Position numbers and translations under genes: made by a program
Shown here: positions 1-64,000 of the stretch, piece after piece
How the letters are laid out: the number at the start of each line of letters is the position of its first letter
Numbering within the stretch: the first letter of the stretch is position 1
NCBI GenBank assembly: GCA_964450945.1
Contig: CAYVHI010000001.1
Coordinates: 93,316-157,315 of the forward strand
Reading direction: 5' to 3'
Source: an uncultured Rickettsiales bacterium
GTDB lineage: Bacteria; Pseudomonadota; Alphaproteobacteria; Rickettsiales; JABDBP01
DNA length: 64,000 nt
Notes under the pieces: generated by a model
What the model saw: only the letters and a program-made list of their open reading frames with translations
The model's database searches: none
What the model was told of the DNA's origin: nothing

Positions 1-131
1 GGCTTTATAATATTTCCGTTACTGGGCTCGTGTTTCACGAACCATCAGGGCAGTAACGGTAAACCTCCAAGACCTGAAATTCATTTTCAGGGCTGTTCGT
101 GGCAGCAAATCCACGGGAAAGGAGGGGACCC

Positions 132-260
132 ATGAAGGCGATTACCTTAATCAAGGTCAAGATCGATGGGCGGTGGTGCTGCCTCCGCCGGGCTTGGACG
201 TTCAGAGGTAAGATCCTGTGGGTCGAGGACTGCTACCCGGCGGCCCTCTACAAGCTGTAA
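132..260 (+). CDS. small ORF, 42 aa (MKAITLIKVKIDGRWCCLRRAWTFRGKILWVEDCYPAALYKL), unknown function
   Basis: Not in the ORF track (<60 aa). The ATG is preceded by GGAGGGG a few nt upstream and followed 15 nt later by a hairpin plus T-tract. All five Lys codons are AAG, unlike neighbouring host genes. Confidence 0.35.
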   Translation: MKAITLIKVKIDGRWCCLRRAWTFRGKILWVEDCYPAALYKL

Positions 261-275
261 GTGACTATAACTGTT

Positions 276-306
276 GCCACCCTCCCTGGGGTGGCCTTTT
301 TATTTT
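276..306 (+). terminator. intrinsic terminator after the small ORF
   Basis: GCCACCC / loop TCCCTG / GGGTGGC followed by CTTTTTATTTT. There is no T-tract in the opposite orientation. Confidence 0.6.
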
Positions 307-868
307 AAAAGTCGTGCATTTTGGAGATTTCAAACTGATTCCCGAACGGGTCCTTAAATAATATGCTCAATATCTTTTCATCGAACAATGCATCAATTAC
401 AACTTGCGCCCCCAGTTCCTTTGCGCGCTTAATATAATCCATGATTTCGGTATCATAGAATTCAAACACCGGCACGCAGTTTGTACCACTCCAATGTTCA
501 TGGCTCCTATCAAGCTGCAGGGTGAAATGCGAATTGCCAAGTTTAAATTTACACTGGGTATTACCAGATTTATATGGTTCCATTCCGAATAGGGATTTAT
601 AGAACTCCCTGGATTTTTCCAGGTCCCTCACTTTGAAATATACATCCCTTATCCTAAATACTATAGGCAGCTCAGAAATCTTACCTTTTATTATATCTTC
701 CCTTCTTTCATCGCCGCTGCGTACTTCATCTTCCCTGCGCTCTTTGCCGCTACGACGTTCCGGCAGCATCCAGTTTTTGTTATCACTTTTACGCCTGTCG
801 CGCATAACCCGGCGGTTTTTCTTACCGCGACGGGCATATCCTGAGCGCTTTTCAATATCACTTCCCAT
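305..868 (-). CDS. VOC (glyoxalase/bleomycin-resistance fold) family protein with Arg-rich N-terminal extension
   Basis: The C-terminal ~120 aa (FRIRDVYFKVRDLEKSREFY...FKDPFGNQFEI) resembles the VOC fold. The N-terminal 60 aa is basic low complexity with repeated ERRSGKERRED / EVRSGDERRED. Confidence 0.65.
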   Translation of the reverse strand: MGSDIEKRSGYARRGKKNRRVMRDRRKSDNKNWMLPERRSGKERREDEVRSGDERREDIIKGKISELPIVFRIRDVYFKVRDLEKSREFYKSLFGMEPYKSGNTQCKFKLGNSHFTLQLDRSHEHWSGTNCVPVFEFYDTEIMDYIKRAKELGAQVVIDALFDEKILSILFKDPFGNQFEISKMHDF

Positions 869-887
869 TTTTTCCTATTAACTTAAT

Positions 888-1430
888 TTAAACAAAAACA
901 GAAGAGTTTTTAAGTGTCTTATAGGCTTGGTTGATCACCTTAAACTTTTCTTCCGCCGTCTTATCACCCCCATTAATATCTGGATGATACCGTTTTACCA
1001 AAGCTTTGTATCTGGCCTTAATACGCTCAAGATCAACCGGGTATTCTAGATCAAGAACGGCTAAAGCATCTTTTTCCAGCTTTGGGATTTGGATATTATC
1101 ATTTCCTGAGTTAATGTGAAAGAACATATCAAAGTCAAAAAGCTCAGGGTTATAAGAAAGTTTATAATCGCGGATTTTCTTGGTTGGGCGGTGGCCGGTC
1201 ATGGCCTCCTTTTGGAACCTTTCTATTTCTCTTTGTGTCATGCCATCAAAGAAATCCCACGCGTTGTTATATTCACGCACATGATTAAGGCAGAAATAGA
1301 TAAGGTCTTTTGTACCCTCATCAGAAATGCTCCGGCTTTTTGGCGCCGGATACTGGGCATGCTGCTCACAGCCATGCCAGCCGCACCTGCCATAATTCCT
1401 TTGTTCTTCCTGTCTCCTTCTTTTTGTCAT
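888..1430 (-). CDS. J-domain (DnaJ-like) protein
   Basis: C-terminal J domain with an HPD motif (IKARYKALVKRYHPDINGGD...FKVINQAYKTL). The N-terminal region is Cys/His-containing. Confidence 0.75.
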   Translation of the reverse strand: MTKRRRQEEQRNYGRCGWHGCEQHAQYPAPKSRSISDEGTKDLIYFCLNHVREYNNAWDFFDGMTQREIERFQKEAMTGHRPTKKIRDYKLSYNPELFDFDMFFHINSGNDNIQIPKLEKDALAVLDLEYPVDLERIKARYKALVKRYHPDINGGDKTAEEKFKVINQAYKTLKNSSVFV

Positions 1431-1594
1431 AACCTTTTAAAAATACCATAAAAATTCAAGGCTGACAGCCATAATATGCTGGTTTATATAAGAATTTATG
1501 CTTGACAAATTTCGCTGTTCATTTTTTTTGCTGGTTTCAATATAAATAATTGTTTGAATACGGCACAGATGCTAAAATATATGGGTATAAATTT

Positions 1595-2380
1595 ATGGGT
1601 CTATTCAGTAAAATAGGTAATATCCCTTATATAAAACCACTTGTTGTTCTGGCAGCTTCTTTTATTCAGGGTCATGCGGCGGAAAAAGATGAAGCTCCCA
1701 ACAAAGAACCTGAAAAACCTTCTTTGGTGAAAGTTCTTGATAATCTTGAGAACGAAGAAGCTGGTGAGGTAGAAAGATCAGATAATTCTGCCGCCGCCAG
1801 CGAGAAACCGGAATTCATTTATATAGGCTCATTAGAACAGATGTCTGTCATGGCCAAAACTTATATAGATAATGTTAATTATCCGGCGCCGAACATAAGT
1901 TCGGTTAGTCCTGAACTTAATGAAAAACTTAGTGCAGCGGTTGAAGCAACTAACCGGCAACTAGATCTTTTTATCAACGCGCTTGTTCGGGGCGCAGACA
2001 TAAAAATCTTGCGCGATCAGAAAAAATATCTTGATCAGAGAGTTGATAACGAGCGCGTTCTTACTGCGCATGCCATGCCGCTTATAAGCAAAGATCCATT
2101 AAAGAAAAAATTACTTGAAGAGGAAGATCAGTACTTGAATAGGATCGTTAAAGATTCAAATAATCTCATGCGCGAGCTCGAAAAAATTCATAAAACTGAT
2201 AAGCGCCCATTCTCAATAAATGAAAAACCTGAAGGTATCGCAAAAGGGCTTGCTAATGAAATGGCCGCTGCCGGAAAATCTGCCGGTGGGTTAAAATCTT
2301 CTGATACAAATGAAGTTACTGTTCCTGCTTCTATCACAGCGGCCATAAAGAAAGCTGTTGATAACACAAAACAGGTTTAG
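1595..2380 (+). CDS. hypothetical secreted/coiled-coil protein
   Basis: Track ORF 1550-2380. The ATG at 1595 gives MGLFSKIGNIPYIKPLVVLAASFIQGHAAE, which is signal-like. No family recognised. Confidence 0.5.
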   Translation: MGLFSKIGNIPYIKPLVVLAASFIQGHAAEKDEAPNKEPEKPSLVKVLDNLENEEAGEVERSDNSAAASEKPEFIYIGSLEQMSVMAKTYIDNVNYPAPNISSVSPELNEKLSAAVEATNRQLDLFINALVRGADIKILRDQKKYLDQRVDNERVLTAHAMPLISKDPLKKKLLEEEDQYLNRIVKDSNNLMRELEKIHKTDKRPFSINEKPEGIAKGLANEMAAAGKSAGGLKSSDTNEVTVPASITAAIKKAVDNTKQV

Positions 2381-2643
2381 TTATTTTTCTTGATTATCTC
2401 ATCAAGCAGGGTGCCGTTGGCTTTTTTCTCTTTAGCTGAAACTTTTGCCATTTTCCTGCCCTTGGAATCCCAACGGTAGGTCGTGACCACAACTTTTGTT
2501 CCGGTGGTTACGATATCACCATTTTCAAGCTGCAGCACATCAAACCCCTTTTTCAGGGCTTCAGTGATTATCTCGGAAGATTTCCTGAGATAATCGGGGT
2601 TAGACATTACATCATCACTATCTGCGCCTGTTTTTTTTGCCAT
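2377..2643 (-). CDS. hypothetical small protein
   Basis: Track ORF 2377-2658 has a GTG start. The ATG at 2643 has an AGGTGA SD about 11 nt upstream. No family recognised. Confidence 0.45.
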   Translation of the reverse strand: MAKKTGADSDDVMSNPDYLRKSSEIITEALKKGFDVLQLENGDIVTTGTKVVVTTYRWDSKGRKMAKVSAKEKKANGTLLDEIIKKNN

Positions 2644-2741
2644 TGTTGCTGATATCACCTACTGGTTAATTTTCTATTAATTATGAAACCAGTTATGGCA
2701 GTTAATGTCAATCAAACAATGGTTAACAAATTTCATGCAAA

Positions 2742-2776
2742 CAAAAACCCCGCCGTTTTATGGCGGGGCTTTTTTA
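2742..2776 (-). terminator. bidirectional intrinsic terminator downstream of 2793-4208
   Basis: CCCCGCC / GTTTTAT / GGCGGGG flanked by an A-run on one side and a T-run on the other. Confidence 0.65.
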
Positions 2777-2792
2777 ATTGATCTTTTTTATT

Positions 2793-4208
2793 TTACATTT
2801 TTGGGGTTGGAGTCGCTGGTTTTGGTGCCTTAGTTTCATATTTTAAGATAAAGCTGTCCACTTTATTTGCAGTCTTGTCCCGATTGAATTGGGAAGGACT
2901 GTAATTTAAAGTGTTTGGTTTGCATATACAATTCACACCACCCACCACCGCAGTAGGATTGCAAACTAAAGATATATCAAGGTTATTCTTAGCCGGGGTA
3001 TGAGGTACCGGGCAATCATCCTCAACTTTTACCTGGTCTTCAATCATGAATCGTGGTGATAAACCAAATATTAGGTGGGGTTTAGCTGCTGCCACCATTT
3101 TCCTTGATTTAGGATCATAATAACGGTTAGCTGGTAAAACATCATAATCATAATTACAATAATGCGCCTTTACACTCGATTTATTAAACTCAGCATCATG
3201 CAGGTTGACCCCCGAATTTAAAGGTTTTAGGTCGTAAACACTTTTTTTCAGAAAACTTTTATATAAAGATGAGAAAAAAGGAGTTCCATCAATTGCTGCT
3301 TTTTCCTTAAGCCTTATTGTAATGTCAGTATTTTGTGGACAAGTTTGCAGGTTTACAGTTTCATATTTCAGTTTACTGTAATCAAACTTCCTATTCTCAT
3401 CATTTTGCGTGTCATCAACCAGAACCACATAGAAATTTGATCCGGTTTTGTCGTCTCCTGATTTTATATGAAGGTTTTTTCTTGTTGCATTAGCTTCAGC
3501 AGCTCTACAAGCAGCTTCGGCATCAGCAAGTGCTTTTTTAGCTGCTTCAAGTTTTTCTTTTGCTATTTTACAGATTTCAGAATTTATATTACCGTGAGTA
3601 CACGAAACACTTTCTCTTATTTGAGCCAGGTTTAGTTCCCTCTTTAAATCATCGATCAAATCCCTATGACTTCTTAACGTACTTAACGTATTATTACCTT
3701 GCCCATTATTCTTCAGGAACGCATCATAATCAGCTTCAGCAGCACGAATTTGTTTTTCTAACGATTCAATTGCTTTTTTAATAGCATCACGATCATTTCC
3801 GGACAATCCTGTATAATCCATCATTTTTTTAGCTTCATAATATCTTTCTTTTAAAATTCTAATACGTTCCTCATGATCTTTTTTGGTGAATTCTAATCCA
3901 TTATTACTAGTGTTGACAAACTCAACCCCATCAAGGTTGCAGGTATCATCATCTAAAATTTTATCGTTCATGTTATTATCAGCAACATTGCTGTTATCGG
4001 CATTATTAGTGTCTGAATCTGCCATGCCGCCGCTACCACTAGCTTCCGCGTCCGGCATGGTTGCCGTATTTTCAGGAATATCAACTCCCTCAGGCAGGTC
4101 AACCTGCTGTGAAACAGCTGTGCTTGAATATAATAAAGCTAAAGCTAAAACTGTAAAAAAAGATACTTTCCTGAACATATATTTTCTCCCTAAATGCGCC
4201 GTTTTCAC
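2793..4208 (-). CDS. secreted Cys-motif protein, paralog of 4297-4974
   Basis: N-terminal signal peptide and a coiled-coil middle. The C-terminal motifs YCNY, DDCP and CxC are shared with the neighbouring gene. Confidence 0.65.
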   Translation of the reverse strand: MKTAHLGRKYMFRKVSFFTVLALALLYSSTAVSQQVDLPEGVDIPENTATMPDAEASGSGGMADSDTNNADNSNVADNNMNDKILDDDTCNLDGVEFVNTSNNGLEFTKKDHEERIRILKERYYEAKKMMDYTGLSGNDRDAIKKAIESLEKQIRAAEADYDAFLKNNGQGNNTLSTLRSHRDLIDDLKRELNLAQIRESVSCTHGNINSEICKIAKEKLEAAKKALADAEAACRAAEANATRKNLHIKSGDDKTGSNFYVVLVDDTQNDENRKFDYSKLKYETVNLQTCPQNTDITIRLKEKAAIDGTPFFSSLYKSFLKKSVYDLKPLNSGVNLHDAEFNKSSVKAHYCNYDYDVLPANRYYDPKSRKMVAAAKPHLIFGLSPRFMIEDQVKVEDDCPVPHTPAKNNLDISLVCNPTAVVGGVNCICKPNTLNYSPSQFNRDKTANKVDSFILKYETKAPKPATPTPKM

Positions 4209-4304
4209 TTTTAACTGAGGGGATATTATCTGGGCCTTTCTACCAGTGAATTTTTAGAGAGCTGGTAACCCCGGCAATATCCTTTTCCGTCTTTTTCTAC
4301 ATCA
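4208..4304 (-). pseudogene. relic copy of the valS 3' end (non-functional fragment)
   Basis: About 90% identical over ~96 nt to 5194-5289, which encodes the C-terminus of ValRS. Here it is intergenic, and its end overlaps the stop codon of 4297-4974. Confidence 0.8.
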
Positions 4305-4974
4305 TTTTAGCAGGAGTTATTTCATATGTGGGTTTACCATCCGCTCCAACATTTGTACATGAACAACCAGCTACAGGCCTTTGTGGCGTTCCTATATTAA
4401 CTGTCTGGCATTTTAATTCTATATTTGTTCCTTCCGCAGGGCAGGCATCATCTTTCCCTGTTATTATGTGAAAACCCATGCCATAAATATCTACAGGATC
4501 GTTTTTTACATAATTACAATATTTATATTCCCCTTCTTTGTTCAGGATAACATCATTAATAGGATTTAGATTAAATTCATCAGTGGCACCAAGAGGTGTT
4601 GAAACTGGTCTGCCAGGCTTTCCTAGGGTTAATATAAGTTTTTCTACACATACCTCACCCCTCTTTAATGCCCTTGGTTTGGCATTCTTTTTTGGCACCA
4701 GATAAGATTTTCCAGCAGCATTGTTATTTGATACCTGATAATATGTTTCGTCAGTTCCTGTTACTCCTGACAAGCTGCCGCCAGCGCCGCCAGAAGTGCC
4801 TCCGGTGTCAATTGTACGGCCATAATCATGATTAGTTAGGCTATCGGTTTGTCCTGGTATTGAGATTCCGCTTGGCATTGAAACCCCGTCAGGTATAACA
4901 ACTTCTGAAAAAGCATTACCAACACTTAAAATAGCCAATGCTGAAACCGCTAAATAAGATAATTTTCTTAACAT
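4297..4974 (-). CDS. secreted Cys-motif protein, paralog of 2793-4208
   Basis: Signal peptide MLRKLSYLAVSALAILSVGNAFS. It shares the N-terminal P(D/E)GV motif and the C-terminal YCNY / DDACP / CSC motifs with the 471-aa neighbour. Confidence 0.65.
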   Translation of the reverse strand: MLRKLSYLAVSALAILSVGNAFSEVVIPDGVSMPSGISIPGQTDSLTNHDYGRTIDTGGTSGGAGGSLSGVTGTDETYYQVSNNNAAGKSYLVPKKNAKPRALKRGEVCVEKLILTLGKPGRPVSTPLGATDEFNLNPINDVILNKEGEYKYCNYVKNDPVDIYGMGFHIITGKDDACPAEGTNIELKCQTVNIGTPQRPVAGCSCTNVGADGKPTYEITPAKMM

Positions 4975-5138
4975 AATCCCCTCTCTGATTTATACTTAAG
5001 TGTACATTAATATAGTTAATAATAAGTTAATAAAATTTAGTCTTATCCTATCCTGCATATTATTGATTTATATATATAATCAGCGTTAATTGAGGTTAAC
5101 ACCACCCCCCTAAAATACTATCAATTTTAGATATTTTT

Positions 5139-7688
5139 TTAAGCAGCGTCAGCTTTGGAAATTTCCGCTGAAACGGTAAAGGCGCCGTCTTCGCTTTTAA
5201 CTGATGGGATGTTATCTGGGCCTTTCTGCCAGTGTATTTTTAGAGAGCTGGTTACTCCGGCGATATCTTTTTCCATCTTTTTAACATCACCTGCTTCACC
5301 CTGAACATATAAATTGGTGATTGGTGTTTTGATGGAAACTTTTTGTTCTGCTTTAATTTTTCTCACCGCTTCTAAAATCGAAACTGCGGCAATACCGGTT
5401 TTTTCCGCCTGTTCGTTCACAGGATAGTTTGTGGCGATAGGCCAGTTGCCACGCTTATGAATGGAATTTTTGCTTTCAAAAATATGTGAATATAATTCTT
5501 CGGTGATGTGCGGCACAAACGGCGCAAATAATCTTAAAATCCCATCAAGACAATGATAGATTGTATGCGCGGCAGAAAGTTGGCCTTTAGGGTTTTCGCC
5601 TTTCTCGTCATAAGCGCGCACTTTCACCATCTCTAAATAATTATCGCAGAAATCTTTCCAGAAAAAATCTTCGGTTGCAACGCGCGCGTCACAATATTCA
5701 TATTCGCTAAAATCTTTGGTCGCCTTGGTGATTGTTTTTTGTAGCCTCGTTAAAATCCATAAATCGAGCGTTTCATTTATCACGCCGCTCTTCACATCTT
5801 CGGCCGCAGTTTTTTGATTTTTAACTTTATCTAAATGAATGGCGGCAAACTTGGAAGCATTCCAAAGTTTGTTCACCAGCTTCTTGCCGATCTTTAATAA
5901 ATCCTCAGAGAAAGCAGTATCAGCCCCAAGGCGTGAGGTGGATGCCCAGTAACGAACAGCATCAGTCCCCTTCTCTTCTATCAATGCAACTGGTGTCACC
6001 ACGTTGCCTTTTGATTTACTCATTTTTGTTTTATCAGCCGCCAGGCACCAGCCGGAAATCATCAAATTTTTCCACGGAATTGTTTTTTCATGCAGATATG
6101 CTTTCACGATTGTATAGAACGCCCATGTGCGGATTATTTCATGCGCCTGCGGCCGCAGGTCTGCCGGAAATAATTTTTCATGGCGCGCATTATCAATGCA
6201 GAAATCTTTATTTATACCTTTGCTGGATAATTGCGGTGACACGGACGAAGTCGCCCATGTATCCATCACGTCTTTATCTGGTTCCACTTCATCTTTTGTA
6301 TAACCTTTTGGCAAATCAACCAGTGGATTTATCGGTAGAGAATCTTTATCGGCAATTAAAATTTTTCCTTCTTCGCCTTTTCTTTTTGAATACCAGATTG
6401 GAAACGGAACACCAAAATAACGCTGCCTTGAAATACACCAATCCCAATTTAAACCATCAATCCATTGTTCTATGCGGATGCGCATGAAATCCGGGTTCCA
6501 GTTACATTCATTGGCTTTCTTTTTTAAATTTTCTTTTTTATCCAGAACTTTCACGAACCATTGGTGGGTCGGCAGAATTTCAAGCGGAGCACCACTTCTC
6601 TCCGCACATTTCACCGCGTGTTTTATTTTATCCTGCTTCACCAGAAGATTTTGTTTTTTTATTTCTTCTAGAATAATTTCGCGTGCACCCGGATTTTTAG
6701 GGTCAGAATTATTTACTTTTTTTCCTGCTAGAATTTCTTTTAGCGGAGAATCTTTTATTGCTTCACTTAATAATTCTGCATCAAGTTTTCCGTATTTATT
6801 TAGAATTATTTTTTCTTTCAATTTTTGTTTGCGCCACCAGTTGATATCCATTTCATCACCGAACGTACAGCACATAACCAGGCCGGTGCCTTTATCCATC
6901 TTCACTTCATCATCAGGAAGGATTGGAACTTTCACACCGAATAATGGAGTGATTGCGATTTTGCCTTTCAGTTTTTTGTTATAGCGTTCATCATCAGGGT
7001 GATAGAAAACTGCAACACACGCGGGGATTAATTCCGGCCTTGTTGTTCCAATTGTTATTTTTTCTTCGCTGCCATCAACGCCAAAATAAATATCATTCCA
7101 GAAGCTATCAATTTCCTTATCAACGATTTCAGCTTGTGCAATAGCTGTCTGGTCCACCGGGTCCCAAAGCATTGGCTGCAGCTGGCGGTAAACTTCCTGC
7201 TTCTTATACAAATCCAAAAAGCTCATCTGTGAGAGTTTGCGGCTTTCGGCGGAGATAGTTTGATATTCCTGATCCCAATCAACACTCAGTGCTGCGGATT
7301 TAAATAATTTGCGGAATTCATCCTCGGCATCCTTCACCACTTTCTCACATTCCTTGATGAACTCTTCACGTGTCATCTGTCCGGCTTTTTTGTTGATGGT
7401 TTTTTCCACAAGCCGTTCGGTCGGCAGGCCGTTATCATCAAAACCCATAGGGTAAAAAACGTTTTTGCCGATCATGCGCTGGAAGCGTGCCACGAAATCC
7501 GCCTGTGTATATGAAAATATATGCCCCATATGCAGCAAGCCGGAAACAGTCGGCGGTGGCGTATCAATCACATAATTATTTGCGCGTGGCTCGGCCGGGT
7601 CCCACGCATAGGTCTTCTGTTGCTGCCAGTGTTCCTGCCAGCGCTTTTCAGTTTCTTTATGATCGTATTGTTCGGGTAGTGGTTTCAT
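5139..7688 (-). CDS. valS: valine--tRNA ligase
   Basis: 849 aa from the ATG at 7688 (MKPLPEQYDHKETEKRWQEHW). Class Ia motifs are present: LHMGH, KMSKS, DWCISRQRYFGVPFPIW. The track ORF's 80 extra N-terminal codons overlap the DoxX gene and look non-coding. Confidence 0.92.
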   Translation of the reverse strand: MKPLPEQYDHKETEKRWQEHWQQQKTYAWDPAEPRANNYVIDTPPPTVSGLLHMGHIFSYTQADFVARFQRMIGKNVFYPMGFDDNGLPTERLVEKTINKKAGQMTREEFIKECEKVVKDAEDEFRKLFKSAALSVDWDQEYQTISAESRKLSQMSFLDLYKKQEVYRQLQPMLWDPVDQTAIAQAEIVDKEIDSFWNDIYFGVDGSEEKITIGTTRPELIPACVAVFYHPDDERYNKKLKGKIAITPLFGVKVPILPDDEVKMDKGTGLVMCCTFGDEMDINWWRKQKLKEKIILNKYGKLDAELLSEAIKDSPLKEILAGKKVNNSDPKNPGAREIILEEIKKQNLLVKQDKIKHAVKCAERSGAPLEILPTHQWFVKVLDKKENLKKKANECNWNPDFMRIRIEQWIDGLNWDWCISRQRYFGVPFPIWYSKRKGEEGKILIADKDSLPINPLVDLPKGYTKDEVEPDKDVMDTWATSSVSPQLSSKGINKDFCIDNARHEKLFPADLRPQAHEIIRTWAFYTIVKAYLHEKTIPWKNLMISGWCLAADKTKMSKSKGNVVTPVALIEEKGTDAVRYWASTSRLGADTAFSEDLLKIGKKLVNKLWNASKFAAIHLDKVKNQKTAAEDVKSGVINETLDLWILTRLQKTITKATKDFSEYEYCDARVATEDFFWKDFCDNYLEMVKVRAYDEKGENPKGQLSAAHTIYHCLDGILRLFAPFVPHITEELYSHIFESKNSIHKRGNWPIATNYPVNEQAEKTGIAAVSILEAVRKIKAEQKVSIKTPITNLYVQGEAGDVKKMEKDIAGVTSSLKIHWQKGPDNIPSVKSEDGAFTVSAEISKADAA

Positions 7689-7779
7689 TTTTATTCTCAA
7701 AGAGGCTAGTAAATTAGCCAATAAAAAACGCGGAGTCCAGTATTTTTCTTGGAACTCCGCGTTATTTGAGAATAGGGAT

Positions 7780-8409
7780 TTACTTCTTTTTCTTCTTTGC
7801 TTTAGATTTTTTCTTAGGTGAAGCTGCAGCAGGTGCTTCCATAGAGCAGCTCTGGTATTCCGTAACACTGCTTTCTTTTGATTCGGTTGAATCACAGCTA
7901 CCCATACTTGTGCTGCACATTCCGCCATCTTTCCTAAGCGGGCAGTATTTTTTCACCAGTATATGGTCGAGCGATATTTTGCCAGGACCATAGAGGAAAA
8001 TAGTACCAAGCAGGAATGCCCAGTAAACATGCTCATCAAAATGCAGGTAAGTAAATTCTATAACCGCAACCATGGCAAGCATGGCAAGTGCGCCAAGGCG
8101 AGTAAACAGGCCAAGCGTCAGAAGTATAGGGGTAGAAAGCTCAACAGCAGTGCCGAAGAATGCGGCCACTTCGGGCGACAGCACCGGAACTTTGTATTCT
8201 TCACGGAACAAGGCCACGGTTTTTTCCCAGTCATCAATTTTTGTAAGGCCGGATTTCCAGAAGATATCAGCTATCCACAGGCGCATGCCAAATACAAGCA
8301 GGCTCATCAGGCAGGTAGACCAGCATAAGAATTTTGCACAACAGCCTATAAGGCAATCGGTGATTTTACATTCACCTTTTTCTTTATTTGTTTCAGGGCA
8401 GCAGAACAT
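7780..8409 (-). CDS. DoxX-family membrane protein with Cys-rich termini and poly-Lys tail
   Basis: DoxX-like hydrophobic core (FGMRLWIADIFWKSGLTK...LGALAMLAMVAVIEF). It is the last gene of the DUF2282-DUF692-DUF2063 operon. Confidence 0.8.
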   Translation of the reverse strand: MFCCPETNKEKGECKITDCLIGCCAKFLCWSTCLMSLLVFGMRLWIADIFWKSGLTKIDDWEKTVALFREEYKVPVLSPEVAAFFGTAVELSTPILLTLGLFTRLGALAMLAMVAVIEFTYLHFDEHVYWAFLLGTIFLYGPGKISLDHILVKKYCPLRKDGGMCSTSMGSCDSTESKESSVTEYQSCSMEAPAAASPKKKSKAKKKKK

Positions 8410-8422
8410 TTAAATACCTCTC

Positions 8423-9175
8423 CTATTTAAAATCTGTAAACACACCACGAATGATATTGTTTTTTATAACTTCCTCAAGGTTAAAATTTTCCTCAGCCCC
8501 GATTGCTTCATTAAAAGCATCATAAAGAGTAGAGCCAGTATATAGTTTATCAAGAAACAGATACTGGGCTTTATCCAGTAGATAAATTTCTGGCTTCAGC
8601 CGGGGGCGGGTGAAAAGCACGAAATCGCCACGATTATCCAAACTTACTTCATCCCCTTTTCTTTCTATATTGTTATTCCATAGTTTAAAAACCGGGAATT
8701 TAGCAGCAAACAGCCTTACATGCGGCGCAAACTCAAATTTTAGATTCATCATGTCTTCAGGTTTTATGCCTGCAAGGGCGGCGCTGTTAAAAATTTTTCC
8801 CTGGGCAGCAAGGGAGCTTTCTTGATAGAGCTTTTCAAATATAGAAAGTTCAATAAGCTCTGGGTTCTTATCAAAAAATTCCAGTGTCTCAAGAAACTCA
8901 GGGAAATCATGCCCGTAATCATCAAGGTTGCCGGAGCGGGAAGGATTGTTCCTTATGTAATGAAATGCCAGGGAAGAAAATTTTTCTCCAAGAATATTGG
9001 CAAGCGCCGCATAAGTTATGGCAAGGGCATTCTTCTGAACCGAGAAAGTGTTGTTACGGTATACATCAATCAGCGCCCGTGGTGCAAAGCCGTTCTCAGC
9101 GATTTCTGTTATCAGCAGTTCATCTTTTTCTTCACGGACAGCGGTGATGAAATTTTTTTGCAGGTTAGAAAGCAT
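8423..9175 (-). CDS. bufC: DUF2063-family protein (bufferin BufC-like partner of the MNIO enzyme)
   Basis: Motifs IDVYRNN and PSRSGNLDDYGHDFPEFL are typical of DUF2063. The start overlaps the stop of the DUF692 gene by 11 nt. Confidence 0.75.
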   Translation of the reverse strand: MLSNLQKNFITAVREEKDELLITEIAENGFAPRALIDVYRNNTFSVQKNALAITYAALANILGEKFSSLAFHYIRNNPSRSGNLDDYGHDFPEFLETLEFFDKNPELIELSIFEKLYQESSLAAQGKIFNSAALAGIKPEDMMNLKFEFAPHVRLFAAKFPVFKLWNNNIERKGDEVSLDNRGDFVLFTRPRLKPEIYLLDKAQYLFLDKLYTGSTLYDAFNEAIGAEENFNLEEVIKNNIIRGVFTDFK

Positions 9176-10031
9176 TGGCCACCTTTTTTTGCTCGCCGTT
9201 TAAGATTTTATCAATAACTTGCTGGGCTTTTTGTGCTTCCTCAATCAACACGTTTAGTTCAGGCACATCGGTATCCCATTCGATGATGGTTGGAATGCGG
9301 CCGAATTTCTCTATTGCTTCACCGTAAAGTTTCCACACATCGGGAAAAACCCTTTTTCCGTGGTCATCAATCAGTAATTTCTTTCCTTCAATATCAACTT
9401 CGGCATAACCGGCAAGGTGGATTTCATGCACATATTTTGCTGAGATATTATCTATATAATAAGAAGCATCCAGGCCATGATTTTTTGCCGTCACATAAAT
9501 ATTATTCACATCAAGCAGGATGCCGCAGCCGGTACGTTGGGCAATTGCCTGTAAAAATTCTGGTTCCGGGATGGTAGAAGATTTGAACTGTATATACGCA
9601 GAAGGATTCTCAATCAGAATCTGCCGCCGCAGGAACATCTGTGCCATATCTATATTCCTGCAAATAACATCCAAAGATTCTTCTGTATATGGCATTGGCA
9701 ACAAATCATTCAAATGCACACCTCCCGCAGCCCCCCATGAAAGATGTTCCGAAACAAATGTTGGGTCAAATCTGTTTATGAATTCTTTTATATTGTTTAA
9801 ATGCTCTTTACTTAAAAGGTCAGCTGATCCTAATGAAAGTCCAACGCCATGCGCGCTAAGTGGATAATTCTTTCTGATTTCTTCAAGCCGTGCAGCAGCG
9901 ATGCCGCCTTTGGCAAAGAAATTCTCGGTATGGACTTCAAGCAGTGGTAATTTAGGTTTTAATTCCAGTATATCCTGAAAATGCCGGTGCCTTAGGCCTA
10001 TACCAACATCTGTGGTATCTTTATCTAGCAT
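9165..10031 (-). CDS. bufB: DUF692 / MNIO (multinuclear non-heme iron oxidative) enzyme, BufB-like
   Basis: Collinear DUF692 motifs: GIGLRHRH, EVHTENFF, HGVGLSLGS, VSEHLSW, LIENPSAY, GCGILLDVNNIYV, IHLAGY, IIEWDTD. The start is moved to Met-19 (10031) because the upstream codons lie in a 14-bp-stem hairpin. Confidence 0.88.
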   Translation of the reverse strand: MLDKDTTDVGIGLRHRHFQDILELKPKLPLLEVHTENFFAKGGIAAARLEEIRKNYPLSAHGVGLSLGSADLLSKEHLNNIKEFINRFDPTFVSEHLSWGAAGGVHLNDLLPMPYTEESLDVICRNIDMAQMFLRRQILIENPSAYIQFKSSTIPEPEFLQAIAQRTGCGILLDVNNIYVTAKNHGLDASYYIDNISAKYVHEIHLAGYAEVDIEGKKLLIDDHGKRVFPDVWKLYGEAIEKFGRIPTIIEWDTDVPELNVLIEEAQKAQQVIDKILNGEQKKVANAF

Positions 10032-10041
10032 ATTTAAAATA

Positions 10042-10079
10042 ATAAAGGCTTTCCCGTAAATATCAGGGAAAGCCTTTAT
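10042..10079 (-). promoter_or_regulatory. intercistronic stem-loop between precursor and MNIO gene
   Basis: Perfect 14-bp stem ATAAAGGCTTTCCC / GGGAAAGCCTTTAT with a 10-nt loop. On the - strand it is followed by ATTATTTTAAAT. Confidence 0.6.
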
Positions 10080-10110
10080 TTGCAATATAAAGTCTAATAC
10101 AAAAAGCTAA

Positions 10111-10380
10111 TTAGCCTTTCTTTTCTTCTTTATCAGCAACTACTTTACCACCCTCTTTTTCGCATTCTGCTTTAGTTTTATGAACCCATTCGTCAGCAAC
10201 ATTATCCGCCTTAGCTTGGCCAGCGCAAGAATGAGAAGAGGTGGCACAATCATTCTTTCCAGCAGCTACTTTACCTGTAGCGCATTTAACTTTTGCATCT
10301 TCAGCAACCGCACCTGTTGCAAGTGAAAGGCCTAGAGCCAGAACACTCGCAGCAGCGAGGAACTTTCCAGTATTTTTCAT
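10111..10380 (-). CDS. bufA: DUF2282-type secreted Cys-containing RiPP precursor (bufferin BufA-like)
   Basis: Sec signal peptide (LATGAVA/ED), then VKCATGKVAAGKNDCATSSHSCAGQAKADN...AECEKEGG. It has four Cys in the DUF2282 pattern and sits directly upstream of DUF692. Confidence 0.82.
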   Translation of the reverse strand: MKNTGKFLAAASVLALGLSLATGAVAEDAKVKCATGKVAAGKNDCATSSHSCAGQAKADNVADEWVHKTKAECEKEGGKVVADKEEKKG

Positions 10381-10527
10381 ATATACTCCAAAAAATGTTT
10401 AAAGAACTCTTCATGTTTGGGAAATCCATTCATGAATTAGACAATGCTTTAGCTAAAATTTTTATAATTGTCATCTGGTTTTATAGAGATTAATAGTTTA
10501 CTAAAACAGATGGTCTTTAAAAAAGAA

Positions 10528-10564
10528 ACAGGCCCTTTATGGGAACTATCCTCTAAGGGCCTGT
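10528..10564 (-). terminator. intrinsic terminator of 10587-10799
   Basis: ACAGGCCCTT ... AAGGGCCTGT stem. On the - strand it is followed by TTCTTTTTTAAAG. Confidence 0.6.
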
Positions 10565-10586
10565 AACAATTAAAGAAAGCTAAAAA

Positions 10587-10799
10587 CTATTCAGCTTTTT
10601 CTTTTGTTTCTTCAGCTTTCTTTTCGCCGTCTTCAGCTTTTTCAGCTTTCTTTTCGCCTTCTTTTGCTTCTTCAGCTTTCTTTTCACCGTCTTCAGCTTT
10701 TTCAGCTTTCTTTTCTGCTTTTTCTGCAGCTACAGCGAAAGATCCTGTTCCAAGAATAAGTGCAAGTGCGCTCATGATTGCAATAAGTTTAGTTTTCAT
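10587..10799 (-). CDS. small secreted Lys/Ala/Glu-repeat protein
   Basis: Signal peptide followed by repeats of AEKAEDGEKKAEE. The DNA shows a 30-bp period repeated about 4 times (10611-10730). Confidence 0.55.
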   Translation of the reverse strand: MKTKLIAIMSALALILGTGSFAVAAEKAEKKAEKAEDGEKKAEEAKEGEKKAEKAEDGEKKAEETKEKAE

Positions 10800-11221
10800 A
10801 ATAACTCCAAAAGTTGTTTATAAGCTTCCTTAAAACTTTTTTGATTTAGGGAATCAGCGAGCTTCTATACAATTTATTTTTATTTGTCACGCTTATTTCC
10901 AAACAACCAGTCTTGTTGTATTTTTGCAACCATAGAATATCGGCTATGAATTAACTCACGTTGCCGTGCTATTTTTCGCGCCATATAGCTGTTGAATTGC
11001 CGTCCTAGGTTGTTTAAGAATATAATTATGTAACCTAAGGTTGTATCATTATGCGTCAATTCATTTCGCTCCTTTGTATATTAATAAGCCCTGTTGTGCT
11101 GCTGTTTATTTGCGCCCGGTTTATTTTCACGTCATTCAGGTGAATGTGGCGTAAATAAATTTATGCTGGAGTCTTGAGCGATTAGTTATTATATTCTGCC
11201 TTTTCCTTAAGATACAACCAA

Positions 11222-14200
11222 ATGGCAGAAGCAAAAAAATTAGAGATTGAGAGAAAGCCGAAGCACTATCCTGATGTGGATGGCAACCCTGATTTTGCGC
11301 GTTTGGAGGAAAAAATCCTCCAGTTCTGGCAAACCCACGGCACATTTGAAGAATCGGTAACAAAACGGGATAAATCGCCTGAATTCATTTTTTATGATGG
11401 CCCGCCATTTGCAAACGGCCTGCCGCATTATGGCCACCTGCTAACTGGTTATGTGAAAGATTTATTCGCCCGCTACCAGACAATGAAGGGCAAAAAGGTG
11501 GAGCGCCGGTTCGGGTGGGATTGCCACGGGCTTCCAGCAGAAATGGGCGTAGAAAAAGAAATCGGAATTGGCGGCAGGAAGGCAATTGAAGAATATGGCA
11601 TCGCAAAATTCAATGACCATTGCCGCACCTCGGTGATGAAATATACGAAAGAATGGGAATTTTATGTAAACCGCCAGGCGCGCTGGGTGGATTTCGAGAA
11701 TGATTATAAAACGATGGATTTATCTTACATGGAATCCGTCATGTGGGCATTCAAGCAGCTTCATGAAAAAGGCTATGTCTATGAAGATTTCCGCGTCATG
11801 CCTTATTCATGGGCGATGGAAACCCCAGTTTCCAACTTCGAAACCAAAATGGATAACGCCTACCGCGACCGCACAGATAAGGCTGTTTATGTTGCGTTTG
11901 AGTTGGATAAAATTCCCGAACAAGTATTGATAAATAAAGACCAAAAAATAGAAAAAGCCTTTCTTGTTGCGTGGACAACTACCCCCTGGACTTTACCCTC
12001 AAATTTAGCTCTTGGTGTAGCAAAGCCAGATTCGCATATAAAATATTCTGCTCATATTGTTGAAGGAAAATGTTTCATTTGCTCTGAAGAAAGTGGAAAA
12101 AAACTTTTCCCTAATCTTTATAAAGAAGAAAATTCGTATCTTAGAGACAATAGTATTAAAGTTTACAAAAATGTTATTGGTTCTACTAATTCATCAGGCT
12201 TTAGCTTGATAGATTCAACATACAAACCGCTGTTCCCATATTTCGAAAAATTAAAAGAGAAAGGTGCGTTTAAAATTTTAAGTGCGGATTTTATTGAGGA
12301 AGGCAGTGGCACCGGCGTGGTTCACCTGGCCCCTGGGTTTGGTGAGGATGACCAGCGCGTTTGTAAAGAAAATGGCATTGAACTCGTTTGCCCGGTGGAT
12401 GAAAAAGGCCGTTATACTTCGGAAATCTATGATCTTGATGATTTAAAACTACAAGGCCTTAATGTTGTGGCTGATAAAAATAAATCGCCTGATGAACCTT
12501 ATCGCCCAGAACAGCTTGAGAAATATGGTTTAGCAAATCTTCGTATTATTGATTGGCTAAAAAAACATGAAAAGCTTGCTGCTCCTCCTGAAGATATAAA
12601 ACACAGCTATCCGCATTGCTGGCGCACTGATACTCCGCTTATCTACCGCGCCGTTTCTTCGTGGTATGTTGAAGTCACGAAATTCAAAAACCGCATGGTG
12701 GAACTGAACCAGCAGAAAAACAGGATTCCAGAGCACGGGAAAGATGGCCGGTGTGGCAAAAGGCTGGAAGGCGCGCAAGATCGGAGCATTTCACACAACC
12801 GTTTCTGTCGCGCACCCATCCCCGTGTGGCGCAGTGATGACCCACAATACCATTGCGAAAAAGTTTTTGGATCACTACAAGAATTACAAAATTTCTTTAA
12901 CGTAACTCCGCAAGATTTACATCGCCCGAATATAGATAAACTGGTTGCTAAAAATCCTAATGATCCAACCGGAAAATCAATGCTCCGGCGCGTTACGGAT
13001 GTCCTTGACTGTTGGTTTGAATCTGGCTCCATGCCTTTTGCGCAGGTGCATTACCCGTTTGAAAACAAGGATTGGTTTGAGAATCATTTTCCGGCGGATT
13101 TCATCGTTGAATATGAAGCGCAAACGCGTGGCTGGTTTTATACGCTGATGGTGCTTGGTACTGCTCTCTTTGATAAGCCGCCATTTAAAAACGTTATCTG
13201 CCACGGCGTAGTGCTTGATGAAAACGGCGAAAAACTTTCCAAAAGCAAAGGCAACTATGTTGATCCGAAAGAGATCTTCAACCAATACGGCGCAGATAGT
13301 TTACGCTGGCTCATGCTTTCATCGCCAATCATGAACGGGCAGGAACTTTATATCGATAAGGATGGAAAATTCATCCGTGATGTTGTGCGCCTATATATAA
13401 AGCCGATTTGGAACGCTTATAACTTCTTCACGCTATATGCAAATGCTGATGGTATAAAGGCAGAGTTTGATACAAAATCAGAAAACCTGATGGATAAATA
13501 TATCATGGCGAAGCTCGCTGTCACCATAGATTCCATTGAGGCCGCGCTTGATGCCTTCGATACACCAAATGCCTACCGCGCCATTGAGCAGTTCTTTGAG
13601 GCACTGAACAACTGGTATATAAGGCGCAGCAAAAACCGTTTCTGGAAAGAAGAAAAAGATCAGGATAAGCAAACGGCATATAACACTTTATATACATGCC
13701 TGGTGTTGATGTGCCGTGCCGCTGCACCCCTTATTCCATTCATAACCGAAGAAATATTTAAGGGTTTAACCGGGCAAGAAAGTGTTCACTTGGCTGATTT
13801 TCCTGATACCTCGAGAATGGAGCGGAGTGACCAGATGGTGATTGTCATGGACCGTGTGCGTGATGTCTGCAACGCCGCGCTTGCCATCAGGAATGTCCAG
13901 AATATCCGCGTACGCCAGCCGCTCGCATCCATGAGCATTGTTGGCAATAACACAAAAGGGCTTATGCCGTTTGTTGAAATCATCAAGGAAGAAATCAACG
14001 TCAAGAAAGTTGAGTTTGAAGATGATGTAGCTGCTTATGCTGATTTTAAACTTCAAATAAATTTCCAGGTGCTTGGCAAGCGTTTGCCTGAAAAAATTAA
14101 GCAGATAATTCCTGCTTCAAAGAAGGGTGAGTGGAAAAAACTTGCTAATGGAAATATAGAAATCGTTGGTGAAGAATTGACCGAAGATGAATGTTTTATA

Positions 14201-14554
14201 CTTCTGGAACCAAAGGATAAAAAAGGTGCAGAGCCGCTTTCCACGCAGGATGCGCTGGTGGTTTTAGATTTAAATATAACTCCGGAACTTGAAAAAGAAG
14301 GCATAGCACGTGATATCGTGCGCATGATCCAGCAAGCGCGGAAAGATGCCAAATTGAATGTCTCCGACAAAATAAATTTATTCATTGAGGCTACAGGCGA
14401 TATAGGCGCAGCAGTTGATGAAAATCAAGATTATATAAAAGAGCAAACCCTTACTTCCTCACTCCGCATGGGCAATGCGGATAATTCTGATAAGAAATTT
14501 GAGAACGAACTCGACGGCAAAAAGATTGTTATCGGACTTAGCAAGGCATCATAA
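11222..14554 (+). CDS. ileS: isoleucine--tRNA ligase (type 2, eukaryote-like form)
   Basis: 1110 aa with HIGH (PHYGH) and KMSKS (KLSKSKGN) motifs. GWDCHGLPAE and TTTPWTLPSNLAL are typical of type 2 IleRS. Confidence 0.9.
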   Translation: MAEAKKLEIERKPKHYPDVDGNPDFARLEEKILQFWQTHGTFEESVTKRDKSPEFIFYDGPPFANGLPHYGHLLTGYVKDLFARYQTMKGKKVERRFGWDCHGLPAEMGVEKEIGIGGRKAIEEYGIAKFNDHCRTSVMKYTKEWEFYVNRQARWVDFENDYKTMDLSYMESVMWAFKQLHEKGYVYEDFRVMPYSWAMETPVSNFETKMDNAYRDRTDKAVYVAFELDKIPEQVLINKDQKIEKAFLVAWTTTPWTLPSNLALGVAKPDSHIKYSAHIVEGKCFICSEESGKKLFPNLYKEENSYLRDNSIKVYKNVIGSTNSSGFSLIDSTYKPLFPYFEKLKEKGAFKILSADFIEEGSGTGVVHLAPGFGEDDQRVCKENGIELVCPVDEKGRYTSEIYDLDDLKLQGLNVVADKNKSPDEPYRPEQLEKYGLANLRIIDWLKKHEKLAAPPEDIKHSYPHCWRTDTPLIYRAVSSWYVEVTKFKNRMVELNQQKNRIPEHGKDGRCGKRLEGAQDRSISHNRFCRAPIPVWRSDDPQYHCEKVFGSLQELQNFFNVTPQDLHRPNIDKLVAKNPNDPTGKSMLRRVTDVLDCWFESGSMPFAQVHYPFENKDWFENHFPADFIVEYEAQTRGWFYTLMVLGTALFDKPPFKNVICHGVVLDENGEKLSKSKGNYVDPKEIFNQYGADSLRWLMLSSPIMNGQELYIDKDGKFIRDVVRLYIKPIWNAYNFFTLYANADGIKAEFDTKSENLMDKYIMAKLAVTIDSIEAALDAFDTPNAYRAIEQFFEALNNWYIRRSKNRFWKEEKDQDKQTAYNTLYTCLVLMCRAAAPLIPFITEEIFKGLTGQESVHLADFPDTSRMERSDQMVIVMDRVRDVCNAALAIRNVQNIRVRQPLASMSIVGNNTKGLMPFVEIIKEEINVKKVEFEDDVAAYADFKLQINFQVLGKRLPEKIKQIIPASKKGEWKKLANGNIEIVGEELTEDECFILLEPKDKKGAEPLSTQDALVVLDLNITPELEKEGIARDIVRMIQQARKDAKLNVSDKINLFIEATGDIGAAVDENQDYIKEQTLTSSLRMGNADNSDKKFENELDGKKIVIGLSKAS

Positions 14555-14558
14555 AAAA

Positions 14559-15557
14559 ATGGCAAAGACAGTAAAAATAGCAGTTATTGGTGCAGGCGCA
14601 TGGGGTACTGCACTTTCCAAGGTTCTATCAGAAAATGGGCATGATGTAGCCCTGTGGTCTCGCAACACCGAAGTCATAAGCGAAATAAATAATAAAAATA
14701 AAAACTCCTCATATCTTCCTGATATTTTCTTGCCTAGGAATATTAATGCCACCCGTGATTTTAAGAATCTTGAAGGATCAGATGCGTTGTTTCTTGTTAC
14801 TCCTGCCCAGAATATAAGAATGCTCAGCAAGGCGCTGCAGGAAATCAAGCTCGGTAATATTCCCATCGTAATCTGCAGTAAGGGAATAGAACAGGAAACA
14901 CTTAAGCTTATGAGTGAAATTGTAAGCGAAATGTTGCCGGCAAATAAAATCGCGGTGCTTTCCGGCCCCAATTTCGCTGATGAGATTGCCCGCGGCCTGC
15001 CAGCTGCTTCCACTCTTGCATGCAAAGATAAGAAAAGCGGGGAAGATATAGTTGGCATGCTTAACAATAATAATTTCCGCATCTATTTGAGTGATGATGT
15101 CATTGGCGCTGAAATCGGCGGCGCGGTCAAGAACGTAATAGCCATTGCCTGCGGGATAGCGGTTGGCCGCAATCTTGGCGAGAATGCCCGGGCCGCACTT
15201 ATAACCCGTGGCCTGGCGGAAATCGCCCGTCTGGCGAAAGCTAAAGGTGGCAGGCCGGAAACTTTGATGGGTCTTGCAGGTATGGGCGATCTTGTCCTCA
15301 CCTGCTCAAGCCTAAAATCCCGCAATATGTCGTTGGGTTATGAGCTTGGCCAGGGAAAACCTTTGCAAGCAATACTGAAAAAACGCCAGGGCAAAGTTAC
15401 TGAAGGCCTCACTACCACCCACTCCGTTCAGGCCCTTGCCGCATCTTTGAAGGTGGAAATGCCAATAACCGAGACAGTTTATAATATCCTCTATAAAGAA
15501 CAAGATATTGATATTGCTATAAAATCACTTCTTGAAAGGCCAGTAAGGCCAGAATAA
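14559..15557 (+). CDS. gpsA: NAD(P)H-dependent glycerol-3-phosphate dehydrogenase
   Basis: The ATG at 14559 gives MAKTVKIAVIGAGAWGTAL (Rossmann fold). The GAVKNVIAIA motif is present. The track's upstream extension overlaps ileS. Confidence 0.9.
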   Translation: MAKTVKIAVIGAGAWGTALSKVLSENGHDVALWSRNTEVISEINNKNKNSSYLPDIFLPRNINATRDFKNLEGSDALFLVTPAQNIRMLSKALQEIKLGNIPIVICSKGIEQETLKLMSEIVSEMLPANKIAVLSGPNFADEIARGLPAASTLACKDKKSGEDIVGMLNNNNFRIYLSDDVIGAEIGGAVKNVIAIACGIAVGRNLGENARAALITRGLAEIARLAKAKGGRPETLMGLAGMGDLVLTCSSLKSRNMSLGYELGQGKPLQAILKKRQGKVTEGLTTTHSVQALAASLKVEMPITETVYNILYKEQDIDIAIKSLLERPVRPE

Positions 15558-15606
15558 CGGCCGAATTAACCAAGCATTAATATTTTTTATATATATTAAT
15601 AAATTA

Positions 15607-16320
15607 TTGGATGTCGTTATGTTAACATCAGAAGGATTCAAGCTGCCTGAAGATGATCCAGCTATATTAGCACTGGTTGCAGATATAAAAAATTTTTCAG
15701 GTAAGCTCGCTCCAAAAGGAGATGTAAGAACCCAGCTTTTTGAGCTCGGCGTTCCCGCAGATACATTTGCCATTATAGATGATCCGTTGCTTGATTATTT
15801 AAGATCAGCGCAAATCTCTATAGCCTCACTTTCCCACGAAATAAGGCAGACGGTTGCCATAAATTCATTAATTGGAAGCAGCCATGAAATAATTGTAATA
15901 AAAAAAAATATAGATGACCTTTATTTTCCCAGAGTTATGCAGATCTCTGTTTTCTTTAATCAAAAGGCGGTTGCCTGCGTAACTGACTTTGTTAAAGATG
16001 CTAATGGAAGGTTAATAAATGTATTGGAAAGTAGCCCAGCTCGTTTTGGTATTGATTTTGGCAAATTTGAGAAAGATCTTAAAGCAGAGGCTGATCATGC
16101 AATGCAGCTAGCAAAGAATGGTGGCGCACCTTTCGATAAAGATGCTTTTGCCACTGATTTTGTTATAGGCTACTTAAGGGATACTGGCATAGGCGCCGCC
16201 TTTAATGCATTGAATGGCACTGTTAATGAGTCGGTAACGATTTGTGGCAATATACTAAAAGCCTTTGTTCCGCTTGTTGAAAAAGCCGCCGGCGTCAATG
16301 CAGAAAGACGAATAACCTAA
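15607..16320 (+). CDS. hypothetical protein
   Basis: 237-aa ORF with a TTG start (alternative ATG at 15619). No family recognised. Confidence 0.45.
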   Translation: MDVVMLTSEGFKLPEDDPAILALVADIKNFSGKLAPKGDVRTQLFELGVPADTFAIIDDPLLDYLRSAQISIASLSHEIRQTVAINSLIGSSHEIIVIKKNIDDLYFPRVMQISVFFNQKAVACVTDFVKDANGRLINVLESSPARFGIDFGKFEKDLKAEADHAMQLAKNGGAPFDKDAFATDFVIGYLRDTGIGAAFNALNGTVNESVTICGNILKAFVPLVEKAAGVNAERRIT

Positions 16321-16337
16321 TTTTTTGTAGGATAAAA

Positions 16338-16790
16338 ATGGCCAAGGAGCTTGATAGAACAGATAAATTCACTCCACACGATATGCTGGCCGCAAGGCTT
16401 CTCGTTCGCAGCGCAGGGGTCTGGGATAAATATAAGCTAGACAGCGATTACTCTATCGCCTCCACAGCAAAAATCGATTTTTCTCCCATAGATGCTGGCT
16501 ACACTCCTGGTCAAGGCTTCATCCCTGCCCTCCGCCAGCTTTATAGCGATAAGATGGGTGCTCCTGCAAATTGCCAGCCGGAGAGTGCGGGTGTTAATAA
16601 TGCCGATATATACATATATATACACTATTCAGGCACACCTAATATCGAAGCTGAGGGCGGCGGAGGGTATGAGCGCATTGCCCACCTCACCGTCAGGATG
16701 AAAAATGAGGCGCGCAAGAAGATAGCCAGCCACATCATACTTGAAGAAAAAGATATTGATGTTAAAAAACATGGCAAAGGTTATGAATGA
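16338..16790 (+). CDS. hypothetical protein
   Basis: 150-aa ORF with a GGATAAAA-ATG context. No family recognised. Confidence 0.45.
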   Translation: MAKELDRTDKFTPHDMLAARLLVRSAGVWDKYKLDSDYSIASTAKIDFSPIDAGYTPGQGFIPALRQLYSDKMGAPANCQPESAGVNNADIYIYIHYSGTPNIEAEGGGGYERIAHLTVRMKNEARKKIASHIILEEKDIDVKKHGKGYE

Positions 16791-16821
16791 AAGAAATAGT
16801 TAGTTGGAATAAATAATCTCT

Positions 16822-17514
16822 ATGAGTTTTATTGATTTTTTAGGCATCGGTGCACAAAAAGCGGGAACCACCTGGCTTTATGAAAACCTCAAAGGCCACC
16901 CTGAAATATTCTTTCCTCCTGAAAAAGAAGTGCATTTCTGGGATATGTTCTATGAAAGAGGAGTTCCGTGGTACCAATCCCTCTTTGCCGGCAATATGGA
17001 TAAGGTTTGCGGCGAGATAACCCCGGCATATGCCATCCTGCCTTTGGAAAGGATAAAGGAAATAAAAGTCCTTAATTCAAGGCTTAAGATTATTTTTATC
17101 ATGCGTAACCCCATAGAAAGGGCGTGGTCGGCGGCACTGATGGAGCTCGAACGGGCAGGAATAAAATATGAAGAGGCTCCGGATGAATGGTTCATCAGGG
17201 AATTTACCTCCGAGGCATCTTTAAAACGCGGTGATTATGAAGCTTGCCTGAGAAACTGGCTAAAATATTTTCCGCGCAGGCAGATACTTTTGCTCAAATA
17301 TGAAGAAATAAAGACCAAACCTCTTGCTTTACTTAAAAAGGTTGCTGATCATCTTGGTGTTGATGAATCTTTCTTTGCCCGCTCTTCAAAAATAAATGAT
17401 GTTGTGTTTGCAGGAAAAAACTATCCCCTACGCCAAACTCTAAAACCCAAGCTTGAAGAATTATATAATAAAAAGATTGTTGATTTTGAGGGTTTCTTAA
17501 AAGAAATAGGGTGA
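16822..17514 (+). CDS. sulfotransferase-family protein
   Basis: N-terminal PAPS-binding-like motif GIGAQKAGTTWL, then IFIMRNPIERAWS, typical of sulfotransferase domains. Confidence 0.72.
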   Translation: MSFIDFLGIGAQKAGTTWLYENLKGHPEIFFPPEKEVHFWDMFYERGVPWYQSLFAGNMDKVCGEITPAYAILPLERIKEIKVLNSRLKIIFIMRNPIERAWSAALMELERAGIKYEEAPDEWFIREFTSEASLKRGDYEACLRNWLKYFPRRQILLLKYEEIKTKPLALLKKVADHLGVDESFFARSSKINDVVFAGKNYPLRQTLKPKLEELYNKKIVDFEGFLKEIG

Positions 17515-17798
17515 TTTTTTTAATCTTTACCTTGAAAAATCTTTGATGGCGGCCATGTTGCCTTTTTGCAACAGAAACTGTTTTCTGTGGCAATTTAGCC
17601 ACGGTTATATGGATTTTAGGGAATTTATTTTTATTATATGTAGGGAAAGTGCTTGCTTGATTAGTTTTTTTGTTTTAAGCAATCATGATGTTGAAAACTA
17701 AACAAGTCAGTGTACTTGTTGAATTTTTGTTTTCACAGTACACTGCACCTTGAAAAAGGTGATTTATTTATAACAACTAATTAATTAGGGGTTTTCTA

Positions 17799-20180
17799 AT
17801 GGTAGATTATATTTTAACTAGTTCACAAACCATAACTGGCTTTAACGTCACTTCTGACGTTATTATTGTTCCATCTGCAGGCGGCAGCGCTAGCGTTGTT
17901 ACTGTAAGCGAAAATGCCGGCGGTACTACTTTTACACTTTCTAACGGTGTAGTAGTTACTGTTGCTGGTGTTACACGCGCTCAGCTTGCTGATACCAACC
18001 TTATCTTCTCAGACGGTTCTCGCGCACGTTTCGGCGATGCAACAACTGATAGCGCGCTTGATGGTATCGGTAACACCGTTGCAGGTACACTTCTTAACGA
18101 TCGTCAGTTTGGTCTTGGTGGGAATGATACTCTCTCTGCTTCAGCAGGTTCAGATTTCATAAACGGTAACCGTGGTAACGATATTTATACTGCTGCTGCT
18201 GATTCAGGCGCAGGTGATAGAATCCTCGGCGGTGCTGATAACGACACAATTGATGGCGCTCTGAACTCTGCATCACAACTTATTTACGGTGGCAATACAA
18301 ATCCTGATGCATTAGACGGCAACGATTCTCTCGTTGGCGGTGCTGGTGCTGACCAGATCTTCGGCGGTCTCGGTGATGATACGCTGGTTGACGGCGCAGG
18401 TGCAGATACGCTTGATGGCCAAGGCGGCAATGATAATATTGGTGCTGCAACAGCTCTTAACGCTGACGGCACAGGTGATGCAATCAACGGCGGCGCTGGT
18501 AATGATACAATTACCCTAGTTGCTGGCGGCGGCACAGAAACAGTTAACGGCGGTGCTGATAATGACAGCATCACCGGTAACAACGGCGCAAACCTTGTTC
18601 TCAACGGTAACGCTGGTAATGATACGATTACAGACGGTGCTGGTTCTCTTGCTACAGTTGGCGGCGGTGCCGGTAATGACAGCATCACTGCAAACGCTGA
18701 TGCTAACGGCGATCTGTTCAAAGGCGCTCTAGGCGATGATACACTTATCAGCGCTAACGCAGCTGGTACAGATACCTTCTTCGGTGGCGGAGGCAATGAT
18801 TCCTTCACAGCTACCACAGGTACTGCAACAACACTAACAATGTCTGGTGACGCTGGTAATGATACCATCACACTCGGCACAGGCGCTATCGGTACTGCAA
18901 ACTTCATCACTGGTGAAGGTACAGATTCTGTGAGCCTGTTCTTTGATGCTGCTGGTACAGACACTGTTAACGTTACAGACTTTACTGCTGGTACAGACCT
19001 CATGCTGATTAACGCTAACGTTAACGCTGCTGGCCTTGCTAACACAACCGGCAACTCTTCTACACTTACAATCAGAAACGCTGGTGACCGCGCAGTAGTC
19101 TCTACAAGCGGCGCTGGTACAATAAACGTACTGAACGGCGCTACATCATCATTAATCGCTTTCAACCTGGGTACAACCGGTGCTAGCGTTACTGGTGGCA
19201 CAGGTGCTGACCTCCTGATCTCTGATTCAGCTGGTGATACATTAACACTAGGTACCGGAAATGATTCGTTCATCGGCGGTGCTGGTAATGACCTTATCAT
19301 CCATGAATCCACAAGCACAGATTCAGGTAGTGCAGGTACTGGTACTGATACAATCAGCATAACAGGCACAACATCTGTAGCTAACTTCGGTGGCGCTATA
19401 ACTGGTGGTGAAGTTATCCTTCTCTCCGGTGCAGGCGGCAGGACCATAGATTTCTCTGGTTCTTACGCAGTCGGCGATATAGCTGCTTCAAGCACTGTTA
19501 CAATTGATGGCGCAGCTTCAACTGGCATCGTAACCATAACATCTACTGCTGATATCGGTACTAAAACTGATATCCGCGGTGGTTCAACTGGTGACAGCAT
19601 CGTTCTTACCAACACAACCACAGCTTCTACAATCAGTGGTAATGATGGTAACGATACACTCACTGGCGGTTCAGCTGCTGACGTACTGAACGGTGGCGCG
19701 AATGATGACCGTCTCTCTGGTGCGGCTGGTAATGATACATTAACCGGCGGTACAGGTATTGACAGCTTGAACGGTGGCGCAAACAACGACGTCTTCAGGT
19801 ATGCTACCGGTGATGCGGTTGCAGCTCCTGCTGTTGGCCAGATCGAAGTTGCTGCTGACTATACAGATGCAACTGACAAGATCATGTTCCAGGGCGTTAC
19901 ATCAAGCTGGACATTCGGCACAAACAACCTGACAACAGCTGACCCAACAATCGCTGCAGTTCTGGCTCTCAACTCAACAGCTAACTCTGTTCTTGCTGTG
20001 AACCTGAACAACGCATCTCAGACAGCTTTAACCGGTATCGGTGGCTTTGGTCTGAACGCTGCGAACGGCGATGACATCATCGTTATCAATGATGGCACCA
20101 ACAAGTTTGCCATATTTGTTGACGGTGCTGCTGCACTTACACTGACAACCTTTGCTGATATGTTCCAAGACTTTGCTTAA
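17799..20180 (+). CDS. RTX-type calcium-binding repeat protein (probable T1SS substrate)
   Basis: 793 aa with dozens of GGxGxDxUx nonapeptides (GGAGNDTI, GGLGDDTL, GGANDDRL). It is acidic and Cys-free, and the C-terminus is unstructured. Confidence 0.85.
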   Translation: MVDYILTSSQTITGFNVTSDVIIVPSAGGSASVVTVSENAGGTTFTLSNGVVVTVAGVTRAQLADTNLIFSDGSRARFGDATTDSALDGIGNTVAGTLLNDRQFGLGGNDTLSASAGSDFINGNRGNDIYTAAADSGAGDRILGGADNDTIDGALNSASQLIYGGNTNPDALDGNDSLVGGAGADQIFGGLGDDTLVDGAGADTLDGQGGNDNIGAATALNADGTGDAINGGAGNDTITLVAGGGTETVNGGADNDSITGNNGANLVLNGNAGNDTITDGAGSLATVGGGAGNDSITANADANGDLFKGALGDDTLISANAAGTDTFFGGGGNDSFTATTGTATTLTMSGDAGNDTITLGTGAIGTANFITGEGTDSVSLFFDAAGTDTVNVTDFTAGTDLMLINANVNAAGLANTTGNSSTLTIRNAGDRAVVSTSGAGTINVLNGATSSLIAFNLGTTGASVTGGTGADLLISDSAGDTLTLGTGNDSFIGGAGNDLIIHESTSTDSGSAGTGTDTISITGTTSVANFGGAITGGEVILLSGAGGRTIDFSGSYAVGDIAASSTVTIDGAASTGIVTITSTADIGTKTDIRGGSTGDSIVLTNTTTASTISGNDGNDTLTGGSAADVLNGGANDDRLSGAAGNDTLTGGTGIDSLNGGANNDVFRYATGDAVAAPAVGQIEVAADYTDATDKIMFQGVTSSWTFGTNNLTTADPTIAAVLALNSTANSVLAVNLNNASQTALTGIGGFGLNAANGDDIIVINDGTNKFAIFVDGAAALTLTTFADMFQDFA

Positions 20181-20204
20181 GTCTGTACGGGCATAATAGC
20201 CAAT

Positions 20205-20235
20205 AAAAAGGGCGCCTTCGGGCGCCTTTTTTATT
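20205..20235 (+). terminator. intrinsic terminator after the RTX gene
   Basis: AAAAAGGGCGCC-TTCG-GGCGCCTTTTTT. Confidence 0.75.
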
Positions 20236-20305
20236 TCCATCATCTTATATATCTTGCCAATAAACCCAGCTGACCAGCCTTATCAGGGATTCTGCTACCC
20301 ACTAC

Positions 20306-22072
20306 CTAAAACTCTTTCATCTTTTCCGCTTCTTCCAGTTTTGCAATGGTTGCTGGGGAAACAGTCTTTACCAGGCGCTGTGAAGGAAGAATAATGGTAA
20401 CTTTTGTGCCTACGCCCTCAATGCTTTCAAGTTTGAGCTTACCGCCATGCATCTCGGTAAACATCTTTGAAAGTGGCAGGCCAAGCCCTGTACCGCCCCT
20501 CTCCTTATCACCATGTTTCTCAATCTGCCCAAATACTGATAATGCTTTTGGAATATCATCCTCAGCAATACCAACACCTGTATCTGAGACAGTCATGATA
20601 AAATTTCTATTACTATCCAGAAGGCAGTTTATATGTATATTGCCGCCCCTTTCAGTGAATTTGATGGAATTGGAAAGCAGGTTTATAAGTACCTGCTTAA
20701 TTTTCCTCTCATCAGCGCGCAATTGCGGCATACCTTCCTGAACGGTGCTGTTGATCTTTATTCCTTCAGCTTTTGCCCTCTCATTGAACATGCGGATACT
20801 TTCGCTTACAACTTTGGCAACATCTATATTTGATTCCTTAAGTTCGACCTTTCCGGCCTCTCCTTTCGAGAATTCAAGTATATCGTTTATCAGTTCCAGC
20901 AGGTGCTTACCGCACATATGCACATCGGTAATGCGCTCTTTCTGCTTAGCGTTTAGGGTACCGAAATAACCGGCACTCATCATTTCCGAAAATCCTATTA
21001 TGGCATTAAGCGGAGTTCTTAGCTCATGGCTCATATTGGCAAGGAATTCGCTTTTCGCCTGGCTTGCCATGATGGCTGTACGCTCGGAGCGCTGCACCAC
21101 CCCCATCTGCCTTGCCATTACCAGCACGAAATAGGAAATAACACTGGTAAACAGGATAAGTATCACTAGGTATATAACATCGTTTATCCTGTCAAATTTC
21201 CACGCCTTAAAAATATCATCACCGCAAGTTTTTACTGCTATCAGTATTTTAAGGTTAGGTATAGTTTTTAAGGTATAAAGGGCGTAAGGGCCTTTATCAT
21301 CCTTTTCCTTGGTAAACATCCTCGTTTCATGGAGTTTGTTGATATCGGCGGTATCAAGGATCTTCCTGAAATACTCCTTCTGCGGGGTATCAAACTGGTT
21401 TATCAGCTCCTGTATTTCATCATTCCCGCTATAGAGGATAGCCATCTTGCTTTTCTTGTCTTTTTCTACAGAATTGAAGAATCCTGTCAGGTATTTATTG
21501 TCAACAAGGGCCACCATGATGCCACCAAAACTGCCGTTGATGTTGTCAATCCTGCGGCTCATCAGCACCAGGCCACGTTCTGATATCCATTTATCCTTTG
21601 ATACATCAAAAAACATATCTACATCCTTTGAATCCTTAAGGATGTAGAATAATTTCTTATCTTCCAGCGTTTCTTTGCCCTCCAGCCAGGTTTCATAACC
21701 CCTTTTACGGTAAATAGTCTTTATGGTTCCGTGCTCATCTGTCATCAACATACCGGAGATCTGGGGGGTTTCATCCACCCACACCATAAAATTATTTAGT
21801 ATGTCATCATTAAGTTTGTTGCCGAACAGCTGGTTGAAATATTGTCTCTCTACCGCCCTTTTCAGCACCATGTCCACCGCAAGATAGGTCAACTCCACAT
21901 GGTCAGAGAATATCCTGGAAAGGCGCTCGGCATTTACTCTTCCATCAGCCACAGCCTTTTCGCGTCCGGTTATGCCCCTGTAGACAAGCAGAACTGAATT
22001 AAGCACGATAAGCACACAGCTGATTATTATAATCAGCTTTGCAACCTGTTGTTTTGTTTCTGCCTTCGTCAC
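20306..22072 (-). CDS. sensor histidine kinase with periplasmic sensor domain
   Basis: Two TM segments flank a ~270-aa extracytoplasmic domain. HisKA box FLANMSHELRTPLNAI and the HATPase G-boxes (GGTGLGLPLSK) are present. No adjacent response regulator. Confidence 0.85.
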   Translation of the reverse strand: MTKAETKQQVAKLIIIISCVLIVLNSVLLVYRGITGREKAVADGRVNAERLSRIFSDHVELTYLAVDMVLKRAVERQYFNQLFGNKLNDDILNNFMVWVDETPQISGMLMTDEHGTIKTIYRKRGYETWLEGKETLEDKKLFYILKDSKDVDMFFDVSKDKWISERGLVLMSRRIDNINGSFGGIMVALVDNKYLTGFFNSVEKDKKSKMAILYSGNDEIQELINQFDTPQKEYFRKILDTADINKLHETRMFTKEKDDKGPYALYTLKTIPNLKILIAVKTCGDDIFKAWKFDRINDVIYLVILILFTSVISYFVLVMARQMGVVQRSERTAIMASQAKSEFLANMSHELRTPLNAIIGFSEMMSAGYFGTLNAKQKERITDVHMCGKHLLELINDILEFSKGEAGKVELKESNIDVAKVVSESIRMFNERAKAEGIKINSTVQEGMPQLRADERKIKQVLINLLSNSIKFTERGGNIHINCLLDSNRNFIMTVSDTGVGIAEDDIPKALSVFGQIEKHGDKERGGTGLGLPLSKMFTEMHGGKLKLESIEGVGTKVTIILPSQRLVKTVSPATIAKLEEAEKMKEF

Positions 22073-22257
22073 AATATATAACAGCCTATAAAAGACCCAC
22101 TTGTATAATAATTTTTACTAAGTAGAATCGTTTTTCTTCACGGGGTAGTAATATCCCTTCTCAGGGTTTTTTACCACCTGTTGAATACTTGATTAAACAA
22201 TATTTTAGTTAACAGAAGGTTAATTATTACAGTTTTATTACAGTTTTTTTTATTTTT

Positions 22258-23775
22258 ATGGTTTCGCACGTAAAAACCTTTACTTTTCAAGGTATTGATG
22301 TAACAGAGGTGGATGTCCAGGTCCATATTGGAACAGGGTTACCGGCATTTACCATCGTTGGGCTTGCAGATAAAGCGGTTGCTGAATCAAAAGAACGTGT
22401 AAGGGCGGCGCTTAGTTCTTTGGGTATGGCATTACCAGCAAAACGGATAACCATAAACCTTTCCCCGGCTGATCTGGCTAAGGAAGGCAGCCATTTCGAT
22501 TTACCTATCGCCCTTGGGATTCTCCTTGAAATACAAATGTTTAATGAGTCGGCCATAGAAGATTACTATGTTTTAGGTGAATTATCGCTGGATGGCGGTA
22601 TATTACCGGTCACAGGAACTATCCCAGCAGCTATGGGCGCTCTTGAGCGCGGTAAGGGTTTAATCTGCCCTGCTGCTAATGGATCAGAGGCACGCTGGGC
22701 GGGTGACCTACCTATACTTGCTCCCCCTCACCTGTTATCGCTCTTAAACCACTTCAAGAACACTCAGGTTTTACCTATACCATCGCTTCCAGATAATAAG
22801 ACTGATGAAAAAAAAGATTATCCTGATATATCCGAAATTATTGGCCAGGAAACTGCTAAAAGAGCACTGGAGATTGCTGCTGCAGGTGGCCATAATTTAC
22901 TTATGATTGGCCCTCCAGGTTCAGGAAAATCAATGCTAGCGAAGGCATTGAAGGGCATACTCCCCAGGCTTGATTCAAAAGAAATATTGGAAGTAAGCAT
23001 GATAAACAGCATTACCGGAAATATCATAAACGGTCAGCTTTCTGCAAGCCGCCCATTCCGTGATCCACACCATTCATGCTCCATGGCCGCCATGATTGGC
23101 GGTGGAACAAAGGCAAAACCGGGAGAGGTAACTTTAGCCCATAACGGCATTTTATTTCTTGATGAATTGCCAGAATTTCCGCGAACTGTGCTTGATTCAC
23201 TCCGTCAGCCTCTAGAGAACCATAAGGTAATGGTTGCACGTGTGAACGCACACATAACTTACCCGGCAAACTTCCAGTTTATCGCTGCCATGAATCCGTG
23301 CCGCTGTGGCTATCTGAGTGATGCAAGCAAGGCATGCAGCAAAGTTCCTAAGTGCGGCGAAGAATATCAAACACGTCTTTCCGGCCCTTTACTTGACCGT
23401 ATTGATATGACTATTGAGGTTCCGGCGGTGGAAGTTCAGTCTATTATGAATAATCAAAATAACAAGTCAGAAAAATCAGAAAAAGTGGCAGAAAGAGTCT
23501 CTTTTGCCCGTGCCTTACAACAGAAACGTTATAAAAACTCTGCCCGCACAAATTCTGAAGCAGATGGGGATGTTTTGTCAGAGGCCACTGCGCTTGATGC
23601 AGAAAGCCGCCAGCTGGTCATAGATGCGGTTGAAAAGATGGGTATTTCAATGCGTGCTTATAATAAGGTTCTTCGCGTTGCCCGCACTATTGCTGATCTT
23701 GAGAACTCCGAAAAAATTGCTAAAAATCATATAGCTGAAGCCCTAAGCTATCAAAGGGCTTTTGCTGGGAAATAA
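22258..23775 (+). CDS. comM: YifB/ComM-family Mg-chelatase-like ATPase
   Basis: Lon-like N-terminal domain, Walker A GPPGSGKS, and GILFLDELPEF. The length is typical of the family. Confidence 0.9.
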   Translation: MVSHVKTFTFQGIDVTEVDVQVHIGTGLPAFTIVGLADKAVAESKERVRAALSSLGMALPAKRITINLSPADLAKEGSHFDLPIALGILLEIQMFNESAIEDYYVLGELSLDGGILPVTGTIPAAMGALERGKGLICPAANGSEARWAGDLPILAPPHLLSLLNHFKNTQVLPIPSLPDNKTDEKKDYPDISEIIGQETAKRALEIAAAGGHNLLMIGPPGSGKSMLAKALKGILPRLDSKEILEVSMINSITGNIINGQLSASRPFRDPHHSCSMAAMIGGGTKAKPGEVTLAHNGILFLDELPEFPRTVLDSLRQPLENHKVMVARVNAHITYPANFQFIAAMNPCRCGYLSDASKACSKVPKCGEEYQTRLSGPLLDRIDMTIEVPAVEVQSIMNNQNNKSEKSEKVAERVSFARALQQKRYKNSARTNSEADGDVLSEATALDAESRQLVIDAVEKMGISMRAYNKVLRVARTIADLENSEKIAKNHIAEALSYQRAFAGK

Positions 23776-23831
23776 TTACGTGGGAGCGGTTGCGCGGAGC
23801 GACCAGGAAAATAACTTAACTTAGAAATACT

Positions 23832-25169
23832 ATGAACACCATATTTGCACTATCATCAGCTCCCGGAAAGGCTGGCGTTGCGGTTTTCCGAATTTCCGGA
23901 AACAAGGCTGTTACCGCCCTTAAGAATCTAGGTATAAAGAAAAGGTTAAAGCCACGGCACGCGACTCTTGTTGAGCTGAAGACAGTGAAGGGCCAGGTTA
24001 TTGATAAAGGCTTGGCTATTTATTTTCCTGGCCCCAACAGTTTCACCGGGGAAGACGTGGTGGAGCTTCATGTACATGGCAGCCGGGTAGTGGTAAAAAT
24101 GCTTGCAAGCGAACTTTCATCCATGAACGGGATACGGCAGGCAGAGCCGGGAGAATTTACCCGCCGTGCACTGGAAAACGGCAAAATGGACTTGCTGGAG
24201 ACTGAAGGTTTGGCTGATCTTATAAATGCTGAAACCGCCATGCAGCATAAACAGGCACTACGCCAGATGGGCGGTGAGCTTTCAAAAACATATGAGGATT
24301 GGCGGCAGCAGATAATTAAGTCTCTTGCCCATCTTGAGGCCTATATTGATTTTCCGGATGAAGACCTGCCGGAGGATGTTGAGGCCGGGATCTTAGAAAC
24401 GGTTGAGGCGCTGAAATCCTCGATAAAAAGCCATCTTAATGATAACCGGCGCGGCGAATTGCTGAGAAGCGGGCTTTACGCCACCATTATAGGCTCTCCT
24501 AATGTTGGCAAGTCATCACTTCTCAATTATCTGGCGAAACGTGATGTCGCCATTGTTTCCCATATAGCAGGAACCACCCGCGATGTAATAGAGGTTCACC
24601 TTGATATTGCGGGTTACCCAATCACAATAGCCGATACCGCAGGGCTTAGAGAAACCGAAGATATCATAGAATCAGAAGGCGTAAGGAGAGCTAAAGACCG
24701 CGCCGGCGCTTCCGATATGAAAATAATAATGTTTGATGGGCTGGAGATAAAAAATCCTGATAAATCGATAATCGATCTTATTGACGAGAATTCCATAATC
24801 CTGGTCAATAAAATTGATGTCATCCCCCTCTCCTCTTCAGCTGAAATAAAGGGGAAGCAGGCCATTCCTGTTTCAGTAAAAACCGGCTCTGGGTTGAAGG
24901 ATTTCTTGCGTGCATTAGAAGAAAAACTGACGGAAAAAATGTCCATTTCATATGAACCGGCATTAACGCGGGAACATCACCGCAAGAATCTTGAAGGTTG
25001 TGTAAAGCAGCTGGAAAGCTATGTAGGAAGCCGTAAATCTGGTGCAGCTATTGAACTTTGTGCCGAAGAACTCCGCCTTGCATCAAGCTATATAGGCAGG
25101 ATAACCGGCAGGATAACCCTAGATGAAGTTTTAGATACGCTATTTAAAAGTTTCTGTATAGGAAAGTAG
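23832..25169 (+). CDS. mnmE: tRNA modification GTPase MnmE
   Basis: G-domain GSPNVGKSSLLN and DTAG motifs, with the C-terminal FCIGK signature. Confidence 0.93.
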   Translation: MNTIFALSSAPGKAGVAVFRISGNKAVTALKNLGIKKRLKPRHATLVELKTVKGQVIDKGLAIYFPGPNSFTGEDVVELHVHGSRVVVKMLASELSSMNGIRQAEPGEFTRRALENGKMDLLETEGLADLINAETAMQHKQALRQMGGELSKTYEDWRQQIIKSLAHLEAYIDFPDEDLPEDVEAGILETVEALKSSIKSHLNDNRRGELLRSGLYATIIGSPNVGKSSLLNYLAKRDVAIVSHIAGTTRDVIEVHLDIAGYPITIADTAGLRETEDIIESEGVRRAKDRAGASDMKIIMFDGLEIKNPDKSIIDLIDENSIILVNKIDVIPLSSSAEIKGKQAIPVSVKTGSGLKDFLRALEEKLTEKMSISYEPALTREHHRKNLEGCVKQLESYVGSRKSGAAIELCAEELRLASSYIGRITGRITLDEVLDTLFKSFCIGK

Positions 25170-25171
25170 CC

Positions 25172-25879
25172 TTATCCATGGCCTGGGCGCTGTACACCGA
25201 AATTCTTTTCTTTTACCGCCATAGCCTCCTGAACCTCTTTTGCCATATATACAACAGCCTCTTTACCTTTCAGTGATGGATGCCAGTGGTTAGGGCTGGA
25301 ATAGACGCAACTGCCGTCTGCCGGGATTGGCACTATACCCTCTGCATCACAAATCGCATTAAGGCCGTTCCTTATAAGGTCGGCCAGTGCTGCTGGCGGC
25401 GCACCAGCAATTTTAACAAGCGGGACTGTAAAATTCATAATCTGCCCTATATCTTTATCATACGCAGGTTCTGCATTAACAAACACTGCGGTGTGTATCA
25501 TCTTTAGTTTTTGTTGGATTCTTGCCAGATCTTCACGGCTGGTTATACCCCGAAAACTAAAATGGCACGCTCTTGTTTCATCATCATAGCGGTATTGATC
25601 TGGCCCTTCGCCCGGGGAATCTTTATTCCTTGCCCTGCTCTTTAATACTTCTGCGGTTAATTTTATCCCTATATCAGGAATTTTATCTATTCCAAGTTTC
25701 ATCCCTTCAATTAATCCATCTAAATGGCATGCGGCCGCCATAACCCCGTAAATAGCATGAGCTTCCTTTTCCGATACCCCGCGTATAGTAAATTGGCCAT
25801 CAACTTTTACACCAGTGCGCTTGGCATCAAATTCATCATAGGCAGCCTGAAAATAGCTTGCCACACTTCCTTTTGCCAT
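25172..25879 (-). CDS. hypothetical protein
   Basis: 235-aa ORF convergent with mnmE. No family recognised. Confidence 0.45.
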   Translation of the reverse strand: MAKGSVASYFQAAYDEFDAKRTGVKVDGQFTIRGVSEKEAHAIYGVMAAACHLDGLIEGMKLGIDKIPDIGIKLTAEVLKSRARNKDSPGEGPDQYRYDDETRACHFSFRGITSREDLARIQQKLKMIHTAVFVNAEPAYDKDIGQIMNFTVPLVKIAGAPPAALADLIRNGLNAICDAEGIVPIPADGSCVYSSPNHWHPSLKGKEAVVYMAKEVQEAMAVKEKNFGVQRPGHG

Positions 25880-26018
25880 ATCTGTTTCCGTTTTTATTAA
25901 ATATTAATAACTTATGATTAATAAATCGTTAACACTAAAGAGTAAGCTTTTGCTTGGAAAATGCCATGGTTTGTGCTAAATACCTTCCGGTCATGAAAAA
26001 GGGTGACAATATTTAAAT

Positions 26019-26034
26019 TGTTCCACGTGGAACA
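26019..26034. promoter_or_regulatory. parS centromere site
   Basis: TGTTCCACGTGGAACA is a perfect 16-bp palindrome matching the parS consensus TGTTNCACGTGAAACA. It lies 4 nt upstream of mnmG. Confidence 0.85.
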
Positions 26035-26037
26035 TTA

Positions 26038-27924
26038 GTGGCAAATCCAGGTTATATGCACAGTTTTGACGTTATAGTTATAGGCGGCGGGCATGCCGGC
26101 TGCGAAGCGGCTGCGGCTTCTGCGCGTGTTGGAGCTAAAACCCTCCTAATAACCAAGGAATTTTCTAAAATCGGCGAAATGAGCTGCAATCCTGCATTCG
26201 GCGGCATAGCAAAAGGCACGCTAGTGCGTGAAATTGATGCGCTTGATGGTGTAATGGCAAGGGCAGTTGATAAGGCTGGAATCCATTATAAAATGCTTAA
26301 CGCCAGCAAAGGCCCTGCTGTCTGGGGCCCAAGGGCACAGGCAGACCGCAAATTATACCGCAATGCCATGCAGCAGATAATGCGCGAACAGGAAAACCTT
26401 ACAATCCTTGAAGGCTCAGCCGAAGAATTACTCCTTGATGAAAATAAAGCTATACGCGGCGTTACCATGGCAGATGGCTCGGAGATTTCAGCTCCGAAGG
26501 TAGTTCTTACAACAGGAACATTCCTGCGTGGCCTTATCCATATCGGCGAGAAGAAAATAAGCGCTGGGCGCGTAAATGAGCCCCCTTCCCTTGGGCTTTC
26601 TGATAGCCTGGAGAAAATTGGCTTTGCACTCGGCAGGCTTAAAACCGGCACTCCTCCCCGTCTTGACGCTAAAACCATAGACTGGGCATCACTGGAATCA
26701 CAGCCGGGCGATAACCCTCCCCGTCCCTTCTCATACCTTACAAAGAAAGTTGAAGTCCCGCAGATCCATTGTCACATAACACATACTTCAAAAGAAACTC
26801 ATGAAATAATAAAGGCAAACGTTCACCGTTCGCCTATGTATTCCGGGCAGATAAAGAGCACCGGGCCACGTTATTGCCCATCAATTGAGGATAAGATCGT
26901 GCGCTTTGCCGATAAGGAACGTCACCAGATATTCCTGGAGCCGGAAGGTCTGGATGATGATACGATTTACCCAAATGGCATCTCCACATCACTGCCGGAA
27001 GAAGTCCAGCTTGATATAATTAAAACCATTCCTGGTTTAGAGAGAGCAGTAATGCTCCGCCCCGGCTATGCGATTGAATATGATTTTGTTGACCCGCGCG
27101 AGTTGAAGCCAACTTTGGAAACAAAACGCTGTAAAGGTCTATATCTTGCCGGCCAGATAAACGGCACCACAGGATATGAAGAAGCCGGCGGGCAGGGGAT
27201 TATAGCCGGTATAAACGCGGCTATTTCTGCTGGAGGTTCAAAGGAAAATTTCACGGTAGATCGTTCGGAAAGCTATATCGGGGTTATGATTGATGATTTA
27301 ATTACTCTTGGCACCAGCGAACCTTACCGCATGTTTACATCACGGGCGGAATACAGGCTTTCCATGCGCTCAGATAATGCAGATTTCCGTCTTACTGAGA
27401 AAGGCATGAAAGCAGGCTGTATTGCAAGCGAGAGAACAAAATTCTTCACTGAAAAATTAAATGTATATAAAAAGACAAAAGAAATACTAAACACAGTAAA
27501 GATTTCCCCGAACGAGGCTGCAAAGCACGGCATAAATATAAATCAGGATGGCGTGCTGCGCTCAGGCATGGCTTTACTTTCCTACCCCGGCATACGTTTA
27601 TCCAGCCTGAAATATCTCTGGCCGGAACTAAGCAGCTGTAAAAGGCCAGATGTGGTTGAGCAGCTGGAGATCGAAGCGCTTTACGCAGGTTATCTTGAAC
27701 GCCAGCAGATGGATATTTCTCAATTCAAGAAAGAAGAAAATACAATTATTCCAGAGCGTTTCAGTTTTGATGGAATAAGCGGGCTTTCAAATGAACTGAG
27801 AGAAAAACTAAAGAAGATAAAACCCGCTACAATCGGTGCTGCCAGCCGTATTCCCGGCATGACCCCAGCTGCAGTAACCATTCTTTTAATCCAGCTTAGA
27901 AAATTTGAAAAAGCCGCGGCCTAA
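26038..27924 (+). CDS. mnmG: tRNA uridine 5-carboxymethylaminomethyl modification enzyme MnmG
   Basis: FAD-binding motif [15 protein letters not shown] and full-length GidA-like sequence. GTG start (alternative ATG at 26056). Confidence 0.93.
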
Positions 27925-27930
27925 GTTTTT

Positions 27931-50573: not shown

Positions 50574-50885
50574 GTGGACGCAAGCGTAAGGGAACAGGTC
50601 GAGAGCCTGTTACGCAAGGGGGTTGCAGGGATGAAACTCCCCACCAAGCAAAACGAGGAAGATTTCATCCGCGAAGCGATCAAGTTGGCCCTCTTCCTGG
50701 TTACCCTTCTTGCAAAGAGCAAGAAGGAACGCCCTCTTGACTGGGTTGTGGCCGTCGCCGCTGCCTTGACTTACGGCGGCTTTCACTTCGAGGCCTACAA
50801 GCTTCACAGCTGGAGGGGCCTCACTCGCCTCCTCCGCCGCTACTCTCTAGGGAAGAAGGTGTTGAGTTGGTTGGAAGGGAAGTAG
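50574..50885 (+). CDS. small protein ORF B (~104 aa), two hydrophobic helices and basic tail, unknown family
   Basis: The GTG at 50574 follows GGAAGG and lies 35 nt after the repeat, which parallels ORF C. An alternative ATG is at 50631. The track start at 50499 would read through the hairpin. Confidence 0.5.
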   Translation: MDASVREQVESLLRKGVAGMKLPTKQNEEDFIREAIKLALFLVTLLAKSKKERPLDWVVAVAAALTYGGFHFEAYKLHSWRGLTRLLRRYSLGKKVLSWLEGK

Positions 50886-50915
50886 GAGGAGTAACTCTCT
50901 TTCTCCGCTTCCAAG

Positions 50916-50991
50916 CCGGCCCCTAACTAAGGGCCGGCGTCAACCTTCGGGGTGTTTCTTCCTGCCTCACGGCAGGCGGGAACACCCCACC
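50916..50991 (+). repeat. 76-bp twin-hairpin repeat, copy 2
   Basis: Identical at 76/76 positions to 50463-50538. Wholly intergenic. Confidence 0.95.
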
Positions 50992-51024
50992 AGCCTAAAA
51001 CTTTAACTTAAGAAAGGGAAAAAG

Positions 51025-51339
51025 ATGAACGACTGGCAGAAGTTCACGGCCGCCCTCATCAAGAGCCTTCCTGAGGACCCTGACGGTGAAACCCGGGAGG
51101 TGCTGATTCGAGAGATCGTGGATGCCTATCTCTTGGTGATCTTGTTAAACCTTGATAAATGGTGGCAGAAAAAAGAAAACTTCCCCAGCATCGAAGCGCT
51201 AGTTGCGCTGACCGTCCTGCTGGTTTCGCAAGAGAAAGTTCTTGAAGCTGCAGAGACGATGAACAAAAATGAGTTGTTCAGTCTGCTCCGGTCACTCCCT
51301 AACGGGAATGATGTGATTACGCTGCTCGAAAACTATTAA
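51025..51339 (+). CDS. small helical protein ORF C (104 aa), unknown family
   Basis: The ATG is preceded by AAGAAAGGGAAAAAG and the ORF is followed by a strong terminator. Confidence 0.6.
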   Translation: MNDWQKFTAALIKSLPEDPDGETREVLIREIVDAYLLVILLNLDKWWQKKENFPSIEALVALTVLLVSQEKVLEAAETMNKNELFSLLRSLPNGNDVITLLENY

Positions 51340-51352
51340 GGGATTTTTTATA

Positions 51353-51410
51353 GGGGGATGATTCTTGAGCTGCTAAATGCAGACCTGAATCATCCCCCTT
51401 TTTATTTTTA
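51353..51410 (+). terminator. intrinsic terminator of the cassette
   Basis: GGGGGATGATTC ... GAATCATCCCCC (12-bp stem) followed by TTTTTATTTTT. It ends 5 nt before the metE stop. Confidence 0.75.
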
Positions 51411-51414
51411 AAGA

Positions 51415-53724
51415 TTAGCCGTTTGAAGCTTTCTTGTTGCCGTTAAGTTCAGCGCGTAAATTCTTCGCCGCCTGAACCATTGCAACGAGCGCCGGTTCAG
51501 TTTCTTTCCAGCCACGGGTTTTCAAACCGCAATCAGGGTTAACCCAGATTTGTGCAGGATTTAAAACCTTTAAGGCTTTACGCAGCAACTGCTCCATCTC
51601 TTCAACTGACGGAATGCGAGGGGTATGAATATCATACACGCCCGGCCCAATTTCTTGCGGATATTTGAAGTTCACGAATGCATCCAAGAGTTCCATCTGC
51701 GAACGTGAAGTTTCAATAGAGATAACATCCGCATCCATATCAGCGATTGATTTGATGATATCGTTGAATTCTGAATAGCACATGTGTGTGTGGATCTGTG
51801 TTTCATCGCGCACGCCTGCAGCAGAAATGCGGAATGAATCAACAGCCCATTTCAGATATTTTTCCCAGTCATTACGGTGAAGCGGCAGACCTTCGCGGAT
51901 TGCCGGTTCATCAATCTGGATGGCTTTAATACCGGCCTTTTCCAAATCAACAACTTCATCGCGAATCGCAAGCGCAATTTGTTTGCAGGTTGTTTCACGA
52001 GGTTGGTCATCACGAACAAAACTCCACTGAAGAATAGTAACCGGACCAGTTAACATTCCCTTCATAATTTTCTTTGTTAGCTCTTGTGCAAATTTTGACC
52101 AGCCAACTGTCATAGGTTTTTCACGAGAAACATCACCGAAAATAATCGGAGGTTTCACGCAACGAGAGCCATAAGATTGTACCCAGCCATTTTCGGTGAA
52201 GGCAAAACCTTTCAGCTGCTCGCCGAAATATTCCACCATGTCGTTACGTTCGAATTCGCCGTGCACCAGCATATCGATGCCGACCTTTTCCTGGAAACGA
52301 ACCGTCTTCTCAGTTTCACTCTTTAAGAATTCTGTATATTCCTTATCAGAAATTTTTCCCTTCTTGTATTCTGCGCGTTTAGCACGAACTTCCTGAGTCT
52401 GAGGGAAAGAGCCGATTGTGGTAGTAGGAAGAAGAGGAAGGCCAAGCGCCTTATCCTGAATCTCTTTGCGTTTTGCAAACGGGCTCTTTCTTGAAAGAAG
52501 ATCAGCAGAAATTGCTGCTGTGCGCTGCTTAACCGCAGGGTTATGAATGCGCGCAGAAGATTTGCGTGCCTCGATTGCTTTTTTATTTGCATCCAGTTCA
52601 GCTTTTACTGAATCACGGCCGCTGTTTATTGCCTTAGCAAGCGTTGCAACCTCAGCAAGTTTCTGCTTAGCAAACGCAAGCCAGCTCTTGATTTCCGCAT
52701 CAAGCTTCTTTTCGCCGTCAAGATCAAAAGGTGTGTGCAGGAGTGAGCATGAAGGAGCAACAATCACTCTATCTTTGCCGAGTTTTGTTACCGCTTTCTC
52801 AAGCGTAGCAAGAATGCTGTTAAGATCAGCTTTCCATATATTCCGGCCATCAATCACGCCGAGTGAGATTGTTAAATTTGCAGGTGCTGTGGCAAGAACT
52901 TTATCAAGCTGGGCTGGGCCACGAGTTAAATCTATATGAAGCGCCGCAACAGGCAGCTTCAGCGCAATATCAAGATTGCCCCTCGCATCTTCAAAATATG
53001 TCGCGAGGAAAATTTTGGCTTTTCCTGCTGCTTTTGCAAGCTTCTCATATGTAGCCTGATAAGCTTTTGCTGCTTCAGGGGGAAGATCAAGAACAAGGCA
53101 TGGCTCATCAATCTGGATCCACTCAGCGCCAGCCTCAGCCAGCTTACCAACAATTTCTTCGTAAACAGGAAGAAGTTTTGGCAGAAGGTCTAACGCCCTG
53201 CCATCTTTCATCTTGCCGAGCAGAAGGAAAGAGATTGGGCCAAGAATTACCGGCTTGGTTTTAAAGCCGGCATCTTTTGCTTCGTTAAAATTATTCAATA
53301 CGCCCTTGCAATTAAACTTGAAGTTTGTGTTTTTGTTAAACTCAGGAACGCTATAGTGATAGTTGGTATCAAACCACTTGGTCATTTCAAGCGCAGTAAC
53401 GTTTATGCCCTTAGCTTTATCCTGAGCGCCACGCGCCATTGCAAAATACAGGCCAAGACCTTCCGGTTGCGCAGCATATCTTTCAGGAATGGCGCCAACC
53501 ATGTTGATGGTATCAAGAACGTGATCATAAAATGAGAAGTCATTTGATGAAATAAGATCAATGCCCGCATCTTTCTGTGCCTTCCAGTTGTTGGCGCGAA
53601 TTTTCTTCGCAGCCTCCTGTAAAGCCTGCTCATTAATCTCACCCTTCCAGAAGCTTTCCACCGCCTTCTTAAGTTCGCGGTTAGGACCCATGCGGCTCAT
53701 GCCAAGATTTGCTGAAAATGCCAT
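51415..53724 (-). CDS. metE: cobalamin-independent methionine synthase
   Basis: 769 aa with two-domain MetE architecture and C-terminal Zn-site motifs (HMCYSEF, NPDCGLKTR). Confidence 0.94.
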   Translation of the reverse strand: MAFSANLGMSRMGPNRELKKAVESFWKGEINEQALQEAAKKIRANNWKAQKDAGIDLISSNDFSFYDHVLDTINMVGAIPERYAAQPEGLGLYFAMARGAQDKAKGINVTALEMTKWFDTNYHYSVPEFNKNTNFKFNCKGVLNNFNEAKDAGFKTKPVILGPISFLLLGKMKDGRALDLLPKLLPVYEEIVGKLAEAGAEWIQIDEPCLVLDLPPEAAKAYQATYEKLAKAAGKAKIFLATYFEDARGNLDIALKLPVAALHIDLTRGPAQLDKVLATAPANLTISLGVIDGRNIWKADLNSILATLEKAVTKLGKDRVIVAPSCSLLHTPFDLDGEKKLDAEIKSWLAFAKQKLAEVATLAKAINSGRDSVKAELDANKKAIEARKSSARIHNPAVKQRTAAISADLLSRKSPFAKRKEIQDKALGLPLLPTTTIGSFPQTQEVRAKRAEYKKGKISDKEYTEFLKSETEKTVRFQEKVGIDMLVHGEFERNDMVEYFGEQLKGFAFTENGWVQSYGSRCVKPPIIFGDVSREKPMTVGWSKFAQELTKKIMKGMLTGPVTILQWSFVRDDQPRETTCKQIALAIRDEVVDLEKAGIKAIQIDEPAIREGLPLHRNDWEKYLKWAVDSFRISAAGVRDETQIHTHMCYSEFNDIIKSIADMDADVISIETSRSQMELLDAFVNFKYPQEIGPGVYDIHTPRIPSVEEMEQLLRKALKVLNPAQIWVNPDCGLKTRGWKETEPALVAMVQAAKNLRAELNGNKKASNG

Positions 53725-53823
53725 TACCTATTCTCCATTACTTATATGTTGCAGGCGTCAGTATACTATGTTAGTCAAGGGGGGTATTTTTAATGGCTAA
53801 AACCAATAAAAGCAACAGGAAAT

Positions 53824-54285
53824 ATGACAAAAACAGCTAAAAAAGAACAGGATCACCCTTCTTTGGAACAGCAAATCATCATTAACGCCCAGTATGTTAA
53901 GGATATTTCTTTTGAAAATCCTAAGGCCCCGCAGAGCCTTGCGCCCTCAAACGAAAGGCCAAAAATTGACCTAAACATAGACATTAACGTACAAAGAATC
54001 AGCGAAAACAGCTTTGAAGTGGCGCTTCGCACCACCGCTAAAGCCGCTAATGAGAAAGATACGCTTTTCATAGCTGAACTTGTTTATGCCGGCCTGTTCA
54101 CCCTCTCCAACATTGAAGAAAAAGATAAGGAACCAGCACTCCTGATATACTGCCCAAACATGCTCTATCCCTTTGCAAGGCGCATAATGGCAGACCTTAC
54201 CCGCGATGGCGGTTTTCCACCCCTTATGCTTGATCCCATTGATTTTGCTAGACTTTATATAGAACGTAAGAAGAAGCAGAATTAA
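53824..54285 (+). CDS. secB: protein-export chaperone SecB
   Basis: 153 aa with QYVKDISFENP and LLIYCPNMLYPFARR motifs. Confidence 0.9.
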   Translation: MTKTAKKEQDHPSLEQQIIINAQYVKDISFENPKAPQSLAPSNERPKIDLNIDINVQRISENSFEVALRTTAKAANEKDTLFIAELVYAGLFTLSNIEEKDKEPALLIYCPNMLYPFARRIMADLTRDGGFPPLMLDPIDFARLYIERKKKQN

Positions 54286-54339
54286 AGGTTTATTAACTAT
54301 ATCCATTTATAATAAAGCTGAAGAAACGGCGATCTTTAA

Positions 54340-55224
54340 ATGAATATAGAAGAAGCAACAAGGCAATTAAATGCCATCGGTTTTGATACAATAGGCCCGG
54401 TTGCCAACTGGCAATACGATGAAGGGAGAAAATTATTTGTCCTCAACTTGCCACCTGGCACTGATAACGACAAGGCAAACCTGCTGTATGAAATACTCTC
54501 GGACAGGGTGGAAGCAAAAAGACGCGGCGCTCCTTTTGCAGAAGATGTAAGATATAAACTCTCTGTCGGCGGAAAAGCACGGATATTAAGTTTAAGCATA
54601 GCTGCCACAGACTTGGAGCTTGCCGCACCAGCGGTGACACAGATTGGCTCCGCAGTTCCAGAGGCACTTCCCGAAGATGAACCAATGACAGCCCTGCCCG
54701 TAAATGAAGATCAAGTAAAGCTTGTGGCAGAAACCTTTCCTTCACCTTTCAGGCCTATGGTAAGTGATGGAAAGTGGAAATATTTTGACCATCCAGACGA
54801 TGGTCCTCGCATACGCCTTTTGATAAAGTTGCCATCATCCGACCTTCTGCCGGCGCCAACAAAACAATCTGAGACCGCCGAAGATATTATAAGAGCAAAA
54901 CAGAATTTAGACCTTTTTCCCATGAGCCTTGATAAAGATCTTAATATGGCGGCAGGGAATGAATATATGAACGGAAGAGGCGTGGCAGCCTTTATGCTTA
55001 GAGTGGGCAGGGCAGGCGCACAAAACTCTTTCTATCTCGAAATTGTTGGCCTTAATCCTTCTGGGTTAAACGGCCAGAAAGCCCAAGAGGTGCGTAAAAC
55101 TATGGCGGAATGGTCTGGCCTTGTTAATGAAGCTATCGATACGCTAAGCAAAACACTCAGCCAGTCTAAAGGCCGGTTGAAAAAAGGCATCATCAGGCAA
55201 GATTCTGGTCCTTCACTAACTTAA
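54340..55224 (+). CDS. hypothetical repeat-module protein, paralog of 55240-56475
   Basis: 294 aa. It shares the VSDGKWK-containing module with the next gene. Confidence 0.55.
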   Translation: MNIEEATRQLNAIGFDTIGPVANWQYDEGRKLFVLNLPPGTDNDKANLLYEILSDRVEAKRRGAPFAEDVRYKLSVGGKARILSLSIAATDLELAAPAVTQIGSAVPEALPEDEPMTALPVNEDQVKLVAETFPSPFRPMVSDGKWKYFDHPDDGPRIRLLIKLPSSDLLPAPTKQSETAEDIIRAKQNLDLFPMSLDKDLNMAAGNEYMNGRGVAAFMLRVGRAGAQNSFYLEIVGLNPSGLNGQKAQEVRKTMAEWSGLVNEAIDTLSKTLSQSKGRLKKGIIRQDSGPSLT

Positions 55225-55239
55225 TTTGAGAAAACGATT

Positions 55240-56475
55240 ATGCCCAATAATTCGCCAGAAACAGTCATTGAGAATCTTGACATCCTTACCGAAGCGATGG
55301 GCCTTGAAGTTTCCAAGCAACTAGCCTGGCGTCAGGAACAGGTGCGTGGGCGCGATGCTTTCGTGCTGACGGGCATAGACCAGAATGCCGGCTCTGAACT
55401 GGCAAGAAAGATCAAGAATGTTGCCGAATTCATAAAGGGCGAAACAAGAACGCCCGTAACTAAAACTACATGGCACGTGGATGGTAAAAGCATAGATGGC
55501 GTTACAATTTTTCCTGAAGATATAGATGCCAATGTGTTGGCACAGGTTGCAGACCCCGTCATCCGCGCAAAAGAAGCTGCGGCAAACAAGGCCCTTAAAC
55601 CTAAAGATGTTGAAACAAAATTCCCAGAGCAAGATGCCCTTGCCTTCCTTAACTCATTAGGGTTTGATAAATTTAACCCGGCAGTCTCCGACGGAAAGTG
55701 GAAAATGGAAGGAAGTGGAGTGCCAGTCCTGCAGTTCTGGTGCCCCGCCGGAGTTGGGGCACCAAAAATAACCGACATAGCAGAAAGCCTGGAGGTTGCT
55801 GCCGGAAAGATGGACAAAGCACCCGTTGCCTCCTTCAAATTAGGGAAGGGGGAAGGGGCGCGCCCGGGCTTTGCTTCTTATGCGCTCTTTATTGATAATA
55901 TAGCGACAAATCCTGCTGATCTAGAAAGATATAGAGACACCATAATGGTAACAGCAGGAGAGTGGGTGGGCGAGATTAACCTTGCCATGCAGAACTCCAA
56001 AGGGCCAACGCTTAGAACTGTTGAGACCTCTGATATTGCGGTTCTTAATAAAGTAATGGACTTCTCAGGGCTTGATAAAAGACTGGTTGGCAAGCCAGGA
56101 TGGGAATTCCTAAAAGAACCAAACGGAGACACCTCCGCAAGGCTTACGGTGAGGGTTCCTGCCGAATGGCTTTCTTCAGAAAGAAAGGACCGCCTGAGCA
56201 TGAGTAAAGAGGCTGCACCACTGGAAAAGGCAGCTACAGCACCTGGCGACACAAGGAGCGCGATACTTGTTGTCTCCCTGCATGGACGCACCGTTGGCGG
56301 ACTTAAGAATTTGCAGATTATAGTTACCGCAATAAACCCGGAAGCGCTTGGGCAAAGAGCCGAAGCTCTAAAAGAGCCCGTTGCAAACCTGACGGCAAAC
56401 CTTAACGAAAGAGTGGCTCAAGAACTTAAGGACAGAGAGCCAAAATTATTCGGATCAATGCCAAGAACGCTTTAG
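55240..56475 (+). CDS. hypothetical repeat-module protein, paralog of 54340-55224
   Basis: 411 aa with about three copies of a ~100-aa module. No family recognised. Confidence 0.55.
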   Translation: MPNNSPETVIENLDILTEAMGLEVSKQLAWRQEQVRGRDAFVLTGIDQNAGSELARKIKNVAEFIKGETRTPVTKTTWHVDGKSIDGVTIFPEDIDANVLAQVADPVIRAKEAAANKALKPKDVETKFPEQDALAFLNSLGFDKFNPAVSDGKWKMEGSGVPVLQFWCPAGVGAPKITDIAESLEVAAGKMDKAPVASFKLGKGEGARPGFASYALFIDNIATNPADLERYRDTIMVTAGEWVGEINLAMQNSKGPTLRTVETSDIAVLNKVMDFSGLDKRLVGKPGWEFLKEPNGDTSARLTVRVPAEWLSSERKDRLSMSKEAAPLEKAATAPGDTRSAILVVSLHGRTVGGLKNLQIIVTAINPEALGQRAEALKEPVANLTANLNERVAQELKDREPKLFGSMPRTL

Positions 56476-57143
56476 GAAGCAGTTTCCCAAAGAGGGTTTT
56501 TTATCTTCTTTAAAAATTCTTCGTGAGCTTTTGATTCTTCTTCGGTTGGCTTGGTAGCCGGACGCGATTTTATTACTGTATTAGAAGAAACATCATTTTG
56601 TTGTGCGGCATTAACAAGCTCCATAGCCGCCTGACGGCCACCCATAAGCTCCGCATATACTTCGGCAAGCAGTTGTGCATCAAGAAGAGCGCCGTGCTTC
56701 TCACGCGCCGAAAGATCTACATTAAACCTGCGGCACAGCGCATCAAGGCTTGCCTGGCCACCAGGAAACTTGCGCCTTGCAATGAAAAGTGTATCAACTG
56801 CCCTGTCTATGGATATAAGATCGCGACGGGCGATGGAAAGTTCGTGATTGATGAATTTTATATCGAATGCCGCGTTATGAATTACCAGCGGCGAATTAGA
56901 AATGAAAGAAAGAAAATCTCCCACTATATGGGAAAAAAGCGGCTTATCAGAAAGAAATGCCCTGGACAGGCCATGTATGCGGAACGCTTCATCAGGAACA
57001 TCCCTTTCAGGATTTAAATATGTGTGATACTCGCGCCCTGTAGGAATGCGGTTAAAAACTTCCACGCACCCGATTTCAATTATACGGTGACCGCCTGCCG
57101 GGTCTATGCCCGTTGTTTCGGTATCAAGAATTATTTCTCTCAT
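56472..57143 (-). CDS. dnaQ: DNA polymerase III subunit epsilon
   Basis: Exo motifs ILDTETTG, HNAAFD and HGALLDAQLLAEVY. Confidence 0.9.
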   Translation of the reverse strand: MREIILDTETTGIDPAGGHRIIEIGCVEVFNRIPTGREYHTYLNPERDVPDEAFRIHGLSRAFLSDKPLFSHIVGDFLSFISNSPLVIHNAAFDIKFINHELSIARRDLISIDRAVDTLFIARRKFPGGQASLDALCRRFNVDLSAREKHGALLDAQLLAEVYAELMGGRQAAMELVNAAQQNDVSSNTVIKSRPATKPTEEESKAHEEFLKKIKNPLWETAS

Positions 57144-57159
57144 CTACTTTCCCTTATAT

Positions 57160-57792
57160 TTAGAGTACCCTCATCAATCTTGCTCTGGCGCCTTGCTGCG
57201 GCCGGGCAGAGAGAATATCCTTATAAATCTTCTTAACCATTCTTACAGCAGAACCTTTATCAAGACCAGTATTAATTACAAAGTCGGCAAGCTCTGCTTT
57301 CTGGCCCGCAGAAAGCTGGCGCGACAGTATCGCCTTGAATTTTTTCTCATCCACCCCACGCTTCTTAATAACGCGGTTCCTCTGGATAAATTCCGGCGCC
57401 AGAGCAACAACAACAAAATCGCAGTAGCGGTTAAATCCGGTTTCAAACAAAAGCGGGATATCAAGCACAACCATCTTGCGGCGGCGCTTAAAACTTTCCT
57501 TTATGAATTTAAGTTCTTCAAGGCGGACTTTGCGATGTAATATATCTTCAAGCTTTGCGAGCGCCTTCGGATCCTTATAAACAATCTCGGCCAGGCGCTT
57601 CCTATCAATCTTATCATCATCTCTTGCTTCAGGAAAAAGCTTTGAAACAGTTGCAACGGCCGAGCCTTTTGATTGCAACATCCTGTGAACCGCCTTATCA
57701 GCATCAAATACCGCAGCGCCAAGACGGCGGAATTGTCTTGCGACAAAACTCTTTCCCATGCCTATTGATCCTGTAAGCCCTACTATGATCAT
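57160..57792 (-). CDS. coaE: dephospho-CoA kinase
   Basis: P-loop GLTGSIGMGKS. 210 aa. Confidence 0.88.
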   Translation of the reverse strand: MIIVGLTGSIGMGKSFVARQFRRLGAAVFDADKAVHRMLQSKGSAVATVSKLFPEARDDDKIDRKRLAEIVYKDPKALAKLEDILHRKVRLEELKFIKESFKRRRKMVVLDIPLLFETGFNRYCDFVVVALAPEFIQRNRVIKKRGVDEKKFKAILSRQLSAGQKAELADFVINTGLDKGSAVRMVKKIYKDILSARPQQGARARLMRVL

Positions 57793-58634
57793 CTTTCCCC
57801 CAGAGCTTTTAAAAGTTCTTCCTTCAGTTCAGGACTTATGGTTCCCGGATTCTTCCCAAACCATTCCGTGAATGCTGGTATTGCCTGGCCAATAAGCATA
57901 TCAAGCCCCCCGAGCGTCCGGTAGCCACGTTTCTTTGCCACCTTTATAAGTGGTGTTTCAAGAGGATTGTAGACAATATCATATATAAGCGCATTCTTCG
58001 GCAACCCGGCAAAATCAATCTCAAGCGGCGGCTGACCCTTCATGCCGAGTGAGGTTGTGTTTACAACAATATTTGCGCCACTCATCAGTTCTGGCATATT
58101 TTCCCACTCGGCCACTTCTATATTTTTCATGCCGAATATCTTTCCAAAATCATCCTTTAATCTTTCTGCTCTTTCTTTGTTGCGGTTGATAAGAACAATC
58201 TTTTTCTTTTCTTCAAGGTTAACAACCACAGAGCGCGCAGCACCCCCCGCGCCTATAACAACCGCCTTACCGCCCTCTGCATATTCTTCATAGCCGTTGC
58301 TCTGCAAGCTGAACCAGAAACCGAACTTATCTGTATTCTCGCCAAGAATTTTTCCATCCTTCTTGAAAATTACCGTGTTAACCGCACCTATGGCTTCCGC
58401 CTGCTCGGTAACCTCATCCATATAATCAATTACTTTTTCCTTGTGGGGAACCGTAACATTAACGCCCGCAAAACCCTCTTTCTTTAGCCATTTTATTTTT
58501 TTTCCGAGCTCTTCCGGCTTTACCAGAATGCGCTCATAACTACCTTTTATATTAAACTTCTTCAGCCAGAAATTATGTATTATCGGCGACAGCGAATGTT
58601 CTATGGGATAACCAATCACGCCAGCCTTTATCAT
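57789..58634 (-). CDS. aroE: shikimate dehydrogenase
   Basis: N-terminal GVIGYPIEHSLSP and GAGGAARS NADP site. Confidence 0.88.
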   Translation of the reverse strand: MIKAGVIGYPIEHSLSPIIHNFWLKKFNIKGSYERILVKPEELGKKIKWLKKEGFAGVNVTVPHKEKVIDYMDEVTEQAEAIGAVNTVIFKKDGKILGENTDKFGFWFSLQSNGYEEYAEGGKAVVIGAGGAARSVVVNLEEKKKIVLINRNKERAERLKDDFGKIFGMKNIEVAEWENMPELMSGANIVVNTTSLGMKGQPPLEIDFAGLPKNALIYDIVYNPLETPLIKVAKKRGYRTLGGLDMLIGQAIPAFTEWFGKNPGTISPELKEELLKALGER

Positions 58635-59455
58635 TCCCTTTCTTCCTTTTTCCTGCGCTGCTGATGAAGCTGGATGATGTTGGCGGCAACCTCCTCAACC
58701 GATTTTCTTGTTACATCTATAACCGGCCATCGCTGCTTGGAAAATAGTTTCTTCGCTTCTACCAGCTCTTCTTTTATCGAATCCATATCAACATAGCTGG
58801 TATCCCTATCTTCTTTCATTGAAAGAAGGCGGCTCTTCCTTATTTCAATAAGCCGTTCTGGCGCGATAACAAGTCCGACAATTAATGGCTTAGTTAGCGA
58901 AAAAAGTGTTTCTGGCAGAGCGACGCCTTTTACCATCGGAACGTTTGCCGCCTTATAGCCGCGGTGGGAAAGATACATGCTGGTTGGAGATTTTGAGGTA
59001 CGGGAAACGCCAACCAGGATTATATCCGCCTCTTCCAAATCCCAGGTTGCCTGGCCATCATCATGCGAGATGGAAAAGTTAATCGCCTCAACGCGCGAGA
59101 AGTATTCTTCATCCAATTCATACTGGCTGCCGGCACGCATTTTTATACCCATACCGAGCAGCGATGACATCTCACTTATAACGCGATTAAGTGGAGCTAC
59201 ATATGGAACATTTATTTTCTTACAGCCTTCAGCAAGATAATCCTGCAACAGCGGGTCTATAATGGTATACATAACTATCCCCGGGTTCTCCTTTATCTCT
59301 TCAAGAACCTTGTCTATCTGCCCTTTTGTACGGGTTAGAGACCATATATTCTCTTCTGCATCTATCCCCTCAAAAAGCGACATCACGGCACGGGCTATAC
59401 TACTTACCGTTTCCCCGGTTGAATCAGATATAAGATGCAGATTTATTTTTTTCAT
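58631..59455 (-). CDS. pyruvate,phosphate dikinase regulatory protein-like kinase/pyrophosphorylase (DUF299)
   Basis: LISDSTGET N-terminus and GVSRTSKSPTSMYL P-loop. Confidence 0.85.
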   Translation of the reverse strand: MKKINLHLISDSTGETVSSIARAVMSLFEGIDAEENIWSLTRTKGQIDKVLEEIKENPGIVMYTIIDPLLQDYLAEGCKKINVPYVAPLNRVISEMSSLLGMGIKMRAGSQYELDEEYFSRVEAINFSISHDDGQATWDLEEADIILVGVSRTSKSPTSMYLSHRGYKAANVPMVKGVALPETLFSLTKPLIVGLVIAPERLIEIRKSRLLSMKEDRDTSYVDMDSIKEELVEAKKLFSKQRWPVIDVTRKSVEEVAANIIQLHQQRRKKEERE

Positions 59456-59820
59456 ACATGATTTATAGGGAATTCTTGTGGATAAGTGAATAGGTTTTCC
59501 ACAGCCGGATATTTATCCCCGACAACTAAAAAATTAAAAGCCCAGTTATAGACATGTTGATATATTTTTTTACTACATGTTAAATAGGTTGATACTTTCA
59601 TGAACATAAATCTATCAACATTAACAACATTATAATTTTTTTATTAAAAACTAGTATATTAGAAATTTACATATATAAGTTATCAACATATTTATATTAA
59701 GATAAAAACTCATTAAAAAATTTTTAATATTGTTAATTTAATGTGGATATTATTTAATCCACACAAAAAATATTACCTACTAACTACTAAAACTCTTTTT
59801 AAATTTAAAATATATATTAA
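59456..59820. other. probable chromosomal replication origin (oriC)
   Basis: A 365-bp, ~80% AT spacer next to hemE, the classic alphaproteobacterial origin position. It holds one perfect DnaA box (TGTGGATAA, 59477-59485) and four one-mismatch boxes (59495-59503, 59680-59688, 59742-59750, 59755-59763), plus one TTAA-N7-TTAA motif (59713-59727). Confidence 0.75.
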
Positions 59821-60858
59821 GTGATAAAGCCTTTCTTAAAAACCCTATCTGGAGAAAAAACAGAAAAACCTCCTGTCTGGATAATGAGACAGGCAGGAAG
59901 ATATTTGCCTGAATATAATGAAACTAGAAAAAAAGCAGGTGGATTTTTAAATCTTTGCTATACACCGGAACTTGCAGCAGAAGTAACACTACAACCAATA
60001 AGAAGATTTGGTATGGATGCGGCAATAATTTTTTCAGACATACTAGTGATACCTCATGCGCTTGGAATAAATGTTGAATACCACGAAGGAAAAGGACCAT
60101 TACTTACAACCACAAGAAATTTATCTGAAATAAATAAACTAAACACAAAAAATATTTCTGAAAAATTATCTCCGGTCGGTGAAGCTATAAAAATAGTTGC
60201 TAGGGAACTGCCAAAACAAACAGCGCTGATAGGATTTGCCGGAGCCCCATGGACTGTTGCTACATACATGATCGAAGGCGGATCATCTAAGAATTTTGAA
60301 GAGGCAAAAAAACTTGCTTACACAGAACCAAAAACATTTAAGAGGATGCTTGGAATTATTATTGATGCAACTTCAGAATATCTTTCCATGCAGATAAATT
60401 CTGGTGCGGAAGTAATACAGATTTTTGATTCATGGGCGGGAGTCCTGACGGAAGATGAATTTAAAAAATGGGTTATAAAACCAACATCAGAGATTGTTAA
60501 AACAATAAAAGAAAAACACCCGCAGGTAAAAATAATAGGGTTCCCGAAAGGAGCAGGATTATTATATAAACAATATATAAAAAACACGAGGATAGATGCG
60601 GTGGGCATGGATATTAACCTGCCACTGAAATGGGCAAAACAGAACTTACAGAAAAAAATTCCTGTGCAAGGAAATCTTGACCCGGTATTGCTTGCGTCTG
60701 ACAAAGAGGCAGCCTGCCGCCAGGCAGAAAGAATAATAAATAATTTTTCTGGTGGGCCACACATCTTTAATTTGGGTCACGGCATATTACCGCACACGCC
60801 TGTAGATAACGTGAAGGCTTTAATTGATACGGTAAGAAAATTTAACGCACGCGCCTAG
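59821..60858 (+). CDS. hemE: uroporphyrinogen decarboxylase
   Basis: GTG start, with PVWIMRQAGRYLPEY and a full-length HemE-like sequence. Confidence 0.92.
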   Translation: MIKPFLKTLSGEKTEKPPVWIMRQAGRYLPEYNETRKKAGGFLNLCYTPELAAEVTLQPIRRFGMDAAIIFSDILVIPHALGINVEYHEGKGPLLTTTRNLSEINKLNTKNISEKLSPVGEAIKIVARELPKQTALIGFAGAPWTVATYMIEGGSSKNFEEAKKLAYTEPKTFKRMLGIIIDATSEYLSMQINSGAEVIQIFDSWAGVLTEDEFKKWVIKPTSEIVKTIKEKHPQVKIIGFPKGAGLLYKQYIKNTRIDAVGMDINLPLKWAKQNLQKKIPVQGNLDPVLLASDKEAACRQAERIINNFSGGPHIFNLGHGILPHTPVDNVKALIDTVRKFNARA

Positions 60859-61441
60859 GTGGCGGGGGCGGACCACGGTGCGGCTCAAGCTCTTCCTGCT
60901 TCTCAAGCGTTATAAGCATGCTGGCAAAAGCTTTTATAAGAAGATCAAGATTTTTTCTTTCTTCTCTGAATTTATCAGATGGTGCCATTGCGCGCAGGCA
61001 CATCACCAATACCGGAAAAGGATCATCTTCTTGCCTGAGGTTTGGCTTTAGCGAACTAGCTGGCCTTCCGGTTAATTCGAGAAGATCAGACGAATTCATT
61101 AAATTAAAAGAACTGACAGCGCGGCAGATTCTGTCCATTGCTTTTTCCAGATCCTCTGTTTCAGGCAAAGACAGGGAGATGGTTGCCATGCTGGTGCTGC
61201 CAAATAACCGGGCTTTTGCATAAGCGACAGCGATATCCTCCGCAACCAGCCTTCCCTGCTCATTTATGGGTGTAAAAAATTTATTCCTGATAAAATGGCA
61301 TATATTGGCAAGGTTTCCTTCGTCCGCAAGGTTAGAGGAATTCCTTTCAGGAGCTTTATCACGAAAAAACTTTCTTATTTGTTCAAACCTGTCGCCGTCC
61401 ATAAAATGCTTTCCATTTACCTCACTATACCTTAAAAGCAT
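60842..61441 (-). CDS. hypothetical protein
   Basis: 199-aa ORF between hemE and hemH whose 3' end overlaps hemE by 17 nt. It ends in a Pro-rich tail. No family recognised. Confidence 0.4.
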   Translation of the reverse strand: MLLRYSEVNGKHFMDGDRFEQIRKFFRDKAPERNSSNLADEGNLANICHFIRNKFFTPINEQGRLVAEDIAVAYAKARLFGSTSMATISLSLPETEDLEKAMDRICRAVSSFNLMNSSDLLELTGRPASSLKPNLRQEDDPFPVLVMCLRAMAPSDKFREERKNLDLLIKAFASMLITLEKQEELEPHRGPPPPPRRVR

Positions 61442-61447
61442 TAAAAA

Positions 61448-62458
61448 ATGGTAAAGAAAGTAGCGGTAATTTTATTTAATCTCGGCGGGCCTGACGGGCC
61501 AGAAGCGGTGAAGCCATTTCTTTTCAATTTATTTTATGACTCCGCAATAATAAAGCTTCCCAACCCTTTCCGCTTTCTTATAGCAAAACTCATCTCATCA
61601 AGAAGAGAACAGACAGCAAAAGATATTTATGAAAAAATCGGCGGCAGATCGCCAATTCTCGAGCTTACAAGAAAACAGGCTGAAGCATTAGAAAAAGAAC
61701 TGGGAGATGGATATAAAACTTTTGTATCTATGCGCTACTCAAGGCCGTTTGCAAAAGATGTGGCAGAAGAAGTGAAGAAATATAATCCTGATGAAACAAT
61801 ATTGCTGCCGCTATATCCGCAATACTCTTCAACCACCACAGCTTCTTCAGTGAGGGACTGGAAAAAAACGGGAAGGTCTGGAAAAGTAATCTGCTGCTAT
61901 CCGACTGAAGAAAACTTCATAGAGGCGCATACCGAACTTATAAAGCCTGAGTACGAAGAGGCAAAAAAATATGGCGTCCCCAGAATACTTTTTTCTGCCC
62001 ACGGGCTGCCGGAAAAAATAATAAATGAAGGTGACCCATATAAAGAGCAGGTGGAAATGACAGTGGGAAAGATTGTTAAGAAGCTGGACATAAAAGACCT
62101 TGATTATGTTACCTGCTACCAAAGCCGGGTTGGTCCGCTTAAGTGGATAGAGCCATATACTGACAGGGAAATACTCCGCGCAGCGGAAGATAAGAAGCCG
62201 ATAGTTATTGTGCCGGTTGCATTTGTCTCTGAGCATTCGGAAACTTTGGTCGAGCTTGATATTGAATATAAAAAGCTTGCGGAAGAAAAGGGCATGAGAA
62301 ATTATTTTCGCATACCCGCACTTGGCGTGAATGAGAAGTTTATTGAGGCGCTAAAAAAACTTGTTGTTGCAGCGGAAACAAATAGTGCTAAAGTCTGTTC
62401 CGGAGAGGGAAAAAGAACCTGTAACAAAGATAAAAAACTTTGTCCCTGTGTAAGTTAA
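61448..62458 (+). CDS. hemH: ferrochelatase
   Basis: VILFNLGGPD N-terminus, LPLYPQYSSTT, and FSAHGLP. Confidence 0.92.
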   Translation: MVKKVAVILFNLGGPDGPEAVKPFLFNLFYDSAIIKLPNPFRFLIAKLISSRREQTAKDIYEKIGGRSPILELTRKQAEALEKELGDGYKTFVSMRYSRPFAKDVAEEVKKYNPDETILLPLYPQYSSTTTASSVRDWKKTGRSGKVICCYPTEENFIEAHTELIKPEYEEAKKYGVPRILFSAHGLPEKIINEGDPYKEQVEMTVGKIVKKLDIKDLDYVTCYQSRVGPLKWIEPYTDREILRAAEDKKPIVIVPVAFVSEHSETLVELDIEYKKLAEEKGMRNYFRIPALGVNEKFIEALKKLVVAAETNSAKVCSGEGKRTCNKDKKLCPCVS

Positions 62459-62459
62459 T

Positions 62460-62891
62460 ATGGCGGAATATTATCTCATATTTAAAGCGCTGCACATAAT
62501 ATCGGTTATTTCATGGATGGCCGGAATGTTCTACCTTCCGAGGCTTTTTGTCTACCACTGCCAGGCAAAGCCGGGTTCGGAAATGTCGGAAAAATTCAAG
62601 ATCATGGAAAAAAGACTGCTCCGCATAATTATAAATCCTGCCATGTTTGCATCTTTGTTCACCGGCATAATGCTTATGTATATAGCTGAGCCATATAGGC
62701 AAGGATGGTTCCATGCCAAAGGATTTTTGCTAGTACTCATGTTTTTATCGCATGGCATAATGGCGCGCTGCCGACGCAAATTCGAAAAAGATGAAAATAA
62801 AATGTCTGAAAAGTTCTACCGGATACTGAATGAAGTTCCAACGGTGCTTATGGTGATAATAGTGTTTCTTGCGGTAATGAAGCCATTTTAG
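62460..62891 (+). CDS. hemJ: protoporphyrinogen IX oxidase HemJ
   Basis: 143-aa membrane protein with KALHIISVISWMAGMFYLPRLFVYH, located after hemH. Confidence 0.8.
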   Translation: MAEYYLIFKALHIISVISWMAGMFYLPRLFVYHCQAKPGSEMSEKFKIMEKRLLRIIINPAMFASLFTGIMLMYIAEPYRQGWFHAKGFLLVLMFLSHGIMARCRRKFEKDENKMSEKFYRILNEVPTVLMVIIVFLAVMKPF

Positions 62892-62901
62892 GAGATAGTT
62901 T

Positions 62902-63249
62902 ATGAGAAAAATATTTTACCTTCTTCTGACAATAGCTCTTAGCCTGGAGATTGCCGCCTGCTTTCCGGTTCTTGTGGCTGGCGCTGGAGCGGGAGGATAT
63001 TATGTTGGTAAAGATGACAGAAGTGTTGGTGTGATAGCTGACGATGCCGCCATTACTGCAAAAATAAAATCAATCTATGTTTTGGATGACCATATAAAGG
63101 CTCTTGATATTAATGTTGATACTTATGAAGGGGTGGTAACCCTCTATGGTAGCGTGCCAAGAAGTTCTGTAGAAGATAGGGCAGTGGATATCGCTAAAAA
63201 CGCAAGTGGCGTGAAACGCGTGGTATCAAAAATAACAGTTGTTGATTAA
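62902..63249 (+). CDS. BON-domain lipoprotein
   Basis: Lipobox IAAC and a single BON domain (VDTYEGVVTLYGSVPS...GVKRVVSKITV). Confidence 0.7.
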   Translation: MRKIFYLLLTIALSLEIAACFPVLVAGAGAGGYYVGKDDRSVGVIADDAAITAKIKSIYVLDDHIKALDINVDTYEGVVTLYGSVPRSSVEDRAVDIAKNASGVKRVVSKITVVD

Positions 63250-63273
63250 TTTAAAATAACGCCAACCTAAAAA

Positions 63274-64000
63274 CTAATCATCTTTCTGAGTAGAGGCGCC
63301 GCCTATATCTTGCCGCCCAACCGGAGGAAGTTTTCTCTCAGGTGGTAAGGCAATTCTTATGTTAAGATCGTCTCCTAGTCCTTGGAGTAATTGTGCCGGA
63401 GTTTTGCCGGTTTCTACTATAAATCTTTTTGCGAGTGCGGAAAGAAATGCTTCTGGAGTTACTCCGAGCTGGCACGCTACATATTGGGTAACCGCACCCA
63501 CAACATCCCCGAGTTCAAAACCATTATTTAACATTTCAAGCAGAATCTGATGATTTTGTAGTCCGGCGGCATGGCCAAGAGCTACAATTGCATCCATCTC
63601 TCTTGCCCGATGGCCAGCCAGAAGTTCGCGGCCAGGAGTTGCTAGCCTCTGAAGATCTGCTTGGTCTGGCAATAAAGTTTCATCGAAGCCTGGTCCGGCG
63701 GCGGTGAGCAGCCTTTCAGGTTCTGCTGAAATGAAATACTGGACTTCTTTTGCGTACTCTTCCAGCCTTCCCCTTACCGTTGATCTTCTGTAAAGGATAT
63801 CATTATGATCTATATGCCTTCCCCTTAAATCTTCAGCTAACTCTTGAGGAAGCTGTTCTCTTACTCTTTTTGATATTCTAAGGTTCTGGCCGGCACTCAA
63901 TAGATCAGAGATTTCCGTTCCTTCTTTAAGGGCGCCAAGGTCGTTACAGGCGCAACATAAAGAAAGAATGGACGGTAATAAGAATTGGGCGTTCCCTGTA
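63274..64000 (-). CDS. hypothetical protein, 5' end outside the window
   Basis: By manual translation the frame stays open from 63274 to the window edge (…LSLCCACNDLGALKEGTEISDLLSAGQNL…). The TTG at 63900 in the track is probably internal. No family recognised. Confidence 0.45.
   Translation of the reverse strand, partial: TGNAQFLLPSILSLCCACNDLGALKEGTEISDLLSAGQNLRISKRVREQLPQELAEDLRGRHIDHNDILYRRSTVRGRLEEYAKEVQYFISAEPERLLTAAGPGFDETLLPDQADLQRLATPGRELLAGHRAREMDAIVALGHAAGLQNHQILLEMLNNGFELGDVVGAVTQYVACQLGVTPEAFLSALAKRFIVETGKTPAQLLQGLGDDLNIRIALPPERKLPPVGRQDIGGASTQKDD

Follow-up and report, generated by a model that had tools for sequence, protein, structure and literature searches.

Bufferins (captophorins), described in 2024–2026, are encoded in roughly half of the reference genomes of Pseudomonadota; their mechanism is treated in PMC11626156, PMC12452194 and PMC13097082. 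The buf1ABCD operon of Caulobacter vibrioides corresponds to CCNA_03363-03366 (PMC11626156), and the gold-induced 'gig' operons of Cupriavidus metallidurans, Legionella and Bordetella are bufferin 1 operons under another name (PMC11626156).

The locus described here lies in the window, i.e. the whole stretch of 64 kb of DNA that was analysed, and consists of four ORFs, designated bufA, bufB, bufC and bufD, all on the minus strand and within positions 7780-10380 (Table 1). A preliminary description of this DNA had read them as a bufferin-type MNIO operon. The profile searches suggested there as a way of refuting that reading at the sequence level were all run, and each of DUF2282, DUF692/MNIO, DUF2063 and DoxX gave a match above the Pfam curated cut-off, with scores well outside anything that chance would give. 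The reading is thus supported, and the locus is very probably an operon, bufABCD, for the biosynthesis of a Buf1-type bufferin (captophorin). As the class has been published and curated Pfam/NCBIfam models would name the locus automatically, it does not amount to a discovery. Modestly new are the vertical inheritance at a site between ileS and valS, the lack of a local sigma/anti-sigma pair, and the Cys-rich termini and poly-Lys tail of BufD.

Organisation and predicted transcription of the bufABCD locus

The start of bufC overlies the stop of bufB, giving an overlap of 11 nt, and bufC and bufD are separated by 13 nt. The gap between bufA and bufB is 79 nt with an ATG start at 10031 or 25 nt with the TTG at 10085, to which the mechanical ORF extends. 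The ATG is most likely the start of bufB because the TTG extension crosses a strong 15-bp hairpin. The same ATG start was picked by one gene caller in L084. These coordinates, with the overlap and the short gaps, confirm the tight packing of the four genes noted in the preliminary description, and the A-B-C-D order agrees with the published core cluster (PMC11626156, PMC12452194), as had been claimed from the four-gene architecture. The order A-B-C(-D) is common to most of 80 related loci. A 3.7-kb segment including the locus is 100% identical across five independent public read-set assemblies; hence, an assembly artefact can be dismissed. Polymorphism bearing on selection on the BufD tail was sought among the same five assemblies, all of them 100% identical, and none was found.

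Table 1. Features of the bufABCD locus; positions refer to the window.
Feature	Position	Strand	Description
Terminator-like hairpin	10517..10564	-	Hairpin and U-run after an upstream 70-aa ORF
bufA	10111..10380	-	Bufferin-1 precursor, 89 aa
BufA signal peptide	10303-10380	-	Predicted Sec signal peptide, residues 1-26, cleavage after AVA26
BufA core	10114-10302	-	63 aa, holds all four Cys residues
Stem-loop	10041..10080	-	15 bp, then AUUAUUUUAAAU; between bufA stop and bufB ATG
bufB	9165..10031	-	MNIO (DUF692) enzyme, 288 aa from ATG; 306 aa from TTG 10085
bufC	8423..9175	-	DUF2063 partner protein (PME1 type), 250 aa
bufD	7780..8409	-	DoxX membrane protein, 209 aa
Intrinsic terminator-like hairpin	7715..7767	-	Hairpin and U6 after bufD; operon end

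As predicted from these elements, the four buf genes form one transcription unit lying between hairpin/U-run structures. The hairpin downstream of bufD (MFE -19.9 kcal/mol, z = -4.26) was matched in stability by none of 200 shuffled sequences, and the valS ATG follows it at 7688. The hairpin on the other side of the operon (MFE -26.5 kcal/mol, z = -4.40) separates the upstream 70-aa ORF from bufA, which is therefore expected to have its own promoter in the region 10381-10516. A search of the minus strand of this region for a sigma-70 consensus gave no match, and no upstream motif was shared between the bufA region and loci L001, L012, L023 and L029. Shine-Dalgarno sites precede bufA, bufC and bufD, that of bufA being GGAG located 7 nt upstream.

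The hairpin between bufA and bufB is likewise more stable than all 200 shuffled sequences (MFE -25.5 kcal/mol, z = -4.55). Of 60 related loci, 23 have a similar hairpin (z <= -2) after bufA, and that in L001, the closest syntenic locus, has z = -5.5 and a U-run. It is a putative attenuator or mRNA-stabilising element, and would probably keep precursor transcripts in excess over enzyme transcripts.

The precursor, the MNIO enzyme and its partner

BufA matches Pfam PF10048 (DUF2282/BufA1) over residues 31-77 with 43.0 bits (cut-off 22.4), and its precomputed annotation is 'PF10048:BufA1'. The four Cys residues of the DUF2282 pattern noticed previously (VKC, GKNDC, HSC and AEC) are present in the translation at positions 33, 45, 52 and 73, in register with those of 72 full-length homologues in a 73-sequence alignment. 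This alignment has four conserved Cys columns, three of them at >=80% and the fourth shown for all rows, and the core KC..G..KAGxNDC....HSCAGQ...D....W......CEK.GG, including conserved Trp65, aligns throughout the set. Homologues of BufA amount to 451 cluster representatives at E<=1e-3. Export by the Sec pathway, also proposed previously, is supported by the features of the predicted signal peptide (K2 and K6, hydrophobic FLAAASVLALGLSLA, a site for cleavage at AVA|ED, absence of a lipobox) and by its alignment with the signal peptides of homologues, on which two lines the call is based. Thus, BufA is predicted to be a precursor of the DUF2282 family that bears a signal peptide of the Sec type and has kept all four Cys residues of the family.

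BufB gives 337.6 bits with Pfam MbnB_TglH_ChrH (cut-off 25) and 366.4 with the NCBIfam equivalog NF050167 MNIO_BufB, 'MNIO family bufferin maturase' (cut-off 310), and falls below the NCBIfam cut-offs for HvfB, ApyH, MbnB and ChrH. It matches the solved DUF692 structure 3BWW at E = 3e-47. Its best relative in a scan of one genome per species is 57% identical. Residues H61, H96, E141, D174, N177, H205, D222, H224, E251 and D253 are kept and are >=99% conserved among 81 sequences. All of these except N177 presumably correspond to the iron ligands of MbnB. As every invariant His, Asp and Glu is retained and the equivalog cut-off is passed, the earlier recognition of a DUF692/MNIO enzyme with the family motifs holds, and BufB is assigned from its sequence to the BufB equivalog as an MNIO enzyme with all conserved metal-site residues.

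BufC has a Pfam DUF2063 domain at residues 5-95 (60.2 bits, cut-off 27.2) and is very divergent, its best relatives being 30–34% identical. An AlphaFold2 model built from a 3-sequence alignment has a mean pLDDT of 61.5, with 85–94 in the C-terminal half, which is composed of beta-strands followed by three helices, and low confidence in the N-terminal half. In a Foldseek search, the model matched best TglI chains 8hi7_A and 8hci_A (E = 1.5e-4, probability 1.0, TM 0.5) and more weakly the RRE proteins 6jx3_B and 5v1u_A. Searches of the PDB by sequence, with BufC alone or with a 31-sequence profile, gave no match, 3DEE included. Hence, an RRE-like domain can be proposed with moderate confidence for the C-terminal part of the DUF2063 partner BufC; the confidence is only moderate because the alignment is shallow and a sequence match to 3DEE is missing. 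The role of BufC as the DUF2063 partner of the MNIO enzyme, as first suggested, is upheld by the Pfam domain and by the resemblance of the model to TglI, which is the partner of another MNIO. The old names of DUF2063 and DUF2282, 'DNA-binding protein / membrane protein', were rejected.

Another MNIO-RiPP subclass was considered, namely Buf2 (6/12-Cys), the oxazolin/fontiphorin type with EGKCG repeats (Hvf) or a methanobactin-like type. The sole NCBIfam bufferin-precursor model that BufA matches is NF050166 for BufA2, which is a different subfamily, and BufC and BufD weakly match HvfC and HvfX. However, the scores are below cut-off throughout: 37.1 versus 60 for BufA2, 21.7 versus 142 for HvfC, 51.9 versus 80 for HvfX, 232 versus 360 for HvfB and 59.8 versus 325 for MbnB (TIGR04159), whereas BufA exceeds the DUF2282 cut-off and aligns with Buf1-type precursors. 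Membership of Buf2 (BUF_6/12Cys) was rejected on the NF050166 score and the presence of four rather than six Cys residues, that of oxazolin/Hvf on the lack of an EGKCG-repeat precursor and the sub-cut-off HvfB, HvfC and HvfX scores, and a methanobactin-type cluster on the TIGR04159 score. Assignment of the locus to any of these subclasses is thus extremely improbable.

For the Buf1-type operon, the pathway can be drawn by analogy with Caulobacter vibrioides (PMC11626156, PMC12452194). The two central residues Cys45 and Cys52 would be converted to 5-thiooxazoles by BufB and BufC, which would act in the cytoplasm with the use of iron and O2. The peptide would then be exported by Sec with cleavage of the signal peptide after Ala26, and a Cys33-Cys73 disulfide would form in the periplasm. 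The resulting 63-residue product would bind one copper ion via the thiooxazole sulfur and nitrogen, and so would buffer excess periplasmic copper. Copper binding and protection during copper stress are known from the model members (PMC11626156). The computed monoisotopic mass of the BufA core is 6544.15 Da, as compared with 6536.09 Da (-8.06 Da) with two thiooxazoles and 6534.07 Da (-10.08 Da) with two thiooxazoles and the disulfide.

BufD, regulation and genomic setting

The DoxX membrane protein expected as the fourth gene product was found, BufD matching Pfam DoxX over residues 40-120 with 56.4 bits (cut-off 23.6), and its Cys-rich extensions are atypical. A bufD homologue is present in 56 of the 80 related loci, mostly right after bufC. 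BufD has 12 Cys residues, of which nine precede the first hydrophobic segment and three more lie in a tail of 53–54 residues that ends in KKKSKAKKKKK. Among the best 120 homologues in 5.8 billion proteins, those other than the query are all 114–175 aa long; four or more N-terminal Cys residues occur in four of the 120, the query counted, and a tail of >=30 aa in two. Cys-rich relatives are encoded in L001, L023 and L029, and that of L023 also has the poly-Lys end, so that a small clade of uncultured alphaproteobacteria has these features in part. Among other BufD proteins, a minority have short CC or CxxC motifs.

In Caulobacter, bufD is dispensable (PMC11626156, PMC12452194), and BufD is therefore probably accessory, by analogy, in this operon. 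DoxX has been suggested to take part in copper binding (PMC13097082). It is conceivable, though unlikely, that a module with metal or redox activity is formed by the Cys-rich BufD termini at the cytoplasmic side of the membrane. Such a module, if real, would give a first handle on the role of DoxX in bufferin operons, for which the Cys-rich variant is a possible probe.

Pfam scans of 30 otherwise unidentified ORFs from across the window gave no sigma/anti-sigma pair, no sensor of the MerR type and no gene for copper resistance, and the precomputed neighbour annotation (genes within ~10 kb) also lacks SigF/NrsF next to the operon. This agrees with the absence of ECF sigma/anti-sigma and metal-sensor genes stated in the preliminary description. 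The absence of the pair had been called notable there but is normal, since SigF/NrsF genes are reported in only part of Buf1 clusters (PMC12452194); for the same reason, it is not counted against Buf1 membership. A histidine kinase ~10 kb from the operon was the sole regulator seen, and the other ORFs of the window read as housekeeping genes. Two sub-threshold Pfam matches were also recorded in the window, those of HemJ to CopD and of a glyoxalase protein to FUR. As this minimal cluster has no local regulator and no sigma/anti-sigma pair beside it, its expression may be constitutive or controlled from elsewhere.

Constitutive expression would also be expected if the same machinery served a different role, such as handling of another metal, a response to oxidative stress or copper supply to cuproenzymes, rather than defence against excess copper, because the host would live in a stable, possibly host-associated niche. 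The lack of a copper-responsive regulator or a copper-export gene in 64 kb and the fixed site of the operon, surrounded by housekeeping genes and close to the probable replication origin, are consistent with this explanation, and roles with other metals have been raised by the authors of PMC11626156 and PMC12452194, e.g. for MerC fusions. However, regulators can be non-adjacent to their target genes, copper is bound by every characterised member (Buf1, Buf2, oxazolin, fontiphorin and gonophorin), and metal or oxidative stress induces the clusters (PMC11626156, PMC13097082). A role other than defence against excess copper is therefore considered improbable, and copper buffering is preferred.

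The gene order gpsA-ileS <> bufABCD-valS-DUF2671-DnaJ is common to L001 and L012, in which the flanking synthetases are 55–65% identical. In all, at least three divergent genomes carry the operon between ileS and valS, which argues for its vertical inheritance, and preservation of synteny at this level of synthetase identity points to long-term retention.

The chromosome had been described as AT-rich and Rickettsiales-like. The former is overstated, as the GC content of the window is 37–50% with an average of about 43%. The latter is plausible, given the DUF2671 gene and the nearest named MnmG relatives in Alphaproteobacteria/Rickettsiales MAGs (<=72% identity), but is not established. MNIO-DUF2063 clusters are reported to be depleted in Rickettsiales (PMC13097082), and the first Rickettsiales rows in the genome table of PMC12452194 have zero counts. 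The reported depletion, together with the high divergence of BufC and the missing nearby regulator, could speak for the view that the operon is a remnant, decaying or without function, of a reduced genome. Such decay is very improbable, however, as all four ORFs are intact, three of them are preceded by Shine-Dalgarno sites, the conserved catalytic residues of BufB are all there, and the operon has been kept at the same site despite the divergence of the flanking synthetases. The locus is thus seen as a Buf1 operon that has been retained by vertical descent in a deep lineage of uncultured alphaproteobacteria, close to MAGs with a Rickettsiales label. Its retention fits the idea that such peptides aid bacteria in coping with the copper of phagosomes or hosts.

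Comparison with known systems

In its four gene families and their order, the locus agrees with buf1ABCD of Caulobacter: the precursor is a four-Cys DUF2282 protein with a Sec signal, and it is followed by the MNIO enzyme, a DUF2063 partner with a putative RRE-like domain, and DoxX. It differs from buf1ABCD in the lack of an adjacent SigF/NrsF pair, in the Cys-rich N- and C-terminal extensions and poly-Lys tail of BufD, in a BufC that is ~30% identical to its relatives, and in its host, an uncultured alphaproteobacterium, where the operon is placed between ileS and valS.

The combination of an MNIO enzyme with a DUF2063/RRE partner is shared with the captophorin MNIO-PME1 clusters for fontiphorin, oxazolin/Hvf, gonophorin and bulbicupramide (PMC13097082). 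As in captophorins (PMC13097082), the precursor contains Cys residues and bears a signal peptide, and the product expected by analogy is a 5-thiooxazole copper binder. The named captophorins have precursors with EGKCG or other Lys-Cys / Cys-Lys repeats, whereas that encoded here is of the DUF2282 type.

The TglHI pair of 3-thiaglutamate biosynthesis (PDB 8HI7, 8HCI) is related in that BufB matches TglH at E = 3e-9 and the BufC model superposes on full-length TglI. The sequence identity is ~13%, and TglHI acts on another substrate by excision of the Cys beta-carbon, with no Sec export. Methanobactin MbnBC shares with BufB the MNIO fold and metal-site residues and, if the analogy holds, the conversion of Cys to a copper-binding heterocycle. 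Unlike BufC, MbnC is not a DUF2063 protein, and BufB scores far below the MbnB cut-off (59.8 versus 325). Methanobactin has oxazolone/thioamide groups and is secreted for copper acquisition, whereas the product of bufABCD would be a thiooxazole peptide buffering copper in the periplasm.

The bufABCD operon and its products

The preliminary description read this locus as a bufferin-type operon of four tightly packed genes, and the four minus-strand ORFs agree exactly with it in position. Profile HMM searches upheld the DUF2282, DUF692, DUF2063 and DoxX identities proposed there, all four products scoring above the curated Pfam cut-offs; the precomputed annotation carries the newer Pfam labels BufA1 and HvfC_N for these families. 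The packing is indeed tight, with an 11-nt overlap between bufB and bufC and a 13-nt gap between bufC and bufD, and GGAG-type ribosome-binding sites lie upstream of bufA, bufC and bufD. The bufferin reading is likewise supported, as BufB scores 366.4 against a cut-off of 310 for the NCBIfam 'MNIO family bufferin maturase' equivalog and the four-gene core is the published Buf1 core. A 3.7-kb segment with the operon is 100% identical across five independent public read-set assemblies, and the sequence, odd features included, is therefore reliable.

Features of the buf region and of the surrounding window
Feature	Position	Strand	Product or location	Pfam score (cut-off), z-score or reading
bufA	10111-10380	minus	89 aa	DUF2282, 43.0 bits (22.4)
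bufB	9165-10085	minus	306 aa from TTG (mechanical ORF)	MbnB_TglH_ChrH (formerly DUF692), 337.6 bits (25)
bufC	8423-9175	minus	250 aa	DUF2063, 60.2 bits (27.2)
bufD	7780-8409	minus	209 aa	DoxX, 56.4 bits (23.6)
Hairpin + U-run	10517-10564	minus	3' of upstream 70-aa ORF	
15-bp hairpin	10041-10080	minus	between bufA stop and bufB ATG	z = -4.55; attenuator or stabiliser
Hairpin + U-run	7715-7767	minus	3' of bufD	read as operon end
70-aa ORF	10587-10799	minus	directly upstream of bufA	
valS	5139-7928	minus	929 aa (mechanical ORF)	
ileS	11222-14554	plus		
DUF2671 gene	2377-2658			57.5 bits
Histidine kinase	20306-22072			
Sulfotransferase	16822-17514			
RTX-repeat protein	17799-20180		793 aa	
ORFs without Pfam family	1550-4974, 15607-20180, 25172-25879, 30309-31136, 39821-40531			
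Further such regions	50184-51339, 54340-56475, 60842-61441, 63274-63900			
Putative origin	59455-59821		intergenic, upstream of hemE	
DnaA-box-like sites	59477-59763		five, clustered	
hemE	59821-60858			

The BufA translation, MKNTGKFLAAASVLALGLSLATGAVA↓EDAKVKC...GKNDC...HSC...AEC..., contains the Cys pattern reported earlier, at residues 33, 45, 52 and 73. Aligned along its full length with 72 precursors of related loci, BufA has each of its four Cys in register and preserves the core KC..G..KAGxNDC....HSCAGQ...D....W......CEK.GG. At the N-terminus, two Lys, a 15-residue hydrophobic stretch and an AVA↓E cleavage site, with no lipobox, are as expected of a Sec signal peptide. Relatives at E ≤ 1e-3 number 451 among 1.84 billion cluster representatives, and the best of them, self-matches aside, are 39–57% identical; judged by sequence, BufA is a distinct member of a large family. 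Precursors vary among related loci: L012, a syntenic relative, has two bufA genes in tandem (5391-5657 and 5717-6001), and BufA ORFs of the compared loci L023 and L029 have 7 and 10 Cys, respectively, rather than 4. In L023, the gene directly upstream of bufA (~5480-5660) encodes a CGK/CNK-repeat lipoprotein, which is a candidate precursor of the Cys-Lys type. The 70-aa ORF occupies the corresponding position in the window. It encodes a signal peptide along with a Lys/Glu/Ala repeat that lacks Cys (EKKAEKAEDG / EKKAEEAKEG; two copies of a 60-nt unit, 96% identical), and has a Shine-Dalgarno site and a terminator of its own; it matched no Pfam family, and phmmer gave no match in L012 or the other syntenic relative, L001.

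BufB falls below the NCBIfam cut-offs of HvfB, ApyH, MbnB and ChrH. It retains H61, H96, E141, D174, N177, H205, D222, H224, E251 and D253 (288-aa numbering), each at least 99% conserved among 81 sequences. Its match to the DUF692 protein 3BWW, whose structure is solved, has E = 3e-47; those to TglH and MbnB are weaker. Across 185,579 species representatives, the closest BufB relative shows 57% identity.

BufC is strikingly divergent, sharing only 20–34% identity with counterparts in related loci and the protein database. At E ≤ 1e-8, word-indexed searching of 5.8 billion proteins yielded just two relatives (33% and 32% identical); BufB, by contrast, has many homologues at 50–57% identity. Sequence searches of the PDB with BufC, a profile search included, returned no match. 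The AlphaFold2 model, built on a shallow alignment, has a mean pLDDT of 61.5, rising to 85–94 in the C-terminal half, where beta-strands are followed by three helices. In Foldseek it matches best the TglHI holoenzyme, in both chains of TglI, the partner protein of another MNIO (E = 1.5e-4, probability 1.0, TM about 0.5). Weaker matches are the leader-peptide-binding RRE proteins lasso B1, TbiB1, SuiB and McbB. These model-based matches fit the architecture described for BufC in PMC11626156 and PMC13097082, which combines a DUF2063 domain with an RRE-like one.

BufD is the unusual product. It contains 12 Cys, nine of them within the first 33 residues, in MFCCPETNKEKGECKITDCLIGCCAKFLCWSTC, and three in a tail of 53–54 residues past the DoxX core that ends in KKKSKAKKKKK. 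Homologues from related loci typically stop at most about 13 residues past the core, with 0–1 Cys there. Of the 120 homologues closest to it in a collection of 5.8 billion proteins (the query counted as one), only four have at least four N-terminal Cys and only two a tail of at least 30 residues; all others than the query are 114–175 aa long, with query coverage of at most 75%. Partial counterparts occur in a small clade of alphaproteobacterial MAGs (L001:7555-8046, L023:7637-8221 and L029:7606-8070), the poly-Lys end being common to the window and L023, and a minority of other BufD proteins carry short CC or CxxC motifs at their termini. The positive-inside rule, taken with an even count of membrane helices, would place both termini on the cytoplasmic side. 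Speculatively, the Cys-rich termini could serve in metal binding or thiol redox chemistry, which bears on the role of DoxX in bufferin operons.

Hairpins, start codons and operon boundaries

Three hairpins with U-runs bound and divide the buf region, with z-scores of -4.3 to -4.6 against shuffles. The terminator-like hairpin upstream of bufA is the reason for reading this gene as having its own promoter. The middle hairpin falls within the TTG-extended BufB ORF, and the Pfam match begins only at residue 27 of that ORF; thus, the true start is most likely ATG 10031, giving 288 aa, which is also the start picked by one gene caller (locus L084). A stem-loop 3' of bufA was found at z ≤ -2 in 23 of 60 related loci, and at z = -5.5 in L001, the nearest syntenic locus. 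It is probably the usual RiPP device by which precursor mRNA is kept above enzyme mRNA; the available portions of the bufferin papers make no mention of it.

The mechanical valS ORF shares 149 nt with the end of bufD. ValS in fact starts, as called in public assemblies, at ATG 7688 (849 aa), only ~30 nt past the bufD terminator; part of valS expression may therefore come from read-through or from a promoter within bufD.

Genomic context and host lineage

The operon is flanked by ileS and valS. The order gpsA-ileS, then divergently bufABCD-valS-DUF2671-DnaJ, is common to the window, L001 and L012, the latter two being species-level relatives from MAGs labelled Alphaproteobacteria. As this arrangement is conserved while ValS is only 60–65% and IleS 55–61% identical to those of L001/L012, the operon is, on comparative grounds, an old, vertically kept resident of the lineage. 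Its GC content (0.42) is the same as that of its flanks.

The absence of accompanying ECF sigma/anti-sigma or metal-sensor genes was borne out within the window: when 30 ORFs lacking another identification were scanned with Pfam, none proved to be part of a sigma/anti-sigma pair, a MerR-type sensor or a copper-export gene. The remaining ORFs were read as housekeeping genes, the precomputed annotation covering genes within about 10 kb, and the sole regulator seen is a histidine kinase.

The host had been called AT-rich and Rickettsiales-like, which is only partly justified. The DUF2671 gene points towards Rickettsiales-like bacteria, and the best MnmG relatives, at most 72% identical, are, where named, MAGs labelled 'Alphaproteobacteria bacterium' or 'Rickettsiales bacterium'. 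Against this stand a mean GC of about 43% and the presence of metE, heme-synthesis genes, a porin and an RTX protein. The many ORFs without a Pfam family, several with signal peptides, together with the RTX-repeat protein, the sulfotransferase and DUF2671, suggest a host-associated lifestyle. The low-GC region upstream of hemE, about 50 kb from the operon, is probably where chromosome replication starts; it contains the cumulative GC skew minimum, a cluster of DnaA-box-like sites with the window's only perfect TTATCCACA, and a neighbourhood of the alphaproteobacterial hemE / maf-aroE-coaE-dnaQ type.

Proposed function and relation to known bufferins

A mechanism can be proposed by analogy with Caulobacter Buf1 (PMC11626156) and the class as a whole (PMC13097082). 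While the precursor is still in the cytoplasm, BufB and BufC would turn its two central cysteines, Cys45 and Cys52, into 5-thiooxazoles. The peptide would then be exported by Sec and cut by signal peptidase after Ala26, and a Cys33-Cys73 disulfide would form in the periplasm. The 63-residue product would bind one copper ion via two S and two N atoms and so buffer excess periplasmic copper. Calculated core masses are 6544.15 Da unmodified, 6536.09 Da with two thiooxazoles and, once the disulfide is added, 6534.07 Da. According to PMC11626156, BufD is dispensable in Caulobacter for both modification and copper protection.

The buf locus is not new as a kind and belongs to a known, very common class. 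According to PMC12452194, thousands of Buf1 clusters have exactly this four-gene core, with sigma/anti-sigma genes beside only part of them. PMC13097082 gives more than 24,000 MNIO-DUF2063 loci, found in about half of the reference genomes of Pseudomonadota, and describes them as depleted in Rickettsiales. If the host really stands near Rickettsiales, its locus departs mildly from this trend; the operon is also present in further Rickettsiales-labelled MAGs, for example that of L029. What the locus adds is its lineage, its conserved place in the genome and its Cys-rich BufD variant.

Follow-up and report, generated by a model that had tools for sequence, protein, structure and literature searches.

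The window analyzed here is a 64-kb stretch of DNA. Near its right end, a 365-bp intergenic spacer (59456–59820; the coordinates were checked against the sequence) separates two divergently oriented genes. The left-hand gene encodes the kinase/pyrophosphorylase PDRP and has CC0001 of Caulobacter and RP001 of Rickettsia as its orthologues; the right-hand gene is hemE. The original prediction, a probable oriC beside hemE, had described a 365-bp spacer of about 80% AT between divergent genes, and this description was accurate: the AT content is 78.9%, and PDRP and hemE start at 59455 and 59821, respectively. The spacer, the genes that bound it and the marker genes to its left are as follows.

58631–59455, minus strand: left boundary gene, kinase/pyrophosphorylase PDRP, DUF299/COG1806 (Pfam PF03618, E=1.4e-91)
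59456–59820, unstranded: candidate oriC, the entire PDRP–hemE spacer, top in AT content and holding five DnaA boxes vs. 0.17 expected
59821–60858, plus strand: right boundary gene hemE, uroporphyrinogen decarboxylase, GTG start (Pfam PF01208, E=2.7e-126, residues 3–340)
23832–30256, plus strand: origin-proximal markers mnmE, gidA, gidB, parA and parB (Pfam matches), about 30 kb left of the spacer
26019–26034, unstranded: parS-like palindrome TGTTCCACGTGGAACA, with an identical second copy at 27990–28005

The GTG start of hemE is backed by the extent of the Pfam match (residues 3–340) and by an N-terminus, PPxWxMRQAGRY, that is conserved in 18 homologues. The protein database also contains a shorter, 317-residue version of hemE. 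To the left of the spacer, the minus strand carries PDRP, aroE, coaE, dnaQ, two ORFs that belong to no family, and secB; the same aroE-coaE-dnaQ-secB block lies beyond the DUF299 gene of Caulobacter. To the right, hemE is accompanied by an opposite-strand 199-codon ORF, hemH, hemJ (the UPF0093 gene) and a BON-domain gene, and rho, mdh and sucC follow past the right window edge on the extension contig (L001). Gene orientation had been said to switch at the spacer. Locally it does, in that minus-strand orientation is shared by the four genes on the left and plus-strand orientation by most of those on the right; over the left side as a whole, however, the plus strand carries 42% of the coding residues. 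Elsewhere, the window is given over to chromosomal housekeeping genes, including topA, dprA, plsY, guaB and three genes for class I aminoacyl-tRNA synthetases, one of which its editing domain identifies as leuS. Partition and marker genes (parAB/parS, gidAB, mnmE) are thus found near the spacer, as is typical of an oriC, and parS-like matches number three in the window vs. 0.33 expected. The dnaA gene is not present in the window; origins of the hemE/COG1806 class are usually not linked to dnaA.

What does the spacer itself contain? From PDRP to hemE, we recognized these features.

59477–59485, minus strand: perfect DnaA box TGTGGATAA (= TTATCCACA), 22 nt from the PDRP start codon
59495–59503, plus strand: DnaA box TTTTCCACA, one mismatch, after a 9-nt gap from the perfect box
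59513–59521, plus strand: weak DnaA box TTATCCCCG, two mismatches, its start 18 nt after that of the box before it
59546–59563, unstranded: abutting inverted pair of degenerate boxes, TTATAGACA (plus) and ATATCAACA (minus), two mismatches each
59629–59730, unstranded: candidate unwinding region, the least stable duplex in the window by the nearest-neighbour stability profile
59680–59688, plus strand: DnaA box TTATCAACA, one mismatch
59713–59727, unstranded: TTAA-N7-TTAA, a CtrA-type motif, judged a chance match (P=0.215, spacer shuffles)
59742–59763, unstranded: inverted DnaA-box pair with a 4-nt gap, ATATCCACA (minus, 59742–59750) and TAATCCACA (plus, 59755–59763)
59777–59789, plus strand: CTA repeat CTACTAaCTACTA, a possible DnaA-trio array (other strand 3'-GAT-5'), 13 nt downstream of the plus-strand box TAATCCACA
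59790–59820, unstranded: A/T tract after the CTA repeat, AAACTCTTTTTAAATTTAAAATATATATTAA, an alternative candidate unwinding site that overlaps 59780–59819

The perfect box had been placed at 59477–59485, which proved right to the base, and it is the sole perfect DnaA box in the 64 kb. All four of the single-mismatch boxes that had been named (starting at 59495, 59680, 59742 and 59755) are likewise present, the last two indeed forming a closely spaced inverted pair; the member at 59742–59750 is listed as TGTGGATAT and that at 59755–59763 as TAATCCACA, with one mismatch each. The boxes at 59477, 59495 and 59513 share an 18-nt start-to-start spacing.

As a control for this density, the spacer was dinucleotide-shuffled 5000 times. 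Boxes with at most one mismatch averaged 0.17 per shuffle, compared to the five observed, and no shuffle (0/5000) contained three or more; with up to two mismatches allowed, ten boxes were observed vs. 2.0 expected. When frames of 365 bp were slid along the 64 kb, every frame with at least three boxes overlapped the spacer. The spacer therefore has one of the marks of an oriC, DnaA boxes clustered more densely in non-coding DNA than chance would allow, and nowhere else in the 64 kb are they clustered in this way.

The composition and computed stability of the spacer are also those looked for in an origin. Its 78.9% AT compares with 56.6% for the whole 64-kb window. The window and its extension contain 27 intergenic regions that are 50 bp or longer, and the spacer has the highest AT content among them; within the window, no other intergenic region is comparable, an attribute of Cori-type origins. 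Assemblies break in this AT-rich DNA, and read coverage of the spacer itself may be low for that reason. Nearest-neighbour energies place the lowest duplex stability of the 64-kb window within 59629–59828, whether calculated over 40, 100 or 200 bp, and the 200-bp minimum deviates from the mean of the window by about 5 sd. Closer to hemE, 59780–59819 is the sixth least stable 40-bp window in the 64 kb. The original prediction had spoken of long A/T runs suited to unwinding, and the helix stability minimum of the window does fall inside the spacer. AT-rich DNA that is predicted to melt easily is thus located beside the boxes.

Other kinds of element were sought in the spacer as well. A search for a structured RNA or riboswitch gave no Rfam match above noise, and neither an RNA family, a tRNA nor a conserved small ORF accounts for the spacer. 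A 51-codon ORF called by gene callers on the minus strand (59452–59607) was taken to be spurious; it is without similarity to the 51-codon ORF of one of the relatives described below (L093). Sigma-70-like promoter matches number one in the spacer vs. 4.2 in shuffles, an uninformative count; the single match (59724–59753) overlaps the inverted DnaA-box pair.

Are the boxes conserved? A reference genome collection scanned with hemE held no close relative (best match, 46% identity). In the protein databases searched, the closest hemE was 63% identical, and the named best matches were from Rhodospirillales-type genera (54–56% identity). Loci L092–L094 were retrieved by exact look-ups of the best protein matches, and a metagenome scan supplied 80 loci (L012–L091) at 45–54%. 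The comparison set consisted of the 40 loci with PDRP on the minus and hemE on the plus strand, making 41 spacers with that of the window.

The original prediction had been made contingent on the boxes being kept in the hemE-upstream spacers of relatives, and they are. Boxes with at most one mismatch occur at 4.3 per kb in the 40 spacers vs. 0.14 per kb elsewhere in the same loci, an enrichment of about 30-fold, and at least one DnaA box is present in 36 of the 40. The nearest relatives have six (L092), four (L093) and five (L094). In an unbiased, strand-specific search for enriched 6-mers in the 41 spacers, the top words were TCCACA (35/41) and TGTGGA (29/41); TCCCCG and ATCCCC were enriched as well. 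Many relatives have a minus-strand box 14–33 nt from the PDRP start.

The most detailed comparison is with L092, whose PDRP and hemE are 81% and 63% identical to those of the window. In an alignment of the two spacers, identity is 91% within the five boxes vs. 48% outside them (Fisher P=9e-9). The perfect box at 59477–59485 is identical and in the same position in L092, and, measured from the start of PDRP, the triplet that it opens is at 22, 40 and 58 nt in the window and at 25, 43 and 61 nt in L092, with 18-nt phasing in both. The module TGTGGATAA-N9-TTTTCCACAG is present in L094 as well as in L092. Weaker boxes of the window also have counterparts in L092: the weak box at 59513–59521 (TTATCCCCG) aligns with TTTTCCACA, the degenerate pair at 59546–59563 with TT-TCCACA|TGTGGATAA, which includes a perfect box, and the box at 59680–59688 (TTATCAACA) with TTACCAACA. 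The inverted pair at 59742–59763 is conserved as AATGTGGATATTATgcTATCCACA and is situated 57–70 nt from hemE in the window and 49–62 nt in L092. DnaA boxes are hence conserved in the orthologous spacers, across the 40 loci and by position in L092, as they should be in an origin of the Cori type.

The signals for other regulators of Cori-type origins behave differently from the boxes. The CtrA-type motif that had been reported at 59713–59727 is there as described, but it is at chance level (P=0.215) and absent from the spacers of all 40 relatives (0/40). A looser pattern, TTWW-N7-TTWW, occurs 15 times vs. 7.3 expected (P=0.019), an excess that is uninformative in A/T runs. Where several CtrA sites are characteristic of Cori-type origins, the spacer has one strict site; GANTC (CcrM) sites are absent from the spacer, as are matches to the IHF consensus in either form, WATCAANNNNTTR or WATCAN5WTR. 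We thus rejected CtrA control of the spacer as a line of evidence, the strict motif being at chance level and not conserved; as far as the spacer's sequence can tell, there is no indication of CtrA, CcrM or IHF control. The designation “Caulobacter-type” that the original prediction gave to the origin therefore applies to its location and not to demonstrated CtrA control, which has no support in the sequence.

Strand composition was examined in 70,648 bases, i.e., the window plus a 6.6-kb extension to the right (L001, identical over a 4188-base overlap). The result is a local one, covering 70.6 kb, 10.8 kb of which are to the right of the spacer. Over this region, the raw cumulative G-C minimum falls at 59873 and the cumulative minimum of the purine excess at 59645. 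Because skew follows gene orientation, orientation was entered as a covariate when per-gene skew was fitted over a 1-kb grid of switch points. The best orientation-corrected switch was at 60 kb (F=20 for all positions, F=13 for third codon positions). The coding-strand skew of plus-strand genes is greater to the right of the spacer than to the left (P=0.0002). At third positions, the coding-strand skew on the left is +0.06 for minus-strand genes and −0.10 for plus-strand genes; on the right, it is +0.13 for plus-strand genes and −0.01 for minus-strand genes. This reversal across the spacer is the pattern of an origin, not of a terminus. A search for the cumulative GC-skew minimum of the full replicon had been proposed as a check, and within the 70.6 kb the minimum, with its negative-to-positive switch, is at the spacer, leaving the claim intact. 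A pooled skew test on 19 related loci gave the expected sign in 15, a figure that is confounded by spurious antisense ORFs in the GC-rich loci and therefore supports the claim weakly.

How does this spacer compare to known origins? Cori of Caulobacter crescentus was mapped experimentally between hemE (CC3763) and CC0001 (DUF299/COG1806) (PMC1914354; PMC6393856). Here, too, divergent hemE and COG1806/DUF299 genes (PF01208 and PF03618) bound the spacer. Because the mapped origin of Caulobacter lies between the same two genes, the locus is, judged by gene order, the positional orthologue of Cori. Both, moreover, are AT-rich, intergenic, a few hundred bp long and equipped with several DnaA boxes. 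The DnaA boxes of Cori itself are two moderate-affinity G boxes and five weak W boxes; in addition, it has an IHF site, five sites for CtrA and GANTC sites for CcrM (PMC6393856). In contrast, the spacer studied here has a perfect consensus box and four one-mismatch boxes, a single chance-level TTAA-N7-TTAA, and neither GANTC nor an IHF consensus; moreover, no maf gene lies between PDRP and aroE.

In Rickettsia prowazekii, the origin was predicted between hemE (RP885) and RP001/COG1806, in a spacer of 384 bp and 82.6% AT (PMC1914354). The predicted origins of R. prowazekii and R. typhi have the same boundary genes as the present one, and the dimensions are similar (365 bp and 78.9% AT here vs. 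384 bp and 82.6%), both being in silico assignments. The lineage here is distinct, however, and CtrA and IHF sites, which Brassinga et al. reportedly described for Rickettsia, are without support in it. The predicted origins of Wolbachia, Ehrlichia and Anaplasma resemble it in that they are AT-enriched spacers next to hemE, about 400 bp long, in which there are a few DnaA boxes and CtrA sites are relatively scarce. In those genera, the partner of hemE is, after rearrangement, a COG1253 CBS-domain gene (PMC1914354), whereas the ancestral hemE/COG1806 pair is intact here. Like oriC of Escherichia coli, the spacer carries TTATCCACA, the 9-mer consensus of high-affinity boxes, combines strong boxes with weak ones, and has an AT-rich element beside them, in its case a candidate for unwinding. 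It differs in context, which is gidA-mioC in E. coli, and in having no GATC/SeqA features, 13-mer repeats or IHF consensus. The spacer belongs to the known class of alphaproteobacterial hemE/COG1806 origins and, as such, would not surprise a specialist.

We consider it very probable, from these features of the sequence, that the spacer at 59456–59820 is the chromosomal oriC of this uncultured alphaproteobacterium. The flanking families (PF03618/PF01208), the box cluster, the stability minimum, the local skew and the nearby parAB/parS/gidAB all agree with the original prediction in this respect.

A different reading, which we regard as unlikely, is that the spacer is a DnaA-regulated divergent promoter or a datA-type titration site that controls hemE and/or PDRP or buffers DnaA, with the true origin elsewhere on the replicon. 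DnaA boxes also act as transcriptional operators and titration sites; the promoters of both flanking genes must be within the spacer, and its one sigma-70-like match overlaps the inverted box pair. The skew, moreover, is a local one, covering 70.6 kb of the replicon. Over that distance, however, the skew has its minimum and, once corrected for gene orientation, its switch at the spacer, and the locus is orthologous to an experimentally mapped origin. A regulatory or titration site also fits poorly with the combination of five to ten boxes and the helix stability minimum of the window, with the proximity of parS, parAB and gidAB, and with promoter-like matches that are fewer than in shuffles.

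It is very unlikely that the spacer is the origin of a secondary replicon (a chromid or large plasmid) rather than of the main chromosome. Although the replicon is known from the contig alone, the region carries core genes (the three class I synthetases, topA, rho, dnaQ, secB, mnmE, gidA, gidB and guaB), the scanned ORFs include no Rep/RepABC-type genes, and the synteny agrees with that of chromosomal origins in other Alphaproteobacteria. Finally, AT-rich DNA does yield many partial matches to an A/T-rich consensus, the CtrA-like motif being such a case, but the notion of an ordinary AT-rich spacer with box-like words arising by chance is effectively refuted by the composition-matched shuffles, by L092, which keeps the box positions while their surroundings have diverged, and by the enrichment of boxes in the 40 orthologous spacers.

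If the spacer is oriC, where would it open? One candidate is the hemE-proximal end, where the CTA repeat is found. CTACTA occurs twice in the spacer vs. 0.09 expected (P=0.003). Among the 41 spacers, CTACTA/ACTACT is present in 11 vs. 0.65 expected and is one of the most enriched 6-mers; the repeat is biased toward the hemE-sense strand (14 vs. 5 antisense) and is mostly located 30–100 nt upstream of hemE. In the equivalent place relative to the plus-strand box, L092 has CTACTACTA and L093 has CTACTAaCTA. In many of the distant relatives, CTACTAC, CAACAAC or CCACTACTCC precedes a CTTTT-A/T tract.

The arrangement recalls the basal unwinding system (BUS), which is formulated as a DnaA box with at most two mismatches followed, within 16 bp, by at least three consecutive trios (3'-NAN-5') in the correct orientation; its commonest spacer length is 13 nt (PMC8287927). 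A table in the supplement to that study served to check the orientation of the trios. Like the Bacillus subtilis BUS (boxes 6/7, DnaA-trios and an AT-rich tract), the spacer presents a box (TAATCCACA), 13 nt, CTA CTA and an A/T tract in the same order and orientation, but it has 2+2 trios, no second tandem box and no GC cluster. That is, two in-frame CTA triplets follow the box and, after a 1-nt shift, two more, whereas the formal rule asks for at least three in succession. A conserved motif with the trio consensus 3'-GAT-5', followed by an AT-rich tract, is nevertheless present as a candidate trio array. Applied to the 41 spacers, the formal BUS rule does not separate sense from antisense boxes, and the looser NTN rule is satisfied trivially by other boxes in the A/T-rich spacer. 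In the CAACAAC variants, the strand to be bound is without the expected adenine. Period-3 patterns of C were tried as a generic trio signature and rejected; they are not enriched over the mostly coding background. The CTA repeat could be a DnaA-trio array, a site for another protein, or an element of the promoter or leader of hemE.

From the observed anatomy, conservation and position of the spacer, we infer the following course of initiation. DnaA-ATP would first bind the perfect box at 59477 and its partner at 59495, and DnaA would then spread cooperatively over the weaker boxes (59513, 59546–59563, 59612–59629 and 59680), occupying the inverted pair at 59742–59763 as well. The resulting DnaA oligomer would open neighbouring A/T DNA, either in the hemE-side tract at 59777–59820, in a manner resembling DnaA-trios and the BUS, or in the central tract of minimum stability at 59629–59730. 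We give the hemE-proximal tract roughly an even chance of being the first to melt, and the central one a somewhat smaller chance. The helicase would be loaded at the melted site, and two forks would depart in opposite directions. A broader proposal, which is tentative and in our judgment rather doubtful, is that the CTA repeat serves as a trio-type array for binding single-stranded DNA across the alphaproteobacterial hemE/COG1806 origins, fixing unwinding at the hemE edge, and that this deep-branching lineage has a simplified Cori-type origin with consensus boxes and no input from CtrA, CcrM or IHF.

The assignment of oriC to this spacer would have consequences for the study of the organism and of its relatives. 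The hemE/COG1806 origin locus appears to have been kept far outside Caulobacter and Rickettsia, whereas the CtrA, CcrM and IHF motifs have not. The conserved CTA repeat is a testable candidate for an unwinding determinant in this class of origins. For the uncultured alphaproteobacterial lineage itself, the assignment places the start of replication and the orientation of the replichores, and it would enable growth rates of the organism to be estimated from metagenomic read depth by way of the peak-to-trough ratio.

The position of the hemE start codon determines the apparent length of the spacer that carries the candidate origin. A database call of this gene (P0001) has 317 residues, 28 fewer than the reading from GTG at 59821; by arithmetic its start would fall on the TTG at 59905. 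Because homologues retain the N-terminal PPxWxMRQAGRY segment of hemE, the longer reading is the better one. With the short call, the spacer would seem longer than it is, at 449 bp.

The gene order around the candidate origin is otherwise conserved; it is broken by four ORFs without a Pfam family:

54340-55224, + strand, ORF in the secB-dnaQ interval
55240-56475, + strand, ORF in the secB-dnaQ interval
60842-61441, - strand, 199-codon ORF in the hemE-hemH interval
63274-64000 and beyond, - strand, 408-codon ORF in the interval between the BON gene and rho (3462-4688 of L001, a Logan contig that overlaps the window)

The two ORFs between secB and dnaQ are distant paralogues of one another (24% identity, E=4e-5), and each seems to carry an internal repeat. 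At its 3' end, hemE shares 17 nt with the 199-codon ORF.

A perfect, parS-like palindrome, TGTTCCACGTGGAACA, occurs in two identical copies (26019-26034 and 27990-28005), one immediately upstream of gidA and the other within gidB, with parA-parB adjacent. Two genes were outliers in the per-gene skew analysis, each with an extreme third-position GC skew: that of an RTX-repeat protein (17799-20180, + strand; -0.70), likely a result of repetitive codon usage, and that of a porin (37019-38230, - strand; -0.52).

Two further features of the window were recorded:

within 8423-11221, - strand, MbnB/TglH/ChrH-family gene and DUF2063 gene
11222-14554, + strand, class I aminoacyl-tRNA synthetase of 1110 residues, with a DUF5915 domain at its C-terminal end

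The former genes adjoin a stretch of 1136 bp without long ORFs (10086-11221), and the region 8423-11221 is a possible RiPP-type locus, in which small genes would encode the precursors. The synthetase is apparently isoleucyl-tRNA synthetase; its C-terminal DUF5915 domain is a mark of the type 2, eukaryote-like form.

In the spacers of the metagenome loci L012-L091, the words AGAGTC, TGAGTC and GAGTCC, all of which include the CcrM motif GANTC, were enriched, in about 12 of the 41 related spacers; GAGTC-containing words are absent from the window's own spacer (59456-59820). Both contigs of the SRR12808458 Logan assembly that cover this locus break within the spacer, L001 starting at window position ~59813 and L009 at ~59799. 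These breaks are in keeping with this very AT-rich DNA being poorly covered or poorly assembled, and they are relevant to any read-depth analysis.
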